Assembly: GCA_029976025.1 (NCBI GenBank) | Contig: JARKNX010000133.1 | Location: 85,683-149,682, forward strand | DNA from: Aggregatilineales bacterium | GTDB lineage: Bacteria > Chloroflexota > Anaerolineae > Aggregatilineales > Ch27 | DNA length: 64,000 bases | Direction: 5' to 3' | Shown: one piece after another, positions 1 through 64,000 of the stretch | Layout of the letters: each line of letters opens with the position of its first letter | How positions within the stretch are numbered: position 1 is the first letter of the stretch | Made by a program: the position numbers and the translations under genes | Notes under the pieces: model-generated | What the model was told of the DNA's origin: nothing | What the model saw: only the letters and a program-made list of their open reading frames with translations | The model's database searches: none

Positions 1-2
1 TT

Positions 3-2762
3 GCCATCAAGGCACAGCTTTCCGGCGAGGCGCTGGAGGCTACTCCTGGCGTATTCCATGCCATTTATCGGCTGGGGCCGATCGGGCTGTTTGTAATTGC
101 TCTGGGGCTGTTCACGGTGATCCGCCAGCCCCGGATATCGGCGTCCCTGTTCATCCTCTTTCAGGCTATCCTGTTCAGCAGCTACCTGGCCACGCCCGAA
201 GCGACGCTCGGCGGTTACATTCTGGCGGTGATGTTTTCTCTGCTGGGCTATTTTGTCGGCAAATCGCGCCTGGTCCTCTGGCCCTGGGTATCCTACCGGC
301 TCTGGCGGCAATACAGCCGGTTGAAGCGCGATCTGGCCGCCGACGCGCCAGTTGATGAGGCGGCTGCCGGCGTCCTGACCGAGCTGGATAAAGAGATTGC
401 CGCGCCGCTCTATGGTTACGAAGCGGTCTTGCACACCCTGGCTGAAGCTGGCCTCAGCCTGCACAGCTTCAACGCCCGGACAGCCAGCGCTGCCCACCAG
501 ATGGACTACCGGATAATCGTTCAGTCGATAGGGATACGGCGGCTGGAAACGGCGGCTGATCTGCAGGATGTGTACGACATTGTGGAGCGTTATGACCTGG
601 TTTCATATGAGAACCGGGCTTCGCTCCGCATCTTCATCCAGAAGCTGGCGCACAGCGCCACCGCGATTGAACGCCTGCGCACCCGCGCCCAGTTCCTCTG
701 GCAGCTTGGCGAGATCATCCAGCCCGATTGGGAGGAGCAGCAATCCCGCTGGCCCCGCCAGCATATCGCCATTCAGGTGATGATTCAGCAAATCTACGCG
801 TCGGTGAATTTGAATTACTCCGATGTGGCTCAGTACTGGCTGGCCTACCGCAACCTGGAAGCCACAGTCGAGCAGATTAACGCCATCGCCGAACGGCACG
901 TAGAAACCGGGGAATGCGCGCGCCAGGGGGTCCACCTGACCCTGCAGCAGCTTTCTCAGACACAGCAGCGGATACGGGAGATCGAGACGGAATTTTCGCA
1001 CCTTCCGGAGTATGAGAAGGGGTGGCATCACGCGCTTCTGGATACCGATTTCGATGCGACGCAGTTGTTGACGGTGGACTACCGCGTGCGTGAGGAGATG
1101 GTCCGGGCTGAGATCGAGCGCCTGCAACTGCTGGGCCGAAGCCAGCCGGCGAGCTGGCTGGCGATCAGCAATACCGGCGAAGAGGTCGTCGATCAGATGA
1201 ATCCCTGGTGCGTCATGACCCACCAGTTAATGCAGCGGCTGGAGATGGTGCGACAGATGGACGATCGTTACGTCGCCTGGGCCGAGACAGAACTGAGCAG
1301 CATCCTGGCCGGGCTGCGGACGGTCAAAGATATTGCCGATCTGGATCAGCGCCTGTCGGTGCTGACCATGTCCGATGACAGCTTCGGCCCGATGGTGGAC
1401 GGCACGATTGAGGCGCTGCAGGAGATCGGCCAGCAGACCCGCGCCGCGCTGGCATCGATGGAGGGCACCCATCACCGCCGCCAGCTTTTGATCGAGGCGG
1501 AAGATCGCAGCAATGCGCTCCGCAACTGGCTGCGCACCCGTTATGGCCGGGCGCGGACGCGCCAGTGGGCCGATTATGTGCAAAAGTCAATCAGCGAGGT
1601 GCTGGACGATCACCTCAACCACCAGCGCGAGCAGGAACAGGCGACTTACCGCAACCCCTATATTGTCGGCAACCCGATCACGCCCAAGAGCGCCACGTTA
1701 TTCAAAGGGCGCACCGACCTCGCCCGGCAGCTTGCCGACTTCCTCAACCGTGACAACCAGCCCACCATCGTCCTGTATGGCCCGCGCCGAATGGGCAAAA
1801 CCAGCTTTCTGCTCCAGCTTCAGAATCTGCTGCGCGGCCTGAATGACGACTATATCCCGGTTTTCCTGAATGGGCAGGATGTCGGCGTTTGCCAGAATGA
1901 CGCCAGCTTCTTTTACTTCCTGGCGCGGGCCATCCATACCCAGCTCACCCAGCGCACCGGCCAGCAGATCGAGCGGCCAACCCGCGAAGACCTCGAATCC
2001 GAGCCGTACAGCATCATTCGTGAGTGGATTGATGATAAGGTTGCGCCGCTCCTCAACGAGCGTCAGATGCTTCTGATCACGATTGATGAGTTCGAGAAAA
2101 TCGGGGAGGCCATCCATAAGGGCGAGCTTTCGGAGAAAATTCTGGATTTCCTGCGACATACCATGCAGCATGGTGAGCACATGGTCTTCCTGTTCTGCGG
2201 GGTCGAGACGCTGGACGCGCTGGGGCCGAACGCGGCTTCTTACTTCATCAGCGTGCAGACGTTCGAGATCAGCTATCTCAGCCAGGATGCCGCGGAAGAG
2301 CTGATCCGCTCCCCGAATCCCGCCGCCGGACAGATGCCGGACTACGACGATGACGTGGTGGCGGAGATCATCCGGCTGACACACTGCCAGCCGTACCTCG
2401 TCCAGGCCATCTGCTCGCGCATTGTGGATATCGCCAATGAGGAGCACCTGAGGTGTGTCCAGATGGACACGCTGGAGAAAGGGCTGTCCAGCCTCTTCGA
2501 CACCAACCGGCTGTATTTTCAATATCTGTGGAACGATGCCGGGGAGTACGGGCGGACTATCCTCACAACCCTGGCCGGCGGGCCGGCCTCGCTGGAGCCG
2601 GGACAGCTCGCCCACCCGGAAGGGAAAGGGCTGCTGCTGCGCCGGGTGATCTGCCGCCGTCCGGACGGTATGCACGAGATTGAGATTCCGCTCATGCAGC
2701 ACTGGGTGGCCCTGCAAACGGAAGAGGGGGAAGACACGCTTCCTGTTCTGGTCCACCCCTGA
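3..2762 (+). CDS. Membrane-anchored coiled-coil STAND-like P-loop ATPase (5' end probably left of the window)
   Basis: The ORF-track call 117..2762 starts at a GTG with no SD. The same frame is stop-free back to nt 3 and encodes a further hydrophobic helix (GPIGLFVIALGLFTV), so the true start is probably upstream of the window. TM helices: SLFILFQAILFSSYL and GGYILAVMFSLLGYFV. About 450 aa of helical, coiled-coil-like sequence follows. Then NPYIVGNPI...FKGR, Walker A GPRRMGKTS (nt 1779-1805) and Walker B LLITIDEFE (D-E codons 2085-2090). The HCQPYLVQ helix plus winged-helix-like tail matches the layout of ORC/Cdc6-like (ATPase_2/AAA_16 type) STAND NTPases. Confidence 0.75.
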   Translation, partial: AIKAQLSGEALEATPGVFHAIYRLGPIGLFVIALGLFTVIRQPRISASLFILFQAILFSSYLATPEATLGGYILAVMFSLLGYFVGKSRLVLWPWVSYRLWRQYSRLKRDLAADAPVDEAAAGVLTELDKEIAAPLYGYEAVLHTLAEAGLSLHSFNARTASAAHQMDYRIIVQSIGIRRLETAADLQDVYDIVERYDLVSYENRASLRIFIQKLAHSATAIERLRTRAQFLWQLGEIIQPDWEEQQSRWPRQHIAIQVMIQQIYASVNLNYSDVAQYWLAYRNLEATVEQINAIAERHVETGECARQGVHLTLQQLSQTQQRIREIETEFSHLPEYEKGWHHALLDTDFDATQLLTVDYRVREEMVRAEIERLQLLGRSQPASWLAISNTGEEVVDQMNPWCVMTHQLMQRLEMVRQMDDRYVAWAETELSSILAGLRTVKDIADLDQRLSVLTMSDDSFGPMVDGTIEALQEIGQQTRAALASMEGTHHRRQLLIEAEDRSNALRNWLRTRYGRARTRQWADYVQKSISEVLDDHLNHQREQEQATYRNPYIVGNPITPKSATLFKGRTDLARQLADFLNRDNQPTIVLYGPRRMGKTSFLLQLQNLLRGLNDDYIPVFLNGQDVGVCQNDASFFYFLARAIHTQLTQRTGQQIERPTREDLESEPYSIIREWIDDKVAPLLNERQMLLITIDEFEKIGEAIHKGELSEKILDFLRHTMQHGEHMVFLFCGVETLDALGPNAASYFISVQTFEISYLSQDAAEELIRSPNPAAGQMPDYDDDVVAEIIRLTHCQPYLVQAICSRIVDIANEEHLRCVQMDTLEKGLSSLFDTNRLYFQYLWNDAGEYGRTILTTLAGGPASLEPGQLAHPEGKGLLLRRVICRRPDGMHEIEIPLMQHWVALQTEEGEDTLPVLVHP

Positions 2763-2822
2763 TTGCCGATCCTGGCCAGGGTCAGAACGGGGGCGGGACG
2801 CAATTGCGCTTAGCGACAACCG

Positions 2823-2850
2823 TTTATACAATAGAACGTAAAGTTAGAAT
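2823..2850 (+). promoter_or_regulatory. Candidate sigma70-type promoter of the TIR-NACHT-HEAT gene
   Basis: Lies in an AT-rich 148-nt gap after the ORF1 stop (2760-2762). TTTATA (2823-2828), 16 nt, TAGAAT (2845-2850). GGAG at 2900-2903 sits 7 nt before the GTG start at 2911. Pattern match only. Confidence 0.35.
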
Positions 2851-2910
2851 TCTGTTATAGCATCCTGAATTATCCAGTTTTACAGCGCTTCATTCGACTG
2901 GAGAACCTGA

Positions 2911-5900
2911 GTGAGCCAGGATCGAAAGAGTTTCGTCAGCTATAGCGATAGAGATGCCGCCTTTGCCCTGCGACTGGCCGTCGATCTGGCCCAACGGGGC
3001 GTCCCTCTGTGGATGGACCGGCTGAATCTGCTCCCCGGTGAGGATTTCCGGGCCGCCGCCGCGGCCGCTCTGGATGCCCCTCTGGCCTTCCTGGCGGTTA
3101 TATCGCCGGCTTATCTGGAATCTGGCTATTGCCGGGCGGAGCTGGACCGGGCGCTGTCGCTCGGGGTGCCGATCTGCGTTGCTTTGCTCCAGCCCGTGCC
3201 TGAGGCGGACCTGCCTGTGCCGCTCGCTGAGGGGGCTTACGGGGACTTCCGGGCCTGGCCCGATGATGGCGAGGGCTACTGGCAGGGTGTCAACACGCTC
3301 GTCGATCTGTTCTATCGGGAGGCCGGCGTCCCGGTCGCTCCGGAGGCCGGGTCAGAAGCGCGCTACCTGCTGGGGGTAATCCGCGATCTGGGGGCGCGCC
3401 TTGCGATACCTCAGATAGAGGATGCCGGCGATCAGCGCCCTGATCCAGATGGCGCTTTCAACTGGCTGGCGCAGGGGTGCTTCGGGGTTTTTGACCCCCG
3501 GGATATGTCCCCGGCGCTCCCGCAGTTCCGCCCGCACATCGCCCGCTACGAGGGCCTTCAGTCTGTCGCTGAACAATATCCCCGCTTTGTCCTGATCGGC
3601 GATGGCGGCTCCGGCAAGACCACGCTGTTGAGCGGGCTGGCTCTGCAAGCTGCGCGCGCGCGGCTGGCCTGGCCCGCGTCCGCGCCGCTGCCCCTCATTC
3701 TGCCGCTGGCCGCCTGGAGCGGAGATGTTGCGCTGCCTTCTTTCATTCGCCAGGCTGCCGAAGCGGCGGGGTGGCCGTCCGACAGCGATCCGCTGGCGGC
3801 GCTGAGCCAGGGTGAGGCTGCCCTGTATCTGGATGGCCTGAGCGAGACTGAGGATGCTGTCGAGAAGGCCGAGCGGCTGCGCGAATGGCTCCAGTCGGAT
3901 GCCGCGCCGCAGCGGCTGATCGTGACTTGCGACCGGGAGGCGTACCTGCGCGGCCTGGTTCTGGGCCTGCCGGCGGTGCAGATTATCCCCTGGGACGCCG
4001 CCCGCGCTGAGGCGTATCTGGCGGCAGCGGTGAACGCGGATTTCGCACCGGAGCCGGGAGACGCCCTGCCCGCCGGGCGCGCGCCGATCCACCCGTCCGC
4101 CGGCCTGCGCGATCTGCTGCGCCACCCGCTCCTGCTGAATGTGCTGGCCCGCGCCGGGCAGCCCGCTGGCGGCCCCGAGGGCAGCGCAGGAATGCTCCTG
4201 CGGCGGCTGACGGAGCATCGATGGGCGGAAGCGGAAGGCCGGGCGACGGTCTCCTGGACGACGCTGGAAGCCGGACTGGCTGAGCTGGCTTTTCAGGCCA
4301 CGCTGGACGCCATGCCGGTATATCTGCCGGAGGATTACGCCGTCCGTTATCTGGGCGACGCCGCTTTGCTTGACCCGGCCAACAGCGGCGCCTTTCTGGA
4401 GATGGCCGGGGGAGCGGTGCGGTTTGTGCATCAGGCGGTGCGCGACTATTTCGCCGCCCGTTATATTGTGCAGGCCGGGGCGCTGTGCGACTACCTCGCC
4501 CTGCCGCAGTTCGACCCCGGCGAACAGCGCATCCCGGGCCAGTGGGATGCCGCCGTGATCCTCCTCAGCGGCCTGGCCCCCGACCCGGAGGCCATTGTCT
4601 ACGAAGTGGCCCGTGTAGACCCGTTCCTGGCCTTTGAGTGCGCGTACAGCGGCCTGGACCTGTCCCGCGATAGTCTGGACCGGCTGGCCCACCATCTGCT
4701 CAGCTCCTCGTTTGTCCACCGCCAGATCGGGCGCGTGGCAGCCGTCCGCCTGATCCCGGCTGATCTGGCCGAATCGGCCATGCCTACCCTGCTGGAAACT
4801 ATGCGAAACGGCGCGTGGGATGCCCGCTGGGCCGCCGCCGACACGCTGTTCGAGATGAACCCGCCGCTGCTGCCGGGCGTCCTGGAGGCGCTGGCGGACC
4901 TTGATTCTCCGCTCAACACGGCTGCCGGGGCGGCGCTGCGCAAGATCGGCCAGGCGGCCCTGCCGACCCTGCTCATGCTGATGTACGCGGATGATGCTGC
5001 GATCCGGCGGGGGGCGGCCCGCGCCCTCGGTCAATTTGGCGATCCGGCGGCCGTCCCGGTCCTGGTGGAGGCGCTCCAGGACGCCGACCCGGCGGTGGTG
5101 ATAGAGGCCGCCGGCGCGCTGGGCTGGATACGCGATTCTGCCGCCACGCTGTGGCTGCCCCGCCTGCTGCACCATGACCACCCGGATATCCGGCAGGCCG
5201 CCATCCGGGCGCTGGGCTGGATGCGCGCCGCCGCCGTGGATAGTATGCTGGATGCCGCTGTTAATGCCCCCGATCTGGAGACGCGCACCCAGGTAATTGA
5301 AGCGCTCAAAGATACCTCTGATCGGGCGGTACAGGATCGGCTGTTGCACGCCACGACCAGCGACGACGGCGAGATTCGCGCCGCCGCCCTGGAAGCCTTG
5401 GAGAACGCGGAGGGCCCTGTGTTTGTGAAACGTCTCATTGATGCCCTGGAAGATACAGCCTATTCCCGCTGGCGTGGCAAAAGCATCGGCAGCATTGCCG
5501 CTGAAGTCCTTAAAGCGCGGGGGTACGATGCTGCCGCGCTGGCCGCCGAGGGTGAGGAGGACGCCCCGACTGCCCCGGCCGCTGAAGAGGCTGAGCATAT
5601 CCCCCCCCGATTCGAGACAGAAGCGCCCGCTGGCCGGAATTCCGCCTCCACAGCCCGGAGCCGCCTGAAGCGGATCACGGCTCAGGACGCGGCGCTGGCC
5701 GCCGCCCCTGCGGCATCGCTGGAGGAAGTTCAGGAGGGGACGCCCGCTCCGCTGCCGACTGAAGTTGCTCCGCTTGACACCCCGCCCCGGCCAGCTTCCC
5801 GCCAGTTCGAGCTGGCGGACGATCTGACCAGCCTGGACTGGAGCCGCCGGAGCGATGCCGTGCTGGCGCTGCAGGGTCAGGAGCCTGAGATAGCCATCCC

Positions 5901-7260
5901 GCGCCTGATACAGGCGCTTAAGGATGAGGATAGCCAGGTCCGGCTGGCTGCGGTGGATGTGCTGCAAACCTTCAACACCGAGGACGCGCTCAGGGGCCTG
6001 TTCATGGCGCTCGGCAACGATGAATATCTGGTGTGCGACGCGGCGTCGGACGCTTTCGCCCGGATTGGCCGGCGGACCGTCCCTTATCTGATCAGGGCGT
6101 TGTCCAGCCCGCAGGTCAACATGCGGGCGGGGGCTGTGGAAGCGCTGGGCAAGATTGCCGATCCGGCGGCTATGGCGGACCTGACCCGGCTCCTTTCCGA
6201 TACAGAGCGGCCCTGGCTGTTTGATCTGTGCGTGGGCGATCTGGCGGCTAAAGCTCTGGAATCGATCGGCACGCGCGAGGCGCTCCAGATCGTGCTGCAA
6301 TGGCGGGCGGAAAACGCCCCCGACCCCCGGACGCAGGCTCTCAGTCAGGCGCCGGTCCTGTCCGAAGATTTGGCCGCCCCGGCGGAGAGCGCCGCCGAAG
6401 ATGATGCGCCATCTGCGCCGGAAGCCGGGGCGTCAGCCCCCGCAACGGCGACCGTGCTCCCCGGCGAGCTGACCCCGCCGCGCGGCATGCCGGAAGACCC
6501 GGGCAACCGGCAGATTGTCCTCGAAGTGCTGGATAACCTGCGCCACCCGGAATGGGAGGTCCGGCAGGCGGCGGCCAGGACGCTGCGCGAATATGCCAAG
6601 GCCCTCAAGGGGGCGGATGACCCGACTATTCTGGGGCGCTTGCAGGACGCTCTGGAAGACCCCTCCTGGGAAGTGCGCTGGGCCGTGGTGGAGGCGCTGG
6701 CCTGGATCGCCAACCCGGTCACCGTCCCGGCTATCGCCAGACGTCTGGAGGATAAGAACTGGATTGTGCGCGTCGCCGCGATCCGGGCGCTGACGGAGAT
6801 CCGGGATATCAGCGCCGCCCCGGCGGTGATCGGGGCGCTGAAAGATCGCAAGGGGCTGGTGCGGGAGGCCGCTGCTGAAGCTCTGGGCGAGCTGGGTGTT
6901 CCGGCGGCGGTGAATCCGCTGATCGAGCTGCTGCAAGATTCTGAGACGCTGGTCCGCCTGGCGGCCATTTACGCCCTGGGCAGGCTGCGGGCGCGGGCGG
7001 CGGTGCGGCAGGTGATGACCGCCCTGCGCGATGAGGACGCCAACATCCGGCTGGCGGCGGCGGTCGCGCTCGGCAAGATCGGGGATCCTCTGGCGATCAG
7101 CCGGCTGATTGAAGCCCTGGAGGATACGGGCAGCCCGTCGTGGGAGGAACAGCGGGTGTGTGACGCCGCCGCCGGGGCGCTGGAAGATATTGGCACACCA
7201 GAGGCGCTGGACGCCGCAACGCAGTGGAGGTCCGCGCAGGCGCCAGGGGTAGCAAACTGA
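2911..7260 (+). CDS. TIR-NACHT-HEAT repeat protein (NLR-like STAND NTPase, 1449 aa)
   Basis: GTG start with a GGAG SD. N-terminal TIR: SFVSYSDRDAAFALRLAVDL...FLAVISPAYLESGYCRAELDRAL, with the conserved Glu codon at 3139-3141. NACHT-type P-loop: Walker A GDGGSGKTT (3598-3624) and Walker B AALYLDGLSE (3820-3846). The C-terminal ~800 aa hold three arrays of PBS-lyase/EZ-type HEAT repeats, for example IRRGAARALGQFGDPAAVPVLVEALQDADPAVVIEAAGALGWIRD. Acidic Ala/Pro/Glu-rich linkers separate the arrays. Confidence 0.9.
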   Translation: MSQDRKSFVSYSDRDAAFALRLAVDLAQRGVPLWMDRLNLLPGEDFRAAAAAALDAPLAFLAVISPAYLESGYCRAELDRALSLGVPICVALLQPVPEADLPVPLAEGAYGDFRAWPDDGEGYWQGVNTLVDLFYREAGVPVAPEAGSEARYLLGVIRDLGARLAIPQIEDAGDQRPDPDGAFNWLAQGCFGVFDPRDMSPALPQFRPHIARYEGLQSVAEQYPRFVLIGDGGSGKTTLLSGLALQAARARLAWPASAPLPLILPLAAWSGDVALPSFIRQAAEAAGWPSDSDPLAALSQGEAALYLDGLSETEDAVEKAERLREWLQSDAAPQRLIVTCDREAYLRGLVLGLPAVQIIPWDAARAEAYLAAAVNADFAPEPGDALPAGRAPIHPSAGLRDLLRHPLLLNVLARAGQPAGGPEGSAGMLLRRLTEHRWAEAEGRATVSWTTLEAGLAELAFQATLDAMPVYLPEDYAVRYLGDAALLDPANSGAFLEMAGGAVRFVHQAVRDYFAARYIVQAGALCDYLALPQFDPGEQRIPGQWDAAVILLSGLAPDPEAIVYEVARVDPFLAFECAYSGLDLSRDSLDRLAHHLLSSSFVHRQIGRVAAVRLIPADLAESAMPTLLETMRNGAWDARWAAADTLFEMNPPLLPGVLEALADLDSPLNTAAGAALRKIGQAALPTLLMLMYADDAAIRRGAARALGQFGDPAAVPVLVEALQDADPAVVIEAAGALGWIRDSAATLWLPRLLHHDHPDIRQAAIRALGWMRAAAVDSMLDAAVNAPDLETRTQVIEALKDTSDRAVQDRLLHATTSDDGEIRAAALEALENAEGPVFVKRLIDALEDTAYSRWRGKSIGSIAAEVLKARGYDAAALAAEGEEDAPTAPAAEEAEHIPPRFETEAPAGRNSASTARSRLKRITAQDAALAAAPAASLEEVQEGTPAPLPTEVAPLDTPPRPASRQFELADDLTSLDWSRRSDAVLALQGQEPEIAIPRLIQALKDEDSQVRLAAVDVLQTFNTEDALRGLFMALGNDEYLVCDAASDAFARIGRRTVPYLIRALSSPQVNMRAGAVEALGKIADPAAMADLTRLLSDTERPWLFDLCVGDLAAKALESIGTREALQIVLQWRAENAPDPRTQALSQAPVLSEDLAAPAESAAEDDAPSAPEAGASAPATATVLPGELTPPRGMPEDPGNRQIVLEVLDNLRHPEWEVRQAAARTLREYAKALKGADDPTILGRLQDALEDPSWEVRWAVVEALAWIANPVTVPAIARRLEDKNWIVRVAAIRALTEIRDISAAPAVIGALKDRKGLVREAAAEALGELGVPAAVNPLIELLQDSETLVRLAAIYALGRLRARAAVRQVMTALRDEDANIRLAAAVALGKIGDPLAISRLIEALEDTGSPSWEEQRVCDAAAGALEDIGTPEALDAATQWRSAQAPGVAN

Positions 7261-7652
7261 TGCGGGTGTTTTCCTGAGGGTGAAGCAGGCGCGCCGGGAA
7301 GCTGCCGCCCGCCGGTGAAAAACAAATTAATACCTTTTTAACACCGGCAGGTGGCGGGGTATGTTATTTTAAAAGCGGAGCACTTCAACAAAGGCTGACT
7401 GCTACGGGCCATCCGTTTTCCTCTCACCTATTCCAGAGGGGGCTGTGAGTAAGGTGAAGGTGCTTCGCTATTATCTCCGAAGCGGAAAGTAGATCGGCAG
7501 GACTCCGCGCCGGGGATACCGCCTCAAGCGGGTATAGACGCTTCATTTCTTTTCATGATCTCAATTGGGGGGGTTACCCGCACAGTCGGTTCCGCGAGGC
7601 AGGGTGACGCCTAAAATCCTTTGCGCGGATAGTGCACCTTCAGGAATATGCC

Positions 7653-9209
7653 ATGCGACTATTTGTCAGCTATGCCCGTGTAGACAAACCCTACTGTATT
7701 CAGATTGTGGATACGCTGGAAGCGCACGATTCGTGGTTCGATCAGCGTCTGTATGCCGGCCAGAACTGGTGGCAGGAAATCCTCCGCCGGCTGGACTGGT
7801 GCGAGGGATTCATCTATCTGCTGTCGCCTGACTCCGTAGCCTCAGAATACTGCCGCAAGGAGTTCGAGCTGGCGCAAAGCCTGGGGCGCCCTATCTTCCC
7901 CATCCTGATCCATAAGGACCTTAATCTGCCGCCGTCGCTTGCCGAAGTCCACTATGTGGATTTCAGCGAAGGCATCACGGTCGAAGCCGTCACCGGGCTG
8001 CTGAATGCGATCACGATCGCCGAGCGGCGACGCGGCGCCGGCAGCCCGCTGCCGGTCTCGGCCATCGATGCCGAGGATGTCAAGCCTCCGACGCCCGATT
8101 CCGGTCTGGTGATCAGCGCGGCGGCTGAGGCGATGGAGAAGGGCCAGTTCGACAAGGCGGTTTTCCTGCTCAAGCAAGCCAAGGCCAACAATTTTGTCTC
8201 CCAGTTCATCAGCATTGACGCCCTGCTGCAGGAGGCACTGGCCGGTCTGGAGCGGCAGTCGTACCTGCGCGAGGCGGAGCGCGAGTACCGGCAGATTGCT
8301 GATCTGGTCAAGTTCACCCGCACGCGCCGGCTGGGTTGCGAGGCCTTCAAAGCCTTTCGGCAGGCTTTCCCCGATTACGATCCGGACAACCTGTCGGTCT
8401 ACTGCAGCGAGACGACAAATTTTTCCATATCCGCCCCGCTTGAGCGGTTTGCCCCTAAAGAGCCGCCGGCCCCCCCCGTGCCTGCGTTCCGGCTCCCCCT
8501 GCTGGAGTGGTGTCCGGTGCCGGAAGGGAATGTCCTGATCGAGGGCAACGGCAAGACCTACCCGGAGCCTAAGCTGTTTCAGGTGCCGGCTTTTGAGATC
8601 AGCAAATATCCGATCACCAACGCCCAGTATCAGGCATTTCTGGATGATCCGGAGGGGTACGCCAACCCGGCGTGGTGGGAATTTTCGCCGCTGGCGATGG
8701 AAGTGCGGGCGGAAAACGGCGAGCCGAAAGCCCCCCATTTCACGGGGGACGAGCGTCCGCGCGAGATGATCAACTGGTTCGACAGCATGGCGTTTTGTGC
8801 CTGGCTGAGCGACAAACTGGGGGCCAGGGTGACCCTGCCGCTGGTCAACCAGTGGGTGCGGGCCGCCCGCGGCGATTCTAGCTGGGACTTTCCCTGGGGG
8901 GAGCGCTTCATCCGCGAACGGTGCAATACCAGCGAGAGCAAGCTCAAGATGACTTCGCTGGTCAATCGCTACCCCGATGGCGCCAGTCCCTTCGGGGTGG
9001 TGGACATGGCCGGCAATATCTGGGAGTGGTGCCTGAACCCCAAGAATGATCTCGAAGATCAGCCGGAGATCACCAGCAGTCAGGAGCGCGCGGTGCACGG
9101 CGGGTCGTTCATCGGCCCCTCTACCCGGGCCAAGATTTCCTTCCGCTATTATCTGAATCCCAGGCTGTATTACTCCTCTATCGGCTTCCGCGTTGTCAAA
9201 CTGCCATAG
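7653..9209 (+). CDS. TIR domain / helical linker / FGE-sulfatase-fold (SUMF1-like, FGS) domain protein
   Basis: ATG at 7653 (MRLFVSYARVD...). The ORF track offers an alternative in-frame start at 7632. TIR: FVSYARVDKPYCIQIVDTLE...FIYLLSPDSVASEYCRKEFELAQSLGRPIFPILI, with the Glu codon at 7860-7862. Middle region: TPR-like helices (AMEKGQFDKAVFLLKQAKANN). From about nt 8493 the protein has FGE-sulfatase motifs: FEISKYPITNAQYQAFLDD, INWFDSMAFCAWLS, FGVVDMAGNIWEWC, RAVHGGSF...SIGFRVVK. Confidence 0.85.
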   Translation: MRLFVSYARVDKPYCIQIVDTLEAHDSWFDQRLYAGQNWWQEILRRLDWCEGFIYLLSPDSVASEYCRKEFELAQSLGRPIFPILIHKDLNLPPSLAEVHYVDFSEGITVEAVTGLLNAITIAERRRGAGSPLPVSAIDAEDVKPPTPDSGLVISAAAEAMEKGQFDKAVFLLKQAKANNFVSQFISIDALLQEALAGLERQSYLREAEREYRQIADLVKFTRTRRLGCEAFKAFRQAFPDYDPDNLSVYCSETTNFSISAPLERFAPKEPPAPPVPAFRLPLLEWCPVPEGNVLIEGNGKTYPEPKLFQVPAFEISKYPITNAQYQAFLDDPEGYANPAWWEFSPLAMEVRAENGEPKAPHFTGDERPREMINWFDSMAFCAWLSDKLGARVTLPLVNQWVRAARGDSSWDFPWGERFIRERCNTSESKLKMTSLVNRYPDGASPFGVVDMAGNIWEWCLNPKNDLEDQPEITSSQERAVHGGSFIGPSTRAKISFRYYLNPRLYYSSIGFRVVKLP

Positions 9210-9231
9210 AGCGCGCAGCCTCACGCGGCAT

Positions 9232-9278
9232 AAAACAGACAGCGGCCAGATTGTGCCATCTGACCGCTGTTTTGTTTT
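9232..9278. terminator. Bidirectional intrinsic terminator between convergent genes
   Basis: The stem at 9236-9251 pairs with 9258-9273 (ACAGCGGCCAGAT / ATCTGACCGCTGT, one mismatch) around a 6-nt loop. AAAA lies on the left and TTTTGTTTT on the right. It sits between the stop at 9209 (+) and the stop at 9295 (-). Confidence 0.75.
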
Positions 9279-9294
9279 ACCCGGGGCGGGGGCC

Positions 9295-11139
9295 TCAATG
9301 GTGATCGAAGGTCAGCATCGCCACGTTCATCTCGCACCCGTCAGCGAAGCGAATCGACTGATCGGGTGAGAGCGGATTGCCGAAGCCATCCTCAATGCGG
9401 GCGGTCCATGTGTTGAGCTGTGCCGCGTCCGCGCGGACGGCGACTTCAAAGCCGGCGGGGCCATAACGCGGATCGCTGCCGCTCAGGATGTAGCGATCCA
9501 GCCCGGGGCCGAACACATGCACCAGGGTGGCCGGGCGCGGGCTGCCGTCCCCGTTGCGCACCTGCCCGGCGATGCCGAACCACTGGCAGGCCGGGTGCAG
9601 CTCGCTGCGAATCACCATGCCACTGACGGAGTACTGGAAGCCGGGGGTTGGCGTGGCGGTGAAGGTCGGCGTGTAGGGCGCGTGCAGGATGGCCTGAATG
9701 GTCGGGTCGGGCGTGCTCGTCATCGCCGGGACCAGATAGCCGGGATCGCCGTAGGCCGGGACCAGATAGTTGCTGCGCACATCGTTGAATATCTCCCGCG
9801 CCTGCAGCATCAGGTTATAGCCGTTGGTGCCTGCTTCGACCGGCATCACATAGCCGGGCGTCCTGGTGAACCCGTTGCACTGGGTCTGCCACACGGCGAT
9901 GCTCTGACGCAGCACAGCCAGCCCCTCGTTCATGCGATTCACCAGCGGGATGAGCTGCGGGTAATGCTGCTGCTCCCAGGCGGTCAGGGCGTAGTCCGGC
10001 GGCTGCTGCGGCAGGTTGACACACGGCGGCTCGCCGGTCACACCCAGCCGGACATCCAGCCAGATCGCCTCGATCCGCTCAAATTGATCCTGCGCGAAGT
10101 TGAGATGGGCGTGGATTCCCTGTAACTGCACCGTGTAGCTGCCTGTGATGCGGAATAACACCTCATCGAAGGCGGCGCGGGCGCTCTGTATCGCCGGCGG
10201 TCCGCCAGCGATGGCCTGCCCGGTGGCGTTATTCGGCCCGGCCAGACAGGCATCCAGATACCACTGGACGGCATTGTTAAGGTCGTTCAGGCCCTGGTTC
10301 AGCCGGAGCACTGCCTCGATCAGATCGGGGAAGGCATTCCGGTCGGTCGAATTGAGGAAGAAGCGCTCCATCAGCGGAGGGGCGGAGCAGACCTGCGGCC
10401 AGATGCCAGCGCGGAGGCTTTGCCAGGCCGGCTCGATCACGTCCAACGTCGCCCGGGCCTGGTCCAGCGTGCGCCGGATCTGGTCCACCACCAGGAACTT
10501 ATCGCGCGCGTTGGCATCGGTCAGGCGCGCCCCGGTATCTGACGCCGGCGGGACCACTGGCACGTCGTTGATGGTAGCGCCGCTGTCGCTGAACAGGGTG
10601 ATATTGTCCAGGAACAGCCAGCCGACCAGCCCCTCCCACGTGACCTGTATCCAGTCGTTGCTGGCCACGCGCCCGGTCACCGGAAACTCGGCATAGCGGG
10701 GCAGGTTCTGCAGGATGGGGTAGGCCGTGCTCGGCCCGGCGCGCAAGGCCGCGCCGCTGTACTCCAGCCGGCCCTTGAGCGCCCCGGCGGGGCTGCCCCC
10801 GCCCGCGCTCGGCGCGGCGTTGCTGTTGTAGGGGATAGTGCGCGGGTCAGCCAGGGGGAGGGTGTTCACGTCGCCGCTGACGTTGACCACCAGCCGCCCC
10901 ACCCAGCCTTCGCGACCGAGGTAATCAATCCGCACCCATTCCCCATCGACCGAGCGCCCTGTCGCCGTCGCCGTATCAGCGGGGCCCATGCTGCCGATCA
11001 CGGTGGCGCCAATGGCCGGCCACAGCCGCACATTGATGTAATCCCGGTTGGGCGTTACAGTGATAGTCCCCTGCGCCTGGATGAGCGCGGGGAAGATAAT
11101 GCCGATGAGCAGGACGGCAATCAGCGCTCGTTTGAACAT
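9295..11139 (-). CDS. Secreted protein with two SH3b-like domains, otherwise uncharacterised
   Basis: Signal peptide MFKRALIAVLLIGIIFPALIQAQG. SH3b-like segments: YINVRLWPAIGATVIGSM...GEWVRIDYLGREGWV and ALRAGPSTAYPILQNLPRYAEFPVTGRVASNDWIQVTWEGLVGWL. The remaining ~400 aa have no motif I recognise. Confidence 0.7.
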   Translation of the reverse strand: MFKRALIAVLLIGIIFPALIQAQGTITVTPNRDYINVRLWPAIGATVIGSMGPADTATATGRSVDGEWVRIDYLGREGWVGRLVVNVSGDVNTLPLADPRTIPYNSNAAPSAGGGSPAGALKGRLEYSGAALRAGPSTAYPILQNLPRYAEFPVTGRVASNDWIQVTWEGLVGWLFLDNITLFSDSGATINDVPVVPPASDTGARLTDANARDKFLVVDQIRRTLDQARATLDVIEPAWQSLRAGIWPQVCSAPPLMERFFLNSTDRNAFPDLIEAVLRLNQGLNDLNNAVQWYLDACLAGPNNATGQAIAGGPPAIQSARAAFDEVLFRITGSYTVQLQGIHAHLNFAQDQFERIEAIWLDVRLGVTGEPPCVNLPQQPPDYALTAWEQQHYPQLIPLVNRMNEGLAVLRQSIAVWQTQCNGFTRTPGYVMPVEAGTNGYNLMLQAREIFNDVRSNYLVPAYGDPGYLVPAMTSTPDPTIQAILHAPYTPTFTATPTPGFQYSVSGMVIRSELHPACQWFGIAGQVRNGDGSPRPATLVHVFGPGLDRYILSGSDPRYGPAGFEVAVRADAAQLNTWTARIEDGFGNPLSPDQSIRFADGCEMNVAMLTFDHH

Positions 11140-11308
11140 GAGCCTGTTCCCTCACCTGATAGGTCACCCGGTTACTGCCACCAGTGTAGCACAGCCCGCC
11201 GCTGCCGGCATACTCCCAAAGGTCCGGGTCACGCACTGAATGGAGAAGCGGCCCCACGCCCGGTGACCTGCTCCCTGGTCAGAGGCGCGCCCCAATTATG
11301 AAAGACTG

Positions 11309-11337
11309 TTGACAGCCTTTTCAAATTGGTATACGCT
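11309..11337 (+). promoter_or_regulatory. Candidate sigma70-type promoter
   Basis: TTGACA (11309-11314), 17 nt, TACGCT (11332-11337). Confidence 0.4.
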
Positions 11338-11670
11338 GCATGAGAGCGCTCCCCAATACAGATATAAGTTCGAGTCTGAACCAGAATGAGATCGCCAAAC
11401 TGGCCGGGGCATCTCGCACCATTGTGTCGCGTATCCGCACGATTGTCCTGATCTTCTCCGGTGTCGCTCTGCCCCTTTCATCGACTCTTGCTTTTCACTT
11501 AGCTCGCTCATCCCGCTACAAGCATGTCATGGCTCGCTGCCGGGAGAAGATGCCGCCCGTGACGCACCTGGACGATACGCGCTGGCTGCGATGCTACCTG
11601 TTCGAGAAATGAATGGCGCTGGCGGCCCGGAAGCCGGGACGCCGCCGGCATTGGAATATGGCGCAGAGGA

Positions 11671-11704
11671 GGGCGCGGAGCACCCTCCTGCGCCCGCGTT
11701 TTTT
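11671..11704 (+). terminator. Intrinsic-terminator-like hairpin 15 nt upstream of the GH3 start codon
   Basis: GGGCGCGGAG (11671-11680), loop CACC, then CTCC-t-GCGCCC (11685-11695). This gives 10 bp with one bulge. GCG and TTTTTT (11699-11704) follow. Confidence 0.55.
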
Positions 11705-11718
11705 AGAAAGAGAGTGCG

Positions 11719-14427
11719 ATGAACGACCGAATCAGGACGCTGCTGGAGGACATGACCCTGGAGGAGAAAGTATCGCTGCTGGCCGGGGCCGACACGTGGA
11801 CGACCGTGCCGATCGAGCGGCTGGGCATCCCGGCTATCAAGGTGACGGACGGCCCGAACGGCGCGCGCGGCGCGGGCGACATCACCGGCGGTGTGCCGGC
11901 GGCCTGTTTCCCGGTCGGCATCGCCCTGGCTTCCACCTGGAACACCGGGCTGGTGGAACGGGTGGGGCGCGCCCTGGGGCAGGAGGTCAGGAGCAAGGGG
12001 GCGCATATCCTGCTGGCCCCCACCGTCAATATCCACCGCTCGCCGTTGAACGGCCGCAATTTCGAGTGCTATTCGGAAGACCCCTACCTGACGGCGCGCC
12101 TGGCCGTGGCCTATATCAACGGCGTTCAGAGCGAACATGTCGGGGCGACCATCAAGCATTTCGTCTGCAATGACTCCGAATTTGAGCGCAACTCGATCAG
12201 CTCCGAAGTTGCCGAGCGCCCGTTGCGGGAGATTTACCTGCCGCCGTTCGAAGCCGCCGTGCGCGAGGCGAAGGTCTGGGCGGTGATGTCGGCGTACAAC
12301 CGCGTCAACGGGACCTACGCGGGCGAACATGCCCGCCTGCTGCTGGATATTCTGCGTGCAGAGTGGGGCTTTGATGGAATCGTCATATCCGACTGGTTCG
12401 GGACCAGGAGCACGGCGGCCGCTGCCAACAACGGCCTGGACCTGGAGATGCCCGGCCCGACGCAGTGGCGCGGCAGGCAACTGGTGGAAGCGGTCCGCAC
12501 CGGCGCGGTCAGTGCGGAGACGATCGACGCCCGCGCCGCGCGAGTGCTGTCAATCATTGAGCGGGCCGGCGCCTTCGAGAATCCTGTTTTGCAGCCGGAG
12601 CAGGCGATTGACCGCCCGGAGCATCGGGCTATCATCCGCGAGGCCGGCCAGGAGGCGATTGTCCTGCTCAAGAACGATCGGGGTATGCTGCCGCTGGATG
12701 CCGGCAAGATCAGGTCGCTGGCCGTGATCGGCCCGAATGCCAGGGTCGCCCGCATCATGGGCGGGGGCAGCTCACAGGTGCAGGCGCACTACGCGATCTC
12801 GCCTTACGAGGGGATCGTTTCCCGCGTCGGGAGCGGGGTGGCGGTCGGCTACGAGATCGGCTGCGTGAACCATAAAACGATACCGCTGGTGGAAGCGGCC
12901 TGGCTGGAGCCAGCCGGCGGCGGCGGCCAGGGCCTGAAGGTCGAGTACTTCAATAGCCCGGAGCCGGTCGGGACGTCAGTGGGCACGCAGATTCTTAAGA
13001 ATCTCAACCGCTTCTGGATGGGGCAGCCGCTGCCGGGCGTGCAGGAGACGTTCTCCGCCCGCCTCACCGGGAAGCTGAACCCGCCGGAGAGCGGCGTCTA
13101 TACCTTTGGGCTGAGCAGCGCCGGCCTCAGTCGCCTGTATGTCGATGGCCGGCTGGTCCTGGATAACTGGACTTCGCAGCAGCCGGGCGACTCCTTCTAC
13201 GGCATGGGCAGCACTGAGATCACCGCGCCGGTGATGCTGGAAGCCGGCCAGCCAGTCGATCTCCGGCTGGAGTTCAGCCGGCGCGAGAGCGTGGTGGCCG
13301 CCGGGTTCCGCCTGGGCTGTCTCCCCCCCGTCCCCGCGGACGCGCTGGACCGCGCGGCGGCCCTGGCTGCCCGCTCGGATGCCGCCGTTGTATTCGTCGG
13401 CCTGAATGGCGACTGGGACTCCGAAGGGTACGACCGGCCCGATCTGGAACTGGTCGGCGACCAGGTCGCCCTGATCGAAAAGGTGGCCGCCGCCAACCCC
13501 AACACCGTCATTGTGCTGCAGTCCGGGGCGCCGCTCGTCATGCGCTGGCTGGACAAAGTCCCCGCCGTGCTGCAGGCGTGGTACCTCGGTCAGGAGTGCG
13601 GCAACGCCATCGCCGATGTGCTCTTCGGCGACGTATGCCCCTCCGGGCGGCTGCCGCAGACCTTCCCCGTCCGGCTGGAGGATAACCCCGCCTATATCAA
13701 TTATCCCGGCGAAAACGGCCGTGTGACCTATGGCGAGGGGATTTTTGTCGGCTACCGCTACTATGACAGGAAGAAGATCGCGCCGCTATTCCCATTTGGT
13801 TACGGCCTGTCCTACACCCGCTTCACCTATGCCAACCTGCGCCTGAGCGCGGCTGAAATGGCGCCGGGCGATACGCTGCAGGTTTCGGTGGATGTGACTA
13901 ACACGGGGGATCGGGCCGGCAAGGAAGTTGTGCAGCTCTACGTGCGCGATGTGCAGGCTCGCCTGACCCGCCCGGAGAAGGAGCTGAAGGGCTTCGCCAA
14001 GGTGGCTCTGGCCCCCGGTGAGACCAGGACGGTGACTCTGCCGCTGACGCGCAAGGAGCTGGCTTATTACGACGACAGGCGGGCGGAATGGGTCGCCGAA
14101 GCGGGCGTTTTCGATATACTGGTGGGCGCGTCGGCGGCGGATATCCGCCTGCGGGCGTCCTTCACACTGACGGAGACGGCCGGCTTCGATGGCCCGCCCG
14201 GAGTCGCAGCGCGCCGGCCGATGACGCTGGATACGCCGATGAGCGACCTGCTGGCCGATGAAGGCGCACGGGCTGTGCTGTCCCATCATGTGCCGGGGAT
14301 GCTGGAGTCGTCGCAGCTTGTTGGGATGGCGATAGCGTTCTCGCTCCGGCAGCTCGCCAGTTTCGCGCCGGACGTGCTCACCGATGAGGTGCTGGCGGCG
14401 ATTGGAGCTGACCTGGCCGGCCTGTAA
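11719..14427 (+). CDS. Glycoside hydrolase family 3 beta-glucosidase with PA14 insert
   Basis: GH3 motifs KVSLLAGADTWTT, GIPAIKVTDGPNGARG, KHFVCNDSEFER and SDWFG. PA14-like insert: GLKVEYFNSPEP...YTFGLSSAGLSRLYVDGRLVLDNW. C-terminal Fn3-like domain. 902 aa. Confidence 0.9.
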   Translation: MNDRIRTLLEDMTLEEKVSLLAGADTWTTVPIERLGIPAIKVTDGPNGARGAGDITGGVPAACFPVGIALASTWNTGLVERVGRALGQEVRSKGAHILLAPTVNIHRSPLNGRNFECYSEDPYLTARLAVAYINGVQSEHVGATIKHFVCNDSEFERNSISSEVAERPLREIYLPPFEAAVREAKVWAVMSAYNRVNGTYAGEHARLLLDILRAEWGFDGIVISDWFGTRSTAAAANNGLDLEMPGPTQWRGRQLVEAVRTGAVSAETIDARAARVLSIIERAGAFENPVLQPEQAIDRPEHRAIIREAGQEAIVLLKNDRGMLPLDAGKIRSLAVIGPNARVARIMGGGSSQVQAHYAISPYEGIVSRVGSGVAVGYEIGCVNHKTIPLVEAAWLEPAGGGGQGLKVEYFNSPEPVGTSVGTQILKNLNRFWMGQPLPGVQETFSARLTGKLNPPESGVYTFGLSSAGLSRLYVDGRLVLDNWTSQQPGDSFYGMGSTEITAPVMLEAGQPVDLRLEFSRRESVVAAGFRLGCLPPVPADALDRAAALAARSDAAVVFVGLNGDWDSEGYDRPDLELVGDQVALIEKVAAANPNTVIVLQSGAPLVMRWLDKVPAVLQAWYLGQECGNAIADVLFGDVCPSGRLPQTFPVRLEDNPAYINYPGENGRVTYGEGIFVGYRYYDRKKIAPLFPFGYGLSYTRFTYANLRLSAAEMAPGDTLQVSVDVTNTGDRAGKEVVQLYVRDVQARLTRPEKELKGFAKVALAPGETRTVTLPLTRKELAYYDDRRAEWVAEAGVFDILVGASAADIRLRASFTLTETAGFDGPPGVAARRPMTLDTPMSDLLADEGARAVLSHHVPGMLESSQLVGMAIAFSLRQLASFAPDVLTDEVLAAIGADLAGL

Positions 14428-14494
14428 AGGCGCGCCCGGTTGCGCAGCGCCATACGACGCTCGTTTGAAGCGCAGATGATCGGGGGCGGCTCGC

Positions 14495-15376
14495 TCAGCC
14501 GATGGCCAGCGCCGCCGCGCCGTAGTAGAGGTGCCCGTCTTCCGTCGGCGGCTCGCCGCGCCCGTACCACATCCGCATATTGTGGCGCCGGTAGCGCAGA
14601 TCGCAGTTGTGGGCGAAGATCAGGCCCTGCGTGTTGCGCTCAGGGATATCAACCCGCACCTCGCGCCCGATCAGGGTGCTGAGCGCCGTGCGCAGGAGCG
14701 TCTCCGCGCTCCAGGGCGTGCTGGCCGCCCAGGGGCCGATCTGAATTGCGCCGCCGGAGCGCTCGCGGGCCAGCAGGAAGCCCGTCAGCTCGCCGCTCGC
14801 GTCGTCAACCCAGGCCCACTCCGGCGTATCCTGCACCAGCCGCCGCAGGACGCGCCCCCGCGCCACGCCAAAAGCGCGCGCATCCAGCGCCACAACCGCC
14901 GCCAGATCGCCACGCTGGAGCGGCCTGGCCCGCGATCCCAGATAACTGCTGGCCCGGCCGCTCCATATCTCCATGTGGTACAACGGGCGAAAACCGAGCA
15001 TCTCGTACAGCGGGCGGCCCTGCTCGCTGGCATCCAGCAGGACGTGCCGCGTCCCCGCCTGGCTCAGCCCATCCAGCAGCGCCCGCATGATCTGCGTGGC
15101 CAGGCCCTGCCGCTGGCAGTCGGGGTGGGTGATCACACCGCCGATCCAGGCGCGGTCCCGCCCGTATCCGGTCGCCAGCCCGGTCGCCACGATCCGGCCT
15201 TCCTGGTGGAGGCACAGCGCCATCCGCCCCGCCCACAGAATCAGGCGCTCCCACTCCGCCGCGGACAGGCTCCAGCCGACGGCAGTTGACAGCGCGTATG
15301 CTTGCGACGCGTCTTCCAGCCGCAACCGGCGCAACTGATACGGCGACGGCGGCCGTTCTCCCCAGGTCAGCGTCAT
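14495..15376 (-). CDS. GNAT-family N-acetyltransferase (two-domain, YitH-like)
   Basis: RLRLEDASQAYALSTAVGW...ITHPDCQRQGLATQIMRALL (acetyl-CoA-binding Q/RxxGxA-type motif QRQGLA). 293 aa. The antisense 252-aa ORF is Arg/Pro-rich shadow. Confidence 0.75.
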   Translation of the reverse strand: MTLTWGERPPSPYQLRRLRLEDASQAYALSTAVGWSLSAAEWERLILWAGRMALCLHQEGRIVATGLATGYGRDRAWIGGVITHPDCQRQGLATQIMRALLDGLSQAGTRHVLLDASEQGRPLYEMLGFRPLYHMEIWSGRASSYLGSRARPLQRGDLAAVVALDARAFGVARGRVLRRLVQDTPEWAWVDDASGELTGFLLARERSGGAIQIGPWAASTPWSAETLLRTALSTLIGREVRVDIPERNTQGLIFAHNCDLRYRRHNMRMWYGRGEPPTEDGHLYYGAAALAIG

Positions 15377-15630
15377 AACAGGCCCCTCCCGGCATGTAGT
15401 GTATCCGCGCGGGAATTATAATCCCGGGCGCGCCAATACAGGGAACGGAGAACAGGCAGCGGCATCCCCCGGCGCGGGCGGAGGGAGCGCGAGCTTCGCT
15501 TCTCGCTCCGCCGGATAGAGAAGGACCCAACCGGCTTCCATACCGGACCGCCCCGAATATCGTTTGAGCATTTTAACGCCCGACACTATAATGGCCGCAC
15601 ACGCGTTCGATATTCAGGAGCACGCCTGTC

Positions 15631-16548
15631 ATGGATAATACCCTCATGTTCCTGCTGATTGTCCTGGGGATGGCGCTGGCGCTGGCGATCGGATACGTCC
15701 TGGCCAGGCGGGCCGCCGCCGCCGGAGATATCGACCGGCGGCTGAGCGCGATCGAGAAACTGCTCAGCGACCGGCAGGTCATCGAGCAGCGGACAGACGC
15801 CTCTATCCGACGGCTGGAGATCGTGCTCGCCGGAGCGCAGACAAAGGGCGCTGCCGGCGAGAACATCGTGGAGTCCTTCCTGGCCGTCCTGCCGGCTGAT
15901 TGGCAGGTGCGCGATTTTAAGATGAACGGCAAAACGGTCGAGTTCGGCCTGCGCCTGCCCGGCGGCCTGATCCTGCCGATTGACAGCAAATGGCCGGCTA
16001 CTCATCTGCTGGAGCAATACGCCGCTGCTAAGCCAGAGGAACGGGACCAGCTGAAGCAGCAGATCGGAAAAACAGTCCGGGAAAAAGCGCGGGAGGTGGA
16101 GAAGTATCTCGACCCGTCCCTGACTACGCCGTTCGGCATCGCTGTCGTGCCGGACGCGGTGTATGACCTCTGCGCTGAGGAGCGGGTGGCGCTGTTCCGC
16201 CACAATATCACCCTGATCAGCTACAGCCTGCTCGTGCCGTACCTGCTGCTGGTCTATCACACGGTGCTGCGAAGCGGCCAGACGCCGGACAGCCGCCGCC
16301 TGGAGGCTTATCTGAGCAGCGTAGAAGGGGCGCTCGATACTCTATCCGATGAGATGGACGGGCGCTTCGCCGGTGCCCTGAAGAGGCTGGAAAACAGCCG
16401 GCGCTCTATGCAAACGACGCTTGGCCAGGTCAGGAGCGGCCTGAGCGGCCTCCGTATAATGTCTGACAACGGTCATACGTCGCCGGAAGAACAGGCTCCG
16501 GCGGCGCTGCCAGAATTCACCGGGGCCGAAGACAGCCCTGAGCAGTGA
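15631..16548 (+). CDS. rmuC: RmuC-family DNA recombination/nuclease-like protein (short form with N-terminal TM helix)
   Basis: N-terminal TM helix LMFLLIVLGMALALAIGYVLA, then a coiled coil. The segment VEFGLRLPGGLILPIDSKWP...REVEKYLDP...FGIAVVPDAVY resembles the RmuC core. Assigned from memory of the family. Confidence 0.55.
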   Translation: MDNTLMFLLIVLGMALALAIGYVLARRAAAAGDIDRRLSAIEKLLSDRQVIEQRTDASIRRLEIVLAGAQTKGAAGENIVESFLAVLPADWQVRDFKMNGKTVEFGLRLPGGLILPIDSKWPATHLLEQYAAAKPEERDQLKQQIGKTVREKAREVEKYLDPSLTTPFGIAVVPDAVYDLCAEERVALFRHNITLISYSLLVPYLLLVYHTVLRSGQTPDSRRLEAYLSSVEGALDTLSDEMDGRFAGALKRLENSRRSMQTTLGQVRSGLSGLRIMSDNGHTSPEEQAPAALPEFTGAEDSPEQ

Positions 16549-16590
16549 CGCTTGTGGCAGGGGCGGAACAGGCGCAGCCCCGTGACCGCA

Positions 16591-17322
16591 TCAAAGGGGA
16601 TACACAGCGATACCCAGCGCCGCCCCGATAGCCACCAGCAGCGGCGCGATCACCAGCGCCGGCAGGAAGTTCGCCACGCGCGGCTGCTTGATCTCCAGTT
16701 GCACCAGAGCCAGCCCGATCAGGAGCACGCCGCCGGCGGCCGACATCTCCGCGATCATGGGGTCGGTCATGAAGCCCCCGGCCAGCGCGCCCATCAGGGC
16801 CAGCCCGCCCTGCACCACGACGACGGTGATGATGCTGAACAGCACCCCCACCCCCATGGCTGAGGCAAAGGCCAGCGCCGCGAAGCCATCCAGCACGCTT
16901 TTGATCGCCAGCAGCTCATACTGGCCGGTCATGCCGTCCTGAATGGAGCCGAGCACCGTCAGCGGCCCGACGCAAAAGAGCAGGCTGGCGGTGACGAACC
17001 CGTTGATGAAACGTGCGCGCTCATCCCGCCCGGAACCGGGGCTGCCGGAGCCGCCGAAACGCTGCTGGAGCCAGCCGCCGAATCCGCGCAGCCGCCCGTC
17101 CAGATTCAACAGCTCGCCGAGGATCACGCCGGAGACTACCGCCAGCAGGGGGATGATGATGTTGCCGGTGCGCTGGGCGTTGGTGACGCCGACCGCCAGT
17201 GTGACCAGCCCCAGGCCGGTAATCACCGATTCGCGCACGCGCTCCGGCAGACGATCGCCAATCAGGACGCCCAGCGTGCCGCCGATGGCGACCGTCACGA
17301 CATTCAGCAATGTGCCGATCAT
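16591..17322 (-). CDS. DUF554-family integral membrane protein
   Basis: MIGTLLNVVTVAIGGTLGVLIGDRLPERVRESVITGLGLVTLAVGV is a typical DUF554 (YdfK/YqgA-like) N-terminus. Multiple TM helices. 243 aa. Confidence 0.7.
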   Translation of the reverse strand: MIGTLLNVVTVAIGGTLGVLIGDRLPERVRESVITGLGLVTLAVGVTNAQRTGNIIIPLLAVVSGVILGELLNLDGRLRGFGGWLQQRFGGSGSPGSGRDERARFINGFVTASLLFCVGPLTVLGSIQDGMTGQYELLAIKSVLDGFAALAFASAMGVGVLFSIITVVVVQGGLALMGALAGGFMTDPMIAEMSAAGGVLLIGLALVQLEIKQPRVANFLPALVIAPLLVAIGAALGIAVYPL

Positions 17323-17421
17323 GAAGATTCTTTGCTCCGATGTGCGTGAGAAGGGCGCACAGGCAGCGGCACTGCCCGTGCGCCCCGTAGAGTCAGAAGC
17401 GGGTGGGAGGAGGCCCCCATC

Positions 17422-21840
<4,419 letters not shown>

Positions 21841-22089
21841 CAGGTTAGCTCCTGATCAATGCCAAAAACAGTATTCAAATGTTGTTACAATCATACCATA
21901 ATCCTACCCATAACAGGATTGTACCCCGGCAGGGGAATCCCCGGGTCTGTACCGCCTGATTTTATGATAATTTCACAGACCGGGGAAATAGCAACCGTGG
22001 CCATGAGGCGCGCCCCGATGCCGGAGAGCATGGCGGAGGCGTTCCCTGCCGGCTTTTGCGCCCCGCTGCTTCAGGATAGCCGGGCCTGG

Positions 22090-23814
22090 TCAGCCGGCAG
22101 GGGCGCCCCCGGCCGCCGGATTCGGGAACTGGAAGGTACATCTCCCCGCGGCGGCGCTGCAGACCTGGACCACTTCATCGTTCACCAGCACTGTGAAATC
22201 CTCTCCGGCGGCCCAGTACAGAGTATCCGGATGAATCTGGGAGAGCCGGTAGGCCGGATTCGGGCAGTTAGACGGCGGCGGCAGAGCGCCTTCCTGCAGC
22301 AGGCGCATCCACGTGCACTGGTTAGGCGGCAGCAGGTACCCCAACTGCTCAGCGGTGTAGACCTCCCCCTCCGCTGGCCACTGCAAGATCAGCCCGTTCA
22401 GCGGCACGGTATAGGGCGTCATGTTGTGCAGGGCGAGCCGGCCCCGGTCGTAAAGGATCTCGAATGGGAGGACCGCATCGGGCGGGATAGTCAGGGTGTC
22501 AGTCGCGACAACGCTGCCGCCAGCCTCATTTTCGGTTTCCGGCGCGTTCTCTGGCTGCGCCTGGCCGATCTGGCCGATATGGCTGAACACCCCCTGCACG
22601 ACATCCTGAATTGGGCGCGGCAGGGCCAGACTCTGGCCATTTATCAGCCAGAAGCCGACTATCCCCCCCACCACGATCAACAGCAGCGCAATCGCCGGGA
22701 TGACGCCCACACGCCGCCGTTTCGCCCGCCTGACGGCTGGTGCTGAGGCGGGCGCTGCCTGTTCCATCGGGGCGTCCGGCCCGGTCTCGCGGAACTGCAG
22801 GGTGCTTTTCTCTGGCTTGCGTTCCGACGGCGTGTGCGTTGGCACGGACGGCGCTTCCGCAGGCGGGCTTGCCGGCGCCGCCTCGGGGACGCTAGCGCCA
22901 TCGCGCGCGCTGGCTCTGTCGCGGTCGGCTGCTGGTGCCGCCCCGGCTTCCTGGTAAGCCGCCGCCAGGGCGCGGGCGAAATCCCCGGCGGTCTGGTAGC
23001 GGCGCTCTGGCTCCTTCGCCAGCGCCCGGAGGATGACATCCTCGACAGCCTGAGGGATTTGCGGGTTGAGGCTGCGCGGCCGGGGCGGCTCGCTGGTGAT
23101 GTGGTACAGGGCGATGCTCATCGGCGATTCGTCCTGGAATGGCACCTGCCCGGTGAGCATTTCAAAGACGACCACGGCCAGCGAATAGATATCGGTCTGT
23201 GGGACGGCTTTCTGCGATGAGACGGCCTGCTCCGGGGCGATATAGCGCGGCGTGCCGAAAGCGGTGCCCATCGTGCTGGCCCCGCCCAGCTTCATCGCCA
23301 GCCCGAAGTCAGTCAGGATAGCCCGGTTGTTGGCGTTGGCGTCGAAAAGGATGTTCGACGGCTTGATATCGCGGTGGATGATCCCCCGCGCGTGGGCGTA
23401 ATCGAGCGCGGCGCACACGTCGTGGACGATGCTCAGCACGCGCTCCGTCGGGATGAGCTGCCCGGAGCGGCGGGCCAGACGCATGACCTGGCCCAGGGTC
23501 TCCCCCTGGATCAGCTTCATCGCGATGAAGAACTGGGTCGGCGTCTCTCCGTACTGGTAGATGGTGATGATGTTGGGGTGGTCGAAGCTGGCGATGGCGC
23601 GCGCTTCCAGCTTGAAGCGCTCAATAATGCGCTCATCTTCTTTTTCTTTTTCATCCGGGGTGATTTCAACGACCTTGATCGCCGCCGGACGGCCCAGATT
23701 TTCGTCCAGGCCGCGATAGACCCGGGCCATACCCCCGCGCCCGATCAATTCCTGAATGGCATAATCCCCCAGGCGTGCGCCGATCAGGGAATCAGCAGGT
23801 TTTCGTGCTGTCAT
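22090..23814 (-). CDS. Transmembrane Ser/Thr protein kinase (Hanks type)
   Basis: IGRGGMARVYRG (Gly loop), AIKV, HRDIKPSNILF, DFGLA, GTPRYIAPE. TM helix VIPAIALLLIVVGGIVGFWLI. About 170 aa of extracytoplasmic C-terminus with no PASTA motifs. Confidence 0.9.
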   Translation of the reverse strand: MTARKPADSLIGARLGDYAIQELIGRGGMARVYRGLDENLGRPAAIKVVEITPDEKEKEDERIIERFKLEARAIASFDHPNIITIYQYGETPTQFFIAMKLIQGETLGQVMRLARRSGQLIPTERVLSIVHDVCAALDYAHARGIIHRDIKPSNILFDANANNRAILTDFGLAMKLGGASTMGTAFGTPRYIAPEQAVSSQKAVPQTDIYSLAVVVFEMLTGQVPFQDESPMSIALYHITSEPPRPRSLNPQIPQAVEDVILRALAKEPERRYQTAGDFARALAAAYQEAGAAPAADRDRASARDGASVPEAAPASPPAEAPSVPTHTPSERKPEKSTLQFRETGPDAPMEQAAPASAPAVRRAKRRRVGVIPAIALLLIVVGGIVGFWLINGQSLALPRPIQDVVQGVFSHIGQIGQAQPENAPETENEAGGSVVATDTLTIPPDAVLPFEILYDRGRLALHNMTPYTVPLNGLILQWPAEGEVYTAEQLGYLLPPNQCTWMRLLQEGALPPPSNCPNPAYRLSQIHPDTLYWAAGEDFTVLVNDEVVQVCSAAAGRCTFQFPNPAAGGAPAG

Positions 23815-23884
23815 AGACCAGACCGTCCGCGGGTATGATCCTCAGTCGCCTGTTGTGTGAATCAGAATTTGAAGATGGGGGGCG

Positions 23885-25057
23885 CTACCGCTGAAGCACC
23901 CCCATCTGCTGCGCTTCTTCGTAAGTCAGGCGCTCGCCGGCCAACTGTTCCGCCGCGATTTCGGCCAGCTTATCCGGGTCAAACAGCTCGTCGGCCTTGG
24001 CGAGGTCCAGTTTGCCCAGGCCGGCCAGCATAGCTTCCAGATCGGCATCTTCCGGCAACGGCTCCAGCGCAGGTGGCCGGGGCGGGACATAGTCCTCGGC
24101 TGCCGGTTTGGCTGGCGGGGGCGCTTCGACTGGCTTCGAGGCCGCCGCCGGGGCTGCTTTGCCCGCCGCTTTGCCCGTCGCTCTGGGGGCGGGGGGCGGA
24201 GGAGGGGCCGCCGCAACCGGCTGGAACTTGAAGGCCGTGTCGCCGATGATCTTCAGCATCTCCTGCACCGCCCGGCGCCCGTAGGTTGTGACTGACCCGA
24301 AGGCGCTCTTCCCGGCTGATCCCTCGAAGATCAGGCAGATGAAGTGGTGAAAGCCCACTGTCAGCGCGAAGATGTCGAACTCATCGCCGTCGTAGAAGTG
24401 CATGGCGTGCGGTCTGCTGCCGCCAACCAGCGGGCCGATGGTGAACATATTCGCGAAGTTAGGGGCCAGCGTCTCCGTCAGGCGGTCGCGGTCCAGGTAG
24501 CCAACCGCCCCCAGCTCTTGCAGGATCGCGCCCTGGCGATCGACCAGCACGACGGCCATCGCCCCCACTTCAGTCAGGATGGTGCTGAGCGGCTCGCTGA
24601 GGGCAGCTACATCGACTTCCGGTATTGGCCCCAGATCGGTTGTGGGGGGTGCCTCCGACTTCTGTTCCTTTTCGGCGGGGCGTTCGCCTTCCAGCAGGGC
24701 GCGCAGGATGTGGACGAACCGTTCGCCCTCGCGCGAGCGCACCAGATAGTAGAAAGAAGCCTGTATCTGTGTCTCGTCTACGATCTCCGGGTCCTGAGCG
24801 CCCGCCAGCAGGATGATCGGGAGGCTGGAGTCCACTTTGCTGGTCTTGAGGGCCAGATCAAAGCCGGACATATCGGAGAGGCCGAAGGCTGTGATGAGCA
24901 GGGTGACTCCACCACGCCGGATTTCTTCCAGCGCCGCTTCTCCCGAGCGGACCTCGATGATCGTCGCCGTATGCTCCACCAGCCCCAGCGCAGCGCGCGT
25001 GATGCTGGGGACAAGCGTCGTGTCGTCAGCCGCAATGATACGTTGTGAAGAGACCAT
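23885..25057 (-). CDS. Receiver-like (pseudo-receiver) / Roadblock-LC7-like fusion protein with Pro/Ala/Lys-rich tail
   Basis: REC-like N-terminus IIAADDTT...GGVTLLITAFGLSDMSGFDL. By alignment, Ala occupies the phospho-acceptor position (codon 24887-24889). The middle segment AMAVVLVDRQGAILQELG...FDIFALTVGFHHFICLIFEG resembles Roadblock/LC7 (MglB-like). A low-complexity PPPPPAPRATGKAAGKAAPAA tail follows. Confidence 0.7.
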   Translation of the reverse strand: MVSSQRIIAADDTTLVPSITRAALGLVEHTATIIEVRSGEAALEEIRRGGVTLLITAFGLSDMSGFDLALKTSKVDSSLPIILLAGAQDPEIVDETQIQASFYYLVRSREGERFVHILRALLEGERPAEKEQKSEAPPTTDLGPIPEVDVAALSEPLSTILTEVGAMAVVLVDRQGAILQELGAVGYLDRDRLTETLAPNFANMFTIGPLVGGSRPHAMHFYDGDEFDIFALTVGFHHFICLIFEGSAGKSAFGSVTTYGRRAVQEMLKIIGDTAFKFQPVAAAPPPPPAPRATGKAAGKAAPAAASKPVEAPPPAKPAAEDYVPPRPPALEPLPEDADLEAMLAGLGKLDLAKADELFDPDKLAEIAAEQLAGERLTYEEAQQMGVLQR

Positions 25058-25290
25058 GATCTACCACCGTCAGGATATAACCCGCTTCCTATATTGCAGA
25101 TTATACTCCAGTCTGACCCTGTATGCCCCCCGCTTTTATGAGAAGCTGCCGGCCGGGGGGCGGCCGGACTATCTGCATTATACTCCAGGGTGCGCCGGCG
25201 GGGACAATGGCCCATAAGTGGGGAAAGATGGGCCGGCCTTCAACAGGCGGGATTTTGTTTCATCCGGCCAACAGTGGTATCGTGGAAGTC

Positions 25291-25950
25291 ATGACGCTGA
25301 TAACGACTCCTGATGACGATGGGCAGCTCATTGAGCGGCTGAAGGCCGGCGATCAGGCGGCTTACGCCGAGATGGTCGATGCCCACGCCGGGCGCATCTA
25401 CCATCTGGCGCTGCGCATGGTGGGCGACGAGGCCGCCGCTGAGGATATCCTGCAGGAGACTTTCCTCAACGCCTTCCGGGCGATTCAGAGCTTTGAGGGC
25501 CGGGCGCAGTTGGGAACCTGGCTATACCGCATCGCCAGCAATATGGCCCTGATGCACCTGCGCAAAAAGCAGCCGGTTACATTCTCGCTGGACGCGCCGG
25601 CGGAGAATACAGACGGCGACGATCTGCCGCGCCAGTTCTTCGATTTTTGCTGCCTGCCGGAGCGCGACCTGCTGACCGACGAGGCCCGCGCGGAGCTTTT
25701 CGCCGCCGTTGATGACCTGCCGGAGACGCTGCGCGTGGTTTTTGTGCTGCGCGATCTGGAGGGATTGAGCACGCAGGAAACCGCCGAAGCGCTCGATCTG
25801 AGTGTACCAGCGGTCAAGACGCGCCTGATGCGCGCCCGCCTGGCCCTGCGCGAGCGCCTGTCCGCGTACTTCGCCCACAGCACGATCTCCGCCGAAACCG
25901 GCGGCGCGCTCCCTGGCGCGGTCAGCCCTCAGCCTGACGCGCGACTGTGA
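25291..25950 (+). CDS. ECF-type RNA polymerase sigma-70 factor
   Basis: Start moved to the ATG at 25291 (MTLITTPDDDGQLIERLKAGDQAAY). Region 2: ILQETFLNAFRAIQSFEGRAQLGTWLYRIASNMALMHLRKK. Region 4: LPETLRVVFVLRDLEGLSTQETAEALDLSVPAVKTRLMRARLALR. The ORF-track extension from 25123 is Arg/Gly-rich and looks non-genuine. Confidence 0.85.
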   Translation: MTLITTPDDDGQLIERLKAGDQAAYAEMVDAHAGRIYHLALRMVGDEAAAEDILQETFLNAFRAIQSFEGRAQLGTWLYRIASNMALMHLRKKQPVTFSLDAPAENTDGDDLPRQFFDFCCLPERDLLTDEARAELFAAVDDLPETLRVVFVLRDLEGLSTQETAEALDLSVPAVKTRLMRARLALRERLSAYFAHSTISAETGGALPGAVSPQPDARL

Positions 25951-26237
25951 GGGATATGATGCCCGATCTTCACCACCCTGACGAGGCGCACCGTTCGCCC
26001 GACTGTCGCCAGATGCTGTCCCGCCTTTCTGACTACGTGGACGGCGAGCTGGATGAAGCCCTGTGCCGCGAGCTGGAGCTGCATATGGCCGGCTGTGAGA
26101 ACTGCCGGATCGTGGTGGACACGCTGCGTATGACGGTTGATCTGGTGCACACCGCGCCGGCCCCTGATCTGCCGGAGGAGGTGCGGACCCGGCTGTATGT
26201 CTCACTCAGACTGGACCCCTACCTCAAGCGGAAATAG
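25947..26237 (+). CDS. Zinc-binding (ZAS) anti-sigma factor
   Basis: Overlaps the sigma-gene stop by 4 nt (GTGA). H-x3-C-x2-C motif in LELHMAGCENCRIVV, plus an upstream Cys (PDCRQML). Confidence 0.75.
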   Translation: MRDMMPDLHHPDEAHRSPDCRQMLSRLSDYVDGELDEALCRELELHMAGCENCRIVVDTLRMTVDLVHTAPAPDLPEEVRTRLYVSLRLDPYLKRK

Positions 26238-26298
26238 CCGCCCACGACGTTGGAGCGCCAATGACACGAGCACCAGGACCATCGAAGGAAAGCCCGGC

Positions 26299-26748
26299 AT
26301 GGCCGGACGTTTTGCTCACCTGCGCGTGATTCTGGCGATCGCTATCCTGACCCTGTTCACGATCATCTGGATGGGGATGCTGCTGATCTTCGCCGTGGGC
26401 GGCATCCAGCAGGCCGTGGCCGACCGGGGGCAGATCGCTGGCGGGGGGCAGGCGGCCCTGTTCGCCGCCGCCGGACGCCGCTACCTGCCGCTGCGGCCCT
26501 ACCTGCCGATCGGCGAGCCAGTCGGCTACATCGCCGACCAGCCCGCGGAAGATAGCGGGTACGTGCGGGCGCTGTACACCCTGCCGCCGGCGGTGATCGT
26601 GGAGGGCGCCGCCTGCTGCGATCTGGCTATCGGCGATTTCTCCAGCAGCGCCGCCGCCGCTGATTTTGTGGCCCGGGATGTATGGCGGCTCTCCGCTGAC
26701 CTGGGCGACGGCCTGGTCCTGCTGGAGAGGGCCGGGAGGACGCCATGA
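26299..26748 (+). CDS. Small membrane-anchored hypothetical protein
   Basis: ATG at 26299 (MAGRFAHLRVILAIAILTLFTIIWMGMLLIFAV, a TM helix). Its stop overlaps the next gene's start (ATGA at 26745-26748). Confidence 0.55.
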   Translation: MAGRFAHLRVILAIAILTLFTIIWMGMLLIFAVGGIQQAVADRGQIAGGGQAALFAAAGRRYLPLRPYLPIGEPVGYIADQPAEDSGYVRALYTLPPAVIVEGAACCDLAIGDFSSSAAAADFVARDVWRLSADLGDGLVLLERAGRTP

Positions 26749-28184
26749 GCGCGCCCCTGCCCGGAATTTTAGCCGGGCTGATCCTGCCGGAGATCGTCGG
26801 CCTGCTGCTGGCTTACGCGATCTACCCCTCCTGGCGGCGGCTTCCCGACGGGCGGGCGCTGTGGGTCCTCGTGGCGGCGGGGGGCGGCGTCGGCCTGACC
26901 GCCTGCCTGTTCTTCTGGGGGTTGGTCGCATTAGGGCCGGCGCTCCCGGCCACGCTGGCGCTGGAGCTGGGGCTGCTGGCGCTGGCCGCCGGAGCGGCTT
27001 TCTGGCGGGCGCGCCGCCGGGGGACGCCCGCCGACATTCCGCCTGACCCGCGCCCGGCGCCGCCGCACGGGCTTTACGGCCGCCTGCTGACCGGAACGTT
27101 CGCGCTGGCGCTGGCTCTGTCCGGCCTGTTCAGCATCGCCGCTTTCACCTACGAGCCGCACGGCCGCTGGGACGCCTATGCGATCTGGAACTTGCGGGCG
27201 CGCTACCTGTTCGGCGGGGGCGATCAGTGGCGGGCCGGGTTCGATCCGGCCCTGGCCTGGACACACCCCGATTATCCCCTGCTGCTGCCCGGCTCGGTCG
27301 CCCGTCTGTGGCTCTACAGCGGAGAAGCGACGACGCTGGCTCCGATTCTGGTCGGCGGGCTGTTCACAGTCCTCACGGTGGGGCTGCTGGTCGCCGGCGT
27401 GAATGCCCTGCGGGGCCGGGAAGCGGCGCTGTGGGCCGGGTTGATGCTGGTTGGCACAATTACGTTCGTCCAGCATGGCGTCTACCAGTATGCCGACGTA
27501 CCCCTGAGCAGCCTGATTCTGGCGGCGGTGGTCCTGCTGACGGCTTACCTGCGCCGGGGGGAGGCCGGGCTGCTGGTGCTGGCGGGCGGCATGGCCGGCT
27601 TCGCCGCCTGGACCAAGAACGAGGGCCTGCTGTTCCTGCTGAGCAGCGCCGCCGTGCTCGGTGTATGGAGTCTGCGGCGCGGCGGGCTGGGACAGGCGGG
27701 CCGGGAGCTGGGCGGCTTCCTGCTCGGCGCGCTGCCCGCCCTCCTGACTGTCCTGCTGTTCAAGCTCACGCTCGCCCCTCCCAACGATCTGGTCAGCGGG
27801 CAGGGCGCGGAGACGGCGGCCCTCCTGACCGATCCTGCGCGCCTCTTGAGCATCATCACGGCATTCATTGACGGTATATTGGGGCTAGGAGTTGGTACGC
27901 CGCTGGTTCTGGCGATCTACAGCGCTCTGGTCGGAGGCCGGCACTTCCGGGCCGAATACCGGGTTCCGATCGCCATACTGGGGGGCGTCCTGGCCGGTTA
28001 TGTGCTGGTCTACCTGACCACGCCCCACGACCTGGCCTGGCACCTGGAAACATCCCTGGAGCGCCTGCTCGTGCATCTGTGGCCGGCGGCGCTGTTCCTG
28101 TTCTTCCTGATCGTGCCGCCGCCGGCCGAAGCCTGGCGGGCGCGCCGCGGAGCTGCCTCCAGAGCGGCGGCGCGATTCTCTTGA
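26745..28184 (+). CDS. Polytopic membrane protein, possible GT-C (family 39/ArnT-like) glycosyltransferase
   Basis: More than 10 predicted TM helices. An EPHGRWDAYAIWNLRARYLF-type loop follows the early helices, as in GT-C-like enzymes. The function assignment is weak. Confidence 0.5.
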   Translation: MSAPLPGILAGLILPEIVGLLLAYAIYPSWRRLPDGRALWVLVAAGGGVGLTACLFFWGLVALGPALPATLALELGLLALAAGAAFWRARRRGTPADIPPDPRPAPPHGLYGRLLTGTFALALALSGLFSIAAFTYEPHGRWDAYAIWNLRARYLFGGGDQWRAGFDPALAWTHPDYPLLLPGSVARLWLYSGEATTLAPILVGGLFTVLTVGLLVAGVNALRGREAALWAGLMLVGTITFVQHGVYQYADVPLSSLILAAVVLLTAYLRRGEAGLLVLAGGMAGFAAWTKNEGLLFLLSSAAVLGVWSLRRGGLGQAGRELGGFLLGALPALLTVLLFKLTLAPPNDLVSGQGAETAALLTDPARLLSIITAFIDGILGLGVGTPLVLAIYSALVGGRHFRAEYRVPIAILGGVLAGYVLVYLTTPHDLAWHLETSLERLLVHLWPAALFLFFLIVPPPAEAWRARRGAASRAAARFS

Positions 28185-28210
28185 CAGGCGGTTGCGGCTG
28201 CTGGTACACT
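28181..28210 (+). promoter_or_regulatory. Candidate sigma70-type promoter of the T-box leader
   Basis: TTGACA (28181-28186, overlapping the upstream TGA stop), 18 nt, TACACT (28205-28210). Confidence 0.5.
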
Positions 28211-28216
28211 GCAAGG

Positions 28217-28485
28217 CACACACGAACGACTCCGACGGAGCCGAGGTGGTGGCGCGTCCGGCTGGACGCCAACTCTTGCAGAGAGCTGCCGGGTGGTGCG
28301 AGGCGGCAGAGTTCCCCACCGAGTCCACTCCCGATCACGTCGCCCCGGTAACGCGGGGCCGGGTCCGCCCGTTAGCGCGAGGACAGTGAGCTTGCTCACT
28401 GTATGAGGCGGCGGCCATGAGGCCGGCGTAAATCCAGGTGGCACCACGAAGCCCCTTCGTCCTGGTTCAGACGGGGGCTTTTTCG
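28217..28485 (+). promoter_or_regulatory. T-box leader RNA (putatively tRNA-Ser responsive) with intrinsic terminator
   Basis: AG-bulge AGAGAG (28280-28285). Stem I distal helix CTGCCG (28286-28291) pairs with CGGCAG (28304-28309), with loop GGTGGTGCGAGG. Candidate specifier UCC followed by A (28324-28327). F-box CCGTTA (28369-28374). Stem III ACAGTGAG/CTCACTGT (28383-28402). T-box sequence AATCCAGGTGGCACCACG (28431-28448), with TGGC at 28439-28442. Terminator stem 28451-28461 pairs with 28470-28478, followed by TTTTT (28479-28483). serS lies downstream. Confidence 0.7.
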
Positions 28486-28502
28486 TTGTATAAGGAGGCA
28501 CC

Positions 28503-28673
28503 ATGTTCCAGTTTTTGACGCCGGAAGTCTGGGACGGCCTGGTCTGGGCTGTCATCCTGATTGGCGGGGCGCTGGCTATCCTGCGCCTGTATCGCGATCT
28601 CAGCGGCCCGCCGCGCTTTCGCGAGCCAGCGGAATCCGACGACCCTGCTGCGCCGGGTTCTGCTCCCCGGTAG
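28503..28673 (+). CDS. Small (56 aa) single-TM protein, absent from the supplied ORF track
   Basis: AAGGAGG at 28492-28498 sits 4 nt before the ATG at 28503. My translation is MFQFLTPEVWDGLVWAVILIGGALAILRLYRDLSGPPRFREPAESDDPAAPGSAPR, with TAG at 28671-28673. It has one hydrophobic helix. It lies between the T-box terminator and serS. Confidence 0.5.
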   Translation: MFQFLTPEVWDGLVWAVILIGGALAILRLYRDLSGPPRFREPAESDDPAAPGSAPR

Positions 28674-28728
28674 CATCACCCCCTATCCGCTTGCGCCTGC
28701 GATCATCGATCACTTATAGGAGCTTGCC

Positions 28729-30198
28729 ATGCTGGATATCACCCTGATTCGCGAAAAGAAGGACTGGGTCAAGGAGCGTATCGCCCTCCTCAATGATCCT
28801 GACGCGCTGGACCGTATTGACCGCATTGACGCGCTGGACCGGGAGCGCCGCGCCATCCTCAGCCAGGTGGAGGTGCTCAAGGCCGGTCGCAACAGGCTCA
28901 ACAAGAGCTTCGGCCAGTTCCGGGGCAACCGCACCCTGCTTGAAGCGCAGAAGATCGCCGCTGCCGCTGCCGCGACCGCTGCTCTGGGGCAGGTGCTGGA
29001 CGCGCCGACGGATCGTCCCGCCGGGCAGCTTCAGCCGCTGCTGGATCAGGCGCTGGCCCTGCTGAGCGGGACGGCTCCAGCCGCCGCGCCGGCGGACGCC
29101 CCCGCCAGCGTGGATGAGGCGCTCAGCCGGCTGCAAGGGGCACTGGGGGCCTTCAGCGAGCGTATCGCGGCCATGGATGAGCAGACGGAGACGATTGACC
29201 GCGAGCTGCGCGAGCAGATGTTGTGGGTTCCCAACCTGCCGCATGAGTCCGTGCCGGTGGGCGCGGGCGACCCGGATAATGTCCCCCACGCGCCGTGCGG
29301 GGCAATTCCGACGCCGGGCTTCACCCCGCAGCCGCACTGGGACCTGGGGCCGGCGCTGGGCATCATCGACTTCGAGCGCGGCGTCAAGCTGGCCGGGACG
29401 CGCTTTTACATCCTGGCCGGGATGGGCGCCCGGCTGCACCGCGCCCTGTCCAACTGGATGCTGGACTACCACGCCGCTCAGGGCCGGACGGAAGTCTACA
29501 CGCCGTTTGTGGTCAAAGAAGCGGCTATGTTCGGCTCCGCCCAGTTCCCCAAGTTCCGCGACAATGTGTACTGGGACCCGGACGCGGAGCTGTACCTGCT
29601 GCCGACGGCAGAAGTGAGCATCACCAACATGTACGCCGACGAGATTCTGGACGAGGCCGATCTGCCGCTTCGCTATATCGGGCATACGCCGTGCTTCCGC
29701 CGCGAGCGGATGAGCGCCGGGCGCGATGTGCGCGGCATCAAGCGCGTCCACCAGTTCGAGAAGGTGGAGCAGTACAGCTTCGCTCATCCCGATCGCAGCT
29801 ACGAGGAGCTGGAGCGCATTGTAGAGACGGCGGAGGCGATGTGCGGGCTGCTGGGGCTGCCCTACCGCCGGCTGGAAATCTGCACCGGCGATCTGGGCTT
29901 TTCGGCTACCAAGAAGTACGACGTGGAGGTGTACGCCATCGGCTGCGGTGAGTGGCTGGAAGTCTCAAGCTGCTCCAACACGGAGGACTTTCAGGCCCGC
30001 CGGGCCAATATCAAGTTCCGCCCGGCGGACGGCGGCCGTGCCCGCTTTGTACACACGCTCAACGGCTCCGGGCTGGCCCTGCCGCGCATCCTGATCGCGA
30101 TCCTGGAGAACTACCAGCAGGCCGACGGGAGCGTGATCATCCCGCCGGTTCTGCGGCCTTACCTGGGCGGGCAGGAGCTGATTGAGCCGGAGGGCTGA
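28729..30198 (+). CDS. serS: Seryl-tRNA synthetase
   Basis: MLDITLIREKKDWVKERI (typical SerS N-terminus). Class II core motifs FRRERMSAGRDVRGIKRVHQFEKVE, TGDLGFSATKKYDVEVY and FVHTLNGSGLALPRILIAILENYQ. TAGGAG SD. 489 aa. Confidence 0.95.
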   Translation: MLDITLIREKKDWVKERIALLNDPDALDRIDRIDALDRERRAILSQVEVLKAGRNRLNKSFGQFRGNRTLLEAQKIAAAAAATAALGQVLDAPTDRPAGQLQPLLDQALALLSGTAPAAAPADAPASVDEALSRLQGALGAFSERIAAMDEQTETIDRELREQMLWVPNLPHESVPVGAGDPDNVPHAPCGAIPTPGFTPQPHWDLGPALGIIDFERGVKLAGTRFYILAGMGARLHRALSNWMLDYHAAQGRTEVYTPFVVKEAAMFGSAQFPKFRDNVYWDPDAELYLLPTAEVSITNMYADEILDEADLPLRYIGHTPCFRRERMSAGRDVRGIKRVHQFEKVEQYSFAHPDRSYEELERIVETAEAMCGLLGLPYRRLEICTGDLGFSATKKYDVEVYAIGCGEWLEVSSCSNTEDFQARRANIKFRPADGGRARFVHTLNGSGLALPRILIAILENYQQADGSVIIPPVLRPYLGGQELIEPEG

Positions 30199-30271
30199 CA
30201 GCGTCACTGCTGCTGATTGAGCTTTTCGCGGCGGCGGGTCAGTCGAGCCTGTTGCCAGATGGACATGTAAT

Positions 30272-30310
30272 AGCCAGGCATTTTACGGGATGCCTGGCTT
30301 ATTTGTTGTT
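30272..30310 (+). terminator. Intrinsic terminator after serS
   Basis: AGCCAGGCAT (30272-30281) pairs perfectly with ATGCCTGGCT (30290-30299) around an 8-nt loop. T-rich TATTTGTTGTT follows. Confidence 0.8.
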
Positions 30311-30359
30311 ATAGGTGCGATCTGAATTGTTAATGGCGCAATTCGCGTAGCGTAATAGG

Positions 30360-30389
30360 TTGACATATAAGAAAAAAGAGGACTAACGT
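30360..30389 (+). promoter_or_regulatory. Candidate promoter of the beta-propeller gene
   Basis: TTGACA (30360-30365), 18 nt, TAACGT (30384-30389), inside an AT-rich gap. Confidence 0.3.
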
Positions 30390-30500
30390 ACTCCTGAATC
30401 GTTCTTGCGGCTTGCAGGGTCTGGGCCAGGCGGGCGCCATTCGGGCCTGCTCTGTGCCACTAAACCTGGCGAGTCGAGACAGATGAAGGAGTCTGGAAGG

Positions 30501-31508
30501 ATGCGCTATACTAAATTTCTTGTGATCGGGGGGATGCTGTTTCTGGTGCTGGCGGCGTTTTCGCTACCAGCCGGCGCGCAGTCCGATTTGCAGGTGATTG
30601 CCAGCGGGTTGAACGCTCCGCGCGGGCTGGCTTATGGACCTGACGGCGCGCTTTATATTGCCGAGGGCGGCAGCGGCGGCGACATAGCAATAGATACGCC
30701 GGAAGGGCCGTCCACATTTGGTTCTACTGGCCGGGTTGTTGTCGTTGCCCCGGATGGCAGCGTGAATGCCATCCTGACCAACCTGCCCAGTGTAGGCAAC
30801 GGCGGCGGCCCCAACAGCCTGATCGTAGGCGACGAGTCGATCTGGCTCATCACCGCCGGCGGGCCGCCCAATACTTTCCTGACCAATGGCCTGATTGAGA
30901 TCGATCGCGCTTCGTTGCGGATGAGGCAGTTTATCGATCTCCTGCGCCATGAGCAGGCGGAGAACCCCGACGGCAACGAGATTGACTCGAATCCAGTGGA
31001 CCTGGCGGTGGCATCCGATGGCACGCTCTACATTGTCGATGCTGCCTGCAATTGCGTCCTGACCTGGACAGCGGCCGGCGGCCTGCAGACTTTCCACGCC
31101 TGGCCAGATAACCCTGTGCCGACCAGCGTGGCCTTCGGACCGGAGGGTGACCTGTATATTGGCTTCCTTTCGCCCGCTCCGTTTATCCCCGGCTCAGCCA
31201 AAATTGAGCAGTGGACGACCGGCGGGGAGCTGGTCAACACTTTTGGCGGCCTGACGATGGTCGTGGATGTGCTGGTTGACAATGCCGGCACGATCTACGC
31301 TTCACAGGTTGCCGGCGGCATGGGCCCGAATGGGCCGGAACCGGGCAGCGTAGTCAGGGTTGGCCCGGATGGCGCCACCCCCCTGCTGGAGAACATCACC
31401 GCTCCCTACGGCCTGGCTCAGGACGCTGATGGAAACCTGATCGTCGCCATCAACGCCGCTTTCGCCCCTCCCGGCAGCGGCCAGGTGGTGGTTGTCCCCA
31501 CCGGCTGA
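30501..31508 (+). CDS. Secreted beta-propeller protein (NHL/ScyD-ScyE-like)
   Basis: Start moved to the ATG at 30501, with AGGAG about 10 nt upstream. Signal peptide MRYTKFLVIGGMLFLVLAAFSLPAGAQS. Repeated GxxxP(R/Y)GLA...DG.LY(I/V) blades: LNAPRGLAYGPDGALYIAEGGSGG, VDLAVASDGTLYIVDA, TSVAFGPEGDLYIG, APYGLAQDADGNLIVA. Confidence 0.75.
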   Translation: MRYTKFLVIGGMLFLVLAAFSLPAGAQSDLQVIASGLNAPRGLAYGPDGALYIAEGGSGGDIAIDTPEGPSTFGSTGRVVVVAPDGSVNAILTNLPSVGNGGGPNSLIVGDESIWLITAGGPPNTFLTNGLIEIDRASLRMRQFIDLLRHEQAENPDGNEIDSNPVDLAVASDGTLYIVDAACNCVLTWTAAGGLQTFHAWPDNPVPTSVAFGPEGDLYIGFLSPAPFIPGSAKIEQWTTGGELVNTFGGLTMVVDVLVDNAGTIYASQVAGGMGPNGPEPGSVVRVGPDGATPLLENITAPYGLAQDADGNLIVAINAAFAPPGSGQVVVVPTG

Positions 31509-31540
31509 TAGCACGCCCGATCGATTTTACAGTTATACCG

Positions 31541-31572
31541 GGGACCCGCCGCCAGGTGGGTCCTGTTTTTTT
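31541..31572 (+). terminator. Intrinsic terminator
   Basis: GGGACCCGCC (31541-31550) pairs with GGTGGGTCC (31555-31563). TGTTTTTTT follows. Confidence 0.7.
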
Positions 31573-31673
31573 GTGGGGGGCGTACGCCGCCCGCGCCAGG
31601 GAGCGGCAGCGCGGCCAGGATGAGGCATAATATAGCCTGCGGCCTGCGCCATCAGGGAAGGGGTGACTCCTGT

Positions 31674-33656
31674 ATGCCTTTTGAACAACGAGAGCACATG
31701 CTTCGCTTTACGCTGGACCAGGAAACACTGCAGATTGAAGCCTGGGGGCCGGATAGCTTCCGCGTGCGATCCACCATGCACCCGGCCATCGCTGAGGACG
31801 CTACCGGCACCGGCGAAGGGAGTGCCCTGCTCCCGCCAGAGCCGGTCATCCCGGAAATTGTTATCGGGCCGGAAGGCGCCACCATCACCAACGGACGGCT
31901 GCGAGCGGAGGTGCGAGCCGACGGCGAGCTGCGCTTCTCCCATGCCGGGACCGGGGCGGAGCTGCTGGCGGAGCCGGAGCGCCGCTTCATGTATCCATCA
32001 GCCCGCTACTTCAAGGCCGCCGGCGGCGACCTGTTCACACTGGAGGCGCGTTTCAAGGCCTACCCGGATGAGCATCTGTATGGCCTGGGCCAGCATCCCA
32101 ATGGCCGGCTGGATCAGAAGGGCTGTGTTGTCGATCTGGTCCAGCGCAACAGCGAGGTCTGTATCCCGTTCGTGCTGTCCAGCCGGGGGTACGGCTTCCT
32201 GTGGAATAACCCCGGCGTCGGGCGGGCAGAGCTGGGATACAACGGCACGCGCTGGATCGCTGACGGAACTCATCAACTCGACTACTGGATCACGGTCGGC
32301 GATACCCCCGCTGAGATCATGGCCCACTACGCTGACGCGACCGGCCACGCTCCCCTGTTGCCAGAATGGGCGGCGGGCTTCTGGCAGTGCAAGCTGCGTT
32401 ATGCCACCCAGGAGGAGCTGCTGAGCGTCGCTCGCGAATACCGCCAGCGCGGACTGCCGCTTTCCATCATTGTGGTGGACTACTTCCACTGGACCCTGCA
32501 GGGGGACTGGCAGTTCGACCCGGCCTGCTGGCCCGATCCGGCGGCGATGGTCCGCGAGCTGGAGGAGCTGGGCGTGAAGGTGATGGTTTCCATCTGGCCG
32601 ACCGTCAACCCGGCCAGCGCTAACTTCGCCCCGATGCGCCAGCGCGGCCTGCTCCTCCGGGCCGAGCGCGGGGTGAACGCGCAAATGATGTTCGTGGACA
32701 CTGGCTCCGACGCCCCCGCCTATATGACCTACTACGATGCCACCAATCCGGAGGCGCGCCGCTTCATCTGGGAGCGCGTCCGCCAGGGATACTACCGGCA
32801 CGGAATCAAAGTCTGGTGGCTGGATGCCTGCGAGCCGGAGTGCTACCCCACTCATCCGGAGAACCTGCGCTTCCACCTGGGGAGCGGGCTGGCGGCTTTC
32901 AATCTCTATCCGCTGCTGCACGAGCGCGGCTTCTACGAAGGAATGCGGTCCGAGGGCGAGACGGAGATCATCACTCTCTGCCGCTCCGCCTGGGCCAGCA
33001 GCCAGCGCTACGCCGCCGCCGTGTGGTCCGGCGACATCGACTCCACCTTCGAGTCGCTGGCGAAGCAGGTCCGGGCTGGCCTCAATATCGGCCTGAGCGG
33101 CATCCCGTGGTGGACAACGGATATCGGCGGGTTCTCCGGCGGGGATGTGAATTCCCCTTACTTCCGCGAGCTGATCGTGCGCTGGTTCCAGTACGGGGTG
33201 TTCTGCCCCCTGTTCCGGCTGCACGGCAACCGCGCGCCGGGACAGGTGAAGTCCGGCGGGCCGAATGAAGTCTGGTCCTTTGGCGAGGAAGCCTATGGCA
33301 TCATTCGCGAGTTGATGTTCCTGCGGGAGCGGCTGCGGCCTTACCTCATGGCGCAGATGGAGGCCGCTCACCGGCACGGCGCGCCGCCGATGCGCCCGCT
33401 GTTCTACGACTTCCCCGCCGATGCCCGGGCGTGGGAGGTCGAGGATCAGTTTATGTGCGGCCCCGATTTACTGGTCGCGCCGGTGGTGACTGAGGGGGCG
33501 CGGGAACGGGCGGTGTACCTGCCCGCCGGGGCGCAGTGGACCGACGCCTGGACGGGCGTTGTCCTGCCCGGCGGCCAGACGATTGTCGCCGCCGCCCCGC
33601 TGGAGCGCATCCCGCTCTACCTGCGCGATGGGAGCGCGCTGCCGATCAAAGCCTGA
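31674..33656 (+). CDS. Glycoside hydrolase family 31 (alpha-xylosidase/alpha-glucosidase, YicI-like)
   Basis: Start moved to the ATG at 31674 (MPFEQREHMLRF). GH31 signatures: IKVWWLDACEPE (nucleophile Asp region), WSGDIDSTF, PWWTTDIGGF and FCPLFRLHG. Confidence 0.85.
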   Translation: MPFEQREHMLRFTLDQETLQIEAWGPDSFRVRSTMHPAIAEDATGTGEGSALLPPEPVIPEIVIGPEGATITNGRLRAEVRADGELRFSHAGTGAELLAEPERRFMYPSARYFKAAGGDLFTLEARFKAYPDEHLYGLGQHPNGRLDQKGCVVDLVQRNSEVCIPFVLSSRGYGFLWNNPGVGRAELGYNGTRWIADGTHQLDYWITVGDTPAEIMAHYADATGHAPLLPEWAAGFWQCKLRYATQEELLSVAREYRQRGLPLSIIVVDYFHWTLQGDWQFDPACWPDPAAMVRELEELGVKVMVSIWPTVNPASANFAPMRQRGLLLRAERGVNAQMMFVDTGSDAPAYMTYYDATNPEARRFIWERVRQGYYRHGIKVWWLDACEPECYPTHPENLRFHLGSGLAAFNLYPLLHERGFYEGMRSEGETEIITLCRSAWASSQRYAAAVWSGDIDSTFESLAKQVRAGLNIGLSGIPWWTTDIGGFSGGDVNSPYFRELIVRWFQYGVFCPLFRLHGNRAPGQVKSGGPNEVWSFGEEAYGIIRELMFLRERLRPYLMAQMEAAHRHGAPPMRPLFYDFPADARAWEVEDQFMCGPDLLVAPVVTEGARERAVYLPAGAQWTDAWTGVVLPGGQTIVAAAPLERIPLYLRDGSALPIKA

Positions 33657-33720
33657 AAGCTGTGGCGTGGGAGCGGTGCGGTTTACCGCGCACTGCTCCT
33701 GGAGTCTGACTTATTGAAGA

Positions 33721-33749
33721 GGCCGCTGTCGAGAAGGCAGCGGCCTTTT
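33721..33749 (+). terminator. Intrinsic terminator after the GH31 gene
   Basis: GGCCGCTG (33721-33728) pairs perfectly with CAGCGGCC (33738-33745). TTTT follows (33746-33749). Confidence 0.7.
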
Positions 33750-34063
33750 GGTTGAGAAGTAGCGGAGAACAGCCGAAAAGCAGGATCAGACAGGGACGGC
33801 AGCGAAGGCGGCATGGCGCGGGGCTGGCGATAAATCGATATTTTCTCCTCCGGCCGCCGGGAAGAGGGGGCAAGATTTATATGAATCCTGCGGGACAGCG
33901 CGATAAGTGCACCAGACCATGTTACCGGCAGGATAGCGCCCTCGTCCACGCTATCTCGGCTCCGCCCGATTTAAGTAGTTCGCCATCCTCGGGTATTTTT
34001 TACCGTCTACCCGATTGAATGAGGCCAGTTTCCGCTGAATGCCAGCTAAAAACACGATAGTAG

Positions 34064-34092
34064 TTGACATGGATAAAAAGTGGGAGTATTTT
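34064..34092 (+). promoter_or_regulatory. Candidate promoter upstream of the ArsR-like regulator
   Basis: TTGACA (34064-34069), 17 nt, TATTTT (34087-34092), in a strongly AT-rich gap. Confidence 0.45.
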
Positions 34093-34094
34093 AT

Positions 34095-34122
34095 ATATGA
34101 CACATATTATTCTGTGTCATAT
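34095..34122. promoter_or_regulatory. Perfect 10-bp inverted repeat (candidate operator)
   Basis: ATATGACACA (34095-34104), 8 nt, TGTGTCATAT (34113-34122). It starts 3 nt after the candidate -10 box. Confidence 0.5.
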
Positions 34123-34244
34123 GCCGGAGAAAAGTGAATTTCCAAGTATATTTGTCTGGATTTTGATATTCACGAAACCTTATGCAATATAAGAATATGT
34201 TTTTTTCTATTTTATTGTGATCGATTGTCAAGGCGGCAATCCTC

Positions 34245-35201
34245 ATGACAAAAGCCGGGCGAAACCTCGTAATTAATATCGACGACACTTCCCTGAATGT
34301 CGAGCCGATCCTCAAGGCTCTGGCATCAGATCGGCGCATTGCCATGCTCCGTTTCCTGGGCGGCAATAGCTGCAGCATCAATGAGATCGCGGATGCGCTT
34401 GAAATACCCCCTTCAACTGCGACCATGCACATCAATGTCCTCGAAGAAGCCGGGCTGATTAGGACGGAGCTGAAGCCTGCCAGCCGCGGTTTACAGAAAA
34501 TCTGCGCCCGGGTCTACGACCAGGTTTCTATTCTTTTGCCCAGCGGTGAGCTTCCGAAGGAAAACTTCATCGACATCAGCATGCCGATCGGCGCCTACGT
34601 TGACTGCAACATAACCCCGACATGCGGTATTCTCAGCGAGGAAGGCATCATCGGGCAGCTCGATGATCCGGACACATTCTATGATCCGGAACGTGTCAAC
34701 GCGCAATTGCTGTGGTTTAAGCAGGGCTATGTCGAATACCGGTTCCCCAACCGCCTTCCCCCCAAAGCAGAATTGAAAAGTCTCCAGCTCAGCCTGGAAT
34801 TATGCTCAGAAGCGCCGTTGCACGATGACAACTGGCCCTCAGATATCACCCTGTGGATCAACGATATAGAAGTTGGAACCTGGACCAGTCCGGGTGATCT
34901 GGGGGGGACACGCGGGGTGTTGACCCCTGGCTGGTGGGAAGAATGGAATTCCCAATACGGCCTGTTGAAGATCTGGAAAATCAATGAACAGGGTACGTTC
35001 GTTGATGGCCTGCAAATCTCCGGGGTTACGATTGATAATCTCAAATTGAGATCGAGGGGGTTTATCCCGCTGCGACTCGGCGTCAAGGATGACGCGGCGA
35101 ATATCGGCGGGCTGAACATATTTGGCCGAGCTTTCGGAAACTATCCGCAGGATATTGTCATGCGGATAGTTTTTGAAGTCACGACTCCACAGCCAGACTG
35201 A
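34245..35201 (+). CDS. ArsR/SmtB-type winged-helix regulator with ~220-aa C-terminal extension
   Basis: ILKALASDRRIAMLRFLGGNSCSINEIADALEIPPSTATMHINVLEEAGLIRTEL is a classic ArsR wHTH. The C-terminal beta-rich domain is of unknown function. Confidence 0.8.
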   Translation: MTKAGRNLVINIDDTSLNVEPILKALASDRRIAMLRFLGGNSCSINEIADALEIPPSTATMHINVLEEAGLIRTELKPASRGLQKICARVYDQVSILLPSGELPKENFIDISMPIGAYVDCNITPTCGILSEEGIIGQLDDPDTFYDPERVNAQLLWFKQGYVEYRFPNRLPPKAELKSLQLSLELCSEAPLHDDNWPSDITLWINDIEVGTWTSPGDLGGTRGVLTPGWWEEWNSQYGLLKIWKINEQGTFVDGLQISGVTIDNLKLRSRGFIPLRLGVKDDAANIGGLNIFGRAFGNYPQDIVMRIVFEVTTPQPD

Positions 35202-35285
35202 ATATCAAAGGAGAAGCGCTATAGATCGAAACCAGGAAATGCCATCACGCTACGTATACGCCTGAAGAATCAAGGAGAAAGTAAG

Positions 35286-36539
35286 ATGCAACGCAAGAGT
35301 GTGCGCAATATGCTGTCAATCGCGCTGGTTATGGCGATAGCGATGCTGACTGTGCCTTTTGGCGCAGAGGCTCAAAGCCCCGTAGTCATCACTTTCTGGA
35401 ACGGATTTACCGGCCCGGATCGCCCCACCGTAGAGGCGCTTGTAGCGGAGTTCAATGCAGCCCATGCAGACATTCAGATCGATATGACGATCACGCCGTG
35501 GGATAGTCTGTACCAGACTCTGCTAGGTGCGATGTCTGCAGGAGAAGGCCCGGATCTCGTGGGATTCAACTTCAACTATGTCCTACAGTACGCTGAGAGC
35601 GGGCTGATCATGGATATTTCCGATTGGTTCGAAGAGGGCAGCAACCTGGATCTGGAGAACTGGCCGCCCGCCCTCGTCGAACGCCTGCAATACGATGGCA
35701 AATTCTATGCAGTCCCGATGAATTTCGCAACCTTGCTGATGTACTACAACCTCGACATCTTCACTGAAGTCGGGCTGGATCCGGAAAACCCGCCTGCGGA
35801 CTGGGACACCTGGATTGAGGCCCTGCGCACTATCACGGAAGCCGGGTATTACGGCATCGCCATTGGCGAACGCCAGACGATCCCCAACTGGCCTATCCTG
35901 CTCTGGGGCAATGGGGCAGACGTGATTGTGGACGGCAAATCCGGGCTTGCCACGCCTGAGGCCATTGAAGCGCTTGAGCTGTGGGGCGGCCTGGTTCGTG
36001 ACGAGGAAATCAGTCCGTTCGGCCTGACCGGCGCGGAAGCCGATCAGCTCTTCCAGAGCGGGCGCGCGGCTATGGGCATCACCGGGCCGTGGATGGTCAA
36101 CGGGTTCCTGGAGGCAGGCGTTAACTTCGACGTGACCCCCATCCCCACCGGCCCCGCAGGTCCCGTGACCCTGGCCGACTCCGTGGTGTTCGTGGTCAAC
36201 GCATCGACTACGCATGAGGAAGAAGTCAAGACGTTCCTCGATTTCTGGAATTCCTATGACGCCCAGATCACCTGGTCGGCTGGCACTGGCTTCCCGCCCG
36301 CTCGCCTGGATCTCTCGGACTCTCCTGACCTCTACGAAGCTAACCCCTGGGCGGCCAAGTTTGCGGCGGTTGTGCCTTATTCGCGCTTCTTCATGGGCGG
36401 CCAGAGGCACTACACCGAGATCGAAAACGACATCTTCGTCCCCATGATCCAGAGCATCACGCAGGGTGTCAGCAGCGTTGAAGAAGCCGCCACCAGAGCA
36501 GACGAGCAGCTCACCCGTCTCCTGGCACAGGACGATTAA
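35286..36539 (+). CDS. ABC transporter extracellular sugar-binding protein
   Basis: Signal/anchor MQRKSVRNMLSIALVMAIAMLTVPFGAEAQ. Family-1 SBP features: ITFWNGFTGPD, MYYNLDIF, GPWMVNGF. Confidence 0.85.
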   Translation: MQRKSVRNMLSIALVMAIAMLTVPFGAEAQSPVVITFWNGFTGPDRPTVEALVAEFNAAHADIQIDMTITPWDSLYQTLLGAMSAGEGPDLVGFNFNYVLQYAESGLIMDISDWFEEGSNLDLENWPPALVERLQYDGKFYAVPMNFATLLMYYNLDIFTEVGLDPENPPADWDTWIEALRTITEAGYYGIAIGERQTIPNWPILLWGNGADVIVDGKSGLATPEAIEALELWGGLVRDEEISPFGLTGAEADQLFQSGRAAMGITGPWMVNGFLEAGVNFDVTPIPTGPAGPVTLADSVVFVVNASTTHEEEVKTFLDFWNSYDAQITWSAGTGFPPARLDLSDSPDLYEANPWAAKFAAVVPYSRFFMGGQRHYTEIENDIFVPMIQSITQGVSSVEEAATRADEQLTRLLAQDD

Positions 36540-36561
36540 CGCGTTTTCCTACACTCCTATT

Positions 36562-36590
36562 GCTACGGGGGGTTACCAGCCCCCCGTAGC
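36562..36590 (+). promoter_or_regulatory. Intercistronic perfect stem-loop (no U-tract)
   Basis: GCTACGGGGGG (36562-36572) pairs perfectly with CCCCCCGTAGC (36580-36590) around loop TTACCAG. It lies between the binding-protein and permease genes, the position typical of mRNA-stabilising or attenuating hairpins in ABC operons. Confidence 0.55.
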
Positions 36591-36624
36591 TCAAAACGAA
36601 AATTAGCTACCCAGGGGCATACAC

Positions 36625-37575
36625 ATGATGGACAATATCCAGGTCCAGGCGTCTGTCTCCCAGTCGCGGAGGCTTCCACTGTCTGTTCGAATTCGGCGTG
36701 CCCTCAGCCACCCTCCAACCAGGCAGGGACTCACGTTCCTGTTCCCGAGTCTGGTCATCCTCGGTGTGTTTGTCTTCTGGCCTATCATCCAGTCTCTTTT
36801 GCTCAGCCTGCAAAGATGGCGCTTTGGTTCTTCAGAAGTCACCTGGGTCGGGCTGGATAACTACGCCCGGATGCTGGCCGATGAACGGGTCTGGGGAGCA
36901 TTACAGAATACCGTCTACTACACCCTAGTCGTTGTACCGGTCGGGCTGTTGCTATCGCTGCTTTTTGCGCTGGCCCTCAACGAGAAGTTGCGTGGACGTG
37001 TAGTCTTCCGTGCCATTTACTTCCTGCCGGTTATCGCCTCTTTTGCTATTGTGGCGATTGTGTGGCGCTTCCTGCTCAATCCGGATATTGGCTTGCTGGC
37101 TTACTGGTTCAAGCTGGTTGGCATCCCCACGCGCAACTGGCTGCGCGATGCCCGGTACGCGATGCCCGCCGTGATGATGGTCTCCATCTGGAAGAACGTT
37201 GGCTTCAATATGGTGATCTTGCTGGCTGGCCTGCAGAGCATCCCGGAAGTTTACTATGAGGCCGCCAAAGTGGATGGCGCCAACCGCTGGCGGCGCTTCA
37301 GGTCAGTTACCATGCCGCTGCTGCGCCCTACCTGGATCTTCGTCCTCATCATCTCGGTCATTAGCTCCTTCCAGGTGTTCGACCAGGTCTGGGTTATGAC
37401 TCCCCGCGGAGGCCCGCTCTTCAGCACCGAGACCATGGTGACCTACATTTACTACCAGGGCATTGAGCTGATGGATATCAGCTATGCTGCCGGCATTGGC
37501 GTTATGCTGTTTATCATCGTGTTCATCCTGACACTCATACAGCTCCGCCTCTTGCGCTTCCGCGATATGGACTAG
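36625..37575 (+). CDS. Sugar ABC transporter permease (MalF/UgpA-like)
   Basis: Six TM helices. EAA-type loop YEAAKVDGANRWRRFRSVTMPLLRP. Confidence 0.85.
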   Translation: MMDNIQVQASVSQSRRLPLSVRIRRALSHPPTRQGLTFLFPSLVILGVFVFWPIIQSLLLSLQRWRFGSSEVTWVGLDNYARMLADERVWGALQNTVYYTLVVVPVGLLLSLLFALALNEKLRGRVVFRAIYFLPVIASFAIVAIVWRFLLNPDIGLLAYWFKLVGIPTRNWLRDARYAMPAVMMVSIWKNVGFNMVILLAGLQSIPEVYYEAAKVDGANRWRRFRSVTMPLLRPTWIFVLIISVISSFQVFDQVWVMTPRGGPLFSTETMVTYIYYQGIELMDISYAAGIGVMLFIIVFILTLIQLRLLRFRDMD

Positions 37576-37591
37576 AAAGGATGATATCAGC

Positions 37592-38440
37592 ATGGGAACA
37601 TCAATTCTAAGTCACCAGCGCGGCTCCCGATTGTTCTTCACTGCGACCTGGATATTCCTGGCTATCGCGGCGGCAGCTATTCTTCTCCCGTTCGTCTGGA
37701 TGGTACTGACTTCTTTCAAACCAGAAAGCGATGTCTTCGCCTACCCGCCCCGGCTGTGGCCGAATATCTGGACACTGGAGAACTACACAGATATCTGGCA
37801 GCAAATCCCGATGTTGCGCTTCTTCATCAACAGCGTCGTGTTTGCCGGCAGCGTGACGATTATTTCTCTGTTCCTCGATTCGCTGGCTGCCTACGCTTTC
37901 AGCCGCCTGAAATTTCCGGGGCGCGATATCCTGTTCCTGTTCGTGCTCATCGCGCTCATGCTGCCTTTCCAGGTCACATTTATCCCGGTATATGTCACAG
38001 TGCAGAGCATGGGCCTGCTGAATTCTTTCGCCGGGTTAATCATCCCGCGCGCGACAAATGCCTTTGGCATCTTTATGCTGCGCCAGTTCTTTAATGGGAT
38101 TCCCCATGAGCTTGATGACGCGGCAAGAATAGATGGCGCCACGGAATTTTACATCTACAGTCGGGTGATCTTACCCCTGTCCGGCCCGGCGCTGGCCACG
38201 CTCGCAGTCTTTCACTTCATGTATAACTGGAATGACTTTCTGTGGCCGCTGCTGATCACCAAAACCACCGAGATGCGTAACCTGCCTGCCGGGCTGGCCC
38301 TGTTCATGGGCCAGCACAACATTGAGTACGGCCTGATCATGGCTGGCGCTACCTTGGCGCTGTTACCTCTGTTCATTGCCTTTCTCTTTGCCCAGAAGTA
38401 CTTCGTCCAGAGCATTGTGATGACAGGTCTGAAAGAATAG
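37592..38440 (+). CDS. Carbohydrate ABC transporter permease (MalG/UgpE-like)
   Basis: EAA loop LDDAARIDGATEFYIYSRVILPLSGPAL. Six TM helices. Confidence 0.85.
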   Translation: MGTSILSHQRGSRLFFTATWIFLAIAAAAILLPFVWMVLTSFKPESDVFAYPPRLWPNIWTLENYTDIWQQIPMLRFFINSVVFAGSVTIISLFLDSLAAYAFSRLKFPGRDILFLFVLIALMLPFQVTFIPVYVTVQSMGLLNSFAGLIIPRATNAFGIFMLRQFFNGIPHELDDAARIDGATEFYIYSRVILPLSGPALATLAVFHFMYNWNDFLWPLLITKTTEMRNLPAGLALFMGQHNIEYGLIMAGATLALLPLFIAFLFAQKYFVQSIVMTGLKE

Positions 38441-38458
38441 AACTGGAGGCGTTGGCCC

Positions 38459-39412
38459 TTGCCCGAAAATTACACAAACCCGGTTTATTCGCACTATTTT
38501 GCGGACCCTTTCGTGCTCCGCTTTCAGGACCAGTATTTCGCCTACGGTACTGCTCCACAGGCTGAAGAGCGGTGGGTCTTTCCAGTGCTCCAGTCTTCCG
38601 ACCTGATTCACTGGCAGAACATGGGCTGGGCGTTGAAAAGGCCGTCCGGAGCGCTTGAGTGCTGGGCGCCTGAAGTTGCCTATGACGGACATAGCTTCTA
38701 TATGTACTACTCAGCTTCAGGTATAGGCGGAAACGATCATCAACTGCGCGTTGCCATCAGTCACAGCCCGCTCGGCCCTTTTGAAGATGCAGATGTGGTG
38801 CTTGTCCCTGATCAGCCCTTTTCCATCGACCCTCACCCTTTTCAGGATGAGGATGGGCAGTGGTATCTGTTTTATGCCCGCGACTTTCTGCCACCTGAGG
38901 TTCACGACTTTGTCGGCACGGGCATCGTGGTTGACCGCCTGGTCAGCATGACCGAGCTGGCTGGCGCACCCCGGCTGGTAGTGCGCCCCCATGCCGCATG
39001 GCAGCTATTCGAATCAGAGCGGTCGATCTATGGCGCACAATATGACTGGCACACCATTGAAGGGCCAGCGATCAGGCAGCACGCCAGCAAATACTACTGC
39101 TTTTACAGCGGCGGCGCCTGGCGCAAGCCCAACTACGGGGTCTCTTATGTCATTGCAGATCATCCGCTGGGGCCTTACCACCTGCCGGACGGGTCTGAGC
39201 ATCCGATTTTTGCTTCCGTGCCGGGGCAGGTGCTTGGGCCAGGCCACAACTCCTTCATAGCTTCCCCGGATTGGAGCGAAGAACTTATTGTGTATCACGC
39301 CTGGGATGCCGCAATGACCGCCCGCCTGATGCGAATCGACAGGTTAAACTGGCAGGACGAACGCCCTGTTCTGTCCGGCCCAACATGGGAGAGTCAGCCT
39401 GTGCCCCGCTAA
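38459..39412 (+). CDS. Glycoside hydrolase family 43 (beta-xylosidase/arabinofuranosidase type)
   Basis: FADPFVLRFQDQYFAYGT (catalytic Asp context), CWAPEV, SIDPHPFQDEDGQWYLFY, HTIEGPAI (catalytic Glu context). TTG start per the ORF track. Confidence 0.8.
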   Translation: MPENYTNPVYSHYFADPFVLRFQDQYFAYGTAPQAEERWVFPVLQSSDLIHWQNMGWALKRPSGALECWAPEVAYDGHSFYMYYSASGIGGNDHQLRVAISHSPLGPFEDADVVLVPDQPFSIDPHPFQDEDGQWYLFYARDFLPPEVHDFVGTGIVVDRLVSMTELAGAPRLVVRPHAAWQLFESERSIYGAQYDWHTIEGPAIRQHASKYYCFYSGGAWRKPNYGVSYVIADHPLGPYHLPDGSEHPIFASVPGQVLGPGHNSFIASPDWSEELIVYHAWDAAMTARLMRIDRLNWQDERPVLSGPTWESQPVPR

Positions 39413-39474
39413 TTCGGAGCGGCAGGCGCCGCTCCAATTTTTATGAGCCTGTTTTTCTCTCAAGGGACAGCACT

Positions 39475-40935
39475 ATGCGCAACCGAATCTATGTCAATCT
39501 CGAAAACATCCTGGCCAGTCTTGACCGGAACATCTTCGGCGGGTTTGCCGAGCATATGGCCCGTTGCGTCTATGAAGGTATCTATGACCCGACCTCGCCG
39601 CTGGCTGACGAAAACGGCCTGCGTCCTGATGTGTTGGACGCCATACGCCGTTTGCGCATGCCCCTGATTCGCTACCCCGGCGGTAATTTCGTGTCTGGCT
39701 ATAATTGGCGCGATGGCGTTGGCCCCCGCGATCAGCGCCCTGCTCGCCTGGACCTGGCCTGGCACAACGTTGAGCCGAATACCTTCGGCACGAACGAATT
39801 TATCCAGTTCTGTCGCCTGGTTGATACTGAGCCGTTCCTCGTCGTCAACTGCGGCGATGGCGATATGCGCGAGGCCCGCGACTGGGTCGAGTACTGTAAC
39901 GGCACCGCCGACACCGCTCTCACCCGCCTGCGCAGACAGCACAATTTTGCGCAGCCGCATAATGTCCGCTACTGGGGTATCGGCAATGAGGTGGATGGCC
40001 CCTGGCAGATTGGCTACAAAACTCCGCAGGAATACGCCCGCGCCTTCACCGAATTCGGCAAACTGATGAAATGGGTGGATCCGAGCATCAAGCTCGTCGC
40101 TTCTGGCATCTCCCACTGGGAAGGCGCTGTCCTGGAGCGTATCCGCCTGTTGATCGAACAGGCCAGCGATCTGCTGGACTATATCGATATTCACTGGTAT
40201 TTTGGCAACCGCGCCAATGATTTCGCCGCGTTCATGACTGTGTCGGAGATCATCGAGGAGCGCCTGTCTGGCATTGAAGGCATGATCCGCGGCGTGAAGC
40301 TCGATCGGGGCATCCAGCGCGACATTTCAATCGCCGTCGGCGAATGGAATGTTATCTATCGCACCGACGAGACGCAGGGCATTGAGGAAATCTATAATCT
40401 GGAAGATGCGCTGGTGATCGCGATGCATTTCAATGCCTTCATCCGTCACGCTCGCAGCGTGCGTATGGCTAACATCGCCCAGATCGTCAACATGATCGCT
40501 CCGATCCGCACCCACCCGAACGGGCTGGTGCTCCAAACGATCTTCCATCCCTTTGATCTGTACAGCGCTCACTGCGGATCTGCTGCACTGGATGTATTCT
40601 GGACAGGGGACACCTTCAGCGGGGGCGACTACACCGGCGTGCGCGTGCTTGATGTGGCCGGGACGCTCAACGAGGCAACGCGAGAGCTGGCGCTGTTCGT
40701 GGTTAATCGCAGTCAGCATGACACGGCGGAGACCGAGATCCAGCTTGCGGCGGGCGCCCTGACCGGCTCAGTAGAGCTGTACACGGTCAACGGCGCAGAT
40801 ATCAAGACTGAGAACACGTTCAGTGCGACGGATGAAGTCGGGGTACGCCATACTACCCTGCCTGCTTCTGGCCGGACGCTCTCTCTGGGTTTTGAGCCGC
40901 ACTCTGTGACGGTGCTGGTGAGCAAGGTGCAGTAG
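39475..40935 (+). CDS. abfA: Alpha-L-arabinofuranosidase, glycoside hydrolase family 51
   Basis: Start moved to the ATG at 39475 (MRNRIYVNLENILASLDRNIFGGFAEHMARCVYEGIYDP). RYPGGNFVSGYNWRDGVGP, YWGIGNEVDGPWQIG (acid/base Glu), IAVGEWNV (nucleophile Glu). Confidence 0.9.
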   Translation: MRNRIYVNLENILASLDRNIFGGFAEHMARCVYEGIYDPTSPLADENGLRPDVLDAIRRLRMPLIRYPGGNFVSGYNWRDGVGPRDQRPARLDLAWHNVEPNTFGTNEFIQFCRLVDTEPFLVVNCGDGDMREARDWVEYCNGTADTALTRLRRQHNFAQPHNVRYWGIGNEVDGPWQIGYKTPQEYARAFTEFGKLMKWVDPSIKLVASGISHWEGAVLERIRLLIEQASDLLDYIDIHWYFGNRANDFAAFMTVSEIIEERLSGIEGMIRGVKLDRGIQRDISIAVGEWNVIYRTDETQGIEEIYNLEDALVIAMHFNAFIRHARSVRMANIAQIVNMIAPIRTHPNGLVLQTIFHPFDLYSAHCGSAALDVFWTGDTFSGGDYTGVRVLDVAGTLNEATRELALFVVNRSQHDTAETEIQLAAGALTGSVELYTVNGADIKTENTFSATDEVGVRHTTLPASGRTLSLGFEPHSVTVLVSKVQ

Positions 40936-41102
40936 CTCGCACCCTTACACATGGCAATCGCCGCTTTGCAGATGATGGTGTCAATGGCCGTGTAGGCGTA
41001 CGCCTCTCCCTGGCGCTTGAGAACGCGAGGGCCAGGGGGAGGCCGGGATGAAGGTCTTTCCAGGTCAGACGGAGTCGCATTCCTCTTGAGAGTACCGCAA
41101 TT

Positions 41103-41125
41103 GGGGAAGGGGCGGGGATGAGGGG
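41103..41125. repeat. G-rich 23-nt motif, copy 1 (second copy at 51165-51187)
   Basis: GGGGAAGGGGCGGGGATGAGGGG here and GGGGAAGGGCCGGGGATGGAGGT at 51165-51187 are identical at 19 of 23 positions by my alignment. Both lie in 3' intergenic DNA, next to imperfect CCCTC/GAGGG-type hairpins. Confidence 0.5.
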
Positions 41126-41153
41126 AGCCGGCTGTTGCCTGGCCCCCCTCTCT

Positions 41154-41987
41154 CTATCCCTTGACGCTGCCGGCCAGCAGACCGCGGATGAAGTACTTGC
41201 CGAGCAGGATATACACAATCAGTGTGGGCACGGCCGCCAGCAGCGCCCCTGCCATCGGCATATTCCACTTCACCGCTTCGCCGCCGGCGAGCTGGCTCAG
41301 CTTGACCGTGATTGGCTGGCTGGCCGTGGAGGTCAGCGTGACGGCGAACAGGAATTCGTTCCAGATTTGCGTGAACTGCCAGATGATCACGACGACGAAC
41401 CCCGGCAGTGAGATCGGGAACATGATGTGGCGGTAGACGCCGAAGAAGCCGGCGCCGTCGATCTTACCCGCCTCCACCATCTCGGTCGGCACTTCGGCGT
41501 AGTCGTTGCGGAAGATCAGGGTTGTGATCGGCAGGCCGTACACAACATGGGTCACGATCAGGCCCGGGATGCCCCCGTACAGGCCGATGCTGTTCATAAA
41601 CTGGAACAGCGGGATCAGGATGCTCTGGTAGGGGATGAACATCCCGAACAGCATCAGCGGAAAGACGATATTCGCGCCGGGGAACTTCCACTTGGAGAGC
41701 ACATAGCCGTTGAGCGAGCCTAGCAGCGCGGAGAGAATGGTGGCCGGGATGACCAGGGCGAAGCTGTTGCGCAGGTTGGGCAGGAACTCCTGAATCGCGG
41801 TGACGAAGCCCTCAACATCCACCGGGTCAGGTGGCTGCCATACCGTTTGTAACGCGATATCCGCCGGATTCTTGAAGGCCGTAATCAGCACCATGTAGAC
41901 CGGGAGCAGATAGAATACGGCCAGGAAGATCAGGACGGCGTAGATGATAACGCGGCGTAGTTTGATGGTCTGTCCGGCGATGGTCAT
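41154..41987 (-). CDS. Carbohydrate ABC transporter permease
   Basis: EAA loop [27 protein letters not shown]. Six TM helices. The 4-nt overlap with the upstream permease suggests translational coupling. Confidence 0.85.
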
Positions 41988-43135
41988 AGTTCCACCTCCG
42001 AGCGCAGCGTGGTGTAGAGGTAGGGCACGATTACAAAGGCGACCATGATCAGCATAACGATGGCGATGGCGGCGCCCAGGGCGAACTGGTTAGCCCGGAA
42101 GGCAGTCAGGTACATCAGGATGCCGGGCACGTCGGTGGTCATGTTGTCCGCCCCGGCCATGGCGAAGATCAGGTCAAAGATCTTCAGCGAGATATGGCCC
42201 AGGATGATCATGGCGCTGAGCGTGATCGGGCGCAGCAGCGGCAGGATGATATAGCGGTAGACCTGCATCTCATTTGCACCATCCACCCGCGCCGCTTCCC
42301 GCAGCTCCTCCGGGATGCCGCGCAGCCCGGCCAGATACATAGCCATGGTGTAGCCGGAAAGCTGCCAGGTCGAGGCAAGGATGATGCCGATGAAGGCCAC
42401 GTTGAAGCCGTGCATTTCCGGGTAAGGCAGCGTCTGAATCTGAAGCGGCCCGCCGGCGACGATCCAGATGAGGAGGAGCGCCCCGACGATGCCGCTGATC
42501 GTCAGTCCGCGCCGCTGCCCGCGCCGCCAGTAGCGATAACCTAAAAAGGCCACAACCAGGAAGATGACGATGGCGATCATCATCGGCAGATGCTGCCAGT
42601 TGAACTGAAGCACCTGCTCGCGGCTGGTCAGCCAGCGGAAGCTCCAGGGCGGCAGGCCGAACACCGTTGGGAGCTGGTTGAGGCCGCCGCTGGGGTTGAA
42701 GAGCCACCGCCATACCGTCCCGGTGACGATGAACGAAAGCGCCATTGGAAAGAGGAAGATCGTGCGGAAGATCCCCTCTCCTTTGATATTCTGGTCCAGC
42801 AGGATAGCCAGAAAGATGCCCATCACCAGGCAGCCGGCCAGGAAGAAGATAGTGAAAAAGAAGGTGTTGACCAGCCCCTGCCGGAAGCGCAGCTCCACCG
42901 GGCCGGTGAATAACTGGGTGTAATTTTGCAGCCCGACATAGTTCATTTCCGGGTCGGTGGAAAGCCCCTGCCAGTCGGTCAGGGAGGCCGCGCCCGTCCG
43001 GCCAATAAAGCCATAGACGAAGATCGCCAGCAGGATGATCGAGGGCAGCAGCATCAGGAAGGCAACGATCCGGTCCTGGCGCATGGCGATACGCTGTCGC
43101 AGGGTGGGGGTCGTCCCGACGGTTGTCGCGCTCAT
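41984..43135 (-). CDS. Sugar ABC transporter permease (extended, ~8 TM)
   Basis: EAA loop [26 protein letters not shown]. Carries additional central TM helices. 383 aa. Confidence 0.85.
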
Positions 43136-43444
43136 AGGGGTGTCTCAGCCTCTCTACAGCCCGACTCAGGGCCGGCCCGACCTCTGGTCGGCTCGACTGC
43201 TGGTCGGCACAGGTGAGGAGAAAACAGCTTTGGCGGGCCGGGGCTGGCAGGATGTCATGGGCAGCCCTCCGGCCGCAAACAGGCTGAGCATCAGCCAGAA
43301 AATGTCTACACGCTAAACCAGGGGGGCGGGCCGTACGGACCCGCCCCCAGAGGTGATCGCGAGAATTGGCCAGAGTGTGGGGCAGGCAAGGGCTTAAGCT
43401 CCCTGTCTGGTAGACTGCCCCCACACGCTCGCCGGGCCGAGGCT

Positions 43445-44725
<1,281 letters not shown>

Positions 44726-44906
44726 AAGTAGCTGAGACTCTGTAAGGGGCGATAACGCCAGTGAAAATTCCGTTGTATGGACATTTTCACCAGCGTCATC
44801 TCTCGTATATTATATAACAAAATTAGGATTCTTTGTACAAAATGAAAGAGCGAAGGCGCCAGGGCAAGTTGAAAATGAGGTCGTTTCAGTTGAGCGGAGG
44901 GGGAGA

Positions 44907-45233
44907 TCAGGGCAGCGCAGCCTGCATGGCCCACAGCAGCGCCATGCCCGCCATGATAGCCAGCAGCGTCTGCCGCGTCCGCCAGGCAACCAGCGCCGCC
45001 GCCAGCCCGGCCAGCAGCCGGTAGTTGCTCAGGGAGATAGCGATCGTCCCCTCCGGCATCAGCAGCGCCGGGAAGATGATGGCCGCCAGCGCCGCCGGGG
45101 GGACATAGCGCAGGACGCGCAGGGCGCCTGCTGGCAGGGAGCGGTCGCCCAGCAGCACGATGGCCGACAGGCGGGCGCTGTAGGTCACCAGCATCATACC
45201 GAGGATAACCAGCCAGAAGTCAGCAGTGCTCAT
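44907..45233 (-). CDS. azlD: AzlD-family branched-chain amino acid transport protein
   Basis: Start moved to the ATG at 45233 (MSTADFWLVILGMMLVTYSARLSAIVLL, a typical AzlD N-terminus). Four hydrophobic helices. No azlC is visible next to it. Confidence 0.65.
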   Translation of the reverse strand: MSTADFWLVILGMMLVTYSARLSAIVLLGDRSLPAGALRVLRYVPPAALAAIIFPALLMPEGTIAISLSNYRLLAGLAAALVAWRTRQTLLAIMAGMALLWAMQAALP

Positions 45234-45715
45234 AAACTCGACCGTGGGTGCTTCAGAATCACGACACAGCACCTGCCATGATACCGCGCCCGCCGCCCTT
45301 CGTCACATTCTCCCGGGGCGAATGCGATTCAGCTAAATGGACGGGTGTGGGCGCATTGGGCAAGGAATGCGGGCGTCGGCGGCGTCGTAGTCGGGAAAAG
45401 CGTCAGCGCGCTGCTGGGCCAGCGAGCGCGGCTCCTGTGATTGAGTTGCCGATTGCCCCCACAACTGTACCACGGAGGCGCATTTCATTGAGGATGCTGC
45501 GCCTTGCCTGTCAGTACAGGCTGTTTCCCCTTTCGTTTATGCGCGGCGCTGCCCGGGCTCCCCGGCGCGATACACCTCCCTCTCACTTTCCACTGCCTGT
45601 TCCTCATCCTGAGAAATATAAATTAAAACGGAAAAATAGCCGCCCCACTGGCCCGGAGACTATCCTCAAATTATCAGGCAGAGTATACTGATCGTAGCCT
45701 GATACCGAGCCGGGA

Positions 45716-46297
45716 ATGTTACCCGCCATGTCAATGATGAAGTGGGAAGAGGTCTGGAGAAGCCTGGACTGGGACCGGGATAGCTACCACAATGTGGAAG
45801 AGACCCTGGATCAGCGGGCCGATAAATACGCCAGGCCGCCCGAACAGGACAGCCAGAACGATCAGGATACGCTCAAGGCTCTGGTGTTTGAGCGCGGCCA
45901 GGAGCGGTACGCCATCCCGGCGCAGCATGTCCTGCGGGGTGTGGCGGAGCCGCGGATCACACCCCTGCCCTGCGTGCCGGACTACTATCGCGGCGTGATC
46001 AACGTGCGCGGGCGCATCATCTCGGTGCTGGACCTGCGGCGCTTCTGGCGTATCCCCGTCCGCGGAGAAGTGGAGACGCCCCGCCTGATTGTCGTCCGGG
46101 CCGGGGCACACGAGCTGGCGATTCAGGCTGATGATGTGCTGGAACTGGCGCGTATCCCGCTGAGCGAGATTGTGCCGCCGGTCACCGCCGGCATCGGTCT
46201 GGAGCATGTCCAGGGGATCAGCTCCGATGGGCTGGTGGTGGTGGATGTGGAAAGTCTTTCTCGCGATCAGCGGTTGTTCATCCACGACGAGTTGTAA
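45716..46297 (+). CDS. cheW: CheW-like coupling protein
   Basis: [53 protein letters not shown] is a CheW domain signature. Confidence 0.85.
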
Positions 46298-46308
46298 CAG
46301 GTGATGCC

Positions 46309-47625
46309 GTGACCCAAGCAAGCATGTCTTCCGCCAAACCCCGATCGACGACGCCCGGCCGGTCCTTGCGCGCTCGCCTCCGGAGCCGGGAGGAATATCT
46401 GATCGGCCTGCTGTGCGTTATCCCGGTTGTCCTCTGCGTCCTGTGGTGCGCGCTGGCCCTGAACACTTTGCGGACCACCTGGATTCAGGGTGGCGTGATG
46501 CCCTCAGCGGCGATTCAGGGGCTGGATACGCTGGGCGGGCAGATCATAATCGCCGGCGTGATCGTCGGCGCGCTGACCTATCTCGCAACGACTGCGATCA
46601 TCCTCCGTAACCGCCGCCGCGAACAGGCGCGCGAAGAGGAGCGCTTGCAGAAGATGCTGACCTTCGTTTACGCGATGGACGGGGGCGACCTGACCGCCCG
46701 CCTGCTGGCCGGGGGCGGCGATGATGCCAATTATCGCAAGATGGCGGAGGCGCTCAATGTCATGACCGACGGCGTCCACCGCATGACGACGGAAGTCAAG
46801 CTGGCCACGCAGGGCCTGGCCGCCGCCGCTGAGGAAATTCGCTCCGCCACCAGCCGCCAGATCGACGCCGCGACGCAGCAGGACGCCGTCGTTGCCCAGA
46901 CCACGGCCACCGTCAACGAGGTGCGCGCCACTGTGACTGAGACCGCCGAGCGCGCCCAGAATGTCGCCGAGAACGCCCAGACCTCAATCGAGGTCTCTCG
47001 CTCTGGCGAACAGGCCGTCTCCGACGCCATTGAAGGCATGCATCTGATCCGGCGCAAGGTGGAAGATATCGCCGACAATATCCTGATCCTCTCTGAGCAC
47101 ACCCAGCAGATCGGCGAGATTATCGCCACCGTCAACAGCATCGCCGACCAGTCTAAGATGCTGGCTCTGAACGCCAGCGTCGAGGCCGCCCGCGCCGGTG
47201 AGGAGGGTAAGGGCTTCGCCGTGGTCGCTATGGAAGTTCGCAGCCTGGCCGAGCAAAGTCGCGAGGCGACCGCTCAGGTGCGCGATATCCTGCACGAGAT
47301 TCAGCGGGCGACAAACGCCGCCGTCATGGTTACCGAAGAGGGGACGAAAGGCGTTGATCGAGGGGTGAGCCTGGTTGACCGGGCTGGCCGGACGATTAAG
47401 GAGCTGGCCAGCACGATTGAGGAAAACGCTATCGCCGCGGTGCAGATTGCCGCCAGCACTCGTCAGCAGGCCGTCGGCATGGACCAGCTCACCAATGCCA
47501 TGCGGACGATTAAAGAGGCCACCGCTGAGGCTGCCAGCAGCACGATGCAGGTGGAACGTAACATCCAGAAGCTGCAGGGCGTGGCGGAGCATCTGGGGGC
47601 CACCCTCAACCGCTACCGCCTGTAG
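46309..47625 (+). CDS. Methyl-accepting chemotaxis protein with minimal (~25 aa) outer loop
   Basis: Two TM helices ([21 protein letters not shown] and [21 protein letters not shown]). HAMP-like segment. MA domain: [43 protein letters not shown] at 46309; alternative ATG at 46324. Confidence 0.9.
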
Positions 47626-47686
47626 AGCGTCCGGACCTGACACTGCCGCCCGTATTGCACCTGCCAGCCGGGGTAGTAGAATTGCC

Positions 47687-50020
47687 GTGACCACACCACC
47701 CGACGAACTGCTCGATATCTTCTGGGTTGAGGCTTCCGAATATCTGGAAGCGCTCAACCGCATCCTGCTCGCGCTGGAGGTGGCCGGGCCGGATGACAAC
47801 ATGACCGACACGCTGCGGGAGGTCTCGCGCATTGCCCACAGCCTGAAGGGCGCGGCGCGGGCTGTCGGCCAGTCGATCATTGAGCGGCTGGCCCACCGGA
47901 TGGAAGACGTGTTCGATCTGACGCTGGGCGGGACACTCAAGCTCAGCCCGGCCGTCTGCGATGCCCTGTACGACTCGCTCGATGTCATCCAGATGATCGC
48001 CGGCGGGGTCGAGCCTGACCCGGACACGGTCGAAGCCGTGCTCGGCCAGTTGAACGGCCTGGCCGGCCCGCGCGAGGCGGAGTCCGCCTCCCCCGGCCAG
48101 GCGGTCGCCATCCGGCCCGCCGCGCCGCCGGCCCCGGCATACGAGCCGGGCGAAGCCCTCGAGCCGGTCCGCCCGGCGGGCGTAACCCCGGCGGCCCCGC
48201 CGGCGGCGGTGACCGCGCCCCGCGTGGCTGAGGACACCGTCCGCGTCAGCCTGAGCAAGCTCGACCAGTTAATGGGGCAGGCCAGCGAGCTGCTGATCGC
48301 CCGTATGCACAGCGATCAGCGCCGCCAGGACCTGCAGGCCCTGATGCAGGAATACCGCCGCTGGCAGCGCCTGTGGCGGCAGGTCCGTTCCGCTTACATC
48401 CGCACGACCCGCCGTCTCAAGGACACGCGGGAGATTTCTGGCCTGGGCGAAGGCGGCGCTGACCTGATCAGCCTGCTGGATTTTCTGGACGCCACCCAGC
48501 ACTATATGTCCCAGGCCAACCGCGAATTTGTCGAGCTTAACCGTTTGCTGGCGCAGGACAACCTGCACCTGACGACGCTGGTGGATGAGCTGCAGGCGGA
48601 TATCGCCAGCGTGCGTATGCTGCCCTTCGAGACGATTCTGGGCGGCTTCCAGCGGATGGTGCGCGATCTGGCCCGCGAGACCGGCAAGGATGTGGCGCTT
48701 GTCGTGGAAGGGGCCGATGTCGAGCTGGACAAGCATGTGCTGGAAATGCTTAAAGACCCGCTCATGCATATCCTGCGCAACTCGGTTGACCACGGCATCG
48801 AGCCGCCGGATCGGCGCGTAGCCGCCGGCAAGATCGCCACCGGCACAATCACGCTCAGCGTGGCCTCTCGCGGCAACGATATTCACGTCTCGGTGGCTGA
48901 CGACGGCGACGGCATCAACGCGGAGCTTGTTCGCCGGCGCGCCGTCAAGGTCGGCCTGATCGGCGAGCTTGATGTGGATACGCTCTCCAACGACGAAATC
49001 ACGTCCCTGATCTTTGAGCCGGGCTTTTCCACCACCGACCAGATCACCGCTGTCTCTGGCCGGGGGGTCGGGCTGGATGTGGTGCGTCAGCGGGTGGAGG
49101 CGCTGCGCGGGCGGCTGTGGGTGGATAATCGGCCCGGCTTGGGCGCCGCCTTCCACCTGATTGTCCCGGTCTCCCTGACCCGCATCCGCTGCCTGCTGGC
49201 GCGGGTGGGGCAGGAGCGGTACGCCATCCCGCTGACGACGGTCACCCGCATCATCAACATTCAGGGCGGCGAGGTCTTCAATGTGGAGGACCGCCCGATG
49301 ATCCGGCTGGATAACCGCCCGATGCCGCTGGTTTACCTGGGAGAAGTGCTGGAACGGCCCTTCCCCGCTCCGGCGCTGACGGCCAATACGCCGATCCTGA
49401 TCCTGCATTCGACCGAGCAGCGGCATGTGGCCTTCGTCATTGACGAGCTGTTGAGCGAGCAGGAGCTGGTGCTCAAGAAGCTAGGGGATGAGCTGGACCG
49501 GGTGCGCAATGTTGCCGGGTCGGCCATCCTGGGCACGGGCGATGTGATCATCGTGCTGCATACCAGCGATCTGATCAAGAGCGCCCGCCGGGCGCGCGGC
49601 GTGATCGCGGAGGCGCCGCAGTTGCCTGTCGAGGATGAGACCCCGCTCAACCGTTCGCGATGGATTCTGGTCGTGGACGATTCGCTGACCACGCGCACCC
49701 TGGAGAAGAACATCCTGGAGGCGGCGGGCTACCGCGTCCGCACGGCAACCGACGGCGACGAAGCGCTGCGGACGCTGCTGGACCAGCCCTTCGATGTCAT
49801 CGTGGCCGATGTGGAAATGCCGCATATGAACGGCTTCGAGCTGGCCCAGCGGGTCAAGGGCGATGCTCGCTGGAAGGACACGCCGTTCGTCCTGGTAACT
49901 TCGCTGGATTCCCCCAGCGATCGCGAACGCGGCCTGCGGGCCGGCGCGGATGCCTACCTGGTCAAGACCCGCTTCGACCAGGATGAACTTTTGCAGGTAG
50001 TTGAGCAGATGATAACGTAG
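47687..50020 (+). CDS. cheA: CheA histidine kinase fused to a C-terminal receiver domain
   Basis: Start set to the first in-frame start codon after the mcp stop (GTG at 47687). The ORF-track start at 47375 overlaps mcp. Hpt: SRIAHSLKGAARAVG. HATPase: HILRNSVDHGIE, DDGDGIN, GRGVGLDVV. CheW-like domain: [18 protein letters not shown]: ILVVDDS...FDVIVADVEMPHMNG. Confidence 0.9.
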   Translation: MTTPPDELLDIFWVEASEYLEALNRILLALEVAGPDDNMTDTLREVSRIAHSLKGAARAVGQSIIERLAHRMEDVFDLTLGGTLKLSPAVCDALYDSLDVIQMIAGGVEPDPDTVEAVLGQLNGLAGPREAESASPGQAVAIRPAAPPAPAYEPGEALEPVRPAGVTPAAPPAAVTAPRVAEDTVRVSLSKLDQLMGQASELLIARMHSDQRRQDLQALMQEYRRWQRLWRQVRSAYIRTTRRLKDTREISGLGEGGADLISLLDFLDATQHYMSQANREFVELNRLLAQDNLHLTTLVDELQADIASVRMLPFETILGGFQRMVRDLARETGKDVALVVEGADVELDKHVLEMLKDPLMHILRNSVDHGIEPPDRRVAAGKIATGTITLSVASRGNDIHVSVADDGDGINAELVRRRAVKVGLIGELDVDTLSNDEITSLIFEPGFSTTDQITAVSGRGVGLDVVRQRVEALRGRLWVDNRPGLGAAFHLIVPVSLTRIRCLLARVGQERYAIPLTTVTRIINIQGGEVFNVEDRPMIRLDNRPMPLVYLGEVLERPFPAPALTANTPILILHSTEQRHVAFVIDELLSEQELVLKKLGDELDRVRNVAGSAILGTGDVIIVLHTSDLIKSARRARGVIAEAPQLPVEDETPLNRSRWILVVDDSLTTRTLEKNILEAAGYRVRTATDGDEALRTLLDQPFDVIVADVEMPHMNGFELAQRVKGDARWKDTPFVLVTSLDSPSDRERGLRAGADAYLVKTRFDQDELLQVVEQMIT

Positions 50021-50025
50021 GCCCT

Positions 50026-51099
50026 ATGGCGAAAAAGATTCATGTTCTGCTGGTTGAAGATAGCCTGACCATTCGCCGCTTTCTGGCCGATCTGATTAAC
50101 GAGACGCCGGACATGACGGTGGTGGGGGAGGCGCGCGACGGGCAGGAGGCGATCACCCTGGCGGCCCGGCTGCAGCCGGATATCATCAGTATGGATATCC
50201 AGATGCCGCGCCTCAACGGGCTGGCGGCGACGCAGATCCTGATGCAGGAGAACCCGCTGCCTATCGTCATCGTCAGTGGCCGCTTGCAGCGCCACCAGCA
50301 CGAAGAAGTGGATCTGGCCTTCATGGCTTTGCAGGCCGGGGCGCTGGCCGTGCTGGAGACGCCGCCGCACCGCAGCCACCCGCTTTTTGCCGAGAGTCGC
50401 GACCATTTTCTGGCGACTCTGCGGGCGATGGCCGGGGTGGGGGTCGTGCGCCGCTGGAGCACCAGGCCGACTCCGCCCACCACGCTGGAGACGATCCCCC
50501 CGGCTCACGATTCCGAGCCGCTGGTGATCACGATCGGGGCCAGCGCCGGGGGGCCGATTGCCCTGCACCGTATTCTGGGCGCGCTCCCCAGGGGCTTTCC
50601 GCTGCCGGTGGCTATCGTGCAGCACATGGCTGACGGCTTTATCGAAGGGATGATCCGCTGGCTGGCGGGCGGGACTCCCCTGCACGTGATGCAGGCCGAG
50701 CCGGGGCAGTTCATCGAGCCGGGGCAGGTGGTCGTGGCCGGCAGTCACGCCCATTTGTTGCTGCAGCGGGTGGGGCGGCGGGTGCGGGTGGTGCTCGATC
50801 CGGAGCGCGGCGGCAGCCCTTACCTGCCTTCGGTGGATCGGTTGTTTCAGTCAACGGCGGAGCAGTTCGGCCCGCAGGCGATGGGGGTGCTCCTGACCGG
50901 GATGGGCGACGACGGCGCGCGCGGCCTGCGACAGATGCGCGATCGCGGCGCGCGCACGCTGGTGCAGGACCAGAATTCATGCCTGGTGTACGGGATGCCG
51001 GGTTCAGCGGTGGAGTTGGGCGCGGCTGAACAGATCGTGCCGCTCAAGCATATCGCAGCCACCATCCTGGATCTGGCTAAGGCTGTCCCCGGGGGCTGA
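50026..51099 (+). CDS. cheB: CheB protein-glutamate methylesterase (REC + esterase)
   Basis: REC: IHVLLVEDSLTIRRFL...PDIISMDIQMPRLNG. Esterase: VITIGASAGGPIAL, AIVQHM, GMGDDGARG. Confidence 0.9.
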   Translation: MAKKIHVLLVEDSLTIRRFLADLINETPDMTVVGEARDGQEAITLAARLQPDIISMDIQMPRLNGLAATQILMQENPLPIVIVSGRLQRHQHEEVDLAFMALQAGALAVLETPPHRSHPLFAESRDHFLATLRAMAGVGVVRRWSTRPTPPTTLETIPPAHDSEPLVITIGASAGGPIALHRILGALPRGFPLPVAIVQHMADGFIEGMIRWLAGGTPLHVMQAEPGQFIEPGQVVVAGSHAHLLLQRVGRRVRVVLDPERGGSPYLPSVDRLFQSTAEQFGPQAMGVLLTGMGDDGARGLRQMRDRGARTLVQDQNSCLVYGMPGSAVELGAAEQIVPLKHIAATILDLAKAVPGG

Positions 51100-51164
51100 G
51101 GCCTCACCCCCGGTCCCTCCCATCTACGTGGAGAGGGGAGTTTTGCTTCCTTCCTCTGCTAGCG

Positions 51165-51187
51165 GGGGAAGGGCCGGGGATGGAGGT
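51165..51187. repeat. G-rich 23-nt motif, copy 2
   Basis: GGGGAAGGGCCGGGGATGGAGGT. See copy 1 at 41103-41125. It lies 65 nt after the cheB stop, preceded by CCCTCCCATCTACGTGGAGAGGGGA. Confidence 0.5.
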
Positions 51188-51379
51188 GTGAGGATGGGAG
51201 GCTGGTGAAATTATGAACCACTCCACCCTGAGACGTGATACACTGTTCACAAACCGGGTGGTTGCAGATGTTGTCCGGCAGTATGAAGAATTTGCCGCAG
51301 CAACAGGCAGAAAGCGCATTGGTTCGAGCTTTCGAACCACTCTCTAACCGCAAAACGACCTGGGTAAGGAGTACAAAAC

Positions 51380-51754
51380 ATGGCGCTTGAAGTATTATTG
51401 GTAGAAGACAGCCGCACGCAGGCGGCCCAGATTAAAGAAACGTTGGAAAGCGTGGGGTTGAAGGTGCGTATCGCTTATGATGGGCCAGAGGGCCTCCGCG
51501 AGGCGCTGGAGAACCCCCCCGCACTGGTCGTGCTGGATGTCAAGTTGCCCAGTATGGATGGGTTTCAGGTCTGCCGTCGGCTCAAGCGCAACCCGGCCAC
51601 CCAGGATATCCCCGTGATCATCCTGACCGAGAAGGCCAGCGCCCAGGCAACGATGTCCGGGCTTCATGCCGGCGCGGATGACTACATCCCCAAGGACATC
51701 TTTGCCTCGGAACACCTGATCAATACCCTGCATGAGCTGGGTGTGCTGGAGTAA
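51380..51754 (+). CDS. cheY: CheY-like single-domain response regulator
   Basis: VLLVEDSRTQ...PALVVLDVKLPSMDGFQV...PVIILTEK...DDYIPK. The canonical acceptor Asp and Lys are present. Confidence 0.85.
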   Translation: MALEVLLVEDSRTQAAQIKETLESVGLKVRIAYDGPEGLREALENPPALVVLDVKLPSMDGFQVCRRLKRNPATQDIPVIILTEKASAQATMSGLHAGADDYIPKDIFASEHLINTLHELGVLE

Positions 51755-51794
51755 TGTGCATCCGGGCGTATCGCATCCGTAAGGAAAGCTGCAC

Positions 51795-52238
51795 ATGACT
51801 AAGGGGAAGGACGAGTTCACAGTTATCCCGCCGGTGCTGACCGTCACCGTGGAAGACAGCATGGATATCATGATTGCTCGTGACACGGCGCGCCGGGCGG
51901 CAGGTCTGATGGGCTTCTCTCCAGCCTTCCGCGCCCAGCTTGCCGGCGCTGCCGGGGCGCTAGCTGAACTCGTGCTCAAGACGGGCAACCCGCACGAGCT
52001 GGATTACAACGGTGTCCGGCAAAGCAACCGGGTCGGCATTCAGGTCACCTGCGAGGCGCTCTGGCTGGCTGAGGTGTCGCCGGCCAATGTGGAGATGGCC
52101 CTGCGCGCCAAAATGGGCGATCTGGTCGATGACATTGCCTTGCGGGAGGGGGACCCTCCGCTGATCACTCTGACCATGTGGCTGACGCCGGCCCGCGAAA
52201 TGCAGGCTTCTGATACGTCCGACTTCAACCCGGCCTGA
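51795..52238 (+). CDS. Hypothetical protein, weakly RsbW/HATPase-like
   Basis: 147 aa. IARDTARRAAGLMGFSPAFRAQLAGAAGALAELVLKTG resembles the N-terminal helices of anti-sigma Ser kinases (RsbW/SpoIIAB type). I see no clear G-boxes. Confidence 0.4.
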   Translation: MTKGKDEFTVIPPVLTVTVEDSMDIMIARDTARRAAGLMGFSPAFRAQLAGAAGALAELVLKTGNPHELDYNGVRQSNRVGIQVTCEALWLAEVSPANVEMALRAKMGDLVDDIALREGDPPLITLTMWLTPAREMQASDTSDFNPA

Positions 52239-52255
52239 CCGGAGCGCTGTTACCT

Positions 52256-52720
52256 ATGACCGCGGAGGAACCTGTCTTTGCCGTGATATGTGTGGTGGGG
52301 GACCAGCCCTACGCTATCCCGGTCGCCAGCATCCTGGAAGTGGCCGCACTGGTGCGCCTGACGCCGCTGCCAGACGCGCCCGCCCCGGTCGTCGGGGTGG
52401 TCAACCGGCACGGCGAACTGATCCCCATTCTGGACCTGCGGCTGTGCCTGGGCGAAGCGGCAGGAGAACTGGACCTTTCCACCCTGTTTATCGTTGTACA
52501 GGAAGAAAATCGCAAGGCCGGCCTTATCGTCGATGACGTGCGAGAAGTGCAGGCACTCCCGGCCCGGGCGCTGCAACTGGCGACCCGGAGCGGGCCGTAT
52601 ATTCGCGGGATGGCGGCGCTGAAAGATCAGCCCGTGCTGGTGCTGGATACGATGGCGCTGCTGCGGGCATTCGCCCCACCAGACACACTGGCAGTCCTTC
52701 CTGGCGGGAACCAGGAGTGA
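52256..52720 (+). CDS. cheW: CheW-like coupling protein (second copy)
   Basis: FAVICVVGDQPYAIPVASILEVAALVRLTPLPDAPAPVVGVVNRHGELIPILDL. Confidence 0.8.
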   Translation: MTAEEPVFAVICVVGDQPYAIPVASILEVAALVRLTPLPDAPAPVVGVVNRHGELIPILDLRLCLGEAAGELDLSTLFIVVQEENRKAGLIVDDVREVQALPARALQLATRSGPYIRGMAALKDQPVLVLDTMALLRAFAPPDTLAVLPGGNQE

Positions 52721-52723
52721 GGC

Positions 52724-53674
52724 ATGACCGACCGAGAGCAAAGACGCCACGACCGCGTTCTGATTGTGGCCAAGGATGAAGACCTGCGGGAAGCTCTGGC
52801 CGATACGCTGGACAGCGCCGGCGGCTACATGACCAGCCAGGCCGGCAGCTTTGAAGAGGCCCTGAGCGAGCTGCTGCTGAGCGAGTTTTCTCTGGTAGTG
52901 ACGGAAACGGAGCTGCCCGATCTGAGCGGCATGGACCTGCTGGCTGTCATCGGCGGGCTGCGCCCCGGCGTGTCAGTCATGATGATCGATGACGATCTGT
53001 CGGCCAAGTCCGCGGTGGCTGCCTTCCGGCTGGGGGCGGTGGATTACCTGTACAAGCCGGTCAATCTGGAATTCATCCTGATGCAGATCGAGCGGGAGCT
53101 GGAGGCCAAGCGCGCCCAGCAGGCTCCCCCGCCGCCGGAGCCGCCCAAGCGCCTGACCAGTCGCGACCGCGAGCGCCGCCTGAACCCCGGCACCCGCGCC
53201 GCCGCCCTGGTCCTGGGCCGGCCGCAGTTCAAGCGTATCACGGTGGAGCTGAACCGGCTGCGGTCGCATGTCCGCGCTAATTTCGTCGGCCTGGTGGATG
53301 TGGATGGCAATATGGTTGGCGCGGCGGGCACGCTGGAAGAATACGACCTGATGCTGCTCACTAAAGCCCTGGCTATCGACCACGATGCCACCAAGTCCCT
53401 GGCGACCATCCTGGACGAGAACCGCTTCCATTCGACCTATTTTGAGGGCGAGCACAGCGGCGTCTACATCATCGAATTCGGGCGGCCTTATCTGGTGTCG
53501 CTGGCCGTGATCTGCCCGGTGGATGTCAAGCCCGGCATGGTCTGGCTGTACAGCAAGCGGACCGCCGCCGTGATAGATGAGATTCTCCAGACTGTCCAGA
53601 TTCCGCGCAGTATGCCGGCCGGCATGGCCGGTATGCCCGGCGGCGAAGAAGAGCCGGATCGAGGCGAGGGGTAA
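52724..53674 (+). CDS. Receiver-like (pseudo-receiver, Glu at acceptor position) / Roadblock-LC7-like fusion protein
   Basis: REC-like RVLIVAKDEDL...FSLVVTETELPDLSGMDL. By alignment, the acceptor position is Glu (codon 52904-52906). The C-terminal segment ANFVGLVDVDGNMVGAAG...GVYIIEFGRPYLVSLAVICP resembles Roadblock/LC7. Same architecture as 23885-25057. Confidence 0.7.
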   Translation: MTDREQRRHDRVLIVAKDEDLREALADTLDSAGGYMTSQAGSFEEALSELLLSEFSLVVTETELPDLSGMDLLAVIGGLRPGVSVMMIDDDLSAKSAVAAFRLGAVDYLYKPVNLEFILMQIERELEAKRAQQAPPPPEPPKRLTSRDRERRLNPGTRAAALVLGRPQFKRITVELNRLRSHVRANFVGLVDVDGNMVGAAGTLEEYDLMLLTKALAIDHDATKSLATILDENRFHSTYFEGEHSGVYIIEFGRPYLVSLAVICPVDVKPGMVWLYSKRTAAVIDEILQTVQIPRSMPAGMAGMPGGEEEPDRGEG

Positions 53675-53741
53675 TCGCCGGGTAACGCTGTTTTGAGGGC
53701 GCCGCCGGATTGTGGTCACACGCCGGCGGCGTTTTTGTGTG

Positions 53742-56123
53742 CTACCAGTGGCGGGCAGCGGCAATGGCCTGCGCGGCCTGCTGGACCGCCCCCTCGCCGC
53801 CGAGGTCGCGTATCACCGGCGCCAGCACAACCAGATCGTTGAGCAGATGAGACAGAGGCCGCCGGCTGAGCAGCGCCAGCGCCTCGCACCACAGGGCGTA
53901 GGCCACCGCCGGCGGGTGCATCTTCCCCCACGGCCCGACGATCTGCTGCAGCGCGGCGGCGCGCTCCGCTGGCGCGTCCAACTGGCAGACGGCCAGCAGT
54001 GTATCCCGCAGGACCTTCGATTCCGACGGCAGCGCAGAAGGCGCTTCTTCAGAAGCCAGCAGCGGCGCAAAGACTGAGATGCCGGAAGCCCGGTCGTACT
54101 CATCCCCGATCTCGTGTACCGCATTCAGCGCGGCGCGGGTGATCTCCGGGCGCATCTCCGGGCTGGCCTGCGCCCAGAGGGCCGTCAGCGCCGTCGCCCG
54201 GTCGTAAGAATCGGTGATTTCGCGGGTCGATTCCAGCGCCCGCTGCAGGATGGCCGCCCGCAGGGTCGGGTTTTCCAGGTGCGGCAGCAGCGCGACCAGG
54301 ATGCTTGCGCGGTCGTAAGGATCGGCGGTGCCCTGGCCGAGTTCCAGTGCTGTCTCAAGCCGGGCGCCATACAGGTAGGGGGCCAGCGTGGTGAGCGAGC
54401 GCGCCTGGCGGTATTCAACCGGCACGTCGCGCAGATCGCTCAGAATCTCGTCCAGCGTGCGGTCGGTCGCTTCGCCTTGCGGCAGGTAGGGCACGAGGGC
54501 GATCAGGGCGCTGACCTTTTCCACCGGGTTGGTGATTGTGTGGGCGTCGGCCAGCGCGTCGGCCAGGAGCTGCTGCTGTTCGGCCAGCAGCGGGGCCAGT
54601 GTGGAAAGCGCCCGCACCTGGGCGCGATCCATCGTGATTGAGCGGGCGGTGGTCAGGGCGTTGCTCAAGGTGCGGTAGCGCAGCTCATCCGGCAGGTAGG
54701 GGACCAGCTCGGCCAGCGCCAGCACGCGCTCAAGCTGCCGCGGCAGGGCCACGGCCACGGCCAGCGCATCCAGCCAGGTGCGTTCGGCGGCCTTCCCCTC
54801 CAGCCGGCGGCCGAGCGCCTTGAGAGCCAGGAAGCGCGCGTCCCGCTGGCGGATGTTATGGGCGACAACCAGCGCCCCCATCGCCATGTCCGGAGCCAGC
54901 GAAGGGGCCAGATTCGCCAGCAGTTGGGCCCGGGTGTGTTCATTGGTGATTGTGTTGACCGCCGCCAGCGCCTCTCCCTGAAGGTTGCGCGGCAGGCGGG
55001 CCTGCAGGGCGACCAGGGCCTCCGCCCGCGAATCGCGACGGTTCATGGTGACGGCGATAGCCAGGGCGCGTTCCAGCAGGACGGGGAAGGCTTCATCCTG
55101 CTCGCCCATGCTGTCGAGATGAGGGGCGAAGGCCACCAGGGCTGTTGCCCGCTCGCTTTCATTGGGGATGACGGCGATAGCCTCCAGCGCGGCGGCCTGC
55201 AGGCGCTGCTGCAGCGGAGCGGGCAGGATCTGCGCCAGCGTGGTCAGCGCCCGGGCGCGCGGGGCCGGCTCCGGGATGTGAGCGGCCACGGTCAGGGCGC
55301 GGTGGTGCACCTCCTCGACCAGGTGTGGGGCGAGGGCGATCAATGCGCCGGCCTGGCCGTCAGAATGGCTCATGGTCGCGATTGTATCCAGGACAGCCAG
55401 CAGCAGGGCGATGCGCGCCGCCGACGGCAGATAGAACGCCAGCGCGGTCAGCCCGCGCAGGCGGGCCTCTGTATTGGGGATACTGCCGGCCAGGTCGAGC
55501 GCCTCAGCCGTAATGCCGGTGGGTAGATCGCTCTCTTTAATCGTGCCCAGCATGGGCAGCAGGTCCAGCAGGAGTCTGGCCCGCGCCGGGATGTCTGCTA
55601 CCTCCAGGGTTGACTGGTAGGCGCTGTGCAGGGTGCGGCGGCTTTGTTCCGAGGGCAGGTGCGGCGCCAGCATCAGCAGCGCCCGGGCGCGCGGAGCCGG
55701 CTCCGGCAGGACCAGAATTTCTTCCAGAAACTGGATGCGCTGTTTGATGGAGAGGGCGTCGCTGTACGCGGCCAGAGCCAGCACGCCGGATAACCCGGAC
55801 TGAACGGGATCGGGGGGCGGGGCGCCGTCTTCCTCCGTCTTGACCGGCTCGCGGCGCAGGCTGATCGCCAGGGCGTAAGCCACCTGGCGGCCCATCATGG
55901 CCGGGCCGTCATTGGTCGCCTGCTGCCAGCCGCGGTCGATCTCATCCAGAGTCAGGTACGGCCAGGCGCGGCGGGGGGCCAGGGTGGCGGCCGGTCGCGC
56001 CCCGGCCTGCGCGGCGGCGTCTGCTTCCGAAGCAGGCGCGGCGGCCTCCGGACTGTCGGCAGTCTGGCCGGTATCGTGCTCGTCCTCTGGTACGCCGTTC
56101 ATCGCTGTCAACGCGGGTTCCAC
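53742..56123 (-). CDS. Alpha-helical repeat protein (~17 copies of a 32-40-aa 'R-A-x-A-L-x-x-L-A-P-x-L-P' unit)
   Basis: Repeat cores include RARALLMLAPHLPSE, RLRGLTALAFYLPSA, AGALIALAPHLVEE, RARALTTLAQILPAP, RATALVAFAPHLDSM, RVLALAELVPYLPDE, VRALSTLAPLLAEQ, VSALIALVPYLPQG, ARSLTTLAPYLYGA and RASILVALLPHLENP. The N-terminus is acidic and low-complexity. GTG at 56123; alternative ATG at 56102. Confidence 0.8.
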   Translation of the reverse strand: MEPALTAMNGVPEDEHDTGQTADSPEAAAPASEADAAAQAGARPAATLAPRRAWPYLTLDEIDRGWQQATNDGPAMMGRQVAYALAISLRREPVKTEEDGAPPPDPVQSGLSGVLALAAYSDALSIKQRIQFLEEILVLPEPAPRARALLMLAPHLPSEQSRRTLHSAYQSTLEVADIPARARLLLDLLPMLGTIKESDLPTGITAEALDLAGSIPNTEARLRGLTALAFYLPSAARIALLLAVLDTIATMSHSDGQAGALIALAPHLVEEVHHRALTVAAHIPEPAPRARALTTLAQILPAPLQQRLQAAALEAIAVIPNESERATALVAFAPHLDSMGEQDEAFPVLLERALAIAVTMNRRDSRAEALVALQARLPRNLQGEALAAVNTITNEHTRAQLLANLAPSLAPDMAMGALVVAHNIRQRDARFLALKALGRRLEGKAAERTWLDALAVAVALPRQLERVLALAELVPYLPDELRYRTLSNALTTARSITMDRAQVRALSTLAPLLAEQQQLLADALADAHTITNPVEKVSALIALVPYLPQGEATDRTLDEILSDLRDVPVEYRQARSLTTLAPYLYGARLETALELGQGTADPYDRASILVALLPHLENPTLRAAILQRALESTREITDSYDRATALTALWAQASPEMRPEITRAALNAVHEIGDEYDRASGISVFAPLLASEEAPSALPSESKVLRDTLLAVCQLDAPAERAAALQQIVGPWGKMHPPAVAYALWCEALALLSRRPLSHLLNDLVVLAPVIRDLGGEGAVQQAAQAIAAARHW

Positions 56124-56226
56124 TCGCCGGGGCGTCGCAACCTGAGCGCGCTACAGTGCGCATAAAGCATTGTAACCCTATCTGGATCGATTCTTCAAGC
56201 GACGTCGAAGGCAGAATCTGGCGCGG

Positions 56227-57831
56227 TCAGAAGGTCCGCTGCCGCCAGACGCCGCCCACCATCGTGCCAGGCACCGCCGTTTCCAGAATAATATCCGGCG
56301 GGGCTGCGTACCAGTCGTGCTCCAGCACAATCAGATCGGCCAGGTAACCCGGCGCCAGCCGGCCCAGCCGGTCTTCCATACCCGCTGCGTAGGCCGGACC
56401 CTGAGTGAAGGCGATCAGCGTCTCGGTCAGCGTCAGCCCGCCTTCAGGCCGCCAGCCCTCCGGCCCTGGCGAGCCGTCCGCGCGACGGCGAGTCACGGCG
56501 GCGTGGATGCCCTTGCGCGGGTCCACCGGCTCCACCGGCGCGTCGGAGCCGAAAGCCAGCACCACACCCTGCGCCTGCTGCAGGCGGAAGTTATAGGCCC
56601 ACTCCCCGCGCGCGCCCCAGTAGCGATCGACCATCGGATAATCGGAAGTGGCGTGAATCGGCTGCATGGAGGCGATCAGGTCCAGCTCAGCCAGGCGGGC
56701 GCGGTCATCGGGATGGATGATCTGGACGTGCTCAATGCGGTGGCGGCGGGCCGAGCGCGGGATGCCCTGTGCCGCCTCCTGCTGGCGGGCCATGGCGTAG
56801 ACATCCAGCACGTCGTGCACGGCGCGGTCGCCGATGGCGTGGATGGTCGATGGCAGGCCGAGGGCGCTGGCCTTCAACACACGCTCGGCCATATCCTCTT
56901 TTTCGGTGACTACGATGCCTCGATTGTCCGGCTCGCCCTCGTAAGGCGCGATCATGGCCGCTGTGCGCGGGCCGAGCGCGCCGTCGGCGAAGATTTTCTG
57001 GCCGCCGATGCGAATCCAGTCGTCGCCGAAGCCCCAGCGGATGCCGGCCCGGTACAGCGCCTCGATCCAGTCATCGTTGACATTCTTGACGGCGCGCAGG
57101 CCCAGCCGCCCGCGTTCGCGCAGAATCTGAAGCGCGGCCAGGCAATTCGGGCCGTCGAAATCGTGAAAGCCGGTCAGGCCGCAGGCCCAGGCCAGCGCCT
57201 GCGCCTCTTCCATCCAGCCGGCCAGCGTCTCTGGAGCTGGCTCCGGGATCAGCCCGGCGACCAGATTCATGGCCGGGTCCTCCAGCAGGACGCCGGTCGG
57301 CGCGCCATCCGCGTCGCGCAGCAGGCTGCCGCCGGCGGGATCAGGCGTGGCCGCCGTGACGCCGGCCAGGCGCAGGGCGGCGCTGTTGGCCCAGGCGGCG
57401 TGCCCGCTCTTGGCTTCCAGATAGACCGGGTTGGCCGGGGCGATCGCGTCCAGATCGGCGGCGGTGGGGAAGGCGCGGTCCGGCCACAGGTCCTGCACCC
57501 AGCCGCGCCCGCGGATCCACGCGCCCGGCGCCGCCGTCTCCAGCCGCGCCGCTACCCGCCGCAGAGCCTCTTCTTTGGTCGGCACTTCGTACAGGTCCAC
57601 GTGCTGCAAGGAAGCCGCCAGCCAGCCAAAATGCAGATGGGCGTCGGTCAGGCCGGGCAGGACGAACCTGCCGCCCAGGTTATCGACGATGGTGCGTGGC
57701 CCGGCCAGATCGCGCAGGGAGTCGTCGCCAACGGCCAGGATGCGCTCGCCGCTGAGGGCCAGCGCGCTGGCGTGCGGATGGGCCGGGTCAAGCGTGCGGA
57801 TGCGCCCGTTGATGAGAATACGATCGATCAT
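56227..57831 (-). CDS. Amidohydrolase-family metallohydrolase (YtcJ-like, amidohydrolase_3)
   Basis: ILINGRIRTLDP...VLPGLTDAHLHF (HxH), HAIGDRAV, RIEHVQ, GSDAPVEP. The ATG at 57831 has an upstream GAGAAGGG and is preferred over the TTG at 57870 used by the ORF track. Confidence 0.85.
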   Translation of the reverse strand: MIDRILINGRIRTLDPAHPHASALALSGERILAVGDDSLRDLAGPRTIVDNLGGRFVLPGLTDAHLHFGWLAASLQHVDLYEVPTKEEALRRVAARLETAAPGAWIRGRGWVQDLWPDRAFPTAADLDAIAPANPVYLEAKSGHAAWANSAALRLAGVTAATPDPAGGSLLRDADGAPTGVLLEDPAMNLVAGLIPEPAPETLAGWMEEAQALAWACGLTGFHDFDGPNCLAALQILRERGRLGLRAVKNVNDDWIEALYRAGIRWGFGDDWIRIGGQKIFADGALGPRTAAMIAPYEGEPDNRGIVVTEKEDMAERVLKASALGLPSTIHAIGDRAVHDVLDVYAMARQQEAAQGIPRSARRHRIEHVQIIHPDDRARLAELDLIASMQPIHATSDYPMVDRYWGARGEWAYNFRLQQAQGVVLAFGSDAPVEPVDPRKGIHAAVTRRRADGSPGPEGWRPEGGLTLTETLIAFTQGPAYAAGMEDRLGRLAPGYLADLIVLEHDWYAAPPDIILETAVPGTMVGGVWRQRTF

Positions 57832-57909
57832 GGCGGTGGCCCTTCTCACGGCAGGTGTGCAGATCGACAAGACAAAATTTAAGAGAAGGTAAAGACATAC
57901 CGGCCGGCG

Positions 57910-58776
57910 TCAGCTTTGCAGGCTTTCCTGCACGCGAGCGTGCTCCAGCACGGACTCCATCTCGGCCAGCGTGATCACCCCCTCCGGCAGCGGGCTTTCC
58001 ACATAGGTCGCGGTGACGGCGTTGGCGACAATCATGGCACGGGCCAGATCGCCGGGGCAGCGATGCAGCACGGCCAGAAAGACGGCGGCGAATGTGTCCC
58101 CGGCGCCGGTCGGATGGCGGAGGTGCTCGATTCGCGCAGCGGGGAAGTCCTGCCGCCGGCCCCGATGGTACAGCGTCGCCCCCTGATAGCCGCGCGTCAC
58201 CACCAGCGTATGCCCCGGCGCGGCGTACTGCGCCTCCGCCGCGGCGGAATAGCCCAGGTCCTCATCGCTGAGGATGATGATGGCGTGCGGCAGCGCGGCC
58301 TCCGCCCCCTCCCAGGGTACGGGGTAGACATGTCCATCGCGATCCCAGGCGCGCAGGAAGCCCTGCGGCGTCAGGCCGACCAGCGCCCCGGCGAAGCTGC
58401 CGGGGTGCAGGGTGGAGTCCAGCTCGCGGGCGATCGGCGCCAGGTGCACGATCGGGGCGTCCCGCCAGGCGGGGGGGATATCCCCGGCGGTCAGCATCCG
58501 GGCCTGCCCCTCGATCACCTGCCGGCGGTGGCCCCGATCGTCGTAGGTGTTGACAAAAATGGTGGAGCTGTCCGCCGGGATGAGATGCACGGGCACCCCG
58601 GCCAGGCCGGCCAGCACCGGATCGTCCGGGCGGGCGCTGGTCAGGATGCCCACGCGCAGCCCCAGCGCCCGCGCCGCCACCGCCGAATAGGAGACGGTGC
58701 CGCCCAGGCGCGGCCCTTCCGGCGTCCGGTCGTGGGCGACGTGGCCGATAAGCAGATAGTCGATGGCCGGGGTCAT
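57910..58776 (-). CDS. PfkB-family carbohydrate/nucleoside kinase
   Basis: LGGTVSYSAVAARALGLRVGILTS and the PfkB signature PTGAGDTFAAVFL. Confidence 0.8.
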   Translation of the reverse strand: MTPAIDYLLIGHVAHDRTPEGPRLGGTVSYSAVAARALGLRVGILTSARPDDPVLAGLAGVPVHLIPADSSTIFVNTYDDRGHRRQVIEGQARMLTAGDIPPAWRDAPIVHLAPIARELDSTLHPGSFAGALVGLTPQGFLRAWDRDGHVYPVPWEGAEAALPHAIIILSDEDLGYSAAAEAQYAAPGHTLVVTRGYQGATLYHRGRRQDFPAARIEHLRHPTGAGDTFAAVFLAVLHRCPGDLARAMIVANAVTATYVESPLPEGVITLAEMESVLEHARVQESLQS

Positions 58777-58815
58777 GCGCTGCTCCAGTCAGATGTAGTT
58801 GAGCCGCGCCGCTGC

Positions 58816-60528
58816 CTACCGCACAGCTGTGAAGTGAGTGGCGTCCCAGATTTTGGCCTCGCCAGTAGTCACCGGCTGGTTCTGGGCGTCCTGCACGTGA
58901 AGGACCCAGTTGGTCATGACGCAGTTGCTGCCGTCCTGATGCTGATCGGTGTTGAGCAGCATCAGGTAGGTGTACTGGTAAGGCGTGGTGTCGATGACGC
59001 CCTGCTTGCCCAGGCTGAAGACCTCGGCAAACCCGTTCTTGGAATTGACGCCGATGAGGGTCATATCCAGATTCGGCTGGTCCACCTCCACCGCATAGAC
59101 CCCCGGACGCCGGAACAGGACATAGTCCACCCCCAGCTGCTCTACACCCGACTGGCGGGGCTGCACCGCGCCCGCCCTTTCAACCAGAGCTTCTACCCGC
59201 ACCCCGCCGACGAAACGGGAGGCCAGCGGGTAGGCGCGCAGCAGGTTGCGGACGCCGTAACGCTGCACGATCGACTGGGGGGTTGTGTGCAGCTCGTCGG
59301 CCAGCACGTATAAGCTCTGCATGCCGTTATGCACGCCGATCAGCTCCCACAACCGCTGAATCGCCCGATGTCCGTAGTCCTGGGCAATCGAGTCAAGCAG
59401 TAGCCATTCGCCGTAGATACGCAGCCCGACTTCTCTGCTGACGAAGTCGCTGCCCACGCACCGGTCCGGGGTGGCGAACACATCTCCGACATAGGGAGAG
59501 GCATCCTCCTCTTCGGGGAAGACCTGGGTTTCCATCCAACTGGCCGAGGCCTCATAATACCAGCCTCCGCCGTAATCATTGACATCGTAGCCGAACTGAA
59601 TGGCGTGGTGGAACTCGTGGGCCAGCGTCGCCCGCAACAGGGCGAAGGCGTTCGGATCGCCGTCAAAATCATTGTCCACCCTGAGCGAGCTGTAGGTGGC
59701 GCTTGTCTCGATAGCGTCGGTATGGGGGTTATCGCCGCGCATAGCTTCCGGCATCGTTATCCCCATGGCATCATCGTTGTTGAGCGTATCGGCCAGGTAG
59801 ACATCGTACCGGTCGTCGCCTCCCTCACCGCAGTCCCGCGGCGGGATGGGCCAGCCGAACTCCACGATCTCCCGTTCCCACACCATATCCAGAATGGCGT
59901 ATGCTTCCTGGGCGTATTCCGGCGTGACGGCGTCCGCGCCGGAGAAGGTGTAGTGCAGGCGGAAGTGCTCGGTATCGCGCGTCTCTTCTGGCCCGCTCAG
60001 GCGCGGGCGTTCTTGCAGCACCGAACAATTGGTGAGATTCATGCCGAGGCCGTTAAGGGAAATAGCGGCGCGGGTTATTGACCCGGCCGGGTTGACGAAG
60101 GCATCCCCGGACGGACGGGCGCGCCCTTGCAGCACAGCAGGCATATCCAGGCCGACCAGCAAACGGTACTGCCCGGAGGTGGAGGCATCATAGCGGGTCA
60201 CCGCCAGCGTATAATCGCCATCCTCGGTCACAGTATATTGCAGCGCGGCGTTGAACCCCCCGCCGCTGTCATCATCTTCCCGCAAAATCTGCGACAGATC
60301 GCTATTGCCCAGGCCCAGATAACTGTCCAGCGAGCCTGAGGTCGCCTGCAGATGGGCATACAACACCTGGCCGGCCCGGGCGCTCACGGTATACAGGACG
60401 ACCTCCGACGTGCTGTCCACAACGCCGGTGAATTCCTGCACCGGGCCGAAGTTCTTCTGGGCGCTGACTGGGAGGGCCGTCAACAGCAGGAAAACTGCAA
60501 CCAGACCTGAAAGGAGACGAATGCGCAT
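58816..60528 (-). CDS. Secreted zinc metalloprotease with N-terminal PPC domain (MXAN_6640-like)
   Basis: Signal peptide MRIRLLSGLVAVFLLLTALPVSAQ. PPC-like YTVSARAGQVLYAHLQATSGSLDSYLGLG...DDDSGGG...DGDYTLAVTRYD. HExxH in TLAHEFHHAIQFGYD. Confidence 0.75.
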   Translation of the reverse strand: MRIRLLSGLVAVFLLLTALPVSAQKNFGPVQEFTGVVDSTSEVVLYTVSARAGQVLYAHLQATSGSLDSYLGLGNSDLSQILREDDDSGGGFNAALQYTVTEDGDYTLAVTRYDASTSGQYRLLVGLDMPAVLQGRARPSGDAFVNPAGSITRAAISLNGLGMNLTNCSVLQERPRLSGPEETRDTEHFRLHYTFSGADAVTPEYAQEAYAILDMVWEREIVEFGWPIPPRDCGEGGDDRYDVYLADTLNNDDAMGITMPEAMRGDNPHTDAIETSATYSSLRVDNDFDGDPNAFALLRATLAHEFHHAIQFGYDVNDYGGGWYYEASASWMETQVFPEEEDASPYVGDVFATPDRCVGSDFVSREVGLRIYGEWLLLDSIAQDYGHRAIQRLWELIGVHNGMQSLYVLADELHTTPQSIVQRYGVRNLLRAYPLASRFVGGVRVEALVERAGAVQPRQSGVEQLGVDYVLFRRPGVYAVEVDQPNLDMTLIGVNSKNGFAEVFSLGKQGVIDTTPYQYTYLMLLNTDQHQDGSNCVMTNWVLHVQDAQNQPVTTGEAKIWDATHFTAVR

Positions 60529-60843
60529 GAGGATTCTCCATGTTTACAATAAAGCCGGACGTCCGATGGGGCGAGGCATTGTTTTCTATTATAGATTGAT
60601 CGTGCCAGATTCGATACCGTACCCCCGTACGGGAGCCAGCGCGGCGGCAGGATGGGCATGACGCGACCACCAGCGGAGCCAGACGGAGGGGCAGTTGAGC
60701 ATACGGGAGGCGCCGGCGGTTTTGCGGGCTGGCGGAAATTGAGTCCGCCGAAAGGGCTGGCAGGAGGACGCCTTTAGCGCACCTGTTTGTGCCCCGGCCA
60801 GGCGTTTGGAGCGCCGGGCGCCCCGCCGCTCGCATATCGCCGG

Positions 60844-61569
60844 TCAGGATCGCCGCCGGGCCAGACTGACATAGTACAGCAACTGCAGGACAGCCGTCAC
60901 CGCCGCCGCAATGTAGGTCATGGCTGCCGCGGTGAGCACCGCCCGCGAGCCGCGGCGGTCATTCTCCGTCACCATCAGGCCCGATTCGGTCAGCATCGCC
61001 AGCCCGCGGCGGCTGGCGTTCACCTCCACCGGGATGGTCAACAGGGCGAAGAGCACGGTCAGGCCGAAGAAAATGATGCCCAGCCACAGCGCCCCGGCCA
61101 GGTTGAACAGCAGGCCGATGAGAATCAGGAAGTACGACACCTGCGGGCTGATCTGCACCGCCGGGACGAGGAAGTTGCGCATGGCGATCAGCGGGGAGTG
61201 TTCCTCGTGCTGCTGGGCATGTCCCAGCTCGTGCGCGGCGACAGCCATGGACACGACCGAGTTGCGGTTGCCCACTGGCTCGGAGAAGCGAACGGTGTGC
61301 GTGCGCGGATCGTAGTGATCGGTGAGCTGGCCGGGCACGGCGGCCAGCTTGATGCCGCTGCCAGAGATGCCCCCCATCCCGAATTCAGTTGTATCACCCA
61401 GCCTGGTCCGCTCAATCAGGACTCGCGCCACCTGCTGGCCGTTCAGGCCGGCTCCGTTGCGCACCTGGCTCCACTTCCCGTAGGCGGACTGGATATACAT
61501 CTGCGCGCCAAACGAGACGATTATCGAAAGGATGAACACAACGATATAAACAGGATCAATGAAGATCAT
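60844..61569 (-). CDS. Membrane zinc metallopeptidase (Zn_peptidase_2 / YugP-like)
   Basis: Start moved to the ATG at 61569 (MIFIDPVYIVVFILSIIVSFGAQMYIQSAYGKWS). HExxH in VAAHELGHAQQH. C-terminal TM helices. Confidence 0.8.
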   Translation of the reverse strand: MIFIDPVYIVVFILSIIVSFGAQMYIQSAYGKWSQVRNGAGLNGQQVARVLIERTRLGDTTEFGMGGISGSGIKLAAVPGQLTDHYDPRTHTVRFSEPVGNRNSVVSMAVAAHELGHAQQHEEHSPLIAMRNFLVPAVQISPQVSYFLILIGLLFNLAGALWLGIIFFGLTVLFALLTIPVEVNASRRGLAMLTESGLMVTENDRRGSRAVLTAAAMTYIAAAVTAVLQLLYYVSLARRRS

Positions 61570-61850
61570 GGACAGGACTCTCTTGACACTTACAGGGCAG
61601 GTTACTGGGGGGATTGTGTACCGGGCGCGAATCGCCGTCAAGGGGAGGAAACCGGGATTTACAGTCTTCTTATTATTATAGTGAAATGGCGCACAATCGG
61701 CTTCGAGATTCGCCAATTGATTTTGCTGGGGTATGATTGTAGCTGGCGGACGATTACCGGAAGTCACGGGGGGGCGCCAGACTCGTGCCAGCATTTCCCG
61801 TGCCATGTTGGAGCTGCATATCGCCTGTGTCACGTTTATTTGATCTGCCT

Positions 61851-63704
61851 ATGACCGAGACTTCCGTTGCGTTTAACCCCTTCCAGCGCGAGAATCGCCC
61901 GCGCGGCCTGCGTCGCTGGGTTCCCGGCTTGCAGACGCTGCACCTGTATCAGCGCGACTGGCTGCTCAAAGATATTTCCGCCGGCCTGGTGCTCACCGCC
62001 ATCCTCGTCCCGGTAGGCATGGGCTATGCCGAAGCCTCCGGCCTGCCCGTTATGTTCGGGCTGTACGCCACGATTATGTCGCTCCTGGCCTATGCCCTCT
62101 TCGGGCCGAGCCGCATTCTGGTGGTGGGGCCAGACTCCTCGCTGGCCGCCATCATTGCCGCGACGATCGTGCCGCTGGCCGCCGGCGACCCGGAGCGGCT
62201 GGTGGCGCTGGCCAGCATGCTGGCGCTGATAACGGGTTGTCTGTGCATCCTGGCCGGCCTGGCCCGCTTCGGCTTCATCGCCGATCTGCTCTCCAAGCCC
62301 ATCCGCATCGGGTATGTGAACGGCATCGCGCTGGCGATCTTCGTCGGCCAGTTGCCCCGGCTGCTGGGCTTCCCCTCCCACGGGGATAACCTGATCGAAG
62401 AGGCGGCCAGCATGGTTCAGGGCGTGGCACAGGGCCGGACTAACTGGACGACTCTGGCGATTGGCGTCGCCTGCCTGGCTGTCATCCTGTTCTTCAAGCG
62501 CCGCATCCCCAGAATTCCCGGCGTGCTCATCGCCGTTGTGGCGGCGACCATAGCCGTGGGCGCGTTTGACCTGGCGACGACGGCCGGCGTCTCGGTGGTA
62601 GGACTGCTGCCGCAGGGCCTGCCGTCCTTTCAGATACCGGTTGTCCCGCCGGAAGACCTGGGTGTTCTGGCTGCCGGCGCGATGGCGATCACGCTGGTCT
62701 CCCTGGCCGACACGAGCATGCTCTCCCGCACCTTCGCGCTGCGCGGCGGCTACGAGGTTGATGAGAATCAGGAGCTGATCGCGCTGGGCGCGGCGAACAT
62801 CGCCACCGGGTTCTTCCAGGGGTTTGCAATCAGCAGCAGCGCATCACGCACGCCGGTGGCGGAAGCGGCGGGCGCCCGGTCGCAGTTGACGGGTGTGGTG
62901 GGGGCGCTGTGCATCGCCCTGTTGCTGATCGCGGCGCCGTCTCTGTTGCAGAACGTGCCCAATGCCGCCCTGAGCGCAGTCGTGATCGGAGCCTGCCTGT
63001 CCCTGGCGGATGTCACCGGCGTTGCGCGTCTGTACCGCATGTGCCGTTCGGAGTTTGCCCTCTCCATTATCTGCTTTCTGGGTGTCGCCCTGATCGGCGT
63101 CATTCAGGGCATCTTCGTCGCCGTCGTGCTGGCGCTGCTCAATTTCATCTGGCGGGCGTGGCGGCCTTACGATGCGGTGCTGGGGTATATCGACGGGCTG
63201 CGGGGCTATCACGATATCACGCGCCGGCCCGAAGCGAAGCGTATCCCGGGGCTGGTCCTGTTCCGCTGGCATGCGCCGCTGTTCTTCGCCAATGCTGAAA
63301 TCTTCCACGAGCACGTGCTGCAGGCCATTGCCGAAGCGCCCACGCGCACAAAGTGGGTGATCGTTGCCGCCGAATCGGTGACCGATATCGATGTCACCGC
63401 GGCGGAAGTGCTCAGCGAGCTGGACGATGAGCTTCAGGCCGCGGGTATTGTGCTGTGCTTCACCGAAATGAAAGGCCCGGCCCGGGATCGCCTCACGCGG
63501 TACGGTCAGTTCACCACGCTTGGCGACCACCTGTTCTTCGACACTATCGATCAGGCGATTGACGATTACCTGGAAGAGCACCCGGTTGAACTGCAGAGCT
63601 GGGACGAGTCGCCGCAGTGGTACAGGGCGACGTGGGCGGCACAGGGTGAAACACGATCGCAGGTGCTGGGAGCCGAAAGGCGATGGCGCACAGGGCGCGG
63701 CTGA
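61851..63704 (+). CDS. SulP-family anion (sulfate/bicarbonate) permease with C-terminal STAS domain
   Basis: Start moved to the ATG at 61851. DISAGLVLTAILVPVGMGYAEASGLP and ELIALGAANIATGFFQGFAISSSASRT are SulP signatures. STAS: GLVLFRWHAPLFFANAEIF...ESVTDIDVTAAEVLSELDDEL. Confidence 0.85.
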   Translation: MTETSVAFNPFQRENRPRGLRRWVPGLQTLHLYQRDWLLKDISAGLVLTAILVPVGMGYAEASGLPVMFGLYATIMSLLAYALFGPSRILVVGPDSSLAAIIAATIVPLAAGDPERLVALASMLALITGCLCILAGLARFGFIADLLSKPIRIGYVNGIALAIFVGQLPRLLGFPSHGDNLIEEAASMVQGVAQGRTNWTTLAIGVACLAVILFFKRRIPRIPGVLIAVVAATIAVGAFDLATTAGVSVVGLLPQGLPSFQIPVVPPEDLGVLAAGAMAITLVSLADTSMLSRTFALRGGYEVDENQELIALGAANIATGFFQGFAISSSASRTPVAEAAGARSQLTGVVGALCIALLLIAAPSLLQNVPNAALSAVVIGACLSLADVTGVARLYRMCRSEFALSIICFLGVALIGVIQGIFVAVVLALLNFIWRAWRPYDAVLGYIDGLRGYHDITRRPEAKRIPGLVLFRWHAPLFFANAEIFHEHVLQAIAEAPTRTKWVIVAAESVTDIDVTAAEVLSELDDELQAAGIVLCFTEMKGPARDRLTRYGQFTTLGDHLFFDTIDQAIDDYLEEHPVELQSWDESPQWYRATWAAQGETRSQVLGAERRWRTGRG

Positions 63705-63781
63705 GCCGAAAGCATACCTGGCGCGGCTGTTCCGCGCTATGATTGGAAGTATGAGCCGGCTATCCCCGTGGAGGAAACGAC

Positions 63782-63985
63782 ATGGACCCCAAAGAACTCC
63801 AGATCGCATCGCTGCCGCCTGACGCCCTCCAGAAGCTCCAGGCGCTGGAGGCGGAGCTGGGCAAAGTGGTTGTGGCGTACACGCGCGAGCCGCGTCTGGC
63901 CCGGTTGGACGAAGAGCAGCTCCATAAGCTCCAGCAGCTTGAGGTAGAGCTGGGCGTCTACCTGCTGGCCTTCGAAAACCGGTAG
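63782..63985 (+). CDS. Small hypothetical protein with internal duplication
   Basis: 67 aa. LQKLQALEAELGKVVVAY and LHKLQQLEVELGVYLLAF are two copies of one helix-strand unit. No known motif. Confidence 0.4.
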   Translation: MDPKELQIASLPPDALQKLQALEAELGKVVVAYTREPRLARLDEEQLHKLQQLEVELGVYLLAFENR

Positions 63986-64000
63986 CACCTCAACCGGCGC

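Follow-up and report, generated by a model that had tools for sequence, protein, structure and literature searches.

A four-gene TIR-domain cluster of an uncultured filamentous Chloroflexota bacterium consists of two separate two-gene modules

TIR, NACHT, HEAT and FGS (FGE-sulfatase-fold) parts are known, and so is their role in predicted conflict systems of multicellular bacteria. TIR effectors have been listed for bNACHT proteins (10.1101/2022.07.19.500537) and for Avs-type STAND sensors (PMC13581612), and both HEAT repeats (10.1101/2022.07.19.500537) and FGS/FGE-sulfatase domains (10.1101/2022.07.19.500537, PMC13581612) have been named as antigen-receptor-type or sensor modules. Among the FGS-bearing conflict systems of multicellular bacteria are the VMAP/iSTAND ternary systems and the DGR-diversified CLec/FGS sensors (PMC7159879, PMC10907252). 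A two-gene operon encoding two nSTAND2 STAND NTPases was presented by Kaur et al. in 2021 (PMC8195603, Fig. 6C) as a predicted counter-invader system, in which one partner has eroded NTP-binding motifs and is mostly fused to GT4 or HEPN. Fungal and bacterial NLRs with an adjacent effector that shares the N-terminal module of the NLR have also been reported (10.1101/2020.01.06.895854).

The locus studied here lies at the left edge of a 64,000-nucleotide stretch of DNA (the window), and its host is an uncultured filamentous bacterium of the Anaerolineae type (Chloroflexota). The three head-to-tail genes of the window (Table 1), for which ORF calls and Pfam agree with the coordinates and domains of an earlier, sequence-only reading, are the right-hand three of a four-gene cluster in which every gene carries a TIR domain. 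That reading had suspected further components to the left, and a fourth co-directional gene, ORF0 (TIR-AAA_35/nSTAND2), is indeed found outside the window, 21 nt upstream of ORF1. It had also counted two TIR domains in the three genes; ORF1 is open at the left edge of the window, and given that the full-length protein bears an N-terminal TIR_2 of its own, ORF1-ORF3 hold three. The four genes form two separate two-gene modules side by side, module I (ORF0 and ORF1) and module II (ORF2 and ORF3). ORF3 can be read from 7632 or 7653, and most likely starts at the ATG at 7653, as in all homologues. The strong bidirectional terminator proposed for the end of the cluster is seen as a hairpin with T-runs on both strands, and the downstream neighbours, taken for a secreted SH3b protein and GH3, are by Pfam an SH3_3 protein and then GH3. 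Both Glu codons singled out in the TIR domains of ORF2 and ORF3 are GAG, and the translations confirm the Walker A motifs of ORF1 and ORF2.

Table 1. Features of the cluster within the window (amino acid positions are those of the protein named).
Feature	Position	Strand	Details
ORF1, module I protein B	3..2762	+	3' 84% of a 1092-aa gene (full length P0001)
ORF1 TM helices 2-4	48..260	+	Kyte-Doolittle; helix 1 straddles the window edge
ORF1 Walker A (GPRRMGKTS)	1779..1805	+	G766, R768, R769, M770, G771, K772 and S774 invariant in 12 relatives
ORF1 Walker B (ITIDEF)	2076..2093	+	D868 and E869 invariant in alignment A3
Spacer between modules I and II	2763..2910	+	148 nt, GC 47%, AT-rich; promoter-like site 2823-2850
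ORF2, module II protein A	2911..7260	+	NLR-like TIR-NACHT-HEAT, 1449 aa; Pfam
ORF2 TIR domain	2932..3264	+	TIR_2 8-118; catalytic-position Glu codon 3139-3141
ORF2 NACHT core	3589..3939	+	Pfam NACHT 227-343; Walker A 3598-3624 (GDGGSGKTT)
ORF2 three HEAT arrays, two Ala/Pro/Glu-rich linkers	4726..7257	+	aa ~606-850, 985-1135, 1200-1449; HEAT_2 x10
Spacer inside module II	7261..7652	+	392 nt, GC 55%; promoter-like site 7338-7365
ORF3, module II protein B	7653..9209	+	TIR, helical middle domain, FGE-sulfatase-fold (FGS) domain, 518 aa; Pfam
ORF3 TIR domain	7662..7973	+	catalytic-position Glu codon 7860-7862
ORF3 FGS (C-type-lectin-like) domain	8577..9200	+	without the FGE cysteine pair
Bidirectional terminator-like hairpin closing the cluster	9239..9270	.	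13-bp stem, T-runs flanking on both strands

The claim that the locus matches no named TIR system is borne out by the searches with PADLOC and the NCBIfam HMMs, which gave no family-level match to Avs or any other named system. All matches were at the level of the TIR domain, the HEAT repeats or a weak P-loop, far below the family cut-offs (for example, 19.8 bits versus 790 for DS8_antiphage and 27.7 bits versus 220 for ThcB4). As had been stated, the proteins scanned include no ThsA-type partner, cyclase, SAVED protein or reverse transcriptase; for the ThsA partner (SIR2, or Macro/TM with SLOG), this covers the cluster genes by Pfam, PADLOC and NCBIfam and the flanking genes by Pfam. The locus shares with Thoeris the TIR domains with a Glu at the catalytic position and weak matches to ThsB models, but Thoeris was rejected given that these matches are far below family level and that ThsA or another known signal-receiving effector is absent from the cluster and its flanks. 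A vWA-MoxR (VMAP/iSTAND) ternary system was also set aside, since MoxR ATPase, vWA and VMAP were not found among the cluster genes or the called neighbours in the window and in loci L083, L085 and L087.

ORF2 has a tripartite layout of effector, NTPase and repeats (TIR_2 at 8-118, NACHT at 227-343 and HEAT at 606-1449). The TIR domain and three HEAT arrays described for it are confirmed, with Pfam giving TIR_2 and ten HEAT_2 stretches in three arrays separated by two low-complexity linkers. For the NACHT module that had also been described, the score of the window protein (26.2 bits) is just under the cut-off of 26.7, and two orthologues (L018 and L062) score 33.4 and 28.7; the Walker B region reads LYLDGLSE, the expectation for the NACHT type being hhhhDGhxE. 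Walker A is kept in 43 of 61 orthologues and the Glu at the TIR catalytic position, which aligns with the Glu of the WCWDE motif of Cat1, in 45 of 58. By the conservation and occupancy profile of 32 orthologues, the C-terminal HEAT array is the best conserved part of the protein. With its N-terminal TIR effector, NACHT NTPase and C-terminal superstructure-forming HEAT repeats, ORF2 resembles the bNACHT and Avs proteins. The locus differs from them in that the STAND protein carries no fused FGS domain, which is found instead on a separate TIR-bearing protein encoded directly downstream. It also differs in that the pair is vertically inherited with a highly conserved FGS protein, and in that the Avs/NLR models of PADLOC give no match.

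The reading of ORF3 as TIR, helical linker and FGE-sulfatase fold is confirmed by Pfam (TIR_2, and FGE-sulfatase at 316-523) and by the AF2 model (pLDDT 78), for which Foldseek finds FGE, EgtB, PvdO and TvpA. More than 800 homologues have the same architecture, and identity within the TIR-FGS family is 50-87%. The catalytic-position Glu, which corresponds in alignments to that of the catalytic motif in Cat1 and RPV1, is invariant in the 82 family members; both ORF2 and ORF3 keep the Glu at this position, as had been noted. This one conserved residue suggests that the TIR domains of the cluster may cleave NAD. The pair resembles the FGS systems of multicellular bacteria in the C-terminal FGS that follows a variable N-terminal domain, in the presence of TIR and STAND components and in the filamentous hosts; it differs in an FGS that is conserved and not hypervariable. 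A DGR-diversified FGS/CLec sensor was rejected for this reason, and because the window genes scanned include no reverse transcriptase, and positions 1-20000 contain no repeat of at least 40 nt involving ORF3 and no template/variable repeat.

Of the 82 TIR-FGS family members from Anaerolineae genomes, 62 have a gene for a HEAT-repeat protein immediately upstream in the same orientation (NACHT-HEAT in 58 cases, HEAT alone in 4; most often TIR-NACHT-HEAT), and at seven loci the partner has kept the HEAT repeats and has neither TIR nor Walker A. The ORF2-ORF3 pair has been conserved and passed on vertically in Anaerolineae, Aggregatilineales and Phototrophicaceae, with flanks of housekeeping genes that are syntenic within families and different between them. 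The HEAT protein evolves fast, and TIR-FGS very slowly, at about the rate of the neighbouring tRNA synthetase: in the Aggregatilineales group, the mean pairwise identity is 86.6% for TIR-FGS, 83.5% for TrpRS/TyrRS and 42.2% for the HEAT partner, and in Phototrophicaceae it is 78.4% for TIR-FGS versus 57.3% for the partner. The logic of a sensor with a conserved partner matches these rates within module II. ORF3 as the 'TIR-plus-sensor' protein is nonetheless a poor fit, being the slowest-evolving component, with ORF2 the fastest. The combination of TIR-NACHT-HEAT and TIR-FGS appears to be a new, unnamed, conserved and vertically inherited unit of Anaerolineae-type bacteria. Also apparently new is the sharp asymmetry in rate, with a TIR-FGS constrained like a tRNA synthetase and a fast NLR-like partner that can decay to a bare HEAT scaffold. 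As in plant sensor/helper NLR pairs and in NLRs with adjacent effectors, a fast NLR is found beside a conserved partner with the same TIR signalling domain, which is an analogy only; the ORF3 partner has no NTPase, and the NLR-like protein has no TIR in some lineages while the pair persists.

It is about an even call whether both modules are biological-conflict systems (anti-invader or regulated cell death), module II composed of a sensor with TIR-FGS and module I of an ATPase switch, for which the most likely function would be NTP-switched sensing with TIR-mediated NAD cleavage. ORF2 would be the variable, NTP-switched sensor, and its HEAT region, probably the C-terminal array, may hold or recruit the constant TIR-FGS, as their co-occurrence suggests. 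Upon activation, the TIR domains would cluster and cleave NAD+, for depletion or as a signal, leading to cell arrest or death. In module I, the two paralogous ATPases may assemble at the membrane into a hetero-oligomeric switch, which would activate the TIR domains. If these functions are confirmed, the pair would provide a tractable model, in bacteria, for the wiring of a variable sensor to a constant TIR partner and a test of immunity versus endogenous cell-death control for TIR-NLR modules in filamentous bacteria, and the defence catalogue would gain a candidate family, the two-ATPase operon.

TIR-FGS evolves slowly, much like a housekeeping gene, is inherited vertically and lies in a non-mobile context. 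These traits are unusual for anti-phage genes, and endogenous signalling fits them equally well. Module II could then be a core signalling or regulated-cell-death device of filamentous Anaerolineae and not an anti-phage system, in which the FGS would sense an endogenous ligand and the TIR would make an NAD-derived signal. This is in line with a conservation equal to that of an aminoacyl-tRNA synthetase, with vertical inheritance in housekeeping neighbourhoods, with a clade of solo paralogues that many of the same genomes carry in a fixed housekeeping synteny, and with searches that found neither DGR-type diversification of the FGS domain nor copies in viral contigs. We consider it somewhat unlikely, however, given that the partner is fast-evolving and has the NLR-like layout of effector, NTPase and repeats typical of immune sensors, that other TIR-STAND modules accrete beside the pair, and that such architectures have been assigned to conflict systems in published comparative work (PMC7159879; 10.1101/2022.07.19.500537).

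With regard to module I, ORF1 consists of a TIR domain (outside the window), four TM helices, a helical/coiled-coil region of ~450 aa and a Cdc6/Orc1-like P-loop ATPase with a winged helix, in agreement with the TM helices, long coiled coil and ORC/Cdc6-like ATPase read from its visible part. Pfam gives TIR_2 at 4-119 and ATPase_2 at 748-906 in the full-length protein (P0001), and ATPase_2/AAA_22/AAA_16 at aa 567-738 of the visible part. The four hydrophobic segments (P0001 154-179, 189-215, 218-236 and 240-259), called with Kyte-Doolittle windows of 19 aa at a threshold of >= 1.6, are helices in the AF2 model (pLDDT 79.6), in which the long all-helical region is also present. The best Foldseek matches of the ATPase are Cdc6/Orc1, the plant NLRs NRC4, ZAR1 and RPP1, and RuvB.

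Module I is one lineage's form of an operon of two ATPases that is widespread. In 47 of 55 evaluable metagenomic loci, the ORF1-type gene is preceded by a co-directional gene for an ORF0-type ATPase, the two neighbours each having a related STAND-type NTPase core; the gap between ORF0 and ORF1 is 21-40 nt, and the ORF0 ATPase query cross-matches the ORF1-type ATPase with 23-32% identity in L107-L109 and L118. The ORF0-type protein, a soluble ATPase of the nSTAND2/AAA_35 type, carries swappable effectors at its N-terminus, which is highly variable (TIR, trypsin, CHAT, kinase or EAD7), and its nSTAND2 (PF20702) scores are 20 bits in L082, 27.2 in L097 and 26.7 in L099, with a cut-off of 24. The ORF1-type protein is a membrane-anchored Cdc6/Orc1-like ATPase; nearly all family members have multi-TM N-terminal regions, and they match ATPase_2, AAA_16 or nSTAND1 and not nSTAND2. 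A catalytic-position Glu is present in the TIR domains of ORF1 and of the ORF0 of L082, and the ORF0 orthologue in L085 has Met at this position. Module I resembles the published nSTAND2 operon (PMC8195603) in having two paralogous P-loop NTPase cores, one with variable effectors, and in the Pfam nSTAND2 matches of ORF0-type proteins, which exceed the cut-off in L097 and L099. It differs from it in that both partners keep intact Walker A and B motifs (ANRRMGKTS and LDEWE in ORF0, GPRRMGKTS and IDEFE in ORF1), that TIR, trypsin, CHAT or kinase domains serve as effectors, and that the second partner has a membrane anchor and matches ATPase_2/nSTAND1 rather than nSTAND2. This broadly distributed operon of a soluble effector-swapping nSTAND2-type ATPase and a membrane-anchored Cdc6/Orc1-like ATPase appears to be new. 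Elsewhere it is found in the context of a type I R-M system, a DUF1156 methylase and a Trypco1/trypsin/NACHT island.

The sequence-only reading had proposed ORF1-ORF3 as one candidate three-gene system, to be checked by its recurrence in unrelated genomes. A single conserved unit is not supported, given that the genome scan places ORF1 homologues beside only 2 of 61 ORF2-ORF3 pairs, and that ORF0 and ORF1 form an operon of their own that is widespread without ORF2 or ORF3 (L089, L091 and L097-L171); each module is also found alone. Nine lineages have the two modules next to each other, with the same direction in six and a divergent orientation in three (L083, L093 and L096), and these are all nine Anaerolineae lineages with a TIR-type ORF1. 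Because of this adjacency, modules I and II may be functionally coupled.

A single integrated multi-sensor TIR network, which would extend the idea of the sequence-only reading to four genes and in which the TIR domains of ORF0-ORF3 would co-assemble and several sensors would feed one NAD-cleaving output, as in sensor/helper NLR networks, would account for the TIR domain in all four genes and for an adjacency kept despite an inversion and ORF1 identities down to 40-45%. It would also be consistent with the gain of a different STAND gene beside the pair in other lineages, namely that of an 806-aa NACHT protein in Phototrophicaceae. Such a network is nevertheless unlikely, since module II occurs without module I at about 59 of 61 loci, and module I without module II, and with non-TIR effectors, at most metagenomic loci. 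In addition, the 150-300-nt spacers, which contain promoter-like sites, and the divergent orientation in three lineages point to separate transcription units, and a single ancestral insertion with a single inversion can account for the adjacency. Still more doubtful is that TIR-FGS serves as a constant signalling hub, evolving at housekeeping rate in an order-level group of filamentous Chloroflexota, into which fast-evolving NLR-like HEAT sensors, and in some lineages accreted TIR-STAND modules, would plug via HEAT-FGS or heterotypic TIR-TIR contacts. If true, this would be a bacterial counterpart of sensor/helper NLR networks or of TLR-adaptor signalling, with several receptors feeding one NAD-cleaving or NAD-signal-producing output.

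That ORF3 is instead an enzyme, as the NCBI annotation of homologues ('SUMF1/EgtB/PvdO family nonheme iron enzyme') and the fold matches to FGE, EgtB and OvsA would have it, and that its TIR is a non-catalytic scaffold, is very improbable, given that the 25 aligned family members show no conserved Cys after the GGS(F/Y) motif and all lack the copper-binding Cys pair of FGE, that ORF3 has no DinB-type N-terminal domain (which supplies iron ligands in EgtB/OvoA), that the NCBIfam enzyme equivalogs, which have cut-offs of 360-420 bits, give scores of 43-53, that the best PDB sequence match is ToxD and the non-catalytic TvpA also matches, and that the TIR Glu is invariant.

The gap between the modules is 170-310 nt in L085, L087 and L002, versus 21-40 nt within module I. 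The lengths given earlier for the two spacers of the window (148 and about 390 nt) are correct, and the first is AT-rich as described; the second is only mildly so, because its GC content is 55% versus 64% for the whole window. This second spacer is unusually long in this lineage, the equivalent gap being mostly 20-100 nt in other loci, and although it shows no conservation, it is structured (z = -3.3).

The three co-directional + strand ORFs described in the sequence-only reading are present in the window, together with the spacers and the downstream genes (SH3_3 protein and GH3) attributed to them, and the codons that had been named translate to Glu, Glu, GPRRMGKTS and GDGGSGKTT. The terminator said to close the cluster was found as a hairpin with T-runs on both strands (see table). 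The NACHT domain of ORF2 scores 26.2 bits versus a Pfam cut-off of 26.7. Given that all ORF3 homologues open with MR(L/I)F(V/I)SYARVDKP at the N-terminus, the start of ORF3 is placed at ATG 7653.

Coordinates of the features in the window and in the loci of relatives (L handles)
Feature	Location	Strand	Description
ORF1	3..2762	+	open at window edge; Pfam ATPase_2, AAA_22, AAA_16
ORF2	2911..7260	+	Pfam TIR_2 aa 8-118, NACHT 227-343, ten HEAT_2 stretches
ORF3	7632..9209 (ORF)	+	Pfam TIR_2 plus FGE-sulfatase 316-523
Hairpin	9239-9270		13 bp; T-runs flank both strands
Class A penicillin-binding protein	17422-21840	-	1472 aa; ~490-aa N-terminal extension; C-terminal PPC domain
Ser/Thr protein kinase	22090-23814	-	adjoins the penicillin-binding protein gene
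DDE transposase	L087:6822-7583
dnaA	L085:4220-5578
TIR of ORF0 orthologue	L085:8516-8965
806-aa NACHT protein	L062:12237-14657		equivalents in L064, L065, L070-L072, L075, L078, L080
Distant module I relative	L091:713-7266
Distant module I relative	L097:10685-13648
Distant module I relative	L089:1106-9983
Solo TIR-FGS genes	gene ~10001		L050, L051, L054-L057, L059, L060, L067, L069, L073, L074, L076, L077, L079, L081

The expectation that more components lie to the left of the window was borne out. The upstream sequence was read from L082, a 6.5-kb contig of the same sample with a member of the 90% cluster of ORF1; there, a further + strand gene, ORF0, ends 21 nt upstream of that member and encodes a TIR_2 domain plus an AAA_35/nSTAND2-like ATPase. 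The full-length ORF1 protein (P0001, retrieved by the ORF1 search) has 1092 aa with an N-terminal TIR_2. The TIR domains claimed for ORF2 and ORF3 are retained as TIR_2, but their count of two is not, given that full-length ORF1 also has one. Complete four-gene arrays are found in L085 and L087/L088, in the order TIR-AAA_35 (~665 aa), TIR-TM-helical-ATPase_2 (~1080 aa), TIR-NACHT-HEAT (~1400 aa) and TIR-FGS (519-625 aa; TIR, helical middle domain and FGE-sulfatase-fold domain, as in ORF3), and an SH3_3 gene comes next after the L085 cluster, as it does in the window. The L085 cluster starts ~2.4 kb from dnaA, and a DDE transposase gene lies directly upstream of the L087 cluster. In the ORF0 orthologue of L085, the TIR domain has a Met at the catalytic-Glu position, which is a Glu in the ORF0 of the window strain (L082), suggesting that the ORF0 TIR may be non-catalytic in some lineages.

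These genes make up two modules, ORF0 with ORF1 (module I) and ORF2 with ORF3 (module II), instead of the single three-gene system that had been proposed. In the genome scan, which covered one genome per species and gave 80 loci that were then analyzed by ORF clustering and tblastn, module I is present at just two (L002 and L003) of the 61 loci with the ORF2-ORF3 pair. Module II adjoins a TIR-type ORF1 in 9/9 Anaerolineae lineages that have such an ORF1, the modules being co-directional in six (the window, L002, L003, L085, L087 and L094) and divergent in three (L083, L093 and L096), with a gap of 150-310 nt between them. The inter-module gap of the window, that between ORF1 and ORF2, contains a promoter-like site. 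This arrangement is taken to mean two separate transcription units, brought side by side once and adjacent ever since; functional coupling of the two modules is possible, and is not required by the data.

Module I is a separate, widespread operon. In the metagenome scan (80 loci, 55 evaluable), an ORF0-type ATPase gene is located just upstream of the ORF1-type gene and on the same strand in 47 of the evaluable loci, and the intergenic gap inside the module is 21-40 nt. Both ATPases have intact Walker A and B motifs, and almost all ORF1-type proteins have multi-TM N-terminal regions. The N-terminal domains of the ORF0-type proteins, two of which reach the Pfam nSTAND2 cut-off, are swappable (TIR, EAD7+TIR, CHAT+TIR, trypsin+TIR or protein kinase). 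An exhaustive HMMER search with P0001 retrieved four full-length relatives with 40-43% identity together with more distant ones; in addition, 691 proteins at E < 1e-30 resemble it in the C-terminal ATPase module alone, their N-termini being variable. The AF2 model of ORF1 (pLDDT 79.6) comprises the TIR, transmembrane helices, a helical stretch of ~450 residues and a winged-helix-bearing ATPase; structurally it is closest to Cdc6/Orc1, plant NLR resistosomes and RuvB, in agreement with the ORC/Cdc6-like STAND assignment made earlier. Distant module I relatives have defence-type surroundings, which include in L091 a complete type I R-M system, in L097 a DUF1156 plus N6_N4 methylase gene, and in L089 Trypsin-NACHT-TPR, Trypco1, trypsin, Prim-Pol and NB-ARC-TPR genes. 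The published description nearest to module I (PMC8195603) predicts a 'mobile two-gene operon' containing two nSTAND2 NTPases; one partner of that operon is inactive and carries a GT4 or HEPN fusion, and in this the operon differs from module I.

The homologues of ORF3 number more than 800, all with TIR plus FGE-sulfatase and with full-length identities of 50-66%, and those that are named come from Chloroflexi or Anaerolineae MAGs. In the genome scan too, nearly all loci bear one of the labels Anaerolineae, Aggregatilineales, Phototrophicaceae and unclassified Chloroflexota. Aggregatilineales abound in activated sludge and in sediment. An ORF2-type protein (usually TIR-NACHT-HEAT; median 1311 aa) is encoded directly upstream and on the same strand in 58 of the 82 TIR-FGS genes, and a HEAT-only protein of 520 aa takes this position in four more, bringing the genes with a HEAT partner to 62/82; the gap is mostly 20-100 nt. 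The module is flanked by housekeeping genes (for example TrpRS/TyrRS, EamA and ABC transporters) that differ across families and are syntenic inside each, which points to vertical inheritance rather than to a mobile defence island. In Phototrophicaceae, an additional, highly conserved NACHT protein of 806 aa (84.7% mean identity) is encoded downstream of the pair, sometimes preceded by a 165-aa gene.

In a rough NJ tree, the remaining TIR-FGS genes make up a monophyletic 'solo' clade nested among the paired ones. Its members are 47-49% identical to ORF3, have no HEAT partner and sit in a constant housekeeping synteny (GH-like protein, SBP_bac_3, ParA, two GT4, GT9, PPK2 and NFACT), and many genomes contain both paired and solo TIR-FGS genes. 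Solo copies are in tandem in L077 and L081 and form an inverted pair in L054.

In seven syntenic Aggregatilineales loci, the mean pairwise identity is 86.6% for TIR-FGS versus 42.2% for the ORF2-type partner, with 83.5% for a neighbouring tRNA synthetase; in Phototrophicaceae the values are 78.4% and 57.3%, with 54-85% for neighbouring genes. ORF3 had been proposed as a TIR-plus-sensor protein; given this difference in rates, ORF2 is more probably the sensor and ORF3 the constant component. The catalytic-position Glu is found in 82/82 TIR-FGS proteins and in 45/58 ORF2-type proteins. The three HEAT arrays and two low-complexity linkers are kept in the ORF2-type proteins (32 full-length orthologues), and the best-conserved region of ORF2 is the C-terminal HEAT array (aa 1200-1449), a figure that is inflated by HEAT consensus residues. 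One subclade has a partner from which the TIR and the Walker A have both been lost and in which the HEAT arrays persist; therefore, the constant association is that of a HEAT protein with TIR-FGS.

In the mechanism proposed for module II, ORF2 would be a fast-evolving, NTP-switched NLR-like sensor whose HEAT region would hold or recruit the constant TIR-FGS protein, and activation would cluster the TIR domains, leading to NAD+ cleavage. For module I, the soluble and the membrane-bound ATPases would assemble into a hetero-oligomeric switch, and at the membrane this switch would turn on the attached TIR domains. The chief alternative is that module II would have an endogenous signalling or cell-death role and not one in anti-phage defence, and it is favoured by the conservation and the context of TIR-FGS, which are both housekeeping-like.

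The FGS domain of ORF3 matches ToxD, EgtB, OvsA, FGE, PvdO and the DGR variable protein TvpA in sequence and fold. FGE has a Cys pair after a GGS motif, and this pair is absent from all 25 aligned ORF3-family members. No DinB-type domain was found in ORF3, and the NCBIfam enzyme models score it far under their cut-offs. With catalytic residues missing and such scores, the reading of ORF3 as an FGE/EgtB-type enzyme was rejected, and its FGS domain is, from these sequence comparisons, probably not an enzyme. Diversification by a DGR was also rejected, given that neither a template/variable repeat nor a reverse transcriptase was found for ORF3; the domain is conserved and not hypervariable. The helical middle domain gave no Foldseek match in a whole-chain search, where the FGS domain dominated the matches.

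The locus is an unnamed TIR/STAND-based one, as had been anticipated: PADLOC and NCBIfam gave no family-level match to any of the four proteins. The cluster proteins and those neighbouring genes that were scanned include no ThsA, cyclase, SAVED, vWA/MoxR or RT partner, and Thoeris, CBASS/Pycsar, Avs and retron identities were discarded in view of the PADLOC, NCBIfam and Pfam results. A phage or prophage origin was discarded because neither ORF1 nor ORF3 had relatives in viral contigs. Earlier work already covers the components and the broad class of the locus, namely bacterial NACHT proteins with TIR effectors, HEAT and FGS 'antigen-receptor' domains (10.1101/2022.07.19.500537), STAND clades with FGE-sulfatase sensors (PMC13581612), and conflict systems of multicellular bacteria with FGS (PMC7159879, PMC10907252). 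No account of TIR-NACHT-HEAT paired with TIR-FGS turned up in the literature searches.

Within the window, the ORF1-ORF2 spacer has 148 nt and a GC content of 47% and the ORF2-ORF3 spacer 392 nt and 55%, compared with 64% for the window. The latter (7261-7652) is unusually long, folds better than shuffles (z = -3.3) and contains a large hairpin at ~7300-7360 followed by a T-rich run. A regulatory RNA or small ORF in this spacer was set aside, given that its sequence is not conserved in the nearest relatives (L002, L003, L085 and L087) and that its ORFs are short and unconvincing. No tRNA genes or Rfam matches were found within the window. The GC content of ORF2 (68.5%) exceeds that of ORF1 (60.7%), ORF3 (60.9%) and the window (63.9%), probably owing to the Ala-rich HEAT repeats of ORF2. 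The remaining window resembles ordinary chromosome, with glycoside hydrolases, CheA and a sulfate permease, and includes the adjoining penicillin-binding protein and protein kinase genes listed in the table.

What the first reader, a model, noticed from the sequence alone, without database searches (positions are those of the whole stretch)
2911..7260. TIR-NACHT protein whose sensor region is three HEAT arrays, the last two ending in the same signature
Seen in sequence: after the TIR and NACHT domains, the C-terminal ~800 aa form three blocks of PBS-lyase-type HEAT repeats. Acidic Ala/Pro/Glu low-complexity linkers separate them, roughly at nt 5530-5830 and 6300-6490.

Blocks 2 and 3 end with nearly the same sequence. 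Block 2 ends AAKALESIGTREALQIVLQWRAENAP (nt ~6253-6325). Block 3 ends AAGALEDIGTPEALDAATQWRSAQAP (nt ~7177-7245). This suggests an internal module duplication.

Inference: the ligand-recognition surface of an NLR-like protein may have been duplicated and diversified, as would be expected for a sensor under arms-race selection. The architecture is effector, then switch, then repeats.
Basis: partly seen in the sequence, partly recalled or inferred. Interest (0 to 1): 0.7.

Follow-up and report, generated by a model that had tools for sequence, protein, structure and literature searches.

The report
TIR–NACHT–triple-HEAT protein with conserved TIR partner
This is a real NLR-like protein (TIR, NACHT, three separately capped HEAT arrays), but the arrays are old, fixed and well conserved instead of fast-evolving, and the gene forms a conserved two-gene operon with a second TIR protein carrying a lectin-like FGE domain in Anaerolineae bacteria.

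Summary
ORF 2911-7260 encodes a 1449-aa protein with TIR, a NACHT-type NTPase and three PBS-type HEAT arrays. The arrays are separated by two disordered Ala/Pro/Glu linkers. Arrays 2 and 3 end in the same cap (16 of 26 residues identical), and array 2 aligns without gaps to the last five repeats of array 3.

- In the family consensus all three arrays end in this cap. The window's array-1 cap is a degenerate copy.
- The triple layout is ancient: 38 of 151 family sequences surveyed (50%-identity cluster representatives plus the query, P0002 and P0003) have the same B1-B2-B3 order.
- Orthologous arrays are much more alike than paralogous ones.
- The arrays are no more variable than TIR or NACHT (pairwise identity 0.35-0.40 against 0.32-0.42) and have no repeat-number changes. 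Only the linkers vary.

In 36 of those the genes overlap by 4 nt. The two proteins co-diverge (r = 0.97).

The family is almost confined to Chloroflexota (Anaerolineae) and is syntenic in about 37 species.

Verdict: a new variant of a known kind, of moderate interest.

The parts
3..2762 (+). Upstream gene, cut at its 5' end by the window edge: transmembrane/coiled-coil region plus an ATPase_2/AAA_16 NTPase. Orthologues are about 1080 aa and carry an N-terminal TIR.
   Evidence: Frame 3 is open from nt 3. The L018 1078-aa TIR-ATPase aligns from its residue 203 to window nt 69-2720 at 47.5% identity. Pfam gives ATPase_2 at 2.4e-8. The gene lies upstream of the NLR-like gene only in the closest relatives L005, L011, L018 and L019. 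The L018 ORF has TIR_2 at its N-terminus.
2911..7260 (+). TIR-NACHT-3xHEAT gene (1449 aa).
   Evidence: ORF, Pfam, and an identical protein P0001 in the NCBI-derived collection.
2932..3264 (+). TIR domain (aa 8-118). The candidate catalytic Glu E77 is encoded at nt 3139-3141.
   Evidence: TIR_2 scores 66 bits against a cutoff of 28. E77 is invariant in A3 and at least 90% conserved in A1 and A4. It aligns with the Glu of the WC..EL motif in the Cat1 NADase and TLR1. The family profile hits the bacterial TIR NADases Cat1, AbTIR and PdTIR.
3556..4695 (+). NACHT-type NOD module (aa 216-595). Walker A GDGGSGKT is at nt 3598-3621, Walker B LYLDGLSE is around nt 3820-3846, and the winged-helix motif is VRFVHQAVRDYFAA.
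   Evidence: Pfam NACHT scores 26.2 bits against GA 26.7. The L018 orthologue scores 28.2. The PDB profile search finds NACHT NLRs as the only matches that extend beyond the P-loop. The NLRP9 alignment covers Walker B and the WHD motif. The AF2 model has pLDDT 90. Foldseek returns RPP1, NLRC4, NAIP, NLRP9, NOD2 and NLRP3 at E 2e-9 to 1e-6.
4696..5559 (+). HEAT array 1 (aa 596-883, about 9 repeats), with a degenerate cap at aa ~842-883 (nt 5434-5559).
   Evidence: Pfam HEAT_2 and HEAT_PBS. AF2 helices and pLDDT above 90. 40% identical to array 1 of P0002. The family consensus cap is clear at this position.
5560..5832 (+). Linker 1 (aa 884-974). It is disordered and Ala/Pro/Glu-rich, and contains a short conserved helix at aa ~911-930 (nt 5641-5700; family motif SA..AK.RL).
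   Evidence: Composition. pLDDT below 50 except for the helix at model residues 316-335. Column occupancy 0.55 and identity 0.20 across the family. The motif appears in the consensus.
5833..6321 (+). HEAT array 2 (aa 975-1137, 5 repeats), with its cap at aa ~1091-1137 (nt 6181-6321).
   Evidence: blastp against the tail of array 3: 39.9% identity, no gaps, E=8e-27. 45% identical to the orthologous array of P0002. AF2 model.
6322..6492 (+). Linker 2 (aa 1138-1194), disordered and Ala/Pro/Glu-rich.
   Evidence: Column occupancy 0.41 and identity 0.18.
6493..7245 (+). HEAT array 3 (aa 1195-1445, 7 repeats), with its cap at aa ~1399-1445 (nt 7105-7245). It is the most conserved array.
   Evidence: 55-56% identical to array 3 of P0002. 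Family pairwise identity 0.396. AF2 pLDDT is about 97-98 through most of the array. A single array superposes on an artificial alphaRep (4xl5_C) with TM 0.83 and 40% identity.
7261..7652 (.). 392-nt intergenic spacer. It is unusually long: 36 of 48 related loci have a 4-nt stop/start overlap instead.
   Evidence: One promoter-like site at 7338-7365 and weak terminator-like hairpins. No Rfam match.
7653..9209 (+). Partner gene (518 aa from the ATG at 7653). It has TIR (aa ~4-107, conserved Glu E70), a conserved helical middle region (aa ~166-250) and an FGE-sulfatase-like lectin-fold domain (aa ~309-516, nt 8577-9200) without the FGE catalytic Cys pair.
   Evidence: Pfam TIR_2 1.3e-20 and FGE-sulfatase 3.3e-33. 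The start is inferred from orthologues that begin MRLFVSYARVD. Downstream of the NLR-like gene in 48 of 49 loci. Pairwise identity is 0.73 for TIR and 0.68 for the FGE-like domain; E70 is at least 95% conserved; the tail GGSFIGPSTRAK has no Cys. PDB matches are ToxD, EgtB, TvpA and SUMF2.

Best explanation
The gene encodes the NLR-like half of a conserved two-gene TIR system in filamentous Chloroflexota (class Anaerolineae).

Shown:
- TIR domain with an invariant catalytic-position Glu.
- NACHT-type STAND NTPase with intact Walker A and B motifs and the winged-helix His motif.
- Three independent, capped, alphaRep-like HEAT solenoids joined by disordered tethers.
- A second protein that is co-transcribed and usually translationally coupled: TIR, a helical region and a non-catalytic FGE/C-type-lectin-fold domain. 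It co-diverges with the NLR-like protein.

Inferred mechanism:
1. In the resting state the NACHT module is ADP-bound and closed.
2. A conserved target binds. It could be a host protein being guarded, a conserved invader component, or a glycan or protein recognised by the partner's lectin-like domain. Binding involves the HEAT arrays and/or the partner.
3. Nucleotide exchange and NACHT oligomerisation follow.
4. The TIR domains are brought together, probably including the partner's TIR as a heterotypic member of the assembly.
5. The clustered TIRs form active NAD+-cleaving sites. These either deplete NAD+ or produce a signalling nucleotide, leading to growth arrest or death of the affected cell in the filament.

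The three arrays are fixed, individually conserved binding platforms, each with its own specificity. They are not a rapidly diversifying surface.
For: Domain identities.

Catalytic and motif conservation: E77, G235, K236 and D308 are invariant in A3 (27 sequences down to 21% identity). G235 and D308 are also invariant, and E77 and K236 at least 90% conserved, in A1; all four are at least 90% conserved in A4. The partner's E70 is at least 95% conserved.

Three separate solenoids with disordered tethers: (pLDDT above 90 in the arrays, below 50 in the linkers, pTM 0.45). The arrays resemble protein-binding alphaRep scaffolds.

Array-specific conservation.

Operon: 48 of 49 loci have the partner, and 36 of 48 have a 4-nt overlap. 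Pairwise identities of the two proteins correlate at r=0.97. The pair is also found in L001, where the other neighbours differ.

Literature: TIR effectors and HEAT or FGS 'antigen receptor-type' sensors are recognised parts of bacterial NACHT proteins, some of which protect against phage (10.1101/2022.07.19.500537). FGS lectin-fold domains are proposed to bind invader molecules directly (PMC7159879 and PMC8195603).

Established knowledge: TIR NADase activity requires self-association, and NLR oligomerisation provides induced proximity.
Against: - There are no functional data. NADase activity, nucleotide dependence, oligomerisation, the ligand and any TIR-TIR heteromer are all inferred.
- The window protein's own Pfam NACHT score is 0.5 bits under threshold, and its Walker B is DGLSE, not the canonical D[GAS]hDE.
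- The locus is not in a recognisable defence island. Neighbours are a GH3 glucosidase, a GNAT acetyltransferase, RmuC, a PBP, a kinase and a sigma factor. No PADLOC system model matches it.
- In about 37 species the operon sits in a fixed syntenic position. Together with the conserved sensors, this is atypical of phage-defence genes and fits a non-immune role equally well.
- TIR-FGE-like homologues at 43-49% identity also occur alone, so the partner need not act through the NLR-like protein.
Confidence: 0.5

Rival explanations
1. Helper/sensor split. The partner's lectin-like FGE domain is the real sensor. The TIR-NACHT-HEAT protein is a helper or amplifier, and its HEAT arrays serve autoinhibition and scaffolding, for example by docking the partner or the conserved linker-1 helix, not ligand capture.
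For: - The NLR-like gene almost never occurs without the partner (48 of 49), but the partner type can stand alone.
- The partner is more conserved than the NLR-like protein (0.61 against 0.43 mean identity).
- FGS domains are proposed direct binders of invader molecules.
- A conserved short helix sits inside linker 1.
- The arrays are conserved in the way expected of intramolecular or partner-binding surfaces.
Against: - The FGE-like domain is also highly conserved (0.68) and has no DGR or template repeat nearby, so it shows no sign of tracking variable ligands either.
- About 850 aa in three individually conserved arrays is a lot for mere autoinhibition.
- No interaction data exist.
Confidence: 0.25
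2. Not immunity. The operon is a lineage-specific housekeeping or developmental signalling module of filamentous Anaerolineae that monitors an endogenous, conserved molecule. Its TIR domains act as scaffolds or as regulated NAD+/nucleotide signalling enzymes, for example in filament-level cell-fate or stress control.
For: - The operon sits in a fixed syntenic position in about 37 species.
- The two genes co-diverge in a way consistent with vertical descent.
- The sensor arrays are conserved and show no repeat-number variation.
- The neighbours are ordinary chromosomal genes.
- No PADLOC system matches.
- Large STAND surveys find defence and non-defence clades interspersed (PMC13581612).
Against: - TIR plus STAND plus repeat or FGS architectures are overwhelmingly associated with conflict systems in the literature.
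- The closest relatives place the pair inside a run of up to four TIR/NTPase genes. The Phototrophicaceae-type loci add another NACHT gene. This looks like a conflict-gene cluster.
- The catalytic Glu is retained in both TIRs.
Confidence: 0.2
3. One reading: a recently duplicated, rapidly diversifying ligand-recognition surface under arms-race selection.
For: - Caps occur inside the protein, and array 2 resembles the tail of array 3, which shows that module duplication happened at some time.
- The C-terminal regions of family members differ in array number: one, two or three arrays.
- Array 1 is the most divergent part between the two major clades.
Against: - Orthologous arrays score far above paralogous arrays.
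- 38 of 151 family sequences surveyed share the same B1-B2-B3 order with full-length matches.
- Array identity is equal to or higher than that of NACHT, and occupancy is 0.99.
- The near-identical allele has no changes in the arrays.
- An array is as similar to a consensus-designed alphaRep (40%) as array 2 is to array 3, so the 40% figure does not indicate recency.
Confidence: 0.05

Closest known systems
Bacterial NACHT (bNACHT) NLR-related proteins (Kibby et al., 10.1101/2022.07.19.500537)
   Same: Tripartite layout with an N-terminal effector (TIR is a listed type), a central NACHT module and a C-terminal 'antigen receptor-type' repeat sensor (HEAT is a listed type). Walker A and B motifs and the WHD His motif are present, and the fold matches NACHT NLRs.
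   Different: - The sensor is three separately capped arrays on disordered tethers, not one continuous array.
- The protein is obligately paired with a second TIR protein.
- Walker B is DGL[S/N]E.
- The gene is conserved and syntenic, not located in a defence island.
- No antiphage test exists for this clade.
STAND/NTPase-FGS lectin-fold sensor systems (Kaur et al. 2020, 2021: PMC7159879, PMC8195603; DGR-targeted CLec sensors: PMC10907252)
   Same: An FGE-sulfatase (FGS) C-type-lectin-fold domain sits at the C-terminus of a conflict-type protein. TIR is the associated effector. The systems are enriched in multicellular or filamentous bacteria.
   Different: - Here the FGS domain is fused directly to TIR on a separate polypeptide, not to the STAND NTPase.
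- No adaptor (EAD or bDLD) domain pairs were found.
- There is no DGR, reverse transcriptase or template repeat, and the FGS domain is conserved (0.68 identity) instead of hypervariable.
Plant TIR-NLRs and paired TNLs (e.g. RPP1, Roq1; RRS1/RPS4)
   Same: TIR, then NOD, then a repeat sensor. RPP1 is the top structural match across TIR plus NOD. Two adjacent TIR-containing genes are expected to act together. The mechanism would be induced-proximity TIR NADase activity.
   Different: - The NOD is NACHT-type, not NB-ARC.
- The repeats are HEAT, not LRR.
- The partner has no NOD at all.
- The genes are co-directional and overlapping, not head-to-head.
- The resemblance is analogy only, with no evidence of common descent of the pairing.
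alphaRep / PBS-lyase-type HEAT repeat proteins
   Same: 31-residue HEAT_PBS repeats. A single array superposes on alphaRep bGFP-A (4xl5_C) with TM 0.83, rmsd 3.3 Å and 40% identity. Arrays end in dedicated capping units.
   Different: - These are natural arrays embedded three times in an NLR-like protein.
- The cap has a ~12-residue loop insertion and a terminal Trp-containing helix (IGT.EA...WR) specific to this NACHT-HEAT family.
- There is no link to phycobiliprotein lyase function.

Membership tests
TIR domain (Pfam TIR_2, PF13676) | Profile match above the curated threshold | tested here: met
   66.2 bits against a cutoff of 28, aa 8-118. The family profile hits solved bacterial and plant TIRs.
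TIR NADase | Conserved catalytic Glu in the [WY]C..E motif | tested here: met
   E77 is invariant in A3 and at least 90% conserved in A1 and A4. It aligns with the Glu of WC..EL in Cat1 and TLR1. That this position is the catalytic one rests on established knowledge.
TIR NADase | NAD+ cleavage activity | not testable with these tools
   Requires an enzyme assay.
NACHT clade of STAND NTPases | Pfam NACHT (PF05729) at or above the gathering score | tested here: inconclusive
   The window protein scores 26.2 bits against 26.7. The L018 orthologue scores 28.2 and L032 scores 25.7. PF05729 is precomputed for P0002 and P0003.
NACHT clade of STAND NTPases | Walker A GxxxxGK[ST] and the Walker B D[GAS]hDE signature (Kibby et al.) | tested here: inconclusive
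   Walker A GDGGSGKT is present, and G235, K236 and D308 are invariant or nearly so. Walker B is D-G-L-S-E (family D-G-L-x-E/N-E), so the small residue and the second acidic residue are kept but the first acidic residue is replaced.
NACHT clade of STAND NTPases | NBD-HD1-WHD-HD2 fold with the WHD His motif (F.H...QE[FY].AA) | tested here: met
   The AF2 model has pLDDT 90. After RPP1, the Foldseek top hits are NLRC4, NAIP, NLRP9, NOD2 and NLRP3 at probability 1.0. VRFVHQAVRDYFAA aligns to LAFIHTCIQEFCAA of NLRP9.
HEAT_PBS / HEAT_2 repeats | Profile match and alpha-solenoid fold | tested here: met
   HEAT_2 1.3e-92 and HEAT_PBS 9e-30. Helical hairpin arrays with pLDDT above 90. alphaRep match with TM 0.83.
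Antiphage bNACHT / Avs defence systems | Match to a curated defence-system model, or location among defence genes | tested here: not met
   PADLOC gives only partial domain-level hits (HEAT-ARM_XIII, TIR fragments) and no Avs or bNACHT system model. The neighbours are housekeeping genes. The position is syntenic in about 37 species.
Antiphage bNACHT / Avs defence systems | Protection against phage, or activation by a phage protein | not testable with these tools
   Requires experiments.
DGR-diversified FGS/CLec sensors | Variable region in the FGS C-terminus with a template repeat and reverse transcriptase nearby; hypervariability among relatives | tested here: not met
   No repeat of the partner's 3' 600 nt occurs anywhere in the window. 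FGE-like domain pairwise identity is 0.68.
Formylglycine-generating enzyme (catalytic FGE) | Paired catalytic cysteines in the C-terminal GGS..C....C segment | tested here: not met
   The window partner has GGSFIGPSTRAK with no Cys. Most orthologues have a single Cys in the last 70 aa. The best PDB relatives are non-FGE members of the fold: ToxD, EgtB, TvpA and SUMF2.

The most novel reading that the evidence does not exclude
The pair is a previously undescribed, vertically inherited 'paired-TIR' NLR system of filamentous Anaerolineae. It would be a bacterial analogue of plant sensor/helper TNL pairs.

A NACHT switch carrying three distinct, conserved protein-binding HEAT modules would work with a translationally coupled TIR-lectin protein. 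The two would assemble a heteromeric TIR enzyme in response to a conserved cue, either a guarded host component or a conserved glycan or protein.

It would combine both known classes of bacterial 'antigen receptor' domain, repeats and FGS, in one system without hypervariation.
Probability: 0.3. Interest if true: 0.65.

Novelty: new variant of a known kind. Interest (0 to 1): 0.45.

Why it matters
Bacterial NLR-like proteins are usually discussed as fast-evolving, horizontally mobile phage sensors. This clade is different.
- Its sensor is modular (three capped arrays on flexible tethers), deeply conserved and fixed in repeat number.
- It is tied to a second TIR protein carrying a lectin-fold domain.
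- It occupies a stable chromosomal position across dozens of Anaerolineae species.

If the two TIRs form a heteromeric enzyme, this would be a simple bacterial model for paired-NLR logic and for 'guard'-type sensing of a conserved target.

The result also warns that repeat duplication within an NLR sensor is not by itself evidence of an arms race.

Tried and rejected
- **Self-blastp of the whole protein** returned only the identity hit, so I compared the blocks pairwise instead.
- **The look-up of encoding contigs** found no record for the window protein or for P0001, so the source organism is inferred only from relatives.
- **Word-index homologue searches** were swamped by low-complexity and HEAT words. 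The full-length query gave 2 true relatives. The aa 1-600 query gave only one weak hit and missed P0002. The exhaustive representative search solved this.
- **The first genome scan**, with a single protein, found nothing. The 38-sequence alignment had no stretch conserved enough to search with. An 8-sequence alignment worked.
I rebuilt the alignments from full-length proteins returned by the protein searches.
- **DGR hypothesis for the FGE-like domain** was rejected: no template repeat and no hypervariability.
- **Catalytic FGE** was rejected: no Cys pair.
- **The 881-aa ATPase as a complete gene** was rejected: the ORF is open to the window edge.
- **ATPase adjacency as mere synteny** was rejected: the downstream SH3 and GH3 genes are not conserved in any related locus, while the ATPase is.
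- **A shared SH3_3 neighbour in L099** was rejected as coincidence: only weak domain-level similarity.
- **My first reverse-linkage script** picked up upstream TIR domains as partner starts. I corrected it.
- **Supplementary tables of the 2026 STAND survey** are not held, so I could not check whether this clade is catalogued there.
- **dN/dS** was not attempted. Relatives are 45% identical or less, so synonymous sites are saturated, and the only close allele has 2 differences.

Full report
**1. The observation**

ORF 2911..7260 (+, GTG start) encodes 1449 aa.

Pfam results:
- TIR_2 at aa 8-118: E=4.9e-18, 66 bits against a cutoff of 28.
- NACHT at aa 227-343: 26.2 bits, just under the 26.7 cutoff.
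- HEAT_2 (E=1.3e-92, ten stretches) and HEAT_PBS (E=9e-30).

The two quoted strings are real. They lie at aa 1112-1137 (nt 6244-6321) and aa 1420-1445 (nt 7168-7245), with starts about 9 nt from the quoted positions. They share 16 of 26 residues.

The two linkers are 46-54% Ala+Pro+Glu.

An AlphaFold2 model of aa 596-1449 has mean pLDDT 85.
- It shows three confidently folded helical solenoids with pLDDT above 90.
- The solenoids are separated by segments with pLDDT below 50, at protein aa ~886-909, 932-961 and 1145-1195.
- pTM is 0.45, so the arrays have no fixed mutual orientation.
- Each array ends in a unit with a ~12-residue loop insertion followed by two helices. This unit is the 'cap'.

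**2. Is the shared ending more than chance, and is it a duplication?**

Array 2 (aa 976-1137) aligns end to end and without gaps to the last 163 residues of array 3 (aa 1283-1445). Identity is 39.9% and E=8e-27. The next-best register scores 27 bits against 89.

Array 1 also aligns to array 3 in terminal register, and it ends in a weaker copy of the cap: LIDALEDTAYSRW...AAEVLKARG.

In the 38%-identical homologue P0002 all three arrays end in ...G..EA....WR. The consensus of 38 three-array relatives shows the same cap at all three ends. So the signature is not special to arrays 2 and 3. The window's array-1 copy has simply decayed.

Many single-array family members of about 800-870 aa carry this cap at their extreme C-terminus. 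Caps inside the protein therefore mark the ends of once-independent capped modules, and module accretion is a fair inference.

One caveat applies. A single array is 40% identical to a consensus-designed alphaRep (4xl5_C, TM 0.83). That equals the identity between array 2 and array 3, so percent identity alone says nothing about when the duplication happened.

**3. Age and variability**

An exhaustive phmmer search with aa 1-600 found 243 cluster representatives at E<=1e-30. Nearly all match across the whole TIR-NACHT region.

I built an HMM for each array and classified 151 family sequences (148 cluster representatives from the top 150 hits, plus the query, P0002 and P0003).
- 38 have B1-B2-B3, each array matching its own model almost full length.
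- 12 have B1-B3.
- The rest have one or two arrays or other C-termini.

Between the window protein and P0002, orthologous arrays score 446, 342 and 637. Paralogous pairs score 125-276.

Mean pairwise identity across the 38 three-array members:

| Region | Identity | Column occupancy |
|---|---|---|
| TIR | 0.415 | 0.95 |
| NBD | 0.343 | 0.96 |
| Helical/WH | 0.315 | 0.99 |
| Array 1 | 0.345 | 0.99 |
| Array 2 | 0.365 | 0.99 |
| Array 3 | 0.396 | 0.99 |
| Linker 1 | 0.197 | 0.55 |
| Linker 2 | 0.183 | 0.41 |

The one near-identical allele, P0012, differs at T451M and Y480C, both outside the arrays.

The triple array is therefore ancient, fixed in repeat number and under purifying selection that is specific to each array.

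**4. TIR and NACHT membership**

A profile built from 27 N-terminal sequences was searched against the PDB.
- Its TIR part hits bacterial TIR NADases (Cat1, AbTIR, PdTIR), plant Roq1 and MyD88.
- In the NTPase part, the only matches that extend beyond the P-loop are NACHT NLRs: NLRC4 over profile positions 192-367, plus NLRP2, NLRP5 and NLRP9.

The AF2 model of aa 1-600 has pLDDT 90 and pTM 0.90. By Foldseek it matches the plant TIR-NLR RPP1 across TIR plus NOD. After that it matches almost only NACHT NLRs: NLRC4, NAIP, NLRP9, NOD2 and NLRP3, at E 2e-9 to 1e-6.

The NLRP9 alignment pairs LYLDGLSE with FILDGMEE (Walker B). It also pairs VRFVHQAVRDYFAA with LAFIHTCIQEFCAA, the winged-helix His motif. 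Against the D[GAS]hDE signature given by Kibby et al., the window has DGLSE, so one acidic residue is replaced.

E77, G235, K236 and D308 are invariant in the 27-sequence alignment A3 and invariant or at least 90% conserved in A1 and A4. E77 aligns with the Glu of WC..EL in Cat1 and TLR1.

**5.

ORF 7632..9209 has TIR_2 (1.3e-20) and FGE-sulfatase (3.3e-33) domains. Its likely true start is the ATG at 7653.

On the contig of P0002, the same kind of gene follows the NLR-like gene 71 nt downstream, while the other neighbours differ. The two partner proteins are 57% identical.

A genome scan returned 78 loci. Almost all are from Chloroflexota, class Anaerolineae: Anaerolineaceae, Phototrophicaceae, Aggregatilineales and Ardenticatenia.

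Of 49 loci with an intact full-length gene and at least 1.7 kb downstream, 48 carry the partner on the same strand. In 36 of these the stop and start codons overlap by 4 nt. The window's 392-nt spacer is at the long end of the range.

Partner conservation:
- Pairwise identity is 0.73 for TIR, 0.63 for the helical middle region and 0.68 for the FGE-like domain.
- The TIR Glu (E70) is at least 95% conserved.
- Pairwise identities of the partner and the NLR-like protein correlate at r=0.97.

The FGE-like domain lacks the catalytic Cys pair: the window has GGSFIGPSTRAK. Its best PDB relatives are ToxD, EgtB, the DGR target TvpA, and SUMF2.

There is no template repeat in the window and no hypervariability, so it is not a DGR target.

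The linkage is asymmetric. In partner-anchored metagenome loci with at least 4.3 kb upstream, 9 of 19 have the NLR-like gene. Four partners at 43-49% identity stand alone among unrelated genes.

**6. Wider context**

The window's downstream neighbours are ordinary chromosomal genes: an SH3_3 protein, a GH3 glucosidase, a GNAT acetyltransferase, RmuC, DUF554, a class A PBP, a Ser/Thr kinase, a response regulator and an ECF sigma factor. PADLOC has no system-level match.

In about 37 loci of the Phototrophicaceae/Aggregatilineales type, both flanks are syntenic at the same offsets.
- Upstream are Liv-type ABC transporter genes.
- Downstream are a conserved 169-aa protein, a very conserved 805-aa NACHT protein (79-99% identity in the Phototrophicaceae-type loci, 51-58% in four more distant ones) and a GSDH gene.

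In the window's own subclade (L005, L011, L018, L019) the upstream '881-aa ATPase' is conserved, while the downstream genes are not.
- That ORF is open to the window's first bases.
- Its L018 orthologue is a 1078-aa TIR-TM-ATPase_2 protein.
- In L018 it is preceded by a 677-aa TIR-AAA protein.

The constant core is therefore the pair, and extra TIR/STAND genes vary by clade.

**7. Mechanism**

*Shown:* the domain identities, the conserved catalytic and NTPase residues, three tethered capped solenoids, a translationally coupled and co-diverging TIR-lectin partner, and the lineage restriction with synteny.

*Inferred:* an ADP/ATP-switched NACHT oligomeriser is released by binding of a conserved target to the arrays and/or the partner. 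It clusters its own TIR domains, and probably the partner's, into an active NADase. That leads to NAD+ depletion or nucleotide signalling.

The last is contradicted by the data.

**8. Comparison with known systems and novelty**

TIR effectors and HEAT or FGS sensors are catalogued components of bacterial NACHT proteins. FGS lectin-fold sensors, often DGR-diversified, are described in STAND and ternary conflict systems. FGE-sulfatase sensors appear in the 2026 STAND survey.

I found no description of a TIR-NACHT protein with three capped HEAT arrays, obligately coupled to a TIR-FGE-like protein, in the papers searched. The survey's supplementary tables were not available.

I rate it a new variant of a known kind, of moderate interest.

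Noticed in passing
window 3-2762 (+); L018 293-5635: The upstream '881-aa ATPase' ORF runs off the window's left edge. Its orthologues (L018, L011, L019) are about 1080 aa with an N-terminal TIR, and they are preceded by a 677-aa TIR-AAA protein. In this subclade the locus is therefore a run of up to four TIR-domain genes.
   Followed up: partly
L032 11703-14749 (and 41 other loci): In the Phototrophicaceae-type loci the pair is followed by a conserved 169-aa protein with no Pfam match and an 805-aa NACHT protein. The NACHT protein is 79-99% identical across the Phototrophicaceae-type loci (51-58% in four more distant ones), far more conserved than the TIR-NACHT-HEAT gene. Neither gene is present in the window.
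   Followed up: partly
window 5641-5700 (aa ~911-930): Disordered linker 1 contains a short predicted helix. It coincides with a motif (SA..AK.RL) conserved across three-array family members, and could be a docking or autoinhibitory peptide.
   Followed up: no
window 7261-7652: The spacer between the two genes is 392 nt here, whereas 36 of 48 related loci have a 4-nt overlap. It holds a promoter-like site (7338-7365) and weak terminator-like hairpins, and has no Rfam match. The two genes may be transcriptionally uncoupled in this genome.
   Followed up: partly
L089, L093, L099, L104 (metagenome loci): TIR-FGE-like proteins 43-49% identical to the partner occur as stand-alone genes next to unrelated genes (glycosyl hydrolases, Prim-Pol, DUF427). 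The partner type can therefore exist without the NLR-like gene.
   Followed up: partly
window 34001-42000: GC content drops to 0.52-0.59, against about 0.65 in the rest of the window. This may be a horizontally acquired segment.
   Followed up: no
L080 6001-6525 (Candidatus Jordarchaeia MAG); L081 (Planctomycetia); L027 (Moduliflexus): HEAT-array-only or NACHT-HEAT relatives without the TIR N-terminus turn up outside Chloroflexota. They include a ~170-aa stretch 51% identical in an Asgard archaeon MAG. L027 lacks the partner gene.
   Followed up: no
L028-L073 NLR-like proteins, aa ~600-880: In the Phototrophicaceae-type clade, arrays 2 and 3 are still recognised at the same positions. Array 1 has diverged below the two-sequence HMM, although Pfam still sees Arm/HEAT there. 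Between the major clades, array 1 is the least conserved array.
   Followed up: partly

Follow-up and report, generated by a model that had tools for sequence, protein, structure and literature searches.

ORF3 of an Aggregatilineales genome, a conserved TIR protein with a non-catalytic FGE-sulfatase fold, as a possible subunit of a two-gene NLR-like module

ORF3, encoded in a 64,000-nucleotide stretch of an Aggregatilineales genome (hereafter the window), joins an N-terminal TIR domain to an all-helical middle domain and a C-terminal domain of the FGE-sulfatase/C-type-lectin fold (FGS). Our best explanation, to which comparison of sequences and predicted structures leads us to assign a probability of about 0.5, is that filamentous Chloroflexota (Anaerolineae, Aggregatilineales, Phototrophicaceae) possess an NLR-like module of two genes, in which ORF3 serves as the conserved and catalytically competent TIR subunit. 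The gene nearly always lies behind a gene for a TIR-NACHT-HEAT protein (ORF2 in the window), and ORF3 is therefore probably the conserved half of a two-gene immune or cell-death module. The features concerned are as follows.

3-2762 (+): ORF1, cut by the window's left end; frame 3 runs without a stop from nt 3, with Pfam matches to ATPase_2 and AAA_22.
2911-7260 (+): ORF2, a TIR-NACHT-HEAT STAND NTPase of 1449 aa (Pfam TIR_2, NACHT, HEAT_2).
7261-7652 (+): ORF2-ORF3 intergenic region, 392 nt, of lower G+C content (55%), with a sigma-70-like site at 7338-7365.
7653-9209 (+): ORF3, the TIR/helical/FGS protein of 518 aa (translation, Pfam); stop codon at 9207-9209.
7653-8027 (+): TIR domain of ORF3, aa 1-125 (Pfam); Glu70 codon at 7860-7862, motif S-E-Y-C-R-K-E.
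8097-8420 (+): conserved all-helical middle domain of ORF3, aa 149-256 (five helices in the AlphaFold2 model).
8421-8507 (+): variable linker of ORF3, aa 257-285 (low pLDDT and low identity).
8508-9206 (+): FGS domain of ORF3, aa 286-518 (Pfam, hhalign, Foldseek).
9114-9122 (+): Gly488-Pro489-Ser490 of ORF3, within GGSFIGPS, where FGE has its active-site loop.
9239-9270 (no strand assigned): G+C-rich, terminator-like hairpin with a 13-bp stem, between the convergent ORF3 and an SH3-domain gene.

The interval 7653-9209 (+) reads through without an internal stop to give 518 aa, and ATG 7653 is taken as the true start because Met1 and the MRLF(V/I)SYAR N-terminus are invariant among homologues. 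All motifs that the initial annotation had quoted (YPITNAQY, WFDSMAFCAWLS, DMAGNIWEWC, HGGSF, IGFRVV and GGSFIGPSTRAKISFRYY) are present in the translation. Pfam assigns TIR_2 to aa 4-107 (E 1.3e-20; 74.6 bits, cutoff 28) and FGE-sulfatase to aa 309-516 (E 3.2e-33; 115.9 bits, cutoff 23.3), both scores being far above chance. In the AlphaFold2 model, with a mean pLDDT of 85, the middle domain consists of helices at 150-162, 166-178, 188-220, 225-238 and 247-256 (pLDDT ~88-95) and is without any Pfam match, and the linker begins with a stretch predicted to be disordered (aa 257-271, pLDDT <50).

The FGS domain retains the fold of FGE and has lost most of the residues on which FGE activity depends. 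A 114-sequence profile of the ORF3 family matches human FGE with 99.4% probability (hhalign, E 5e-22), and the C-terminus of the AlphaFold2 model shows the FGE fold, with Foldseek matches to FGE, EgtB, OvsA, PvdO, ToxD and TvpA at E 1e-11 to 4e-15; FGE structures 1y1e, 2aii, 2q17 and 6muj are matched at E ~1e-12 to 1e-13. ORF3 has the same fold as human SUMF1 (1y1e), the bacterial FGEs (2q17, 6muj, 6s07) and the inactive FGE paralogue pFGE/SUMF2 (1y4j), at a Foldseek E of ~1e-13 and a target-normalised TM-score of ~0.64. Common to ORF3 and FGE are the RP..V.W helix, LPTE.EW, PWG, the G-N-x-W-E-W strand, GGS and the GFR C-terminus, whereas a 13-residue loop near human residues 250-262 is absent from ORF3 in the alignment, and ORF3, unlike aerobic FGE, is cytoplasmic and TIR-fused.

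Mutation of Ser333, Cys336, His337, Tyr340 or Cys341 alters the activity of FGE (PMC4505483), and the Cys336/Cys341 pair provides the Cu(I) ligands (PMC5324649, PMC6676471). In the profile alignment GGSFIG---PSTRAK of ORF3 pairs with GGSYMCHRSYCYRYR of human FGE, so that Cys336 is replaced by Gly488 and Cys341 by Ser490, His337-Arg338-Ser339 are deleted and Tyr340 corresponds to Pro489. Four of the five activity-affecting residues (Cys336, Cys341, His337 and Tyr340) are therefore absent, Ser333 (ORF3 Ser485) being the only one retained. This bears out the earlier claim that no catalytic cysteine pair follows GGS, and the human motif used for that comparison is correct (SUMF1 91-374, identical to PDB 1y1e at 100%). 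Across the 114 homologues, Cys does not exceed 20% in any post-GGS column of the alignment, and ORF3 itself has no Cys beyond residue 460. A relocation of the catalytic cysteines was considered and rejected: the domain's only cysteines, C287, C382, C424 and C460, are conserved at 77-98% and are lost independently and without co-variation, with Ala, Ser, Thr or Val as substitutes. C382 corresponds to the structural Cys218 of human FGE, whose disulfide partner Cys365 is Val514 in ORF3. Judged from these residues, the domain cannot be an FGE. Loss of the Cys pair is the rule in PF03781 rather than the exception, as seen in EgtB, OvoA, PvdO, ToxD, TvpA, PorK and pFGE.

Public databases name the homologues of ORF3 'SUMF1/EgtB/PvdO family nonheme iron enzyme', which implies a working oxidative enzyme of the FGE, EgtB/OvoA or PvdO/ToxD type that would use other residues. 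The four fairly conserved cysteines elsewhere in the domain and the D-x-x-G-N-x-W-E-W core motif, invariant among homologues, could be cited in favor of such an activity, as could ToxD and PvdO, which lack the Cys pair and nevertheless take part in biosynthetic pathways. The nearest solved relatives by sequence are likewise ToxD (E 5.7e-18), EgtB (6e-12) and OvoA (2e-10), and EgtB/OvoA/OvsA/SenA, ToxD and PvdO share with ORF3 the absence of the FGE Cys pair. Those proteins, however, either bind their catalytic iron through a DinB domain at the N-terminus or have a role in a biosynthetic cluster, whereas ORF3 carries a TIR domain and an unrelated helical domain. No Pfam match to the DinB-like/3-His iron domain of EgtB/OvoA was found in ORF3, and the helical domain, in which no His is conserved, is therefore not a DinB-type iron site. 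Foldseek alignments with EgtB/OvsA do span 350-440 columns, but at an rmsd of ~20 Å, and an EgtB-like helical domain was rejected on both grounds. ORF3 also scores far under every NCBIfam enzyme cutoff, at about one-tenth of them (EgtB, 43.5 bits against 360; OvoA, 53 against 400; SenA, 49 against 420; PvdO, 35 against 500). With both Cu-ligand cysteines, His337 and Tyr340 missing, the remaining cysteines replaced independently, no sulfatase or biosynthetic neighbors found and a consistent fusion to TIR, an enzymatic role is very improbable, and the 'nonheme iron enzyme' naming amounts to a systematic mis-annotation. The loss of FGE residues, the absence of a DinB iron domain and the lack of a linked sulfatase instead support the role proposed by the initial annotation, i.e., a non-catalytic binding or sensor module.

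In the TIR domain the catalytic-type Glu70, within the motif SEYCRKE, is invariant in all 81 family members and aligns with the WC..E glutamate of the TIRs of Cat1 (SDWCWDE), RPV1 (SRWCLDE) and TLR6. Matches to the PDB are weak, the best being Cat1 at E 0.02; in the AlphaFold2 model aa 1-126 show the alternating beta and alpha elements of a TIR fold. The S-x-[YW]-C-x-x-E motif is common to all three TIRs of the cluster, and that of ORF3 is predicted to be catalytically competent and of the NAD-cleaving type.

The evidence for a two-gene module comes from the upstream partner. ORF2 carries a Walker A motif (GDGGSGKT, aa 230-237) and a TIR glutamate, Glu77, and an ORF2-like gene lies directly upstream of ORF3 on the same strand in 66 of the 81 family members, the partners being TIR-NACHT-HEAT proteins by Pfam. 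A median of 30 bp separates the two genes, and a 4-bp stop/start overlap occurs in a dozen members or more. The proposal that ORF3 is a TIR plus sensor without an NTPase of its own thus holds for the polypeptide and fails for the gene, which is paired with a STAND NTPase in those 66 loci. In the window the two genes are separated by 392 nt, a spacer with no ORF, no Rfam match and no conservation in other loci; the sigma-70-like site may be ORF3's own promoter, and with a spacer of this length and a promoter-like site, co-transcription is not assured here. Additionally, a monophyletic paralogue clade of ~13 members, some of them tandem duplicates, has no adjoining NACHT gene and sits in a conserved housekeeping neighborhood, so that an ORF3-type protein may also act alone or in trans. 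Several genomes with a gene of this clade do carry a paired copy at another locus, as JBGAFZ010000002 does with L012 and L076.

The two partners evolve at different rates. Mean pairwise identity over the same 57 paired loci is 66% for the TIR, 52% for the helical and 53% for the FGS domain of ORF3 (27% for the linker), against 31% for the TIR, 25% for the NACHT and 32% for the HEAT region of ORF2, i.e., ORF3 evolves about half as fast as its partner. Such conservation is easier to reconcile with a constant effector or adaptor whose ligand is conserved than with a rapidly evolving sensor of pathogens. In this respect the FGS domain is unlike arms-race sensors, an observation that counts against the immune reading of the module. 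The catalytic residue follows the same asymmetry: the partner's TIR glutamate is kept in 45 of 58 proteins and lost in 13, and in the sublineage without it the TIR is degenerate yet recognizable (hhalign, 94.8%), while the accompanying ORF3 keeps its own glutamate. This pattern would fit an adaptor TIR that recruits a catalytic one.

The family comprises more than 800 homologues, mostly of 500-530 aa. Of 80 loci from other genomes, 79 are titled Anaerolineae, Aggregatilineales, Phototrophicaceae or Chloroflexota MAGs, the remaining one being titled 'uncultured Pleurocapsa sp.' (L045); a filamentous habit of Anaerolineae is described in literature cited in PMC10907252. Among the 103 nearest relatives of the FGS domain in a library of 1.84 billion proteins, 74 are TIR fusions, many of only 350-430 aa. 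The composition of the module varies between lineages, with an extra NACHT gene in Phototrophicaceae and an extra ORF1 in the lineage of the window. In its C-terminal part ORF1 has TM helices together with an AAA/STAND-like ATPase, whose Walker A motif reads GPRRMGKT, and the full-length homologues of ORF1 in two other loci (1078 aa in L002, 1080 aa in L003) begin with a TIR_2 domain (E 4e-27) and lie directly upstream of the ORF2-ORF3 pair.

The chromosomal setting of ORF3 is ordinary. A survey of 123 genes beside ORF3 homologues, summarized by the 25 commonest Pfam families (each in at least two proteins), returned ordinary metabolism and transport, and synteny is conserved within sublineages (L005/L012; L057/L062/L072) and within the stand-alone clade. 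Linkage to sulfatase genes, which would have spoken for a sulfatase-maturing role, was found neither among these 25 families nor among the scanned ORFs of the window. Rfam and tRNA scans of the window gave no match. A defence-island context was considered and dropped, PADLOC giving only a few scattered hits on the 123 flanking genes; among the models of PADLOC-DB 2.0 (Thoeris, Avs, bNACHT-like and others) none matches ORF3 or ORF2 at full length, the partial matches being confined to the TIR region of ORF3 (best E 1.2e-5) and to HEAT/TIR fragments of ORF2. Carriage on mobile elements was likewise rejected: tblastn against plasmids and phages returned matches at the level of the FGS domain below 36% identity and no full-length homologue. 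This lack of a defence-island signal and of full-length plasmid or phage copies counts against an immune reading of the module. Diversification by a DGR was discarded as well, with no template repeat for the 3'-end of ORF3 in the window, no reverse transcriptase among the listed families of flanking genes and a C-terminal region that shows no hypervariability, its family-wide identity being 53%.

In the mechanism that we favor, the rapidly diverging HEAT-repeat NACHT protein ORF2 would be both the variable sensor and the ATP-driven switch. Once activated, ORF2 would oligomerize, and its N-terminal TIR, active or degenerate, could nucleate a hetero-assembly with the TIR of ORF3. The assembled active sites would then cleave NAD+, leading to its depletion or to the production of a signal, and this could arrest or kill whichever cell of the filament is infected. 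The FGS and helical domains would bind a conserved ligand, be it the partner, a guarded host molecule or a molecule of the invader, and ligand binding by the FGS would gate or localize the TIR of ORF3. In the window's lineage a third TIR protein, the TIR-TM-ATPase ORF1, would have joined the cluster. The NADase activity, the TIR-TIR interaction and the link to phage are all predictions.

Other readings account for part of this evidence. ORF3 could be an autonomous sensor-effector whose FGS binds a protein, glycan or nucleic acid of the invader and whose own TIR NADase is activated by oligomerization, much as SAVED and STING switch on the TIRs fused to them, the NACHT neighbor being a separate fellow-traveller. 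Direct contact of FGS with invaders was proposed by Kaur et al. (PMC8195603), and the stand-alone clade with its tandem duplicates, the predominance of TIR fusions, many of them short, among the nearest FGS relatives and the possible promoter upstream of ORF3 in the window are in line with this. We nevertheless consider it unlikely: adjacency in 66 of 81 members, with short gaps and stop/start overlaps, is difficult to account for if the two genes are not functionally coupled, the FGS is conserved and shows no DGR diversification, and the degeneration of the partner TIR, never seen in that of ORF3, suggests a division of labor. Somewhat less likely still is a lineage-specific, vertically inherited NAD+-linked signaling or programmed-cell-death circuit that would not be antiviral and would serve filament fragmentation, stress or kin control, with the FGS sensing an endogenous metabolite or protein. 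Such a circuit would agree with the ordinary chromosomal context and flanks not enriched in defence genes, the synteny kept within sublineages and the stand-alone clade, the strong conservation of ORF3 and the absence of plasmid or phage copies from the searches. However, the TIR + NACHT + repeat architectures tested so far are all immune receptors (10.1101/2022.07.19.500537, PMC13581612), and the partner diverges fast (25-32% identity), as expected under conflict, in a module that varies by lineage through the extra ORF1 or NACHT gene.

A Thoeris-like cascade within one operon, in which the partner TIR makes an NAD-derived messenger, the FGS of ORF3 is its receptor and the TIR of ORF3 the amplifier, is more doubtful than either. 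The conservation of the FGS is what a fixed small-molecule ligand would lead one to expect, FGS-fold domains bind small molecules in EgtB/OvoA, the closest solved relatives include the small-molecule-handling ToxD, EgtB and OvoA, and two or three TIR genes are present per cluster. The partner glutamate is lost, though, in 13 of 58 pairs that still keep ORF3, and a signal made by the partner can therefore not be the general case; the stand-alone clade has no adjacent signal-producing TIR, and we know of no precedent for nucleotide binding by an FGS.

TIR domains and NLR-type NTPases are common to bacterial, plant and animal immunity, in which the recruitment and activation of TIRs is a central question. 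The ORF2-ORF3 family offers a clean natural two-subunit case of it, with a variable NACHT-HEAT receptor and a conserved TIR subunit whose type of FGE/C-type-lectin-fold binding domain is so far uncharacterized in any such system, and its hundreds of members belong to filamentous Chloroflexota, a phylum in which immunity has hardly been studied by experiment. It bears on the intracellular ligand of a non-catalytic FGE fold, on hetero-TIR assembly in bacteria and on whether a "sensor/helper" division of labor predates plants.

The FGS is regarded as a lectin-fold sensor in conflict systems of the STAND/TIR type from multicellular bacteria (PMC7159879, PMC8195603, bioRxiv 10.1101/2022.07.19.500537, PMC13581612), and FGE-sulfatase-like domains are listed among the sensor types of STAND proteins (bioRxiv 10.1101/2022.07.19.500537, PMC13581612), although the STAND-associated CLec/FGE domains are uncharacterized (PMC10907252). 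Kaur, Burroughs, Iyer and Aravind predicted FGS conflict systems that include effector-STAND-FGS proteins (eLife 2020, PMC7159879; eLife 2021, PMC8195603), and the sensor role of FGS is thus already published and is not new with ORF3. In agreement with the initial annotation, which knew of no functionally characterized TIR-FGS defence protein, a literature search found no experimental paper on a TIR-FGS protein. Like ORF3, the systems of Kaur et al. combine a C-terminal non-catalytic FGS with an N-terminal effector (TIR in ORF3) and a STAND link, occur in multicellular or filamentous hosts and have a predicted role. Coupling to a regulatory NTPase is also found in the ORF3 family, through a separate rather than a fused polypeptide, and is absent from one paralogue clade. 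Whereas their FGS is borne by the STAND protein, here it resides on a separate TIR protein that is the slow-evolving partner, and the STAND protein ORF2 has a HEAT-repeat array and a TIR of its own; moreover, no EAD/Death-like adaptor, MoxR-vWA component or DGR diversification is present here. Analogous predicted systems are the NPCBM-TIR proteins encoded beside AP-ATPase-TPR genes (PMC7159879, PMC8195603). ORF2 itself has the effector-NACHT-repeat layout of bNACHT (Kibby et al., bioRxiv 10.1101/2022.07.19.500537) and Avs (PMC13581612), but the characterized bNACHT/Avs proteins are single polypeptides without a dedicated second TIR-FGS subunit. The ORF2-ORF3 module is thus probably a variation on systems that comparative genomics had predicted before.

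A catalytic-glutamate TIR followed by a C-terminal binding domain is also the plan of TIR-SAVED, TIR-STING, Thoeris ThsB and the CRISPR-associated Cat1. ORF3 differs from these sensor-TIR effectors in that its binding domain has the FGE/C-type-lectin fold and that it has no cyclase or CRISPR partner. With TvpA of T. denticola (PDB 2y3c) and the DGR-diversified STAND sensors (PMC10907252) ORF3 shares the fold and a ligand-binding, non-catalytic role; unlike the DGR variable proteins, it has no hypervariable C-terminus, template repeat or reverse transcriptase. Two adjoining TIR genes with a likely need for oligomerization recall the sensor/helper pairs of plants (paired TIR-NLRs and TIR-only helpers). 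Tentatively, the pair could be their bacterial counterpart, a fast receptor acting on a slow, always-catalytic TIR helper whose Cys-less FGE fold binds a conserved self ligand. The receptor's own TIR could then decay to a pure adaptor, the self ligand would be the partner itself, a host factor that is guarded, or a messenger derived from NAD, and the FGE fold would have been recruited for regulation, as a receptor within the cell, and not for the sensing of pathogens.

ORF3 joins an N-terminal TIR domain to a C-terminal FGE-sulfatase-fold (FGS) domain, both detected by Pfam (TIR_2 at residues 4-107, E 1.3e-20; FGE-sulfatase at residues 309-516, E 3.2e-33), and it starts at ATG 7653, not GTG 7632; neither Met1 nor the MRLFVSYAR N-terminus varies among homologues. 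Foldseek comparison of an AlphaFold2 model (40-sequence alignment, mean pLDDT 85) with the PDB returned FGE-fold proteins only (E 4e-15 to 1e-11), namely OvsA, human FGE, EgtB, pFGE, PvdO, ToxD, CalU17, OvoA, bacterial FGEs and TvpA. The gene cluster and the modelled segments of ORF3 are as follows:

3-2762, + strand: ORF1, cut at the left edge of the window
2911-7260, + strand: ORF2, TIR-NACHT-HEAT protein (Pfam), Walker A GDGGSGKT
7261-7652: ORF2-ORF3 spacer, 392 nt, 55% G+C against about 64% around it
7653-9209, + strand: ORF3, 518 codons, uninterrupted
ORF3 residues 1-126: TIR domain (AlphaFold2 model)
ORF3 residues 150-256: five-helix domain, conserved, no Pfam match (AlphaFold2 model)
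ORF3 residues 257-285: variable linker (AlphaFold2 model), residues 257-271 predicted disordered
ORF3 residues 286-518: FGE-fold domain (AlphaFold2 model)

Among 8,000 candidates scored, 833 proteins matched ORF3 at E ≤ 1e-5; the best 120 of these all carry TIR_2 plus FGE-sulfatase, most being 500-530 aa long and 50-66% identical, and the organisms named in the match records are Chloroflexota. Scanning one genome for each GTDB species yielded 167 encoding stretches, 80 of which were kept as loci (81 with the window); 79/80 bear titles of Anaerolineae, Aggregatilineales, Phototrophicaceae or Chloroflexota MAGs, and one (L045) that of 'uncultured Pleurocapsa sp.'. The FGS domain alone gave 1,255 matches at E ≤ 1e-30 in a search of 1.84 billion representatives. 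TIR_2 occurs in 74 of its 103 nearest relatives (best 103 of 1,255), and TIR-FGS is therefore a large, established architecture; kinase, CHAT, caspase and receiver domains are single examples in the same set.

The initial annotation had read the FGS domain as lacking the catalytic cysteine pair. All the motifs it quoted are present in ORF3, the human FGE motif it gave is correct (SUMF1 91-374 is 100% identical to PDB 1y1e), and the cysteine loss is borne out by hhalign comparison of a profile of 114 full-length homologues with human FGE (99.4% probability, E 5e-22). Here, GGSFIG---PSTRAK of ORF3 is paired with GGSYMCHRSYCYRYR of human FGE: Cys336 falls on Gly488, Cys341 on Ser490 and Tyr340 on Pro489, His337, Arg338 and Ser339 are deleted, and Ser333 is retained as Ser485. 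In FGE, Cys336 and Cys341 are Cu(I) ligands (PMC5324649, PMC6676471), and mutating Cys336, Cys341, Ser333, His337 or Tyr340 alters activity (PMC4505483). No cysteine-rich column occurs in the active-site loop across the homologue alignment, and ORF3 has no cysteine beyond residue 460. Four cysteines lie elsewhere in the domain:

8511-8513, + strand: C287 codon, cysteine in 82% of the family
8796-8798, + strand: C382 codon, 89%
8922-8924, + strand: C424 codon, 77%
9030-9032, + strand: C460 codon, 98%

Considered as shifted catalytic cysteines, these were rejected: none occupies an FGE catalytic position, and they are replaced independently, with no co-variation. C382 corresponds to the structural Cys218 of human FGE, whose disulfide partner is absent from ORF3. 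The solved relatives nearest by sequence are ToxD (5.7e-18), EgtB (6e-12) and OvoA (2e-10), true FGEs being remote (about 1e-4). Because the FGE residues are lost, NCBIfam scores for EgtB, OvoA, SenA and PvdO reach only about one tenth of their cutoffs, and the DinB/3-His domain is absent (Pfam, homologue alignment), the C-terminal domain is a Cys-less FGS module of C-type-lectin fold and no known enzyme of the superfamily, which supports the earlier proposal of a non-catalytic binding module. The Cys-less state is usual in PF03781, not an oddity. Linkage to sulfatases, sought as counter-evidence to the non-catalytic reading, was not seen among the families listed for 123 genes flanking the homologues. 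Public records name homologues (P0004, P0019 and P0040 included) 'formylglycine-generating enzyme required for sulfatase activity' or 'SUMF1/EgtB/PvdO family nonheme iron enzyme'; both names are contradicted by the absent cysteine pair and iron domain.

The TIR domain is the best-conserved region of ORF3. Its Glu70, within an S-E-Y-C-R-K-E motif, is matched in alignments by the glutamate of Cat1 (a CRISPR-associated TIR), plant RPV1 and TLR6, and none of the 81 family members examined lacks it. In TIR NADases, the glutamate at this position is catalytic, and on this established knowledge Glu70 is predicted to be catalytic in ORF3.

ORF3 had also been described as a sensor-bearing TIR protein with no NTPase switch of its own; the binding module stands, the absence of an NTPase partner does not. 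When ORFs were called and clustered in the 81 loci, the ORF2 family was the sole neighbour family found in most of them (71/81), and 66 of the 81 ORF3-family genes are immediately preceded, on the same strand, by an ORF2-like gene, at a median gap of 30 bp and in many cases with a 4-bp stop/start overlap. These partners are TIR-NACHT-HEAT proteins like ORF2 (Pfam); the pairing is conserved and often translationally coupled. The window's 392-nt spacer is unusually long, most relatives having both genes 0-50 bp apart or in 4-bp overlap; it contains one sigma-70-like promoter-like site (7338-7365) and neither an ORF nor an Rfam match, and no conservation of it was found in other loci. Within the pair, the two families evolve at asymmetric rates.

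Mean pairwise identity by domain in the ORF3 and ORF2 families, same 57 paired loci
ORF3 family, TIR: 66%
ORF3 family, helical domain: 52%
ORF3 family, FGS: 53%
ORF2 family, TIR: 31%
ORF2 family, NACHT: 25%
ORF2 family, HEAT: 32%

The TIR glutamate is dispensable in the ORF2 family: 13 of 58 sequences have Leu, Gln, Asp or Ile in its place, or a gap in the alignment. They come mainly from one Aggregatilineales group; the loci are L005, L007, L009, L011, L012, L013 and L016 (partner at about 6500-9960) and, further, L010, L014, L015, L017, L024 and L060. In the first seven, the partner's TIR escapes Pfam and is detected by hhalign (94.8%, in a test pooling them with L020, which retains the glutamate), so that their N-terminus is still recognisable as a TIR, albeit a degenerate one. 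In the adjacent TIR-FGS gene, the glutamate is always present. This asymmetric conservation fits a variable receptor/switch (ORF2) with a constant catalytic TIR subunit (ORF3), a scheme in which the ORF2-type TIR can act purely as a homotypic adaptor.

We give this paired model a probability of about 0.5. The HEAT array of ORF2 would be the sensing part, ORF2 would oligomerise through its NACHT domain, and TIR-TIR contacts would gather the TIRs of ORF3 into an active, NAD+-cleaving assembly, leading to depletion or a signal; a conserved ligand bound by the FGS and helical domains would gate or localise ORF3. That TIR-FGS proteins are autonomous sensor-effectors is a minority prospect, to be weighed between the prevalence of the upstream partner and a monophyletic clade of about 13 paralogues with no adjoining NACHT partner (L051, L053, L054, L066, L068, L069, L073, L075, L076 and L080, about 10001-11480; 486-504 aa, with about 47% identity to ORF3). 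Several genomes hold a paired and a stand-alone copy together. The stand-alone gene, tandemly duplicated in L069, L073 and L075, follows a conserved housekeeping-type run that includes a solute-binding protein and a GH35/42-like gene. Somewhat less probable still is a non-immune circuit, NAD-linked or for cell death. No full-length ORF3 homologue was found on plasmids or phages, and PADLOC gave partial TIR or HEAT matches only on ORF3 and ORF2, and scattered matches only on the flanks. It is doubtful that the FGS domain is a receptor for a partner-made messenger: the partner's glutamate can be lost. Least credible, and very improbable beside the lost FGE residues, is a cryptic enzyme in the C-terminal domain.

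The locus also varies by lineage. ORF1 is truncated by the window edge, frame 3 being open from nt 3 (start 117 in the ORF list). In the two closest loci (L002:2122-5358, L003:1784-5026), its homologues, of 1078-1080 aa, combine TM helices and an AAA/STAND-like ATPase with a TIR at the N-terminus and immediately precede the ORF2-ORF3 pair; because of this, the window's lineage probably has three tandem TIR genes. All three TIR genes of the cluster retain an S-x-[YW]-C-x-x-E motif, and the other 78 loci lack ORF1. Phototrophicaceae-type loci (L057:11647-14657, L062, L072, L038) carry two extra same-strand genes downstream of the TIR-FGS gene, one a ~170-aa ORF that matches nothing in Pfam, the other an 800-aa NACHT protein in which neither an effector nor a repeat domain was detected, and may thus have a four-gene module.

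The remainder of the window is ordinary chromosome (GH3, GNAT, RmuC, class-A PBP, Ser/Thr kinase, SerRS, GH31, an arabinan-type sugar operon, CheA, SulP). Rfam and tRNA scans of the window gave no matches. Positions 34001-41000, lower in G+C (52-59% against about 65%), encode an ArsR/MarR-type regulator, an ABC sugar transporter (binding protein and two permeases), a GH43 enzyme and an alpha-L-arabinofuranosidase; they look like an arabinan-utilisation operon, possibly horizontally acquired. The 1472-aa class-A penicillin-binding protein (17422-21840, - strand) has a C-terminal PPC domain and an N-terminal extension of ~490 aa with no Pfam match. Two other large ORFs (53742-56123, - strand, 793 aa; 26745-28184, + strand, 479 aa) lack Pfam matches altogether.

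Kaur et al. (PMC7159879, PMC8195603) previously defined FGS as a lectin-fold module without catalytic activity that belongs to conflict systems of multicellular bacteria. In their account, it always lies on the C-terminal side of effectors such as TIR, caspase and kinases; it is coupled to regulators of the STAND, MoxR-vWA or GTPase type, and DGRs often diversify it. FGS/FGE-sulfatase is also counted among STAND sensor types (Kibby et al., 10.1101/2022.07.19.500537; 2026 Avs survey, PMC13581612), and such domains are experimentally uncharacterised (PMC10907252). A Cys-less FGS fused to TIR is unsurprising to a specialist, and the ORF2-ORF3 pair belongs to a known kind, previously predicted computationally; our literature search found no published description of a pair of this type. 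A conserved receptor/helper-like pair with asymmetric conservation offers a concrete, testable system. Its closest published analogue is the NPCBM-TIR proteins that adjoin AP-ATPase-TPR genes (Kaur et al., same authors). Compared with published FGS systems, there is no DGR here: the families listed for the 123 flanking genes include no reverse transcriptase, and the window holds no template repeat matching the 3' end of ORF3. The FGS domain is carried by a separate TIR protein, not by the STAND, which has a HEAT array of its own, and the FGS-bearing subunit is the conserved one.

Follow-up and report, generated by a model that had tools for sequence, protein, structure and literature searches.

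What does a long helical-repeat protein do beside a chemosensory operon with which it converges, and which partners might it hold? The gene, termed REP here, lies in a 64-kb stretch of DNA that was analyzed as a whole (the window). The REP ORF (53742..56123; REP and all of its features are on the minus strand) is complete and encodes 793 amino acids from a GTG start to a stop codon at 53742-53744, exactly as an earlier sequence-only reading had stated. An alternative ATG start at 56102 (Met8) gives a protein of 786 residues and is the start used by the identical public protein P0001. REP lacks a predicted transmembrane segment or signal peptide (maximum 19-residue hydropathy of 1.94). A composition of 34.5% Ala+Leu, a GC content of 68-70% around the locus, and long ORFs on the opposite strand would fit a spurious ORF in GC-rich DNA whose Ala/Leu low complexity mimics repeats. 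This explanation is effectively refuted by the full-length orthologues with 31-63% identity and no frame disruption that are found in more than 50 Anaerolineae genomes, from more than 50 species, by a confident AlphaFold2 model, and by the failure of composition-preserving shuffles to reproduce the periodicity of the sequence.

REP is organized into four regions. The N-terminal tail (aa 1-52; 55968..56123) is not conserved. It had been described as acidic and disordered, and both properties are borne out by its composition (9 D+E versus 3 K+R in aa 1-55) and by AlphaFold2 pLDDT values below 50 for aa 4-52, which predict disorder. The tail is followed by a family-specific N-terminal helical hairpin (aa 53-101; 55821..55967) with helices at residues 59-71 and 74-89 and the consensus motif WPxL...WQxAxNxGP...RQVAYALA. 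The repeat array (aa 102-750; 53874..55820) consists of 18 two-helix units of 32-43 residues each, with a modal length of 36 and the consensus ARQIPDPYARARALAALAPHLPPEQRPALLREALAA. Each unit is laid out as a loop (I-x-D/N-x-x-x), helix A (R-A-x-A-L-x-x-L-A-P-x-L), a turn, and helix B. A C-terminal cap hairpin (aa 751-793; 53745..53873) completes the protein, ends in ...LLNDLVVLAPVIRDLGGEGAVQQAAQAIAAARHW, and is homologous to the RWWP ends of the STAND relatives described below. The five repeat cores quoted in the sequence-only reading are all present in the translation (RARALLMLAPHLPSE at aa 145, RATALVAFAPHLDSM at 325, RVLALAELVPYLPDE at 466, VSALIALVPYLPQG at 537, and RASILVALLPHLENP at 605), as is the quoted C terminus. 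The tandem repeats that it proposed are real and its count of about 17 was close; segmentation guided by structure finds 18 units in addition to the cap, and a total of 20 hairpins once the N-terminal and cap hairpins are counted.

The periodicity of the array is statistically significant, and its absence would have undone the repeat assignment. Autocorrelation of the REP profile over aa 105-755 peaks at a lag of 36 residues (z = 11.7 relative to 300 column shuffles), and secondary peaks occur at 32, 68-72, and 104-108. Leave-one-out unit HMMs give z values of 3.8-12.2 in 13 of 17 units. The other four score weakly: three are units that begin at aa 176, 362, and 429, and the fourth is the cap at 756, which departs from the canonical unit. 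The mean identity among the units is only 25% and no DNA-level tandem repeat was found in the REP gene, which indicates that the array is old. A unit HMM search of the 64-kb window found no further copies of the 36-residue repeat.

HEAT units are antiparallel helix pairs of ~37-47 residues that stack into a superhelix with the B helices lining the concave face. The AlphaFold2 model of REP, which was run with a 28-sequence alignment, is an all-helical stack of 20 hairpins and 40 helices (pLDDT 88, pTM 0.75), and its tandem antiparallel helix pairs are predicted to stack as a solenoid in the manner of HEAT proteins. The top 50 Foldseek matches of the model in the PDB are all α-solenoids, mostly HEAT proteins with E ~1e-6, and the best matches are TBCD, karyopherins (including karyopherin-β), CAND1, and the PP2A A subunit. 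These canonical HEAT proteins share with REP the stacked two-helix unit of ~36-40 residues, a proline within or close to one helix, and, where the helix begins, an Asp...Arg-Ala-x-Ala-Leu signature. Global TM-scores between the model and the PDB HEAT solenoids are just 0.25-0.33, which indicates that the curvature of REP differs from that of canonical HEAT solenoids. The solenoid proposed from the sequence is thus supported by the predicted structure, and REP is very probably a HEAT-like α-solenoid that acts as a binding scaffold.

The resemblance in predicted fold is not matched by sequence profiles. Pfam gives no match to REP at E ≤10, and therefore no HEAT, ARM, or TPR profile at that threshold, and no repeat-family match to 28 family members at E ≤0.01; NCBIfam gives no match to REP. 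The HEAT models PF02985, PF13646, PF03130, and PF13513 match neither REP nor the 28 members, and neither do the Pfam models for TPR, Sel1, PPR, and ARM. The characteristic periods of these families are 34 (TPR), 36-44 (Sel1), 35 (PPR), and 42 (ARM) residues, and several of them could accommodate the REP period of 36. A TIR-NACHT-HEAT protein encoded in the same window (2911-7260) served as positive control and scores HEAT_2 with E = 1.3e-92, and in hhalign the REP unit profile matches the canonical HEAT units from the window with a probability of 1.6%. The only match in a phmmer search of PDB sequences, to GCN4 (E = 1.3), was set aside as a coiled-coil artifact, and a PADLOC 'DEDDh' match to an Ala/Leu-rich stretch (E = 2.5e-4) was disregarded as compositional. 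Because REP is profile-negative while a canonical HEAT protein from the same window scores 1e-92, the 36-residue repeat forms a sequence family of its own that is unannotated and has, as modeled, a HEAT-like fold. The named public copies of REP are all labeled 'hypothetical protein', and no published name for the repeat was found in the literature searched, although it may already have been described. The suspicion of a poorly described repeat class was therefore justified, and the Pfam and NCBIfam scans did not map REP cleanly to a well-described family, the result that would have overturned it.

The family is large. At 50% identity it comprises at least 2,652 clusters, 392 of them with E <1e-30, and it is missed by Pfam and NCBIfam. 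It is defined here by LAPxLP-type units (ARQIPDPYARARALAALAPHLPPEQRPALLREALAA) and the cap, both of which REP carries (18 units plus cap). The cap consensus closing the 36-residue arrays is '...LW.E.L..L..R....LL.DL..LAPvi..LGG..A......A...W(WP)'. The 69 stand-alone proteins have a median of 13 units, and the 105 large relatives a median of 17. The family profile reaches just one solved structure, that of TON_1535 of Thermococcus onnurineus (PDB 3zpj; E = 1.7e-5), a hypothetical helical-repeat protein in which the 'I-x-D/N-P-x-x-[KR]-x-x-A-L-x-x-[IL]-A' rhythm of the REP family recurs. Its score is the sum of three weak stretches, none of which has an E below 0.5 by itself, and TON_1535 is a candidate homologue at most. 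A model of the 36-residue repeat would annotate thousands of 'hypothetical' regions and enable analyses of sensor classes.

STAND NTPases combine a P-loop NOD module and a winged-helix domain with a C-terminal repeat array that acts as the sensor. Most large members of the REP family are STAND ATPases of the NB-ARC, NACHT, or AAA_16 type with 4-28 units each at the C terminus, and 64 of the 105 large relatives terminate in the cap '...LAPvi..LGG..A...RWWP'. Examples are Leptolyngbya boryana WP_172410518.1 ('NB-ARC domain-containing protein'), P0070, P0077, and P0082. STAND arms built from the REP-type repeat occur in Chloroflexota, in filamentous cyanobacteria (Nostoc, Calothrix, Tolypothrix, and Leptolyngbya), and in actinomycetes such as Micromonospora, so the link to large NTPases of cyanobacteria and actinomycetes that had been suggested earlier was correct. 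In six STAND relatives no TPR, HEAT, or ARM match is significant anywhere, arrays included. In many NLR-like ATPases of multicellular bacteria, the REP-type repeat makes up what is presumed to be the ligand-binding arm. STAND sensor arms bind a trigger protein whose shape complements their own, and other chassis can reuse them (PMC13581612).

REP shares the 36-residue repeat with these arms at up to 36-40% identity over 200-490 residues (E down to 1e-81), its array is similar in length to theirs, and the caps are homologous; along its full length, cap included, the REP array is homologous to the presumed ligand-sensing C-terminal arm of NB-ARC and NACHT proteins. The remainder of the STAND architecture is missing. 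Pfam and NCBIfam scans found no NTPase, winged-helix, or effector domain in REP and no NTPase, other enzyme, or known domain in any orthologue among the 28 members, in agreement with its earlier description as a stand-alone protein. REP instead has its own acidic tail and N-terminal hairpin; the hairpin is not found in the STAND relatives, whose matches to REP begin at about aa 132 or later. Other stand-alone arrays of the family have different surroundings. One of them, L164 (824 aa), has an RWWP tail and sits just upstream of a separate NACHT/AAA_16 gene, and another, L165, adjoins an integrase. Cyanobacterial relatives are plasmid-borne, with toxin-antitoxin, anti-restriction, and IS elements as neighbors. 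In addition to the TIR-NACHT-HEAT gene, the window encodes TIR-FGE-sulfatase genes.

These relationships bring into consideration a role for REP in STAND NTPase immunity. As a detached sensor arm it would act in trans as a sensor, decoy, or regulator, either by binding an invader protein or by modulating NLR-like ATPases from other loci, for example the TIR-NACHT-HEAT protein. The homology of the array and cap to STAND sensor arms, the conflict-type contexts of L164, L165, and the cyanobacterial relatives, and the TIR genes in the window all favor this role. Its inheritance points the other way. Stand-alone REP is a single-copy, vertically inherited, syntenic orthologue group in Anaerolineae; the orthologue tree matches the clades and protein length is stable, whereas the STAND relatives have variable or mobile contexts. 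No STAND NTPase is adjacent to REP in 52 orthologue loci examined with up to 10 kb of flank per side, and the NACHT protein of the window is 46 kb from REP and has canonical HEAT repeats rather than the REP-type repeat. A clade with proteins of ~880 residues is regarded as a sister clade and not a paralogue, because the two forms never occur together in a sampled genome.

Conservation within the array is also the opposite of typical conflict-system variability. Units 8-11 (aa 357-492; 54648..55055) are the most conserved part of REP among 53 orthologues. The mean top-residue frequency is 0.71-0.77 in the 36-residue blocks spanning aa 361-468 compared with 0.4-0.5 at the ends, and both the A and B helices of these units are conserved (for example, LQGEALAAVN and TWLDALAVAV). 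Judged from this alignment, units 8-11 are a candidate partner-binding patch. A single orthologue group, a clade-matching tree, stable length, and a central conservation peak argue for a conserved cellular role and not an arms race, and a part in STAND immunity is quite improbable for REP. As a sensor arm that persists as a conserved, vertically inherited stand-alone protein, REP would exemplify a domesticated conflict module or, conversely, the cellular ancestor of one.

The likeliest source of a cellular partner is the Frz-like Che operon (45716..52720, plus strand), with which REP had been reported to converge. The operon begins with CheW (45716-46297) and continues with an MCP without a ligand-binding domain (46309-47625), a CheA-CheW-REC hybrid (about 47687-50020), CheB (50026-51099), CheY (51380-51754), a 147-residue protein with no assigned function (51795-52238), and a second CheW (52256-52720). 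The last gene, RECX (52724..53674, plus strand), encodes a fusion of a receiver with an MglB-like Roadblock/LC7 domain. The MglB part matches Myxococcus xanthus MglB with a profile E = 1.5e-11, and its Foldseek matches have TMt values of 0.76-0.78 at 26-27% identity. REP and RECX are arranged tail to tail with 67 bp between their stop codons, which agrees with the reported convergence. RECX is convergent and 22-2,500 bp downstream of REP in 35 of 49 orthologue loci, down to 31-37% identity, and is the most conserved neighbor of REP, modestly above the housekeeping neighbors. RECX is on this basis a candidate REP partner, and REP may plausibly be coupled in function to the Che system. Because the genes are convergent, REP and the Che genes are not co-transcribed and the link between them is positional only.

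Viewed from RECX, the association is looser: REP is beside RECX in 3 of 4 look-ups and in 11 of 25 metagenome loci, about half of RECX operons have no adjoining REP, and ~13 REP orthologue loci have no Che genes nearby. In SYSU G02658, an Aggregatilineales isolate, the REP orthologue (L053) likewise has no Che operon beside it. No consistent replacement gene was found downstream of RECX in the REP-less loci. Mirror-tree analysis of distance matrices gave no specific co-evolution signal between REP and RECX (partial r = 0.13), and comparisons of REP with CheW, the 147-residue protein, CheY, and CheB detected shared phylogeny only. The REP-less RECX operons, the lack of a specific co-evolution signal, and the convergent orientation favor a rival view, in which REP would be a scaffold for a housekeeping task with no tie to chemosensing and its Che adjacency would be retained ancestral gene order. 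A region of ~20 kb around REP is syntenic across the class, with an NTP-transferase gene upstream in 29 of 50 loci, IstB/DnaC-like and DnaD-like replication genes in 18 and 17 of 36, and BFN and KARI in 14 and 12 of 37. The tightest neighbor of REP in most other lineages is a GAF-like gene of ~145 codons on the same strand, 20-250 bp downstream, which is present at 42 loci (34 of 51 in the orthologue count), including loci without Che genes. The GAF-like protein or the upstream sugar-nucleotide genes (NTP-transferase and phosphoglucomutase) would be the partner candidates of a housekeeping scaffold. The clade of the window provides the counterargument. The NTP-transferase, phosphoglucomutase (PGM), and GAF-like genes have been lost from its REP locus, the GAF-like gene is absent from the entire 64 kb, and the Che side, the most conserved at 35 of 49 loci, has been kept. 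A housekeeping role unrelated to chemosensing is somewhat unlikely.

Precedents from M. xanthus illustrate how a solenoid could act with such an operon. Cpc7, a HEAT-repeat protein of the Che7 cluster, binds CheY7 (Darnell et al. 2014, as cited in PMC11514114). It shows that a CheY-like protein can have as its output target a solenoid whose gene lies at a nonflagellar Che cluster. REP lies beside a Che cluster as this class of protein does, though its gene is convergent, outside the operon, and adjacent in the 11 of 25 loci counted from the Che side. The Cpc7 repeats are PBS-lyase-type HEAT repeats, a different family from that of REP, and CheY binding by REP would be a likeness by analogy. 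SgmX, a large TPR solenoid, is an effector of the MglA/MglB polarity module (PMC7519303, PMC7668184). It acts with an MglB-regulated switch downstream of the Frz system, and the operon neighboring REP ends in a REC-MglB fusion. SgmX and REP have no sequence relationship, and a search with an approximate MglA query found no MglA GTPase gene in the window or in the orthologue loci examined. The comparison is pure analogy.

The best overall explanation is that REP is a nonenzymatic solenoid scaffold whose most likely partners are products of the Frz-like Che operon, a reading with an even chance of being right; the narrower proposal that REP works with the Che/MglB-like module falls somewhat short of even. 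REP would be a cytoplasmic protein-binding scaffold or adaptor, a detached STAND-type sensor array, with its central repeats 8-11 holding a conserved cellular partner. The likeliest partners would be products of the adjoining operon, with its receptor without a ligand-binding domain and its terminal REC-MglB gene. REP may be an output adaptor that docks phosphorylated receiver proteins, by analogy with Cpc7-CheY7 and SgmX-MglA, or it may act on the input side and feed a bound cytoplasmic ligand into the chemosensory array. Domestication of a STAND-type sensor solenoid, detached from its ATPase, as an input or output adaptor of a Frz-like pathway is unlikely; if true, an 'immune receptor' sensing module would have been reused for the control of cell polarity or gliding in filamentous Anaerolineae. 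These findings overturn nothing in current understanding, and the scaffold role is one that we infer. A Frz-like Che operon with a terminal receiver-MglB fusion supplies concrete candidate partners in a phylum in which motility control is essentially unstudied.

The upstream side of REP is less constant. The upstream neighbors differ among close relatives of the window's clade, and the immediate upstream genes in the window (amidohydrolase and PfkB) are found at none of the other REP orthologue loci. A sigma-70-like promoter match, TTGAAG-18-TACAAT (56169..56198, minus strand), lies in the interval from the amidohydrolase gene to the start of REP. It is no more than a match to the consensus, with a shuffle mean of 0.2 per region, and it suggests that REP may be its own transcription unit, expressed from a putative sigma-70-like promoter.

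The repeat protein (REP) is encoded on the minus strand at 53742-56123 as 793 aa counted from a GTG codon, as the sequence-only reading had described, and the repeat cores and C-terminus quoted there are all present in the translation. An identical public protein is annotated from Met8 (ATG at 56102), which gives 786 aa, and a promoter-like site of its own precedes REP at 56198-56169 on the minus strand. Profile autocorrelation, leave-one-out unit HMMs and structure-guided segmentation were used to examine the repeat. The unbiased profile of a 28-sequence family alignment has a single dominant autocorrelation peak at lag 36, accompanied by harmonics at about 72 and 104-108 and by a lesser 32-residue variant; the periodicity is significant (z = 11.7 against 300 column shuffles). 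With leave-one-out unit HMMs, compared with shuffles that keep the composition, 13 of 17 units scored z = 3.8-12.2. The four weak ones start at aa 176, 362, 429 and 756, and the last of these did not score as a repeat. Structure-guided segmentation resolves aa 102-750 into 18 alignable units of 32-43 residues. The mean identity between units is only 25% and no DNA-level tandem repeat was found in the gene, which at the sequence level indicates that the array is ancient rather than recently expanded.

AlphaFold2, run on REP with the orthologue alignment, gave a model with mean pLDDT 88, pTM 0.75 and pLDDT ≥90 at 570 residues. The predicted fold consists of 40 helices, paired into 20 hairpins that span aa 59-792, and the N-terminal tail of ~52 residues is acidic, non-conserved and predicted to be disordered. 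Each unit starts with a loop (I-x-D/N-x-x-x) followed by helix A bearing R-A-x-A-L-x-x-L-A-P-x-L, a short turn, often with proline first, and helix B. REP contains no catalytic or nucleotide-binding motifs. The model bears out the earlier proposal of a solenoid, and REP is predicted to be a soluble HEAT-like solenoid. A spurious open reading frame is excluded by full-length orthologues in more than 50 species, the confident model and the lag-36 periodicity.

A Pfam scan of REP returned no match even at E ≤ 10, no Pfam repeat family matched the 28 aligned family members at E ≤ 0.01, and an NCBIfam scan returned nothing. The positive control, the canonical HEAT repeats of the TIR-NACHT protein at 2911-7260, scored 1.3e-92, and aligning the profile of the REP unit to that of these HEAT units gave a probability of 1.6%. 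Among solved structures the family profile matched only TON_1535 (3zpj), with E = 1.7e-5 summed over three weak stretches. Public copies of REP that bear a name are all called 'hypothetical protein', and limited literature searches found no published name for the repeat. The suspicion of a poorly described repeat class was correct, and REP is a new sequence family within a known fold class. The annotation gap touches thousands of proteins and is moderately interesting.

When 1.84 billion representatives were searched exhaustively with HMMER, 2,652 clusters matched at E ≤ 1e-3, of which 392 reached E ≤ 1e-30. The relatives form two classes, full-length stand-alone proteins of ~725-830 aa and large proteins of 1,100-3,100 aa. 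Pfam scans of six large relatives placed NB-ARC, NACHT or AAA_16/NPHP3_N modules at the N-terminus of each, in some cases joined by an APAF-1 helical domain or EAD2, and gave no significant match in the repeat region; TIR is present in one word-index match among the relatives. A unit HMM built from orthologues (consensus ARQIPDPYARARALAALAPHLPPEQRPALLREALAA) detects 4-28 units per large relative (median 17, n = 105), and a common cap, '...LW.E.L..LA.RtR..LL.DL..LAPvi..LGG..A...AI.dVgRWWP', ends 64 of the 105. Plasmids of the cultured organisms Nostoc PCC 7120, Calothrix, Tolypothrix and Leptolyngbya carry relatives annotated 'NB-ARC domain-containing protein' or 'APAF-1 like' that adjoin toxin-antitoxin, anti-restriction and IS genes, and one relative is from Micromonospora. 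The modules, units, cap and hosts of the large relatives therefore verify the suggested link to large NTPases in cyanobacteria and actinomycetes. On sequence evidence REP is homologous to the sensor arms of STAND ATPases (NLR-like proteins with NB-ARC, NACHT or AAA_16 modules), and it is a stand-alone variant of this known module. STAND sensor arms bind the activating protein and can be common to different signalling chassis (PMC13581612). One relative on Nostoc PCC 7120 plasmid gamma (WP_010994081.1; L082:3941-6973) has 24 units and is annotated as pentapeptide-repeat-containing; the pentapeptide part is presumably C-terminal.

Scanning one genome per GTDB species yielded 73 loci, nearly all titled Anaerolineae-class or other Chloroflexota, the named lineages being Anaerolineales, Aggregatilineales, Phototrophicaceae, Ardenticatenia and Thermoflexus. 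The tree splits them into a ~740-830-aa group that includes REP, which is 55-63% identical to its closest clade and 31-40% to the rest of the group, and a ~880-aa sister clade (L052, L054-L057, L059, L060, L063, L064, L066-L069, L072 and L075). The sister clade shares the array and is extended at the N-terminus by ~140 aa that match nothing in Pfam. A secreted PA14+SH3 protein is encoded directly upstream in eight of its loci, Che genes never adjoin it, and no genome in the sample has both forms. Among 53 orthologues, conservation peaks in units 8-11 (aa 357-492), where the A and B helices are nearly invariant, and the terminal units and tail are variable. The orthologues are single-copy, vertically inherited and constant in length, which together with the central conservation speaks for a conserved cellular partner and against an arms race. 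REP would act by binding one or more protein partners, most probably through the conserved central repeats, and may represent the re-use of an immune-type sensor. That REP acts in trans on STAND immunity, as its sensor or decoy, is improbable: other stand-alone arrays do adjoin separate NACHT genes or integrases, but the context of REP orthologues is stable and NTPase-free. One such array (L164:251-2725, 824 aa, with an RWWP tail) is directly upstream of a separate NACHT/AAA_16 gene (L164:2843-4603), possibly as a split STAND system, and a 958-aa array (L165:1166-4042) adjoins an integrase.

An eight-gene Che operon (45716-53674, plus strand) lies downstream of REP in convergent orientation, with 67 bp between the stop codons. 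It encodes, in order, CheW, an MCP, a CheA-CheW-REC hybrid, CheB, CheY, a 147-aa protein, a second CheW and RECX. A loop of only ~27 residues separates the two transmembrane helices of the MCP (46309-47625, plus), and the MCP therefore lacks a ligand-binding domain. CheB is present and CheR is absent in every annotated operon copy. In nearly every copy of the operon, the gene for the 147-aa protein (51795-52238, plus) separates those for CheY and the second CheW. Pfam and PDB sequence searches found no match to this protein, whose N-terminal half looks by eye like anti-sigma-factor/GHKL-type regulators. RECX (316 aa; 52724-53674, plus) is identified as a receiver domain fused to an MglB-type Roadblock/LC7 domain by a sub-threshold match to Pfam Robl_LC7 (E = 0.0024), a family profile match to M. 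xanthus MglB (E = 1.5e-11) and an AlphaFold2 model (alpha-beta-beta-alpha-beta-beta-beta-alpha topology, pLDDT 73.5) that superposes on Myxococcus and Thermus MglB (Foldseek TM 0.76-0.78, 26-27% identity). The RECX family retains at least 68% identity across its best 120 matches, and the adjacent CheY 82-98%. The Frz system likewise has a hybrid CheA-REC kinase, and this kinase and the RECX fusion make the operon resemble it. Chloroflexi are known to have Frz-like cores and homologues of MglA and MglB (PMC4546325, PMC4316618); an approximate query sequence found no MglA gene in the window or the loci examined. A phospho-switchable GAP as chemosensory output may merit separate study. A terminator-like hairpin with a T-run (53720-53732, plus) lies 3' of RECX in the convergent gap, ends 10 bp before the REP stop codon at 53742 and may be a shared or bidirectional terminator.

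Neighbors were counted at 52 orthologue loci. In 35 of 49 loci RECX lies downstream of REP in convergent orientation, and the genes for CheW, the 147-aa protein, CheY and CheB usually come next. Upstream are an NTP-transferase (29/50) and, further away, IstB/DnaC-like (18/36) and DnaD-like (17/36) genes; the amidohydrolase and PfkB genes upstream in the window occur there in none of the other loci. A co-directional gene for a ~145-aa GAF-like protein (sub-threshold GAF_2, E = 0.01-0.05) is located between REP and RECX in 34 of 51 loci. It follows REP by 20-250 bp in 42 loci (for example, L003:10343-10780, plus), including loci without Che genes, and one locus (L078) keeps it and lacks REP. It is absent from the window and has been lost from the clade that includes REP. 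The upstream DnaB helicase gene of related genomes contains an intein (L001:4206-6683, L003:1-337; Pfam Intein_splicing). The counts show that the whole region is unusually syntenic and that RECX exceeds the housekeeping neighbors in conservation only modestly. When RECX was taken as the starting point, 3 of 4 look-ups showed REP next to it, as did 11 of the 25 metagenome loci whose flanks were long enough, and no gene consistently replaces REP in the remainder. A mirror-tree test of REP against Che-operon genes detected shared phylogeny only. The association with the Che operon is therefore suggestive, not established, and we give it somewhat less than even chances. A main alternative, somewhat less likely, is a housekeeping scaffold whose place beside the operon reflects nothing more than inherited gene order; the regional synteny fits it, and the modestly higher count of RECX tells against it. 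The best-supported specific model is that REP would serve as an adaptor of the neighboring Frz-like pathway. On the output side REP might dock phosphorylated RECX or CheY, for which Cpc7-CheY7 (as cited in PMC11514114) and SgmX with MglA/MglB (PMC7519303, PMC7668184) are precedents; on the input side it might supply cytoplasmic input to a receptor without its own sensor. Nothing very surprising has been found so far, the function of REP stays inferential, and the sequence-only reading was essentially right about a real finding.

Elsewhere in the window, genes for a 1,449-aa TIR-NACHT-canonical HEAT protein (2911-7260, plus), a 525-aa TIR-FGE-sulfatase (7632-9209, plus) and an 881-aa AAA_16/ATPase_2 protein (117-2762, plus) form a cluster typical of multicellular-bacterial conflict systems. 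The HEAT array of the TIR-NACHT protein is of the ordinary Pfam type, unlike the REP repeat.
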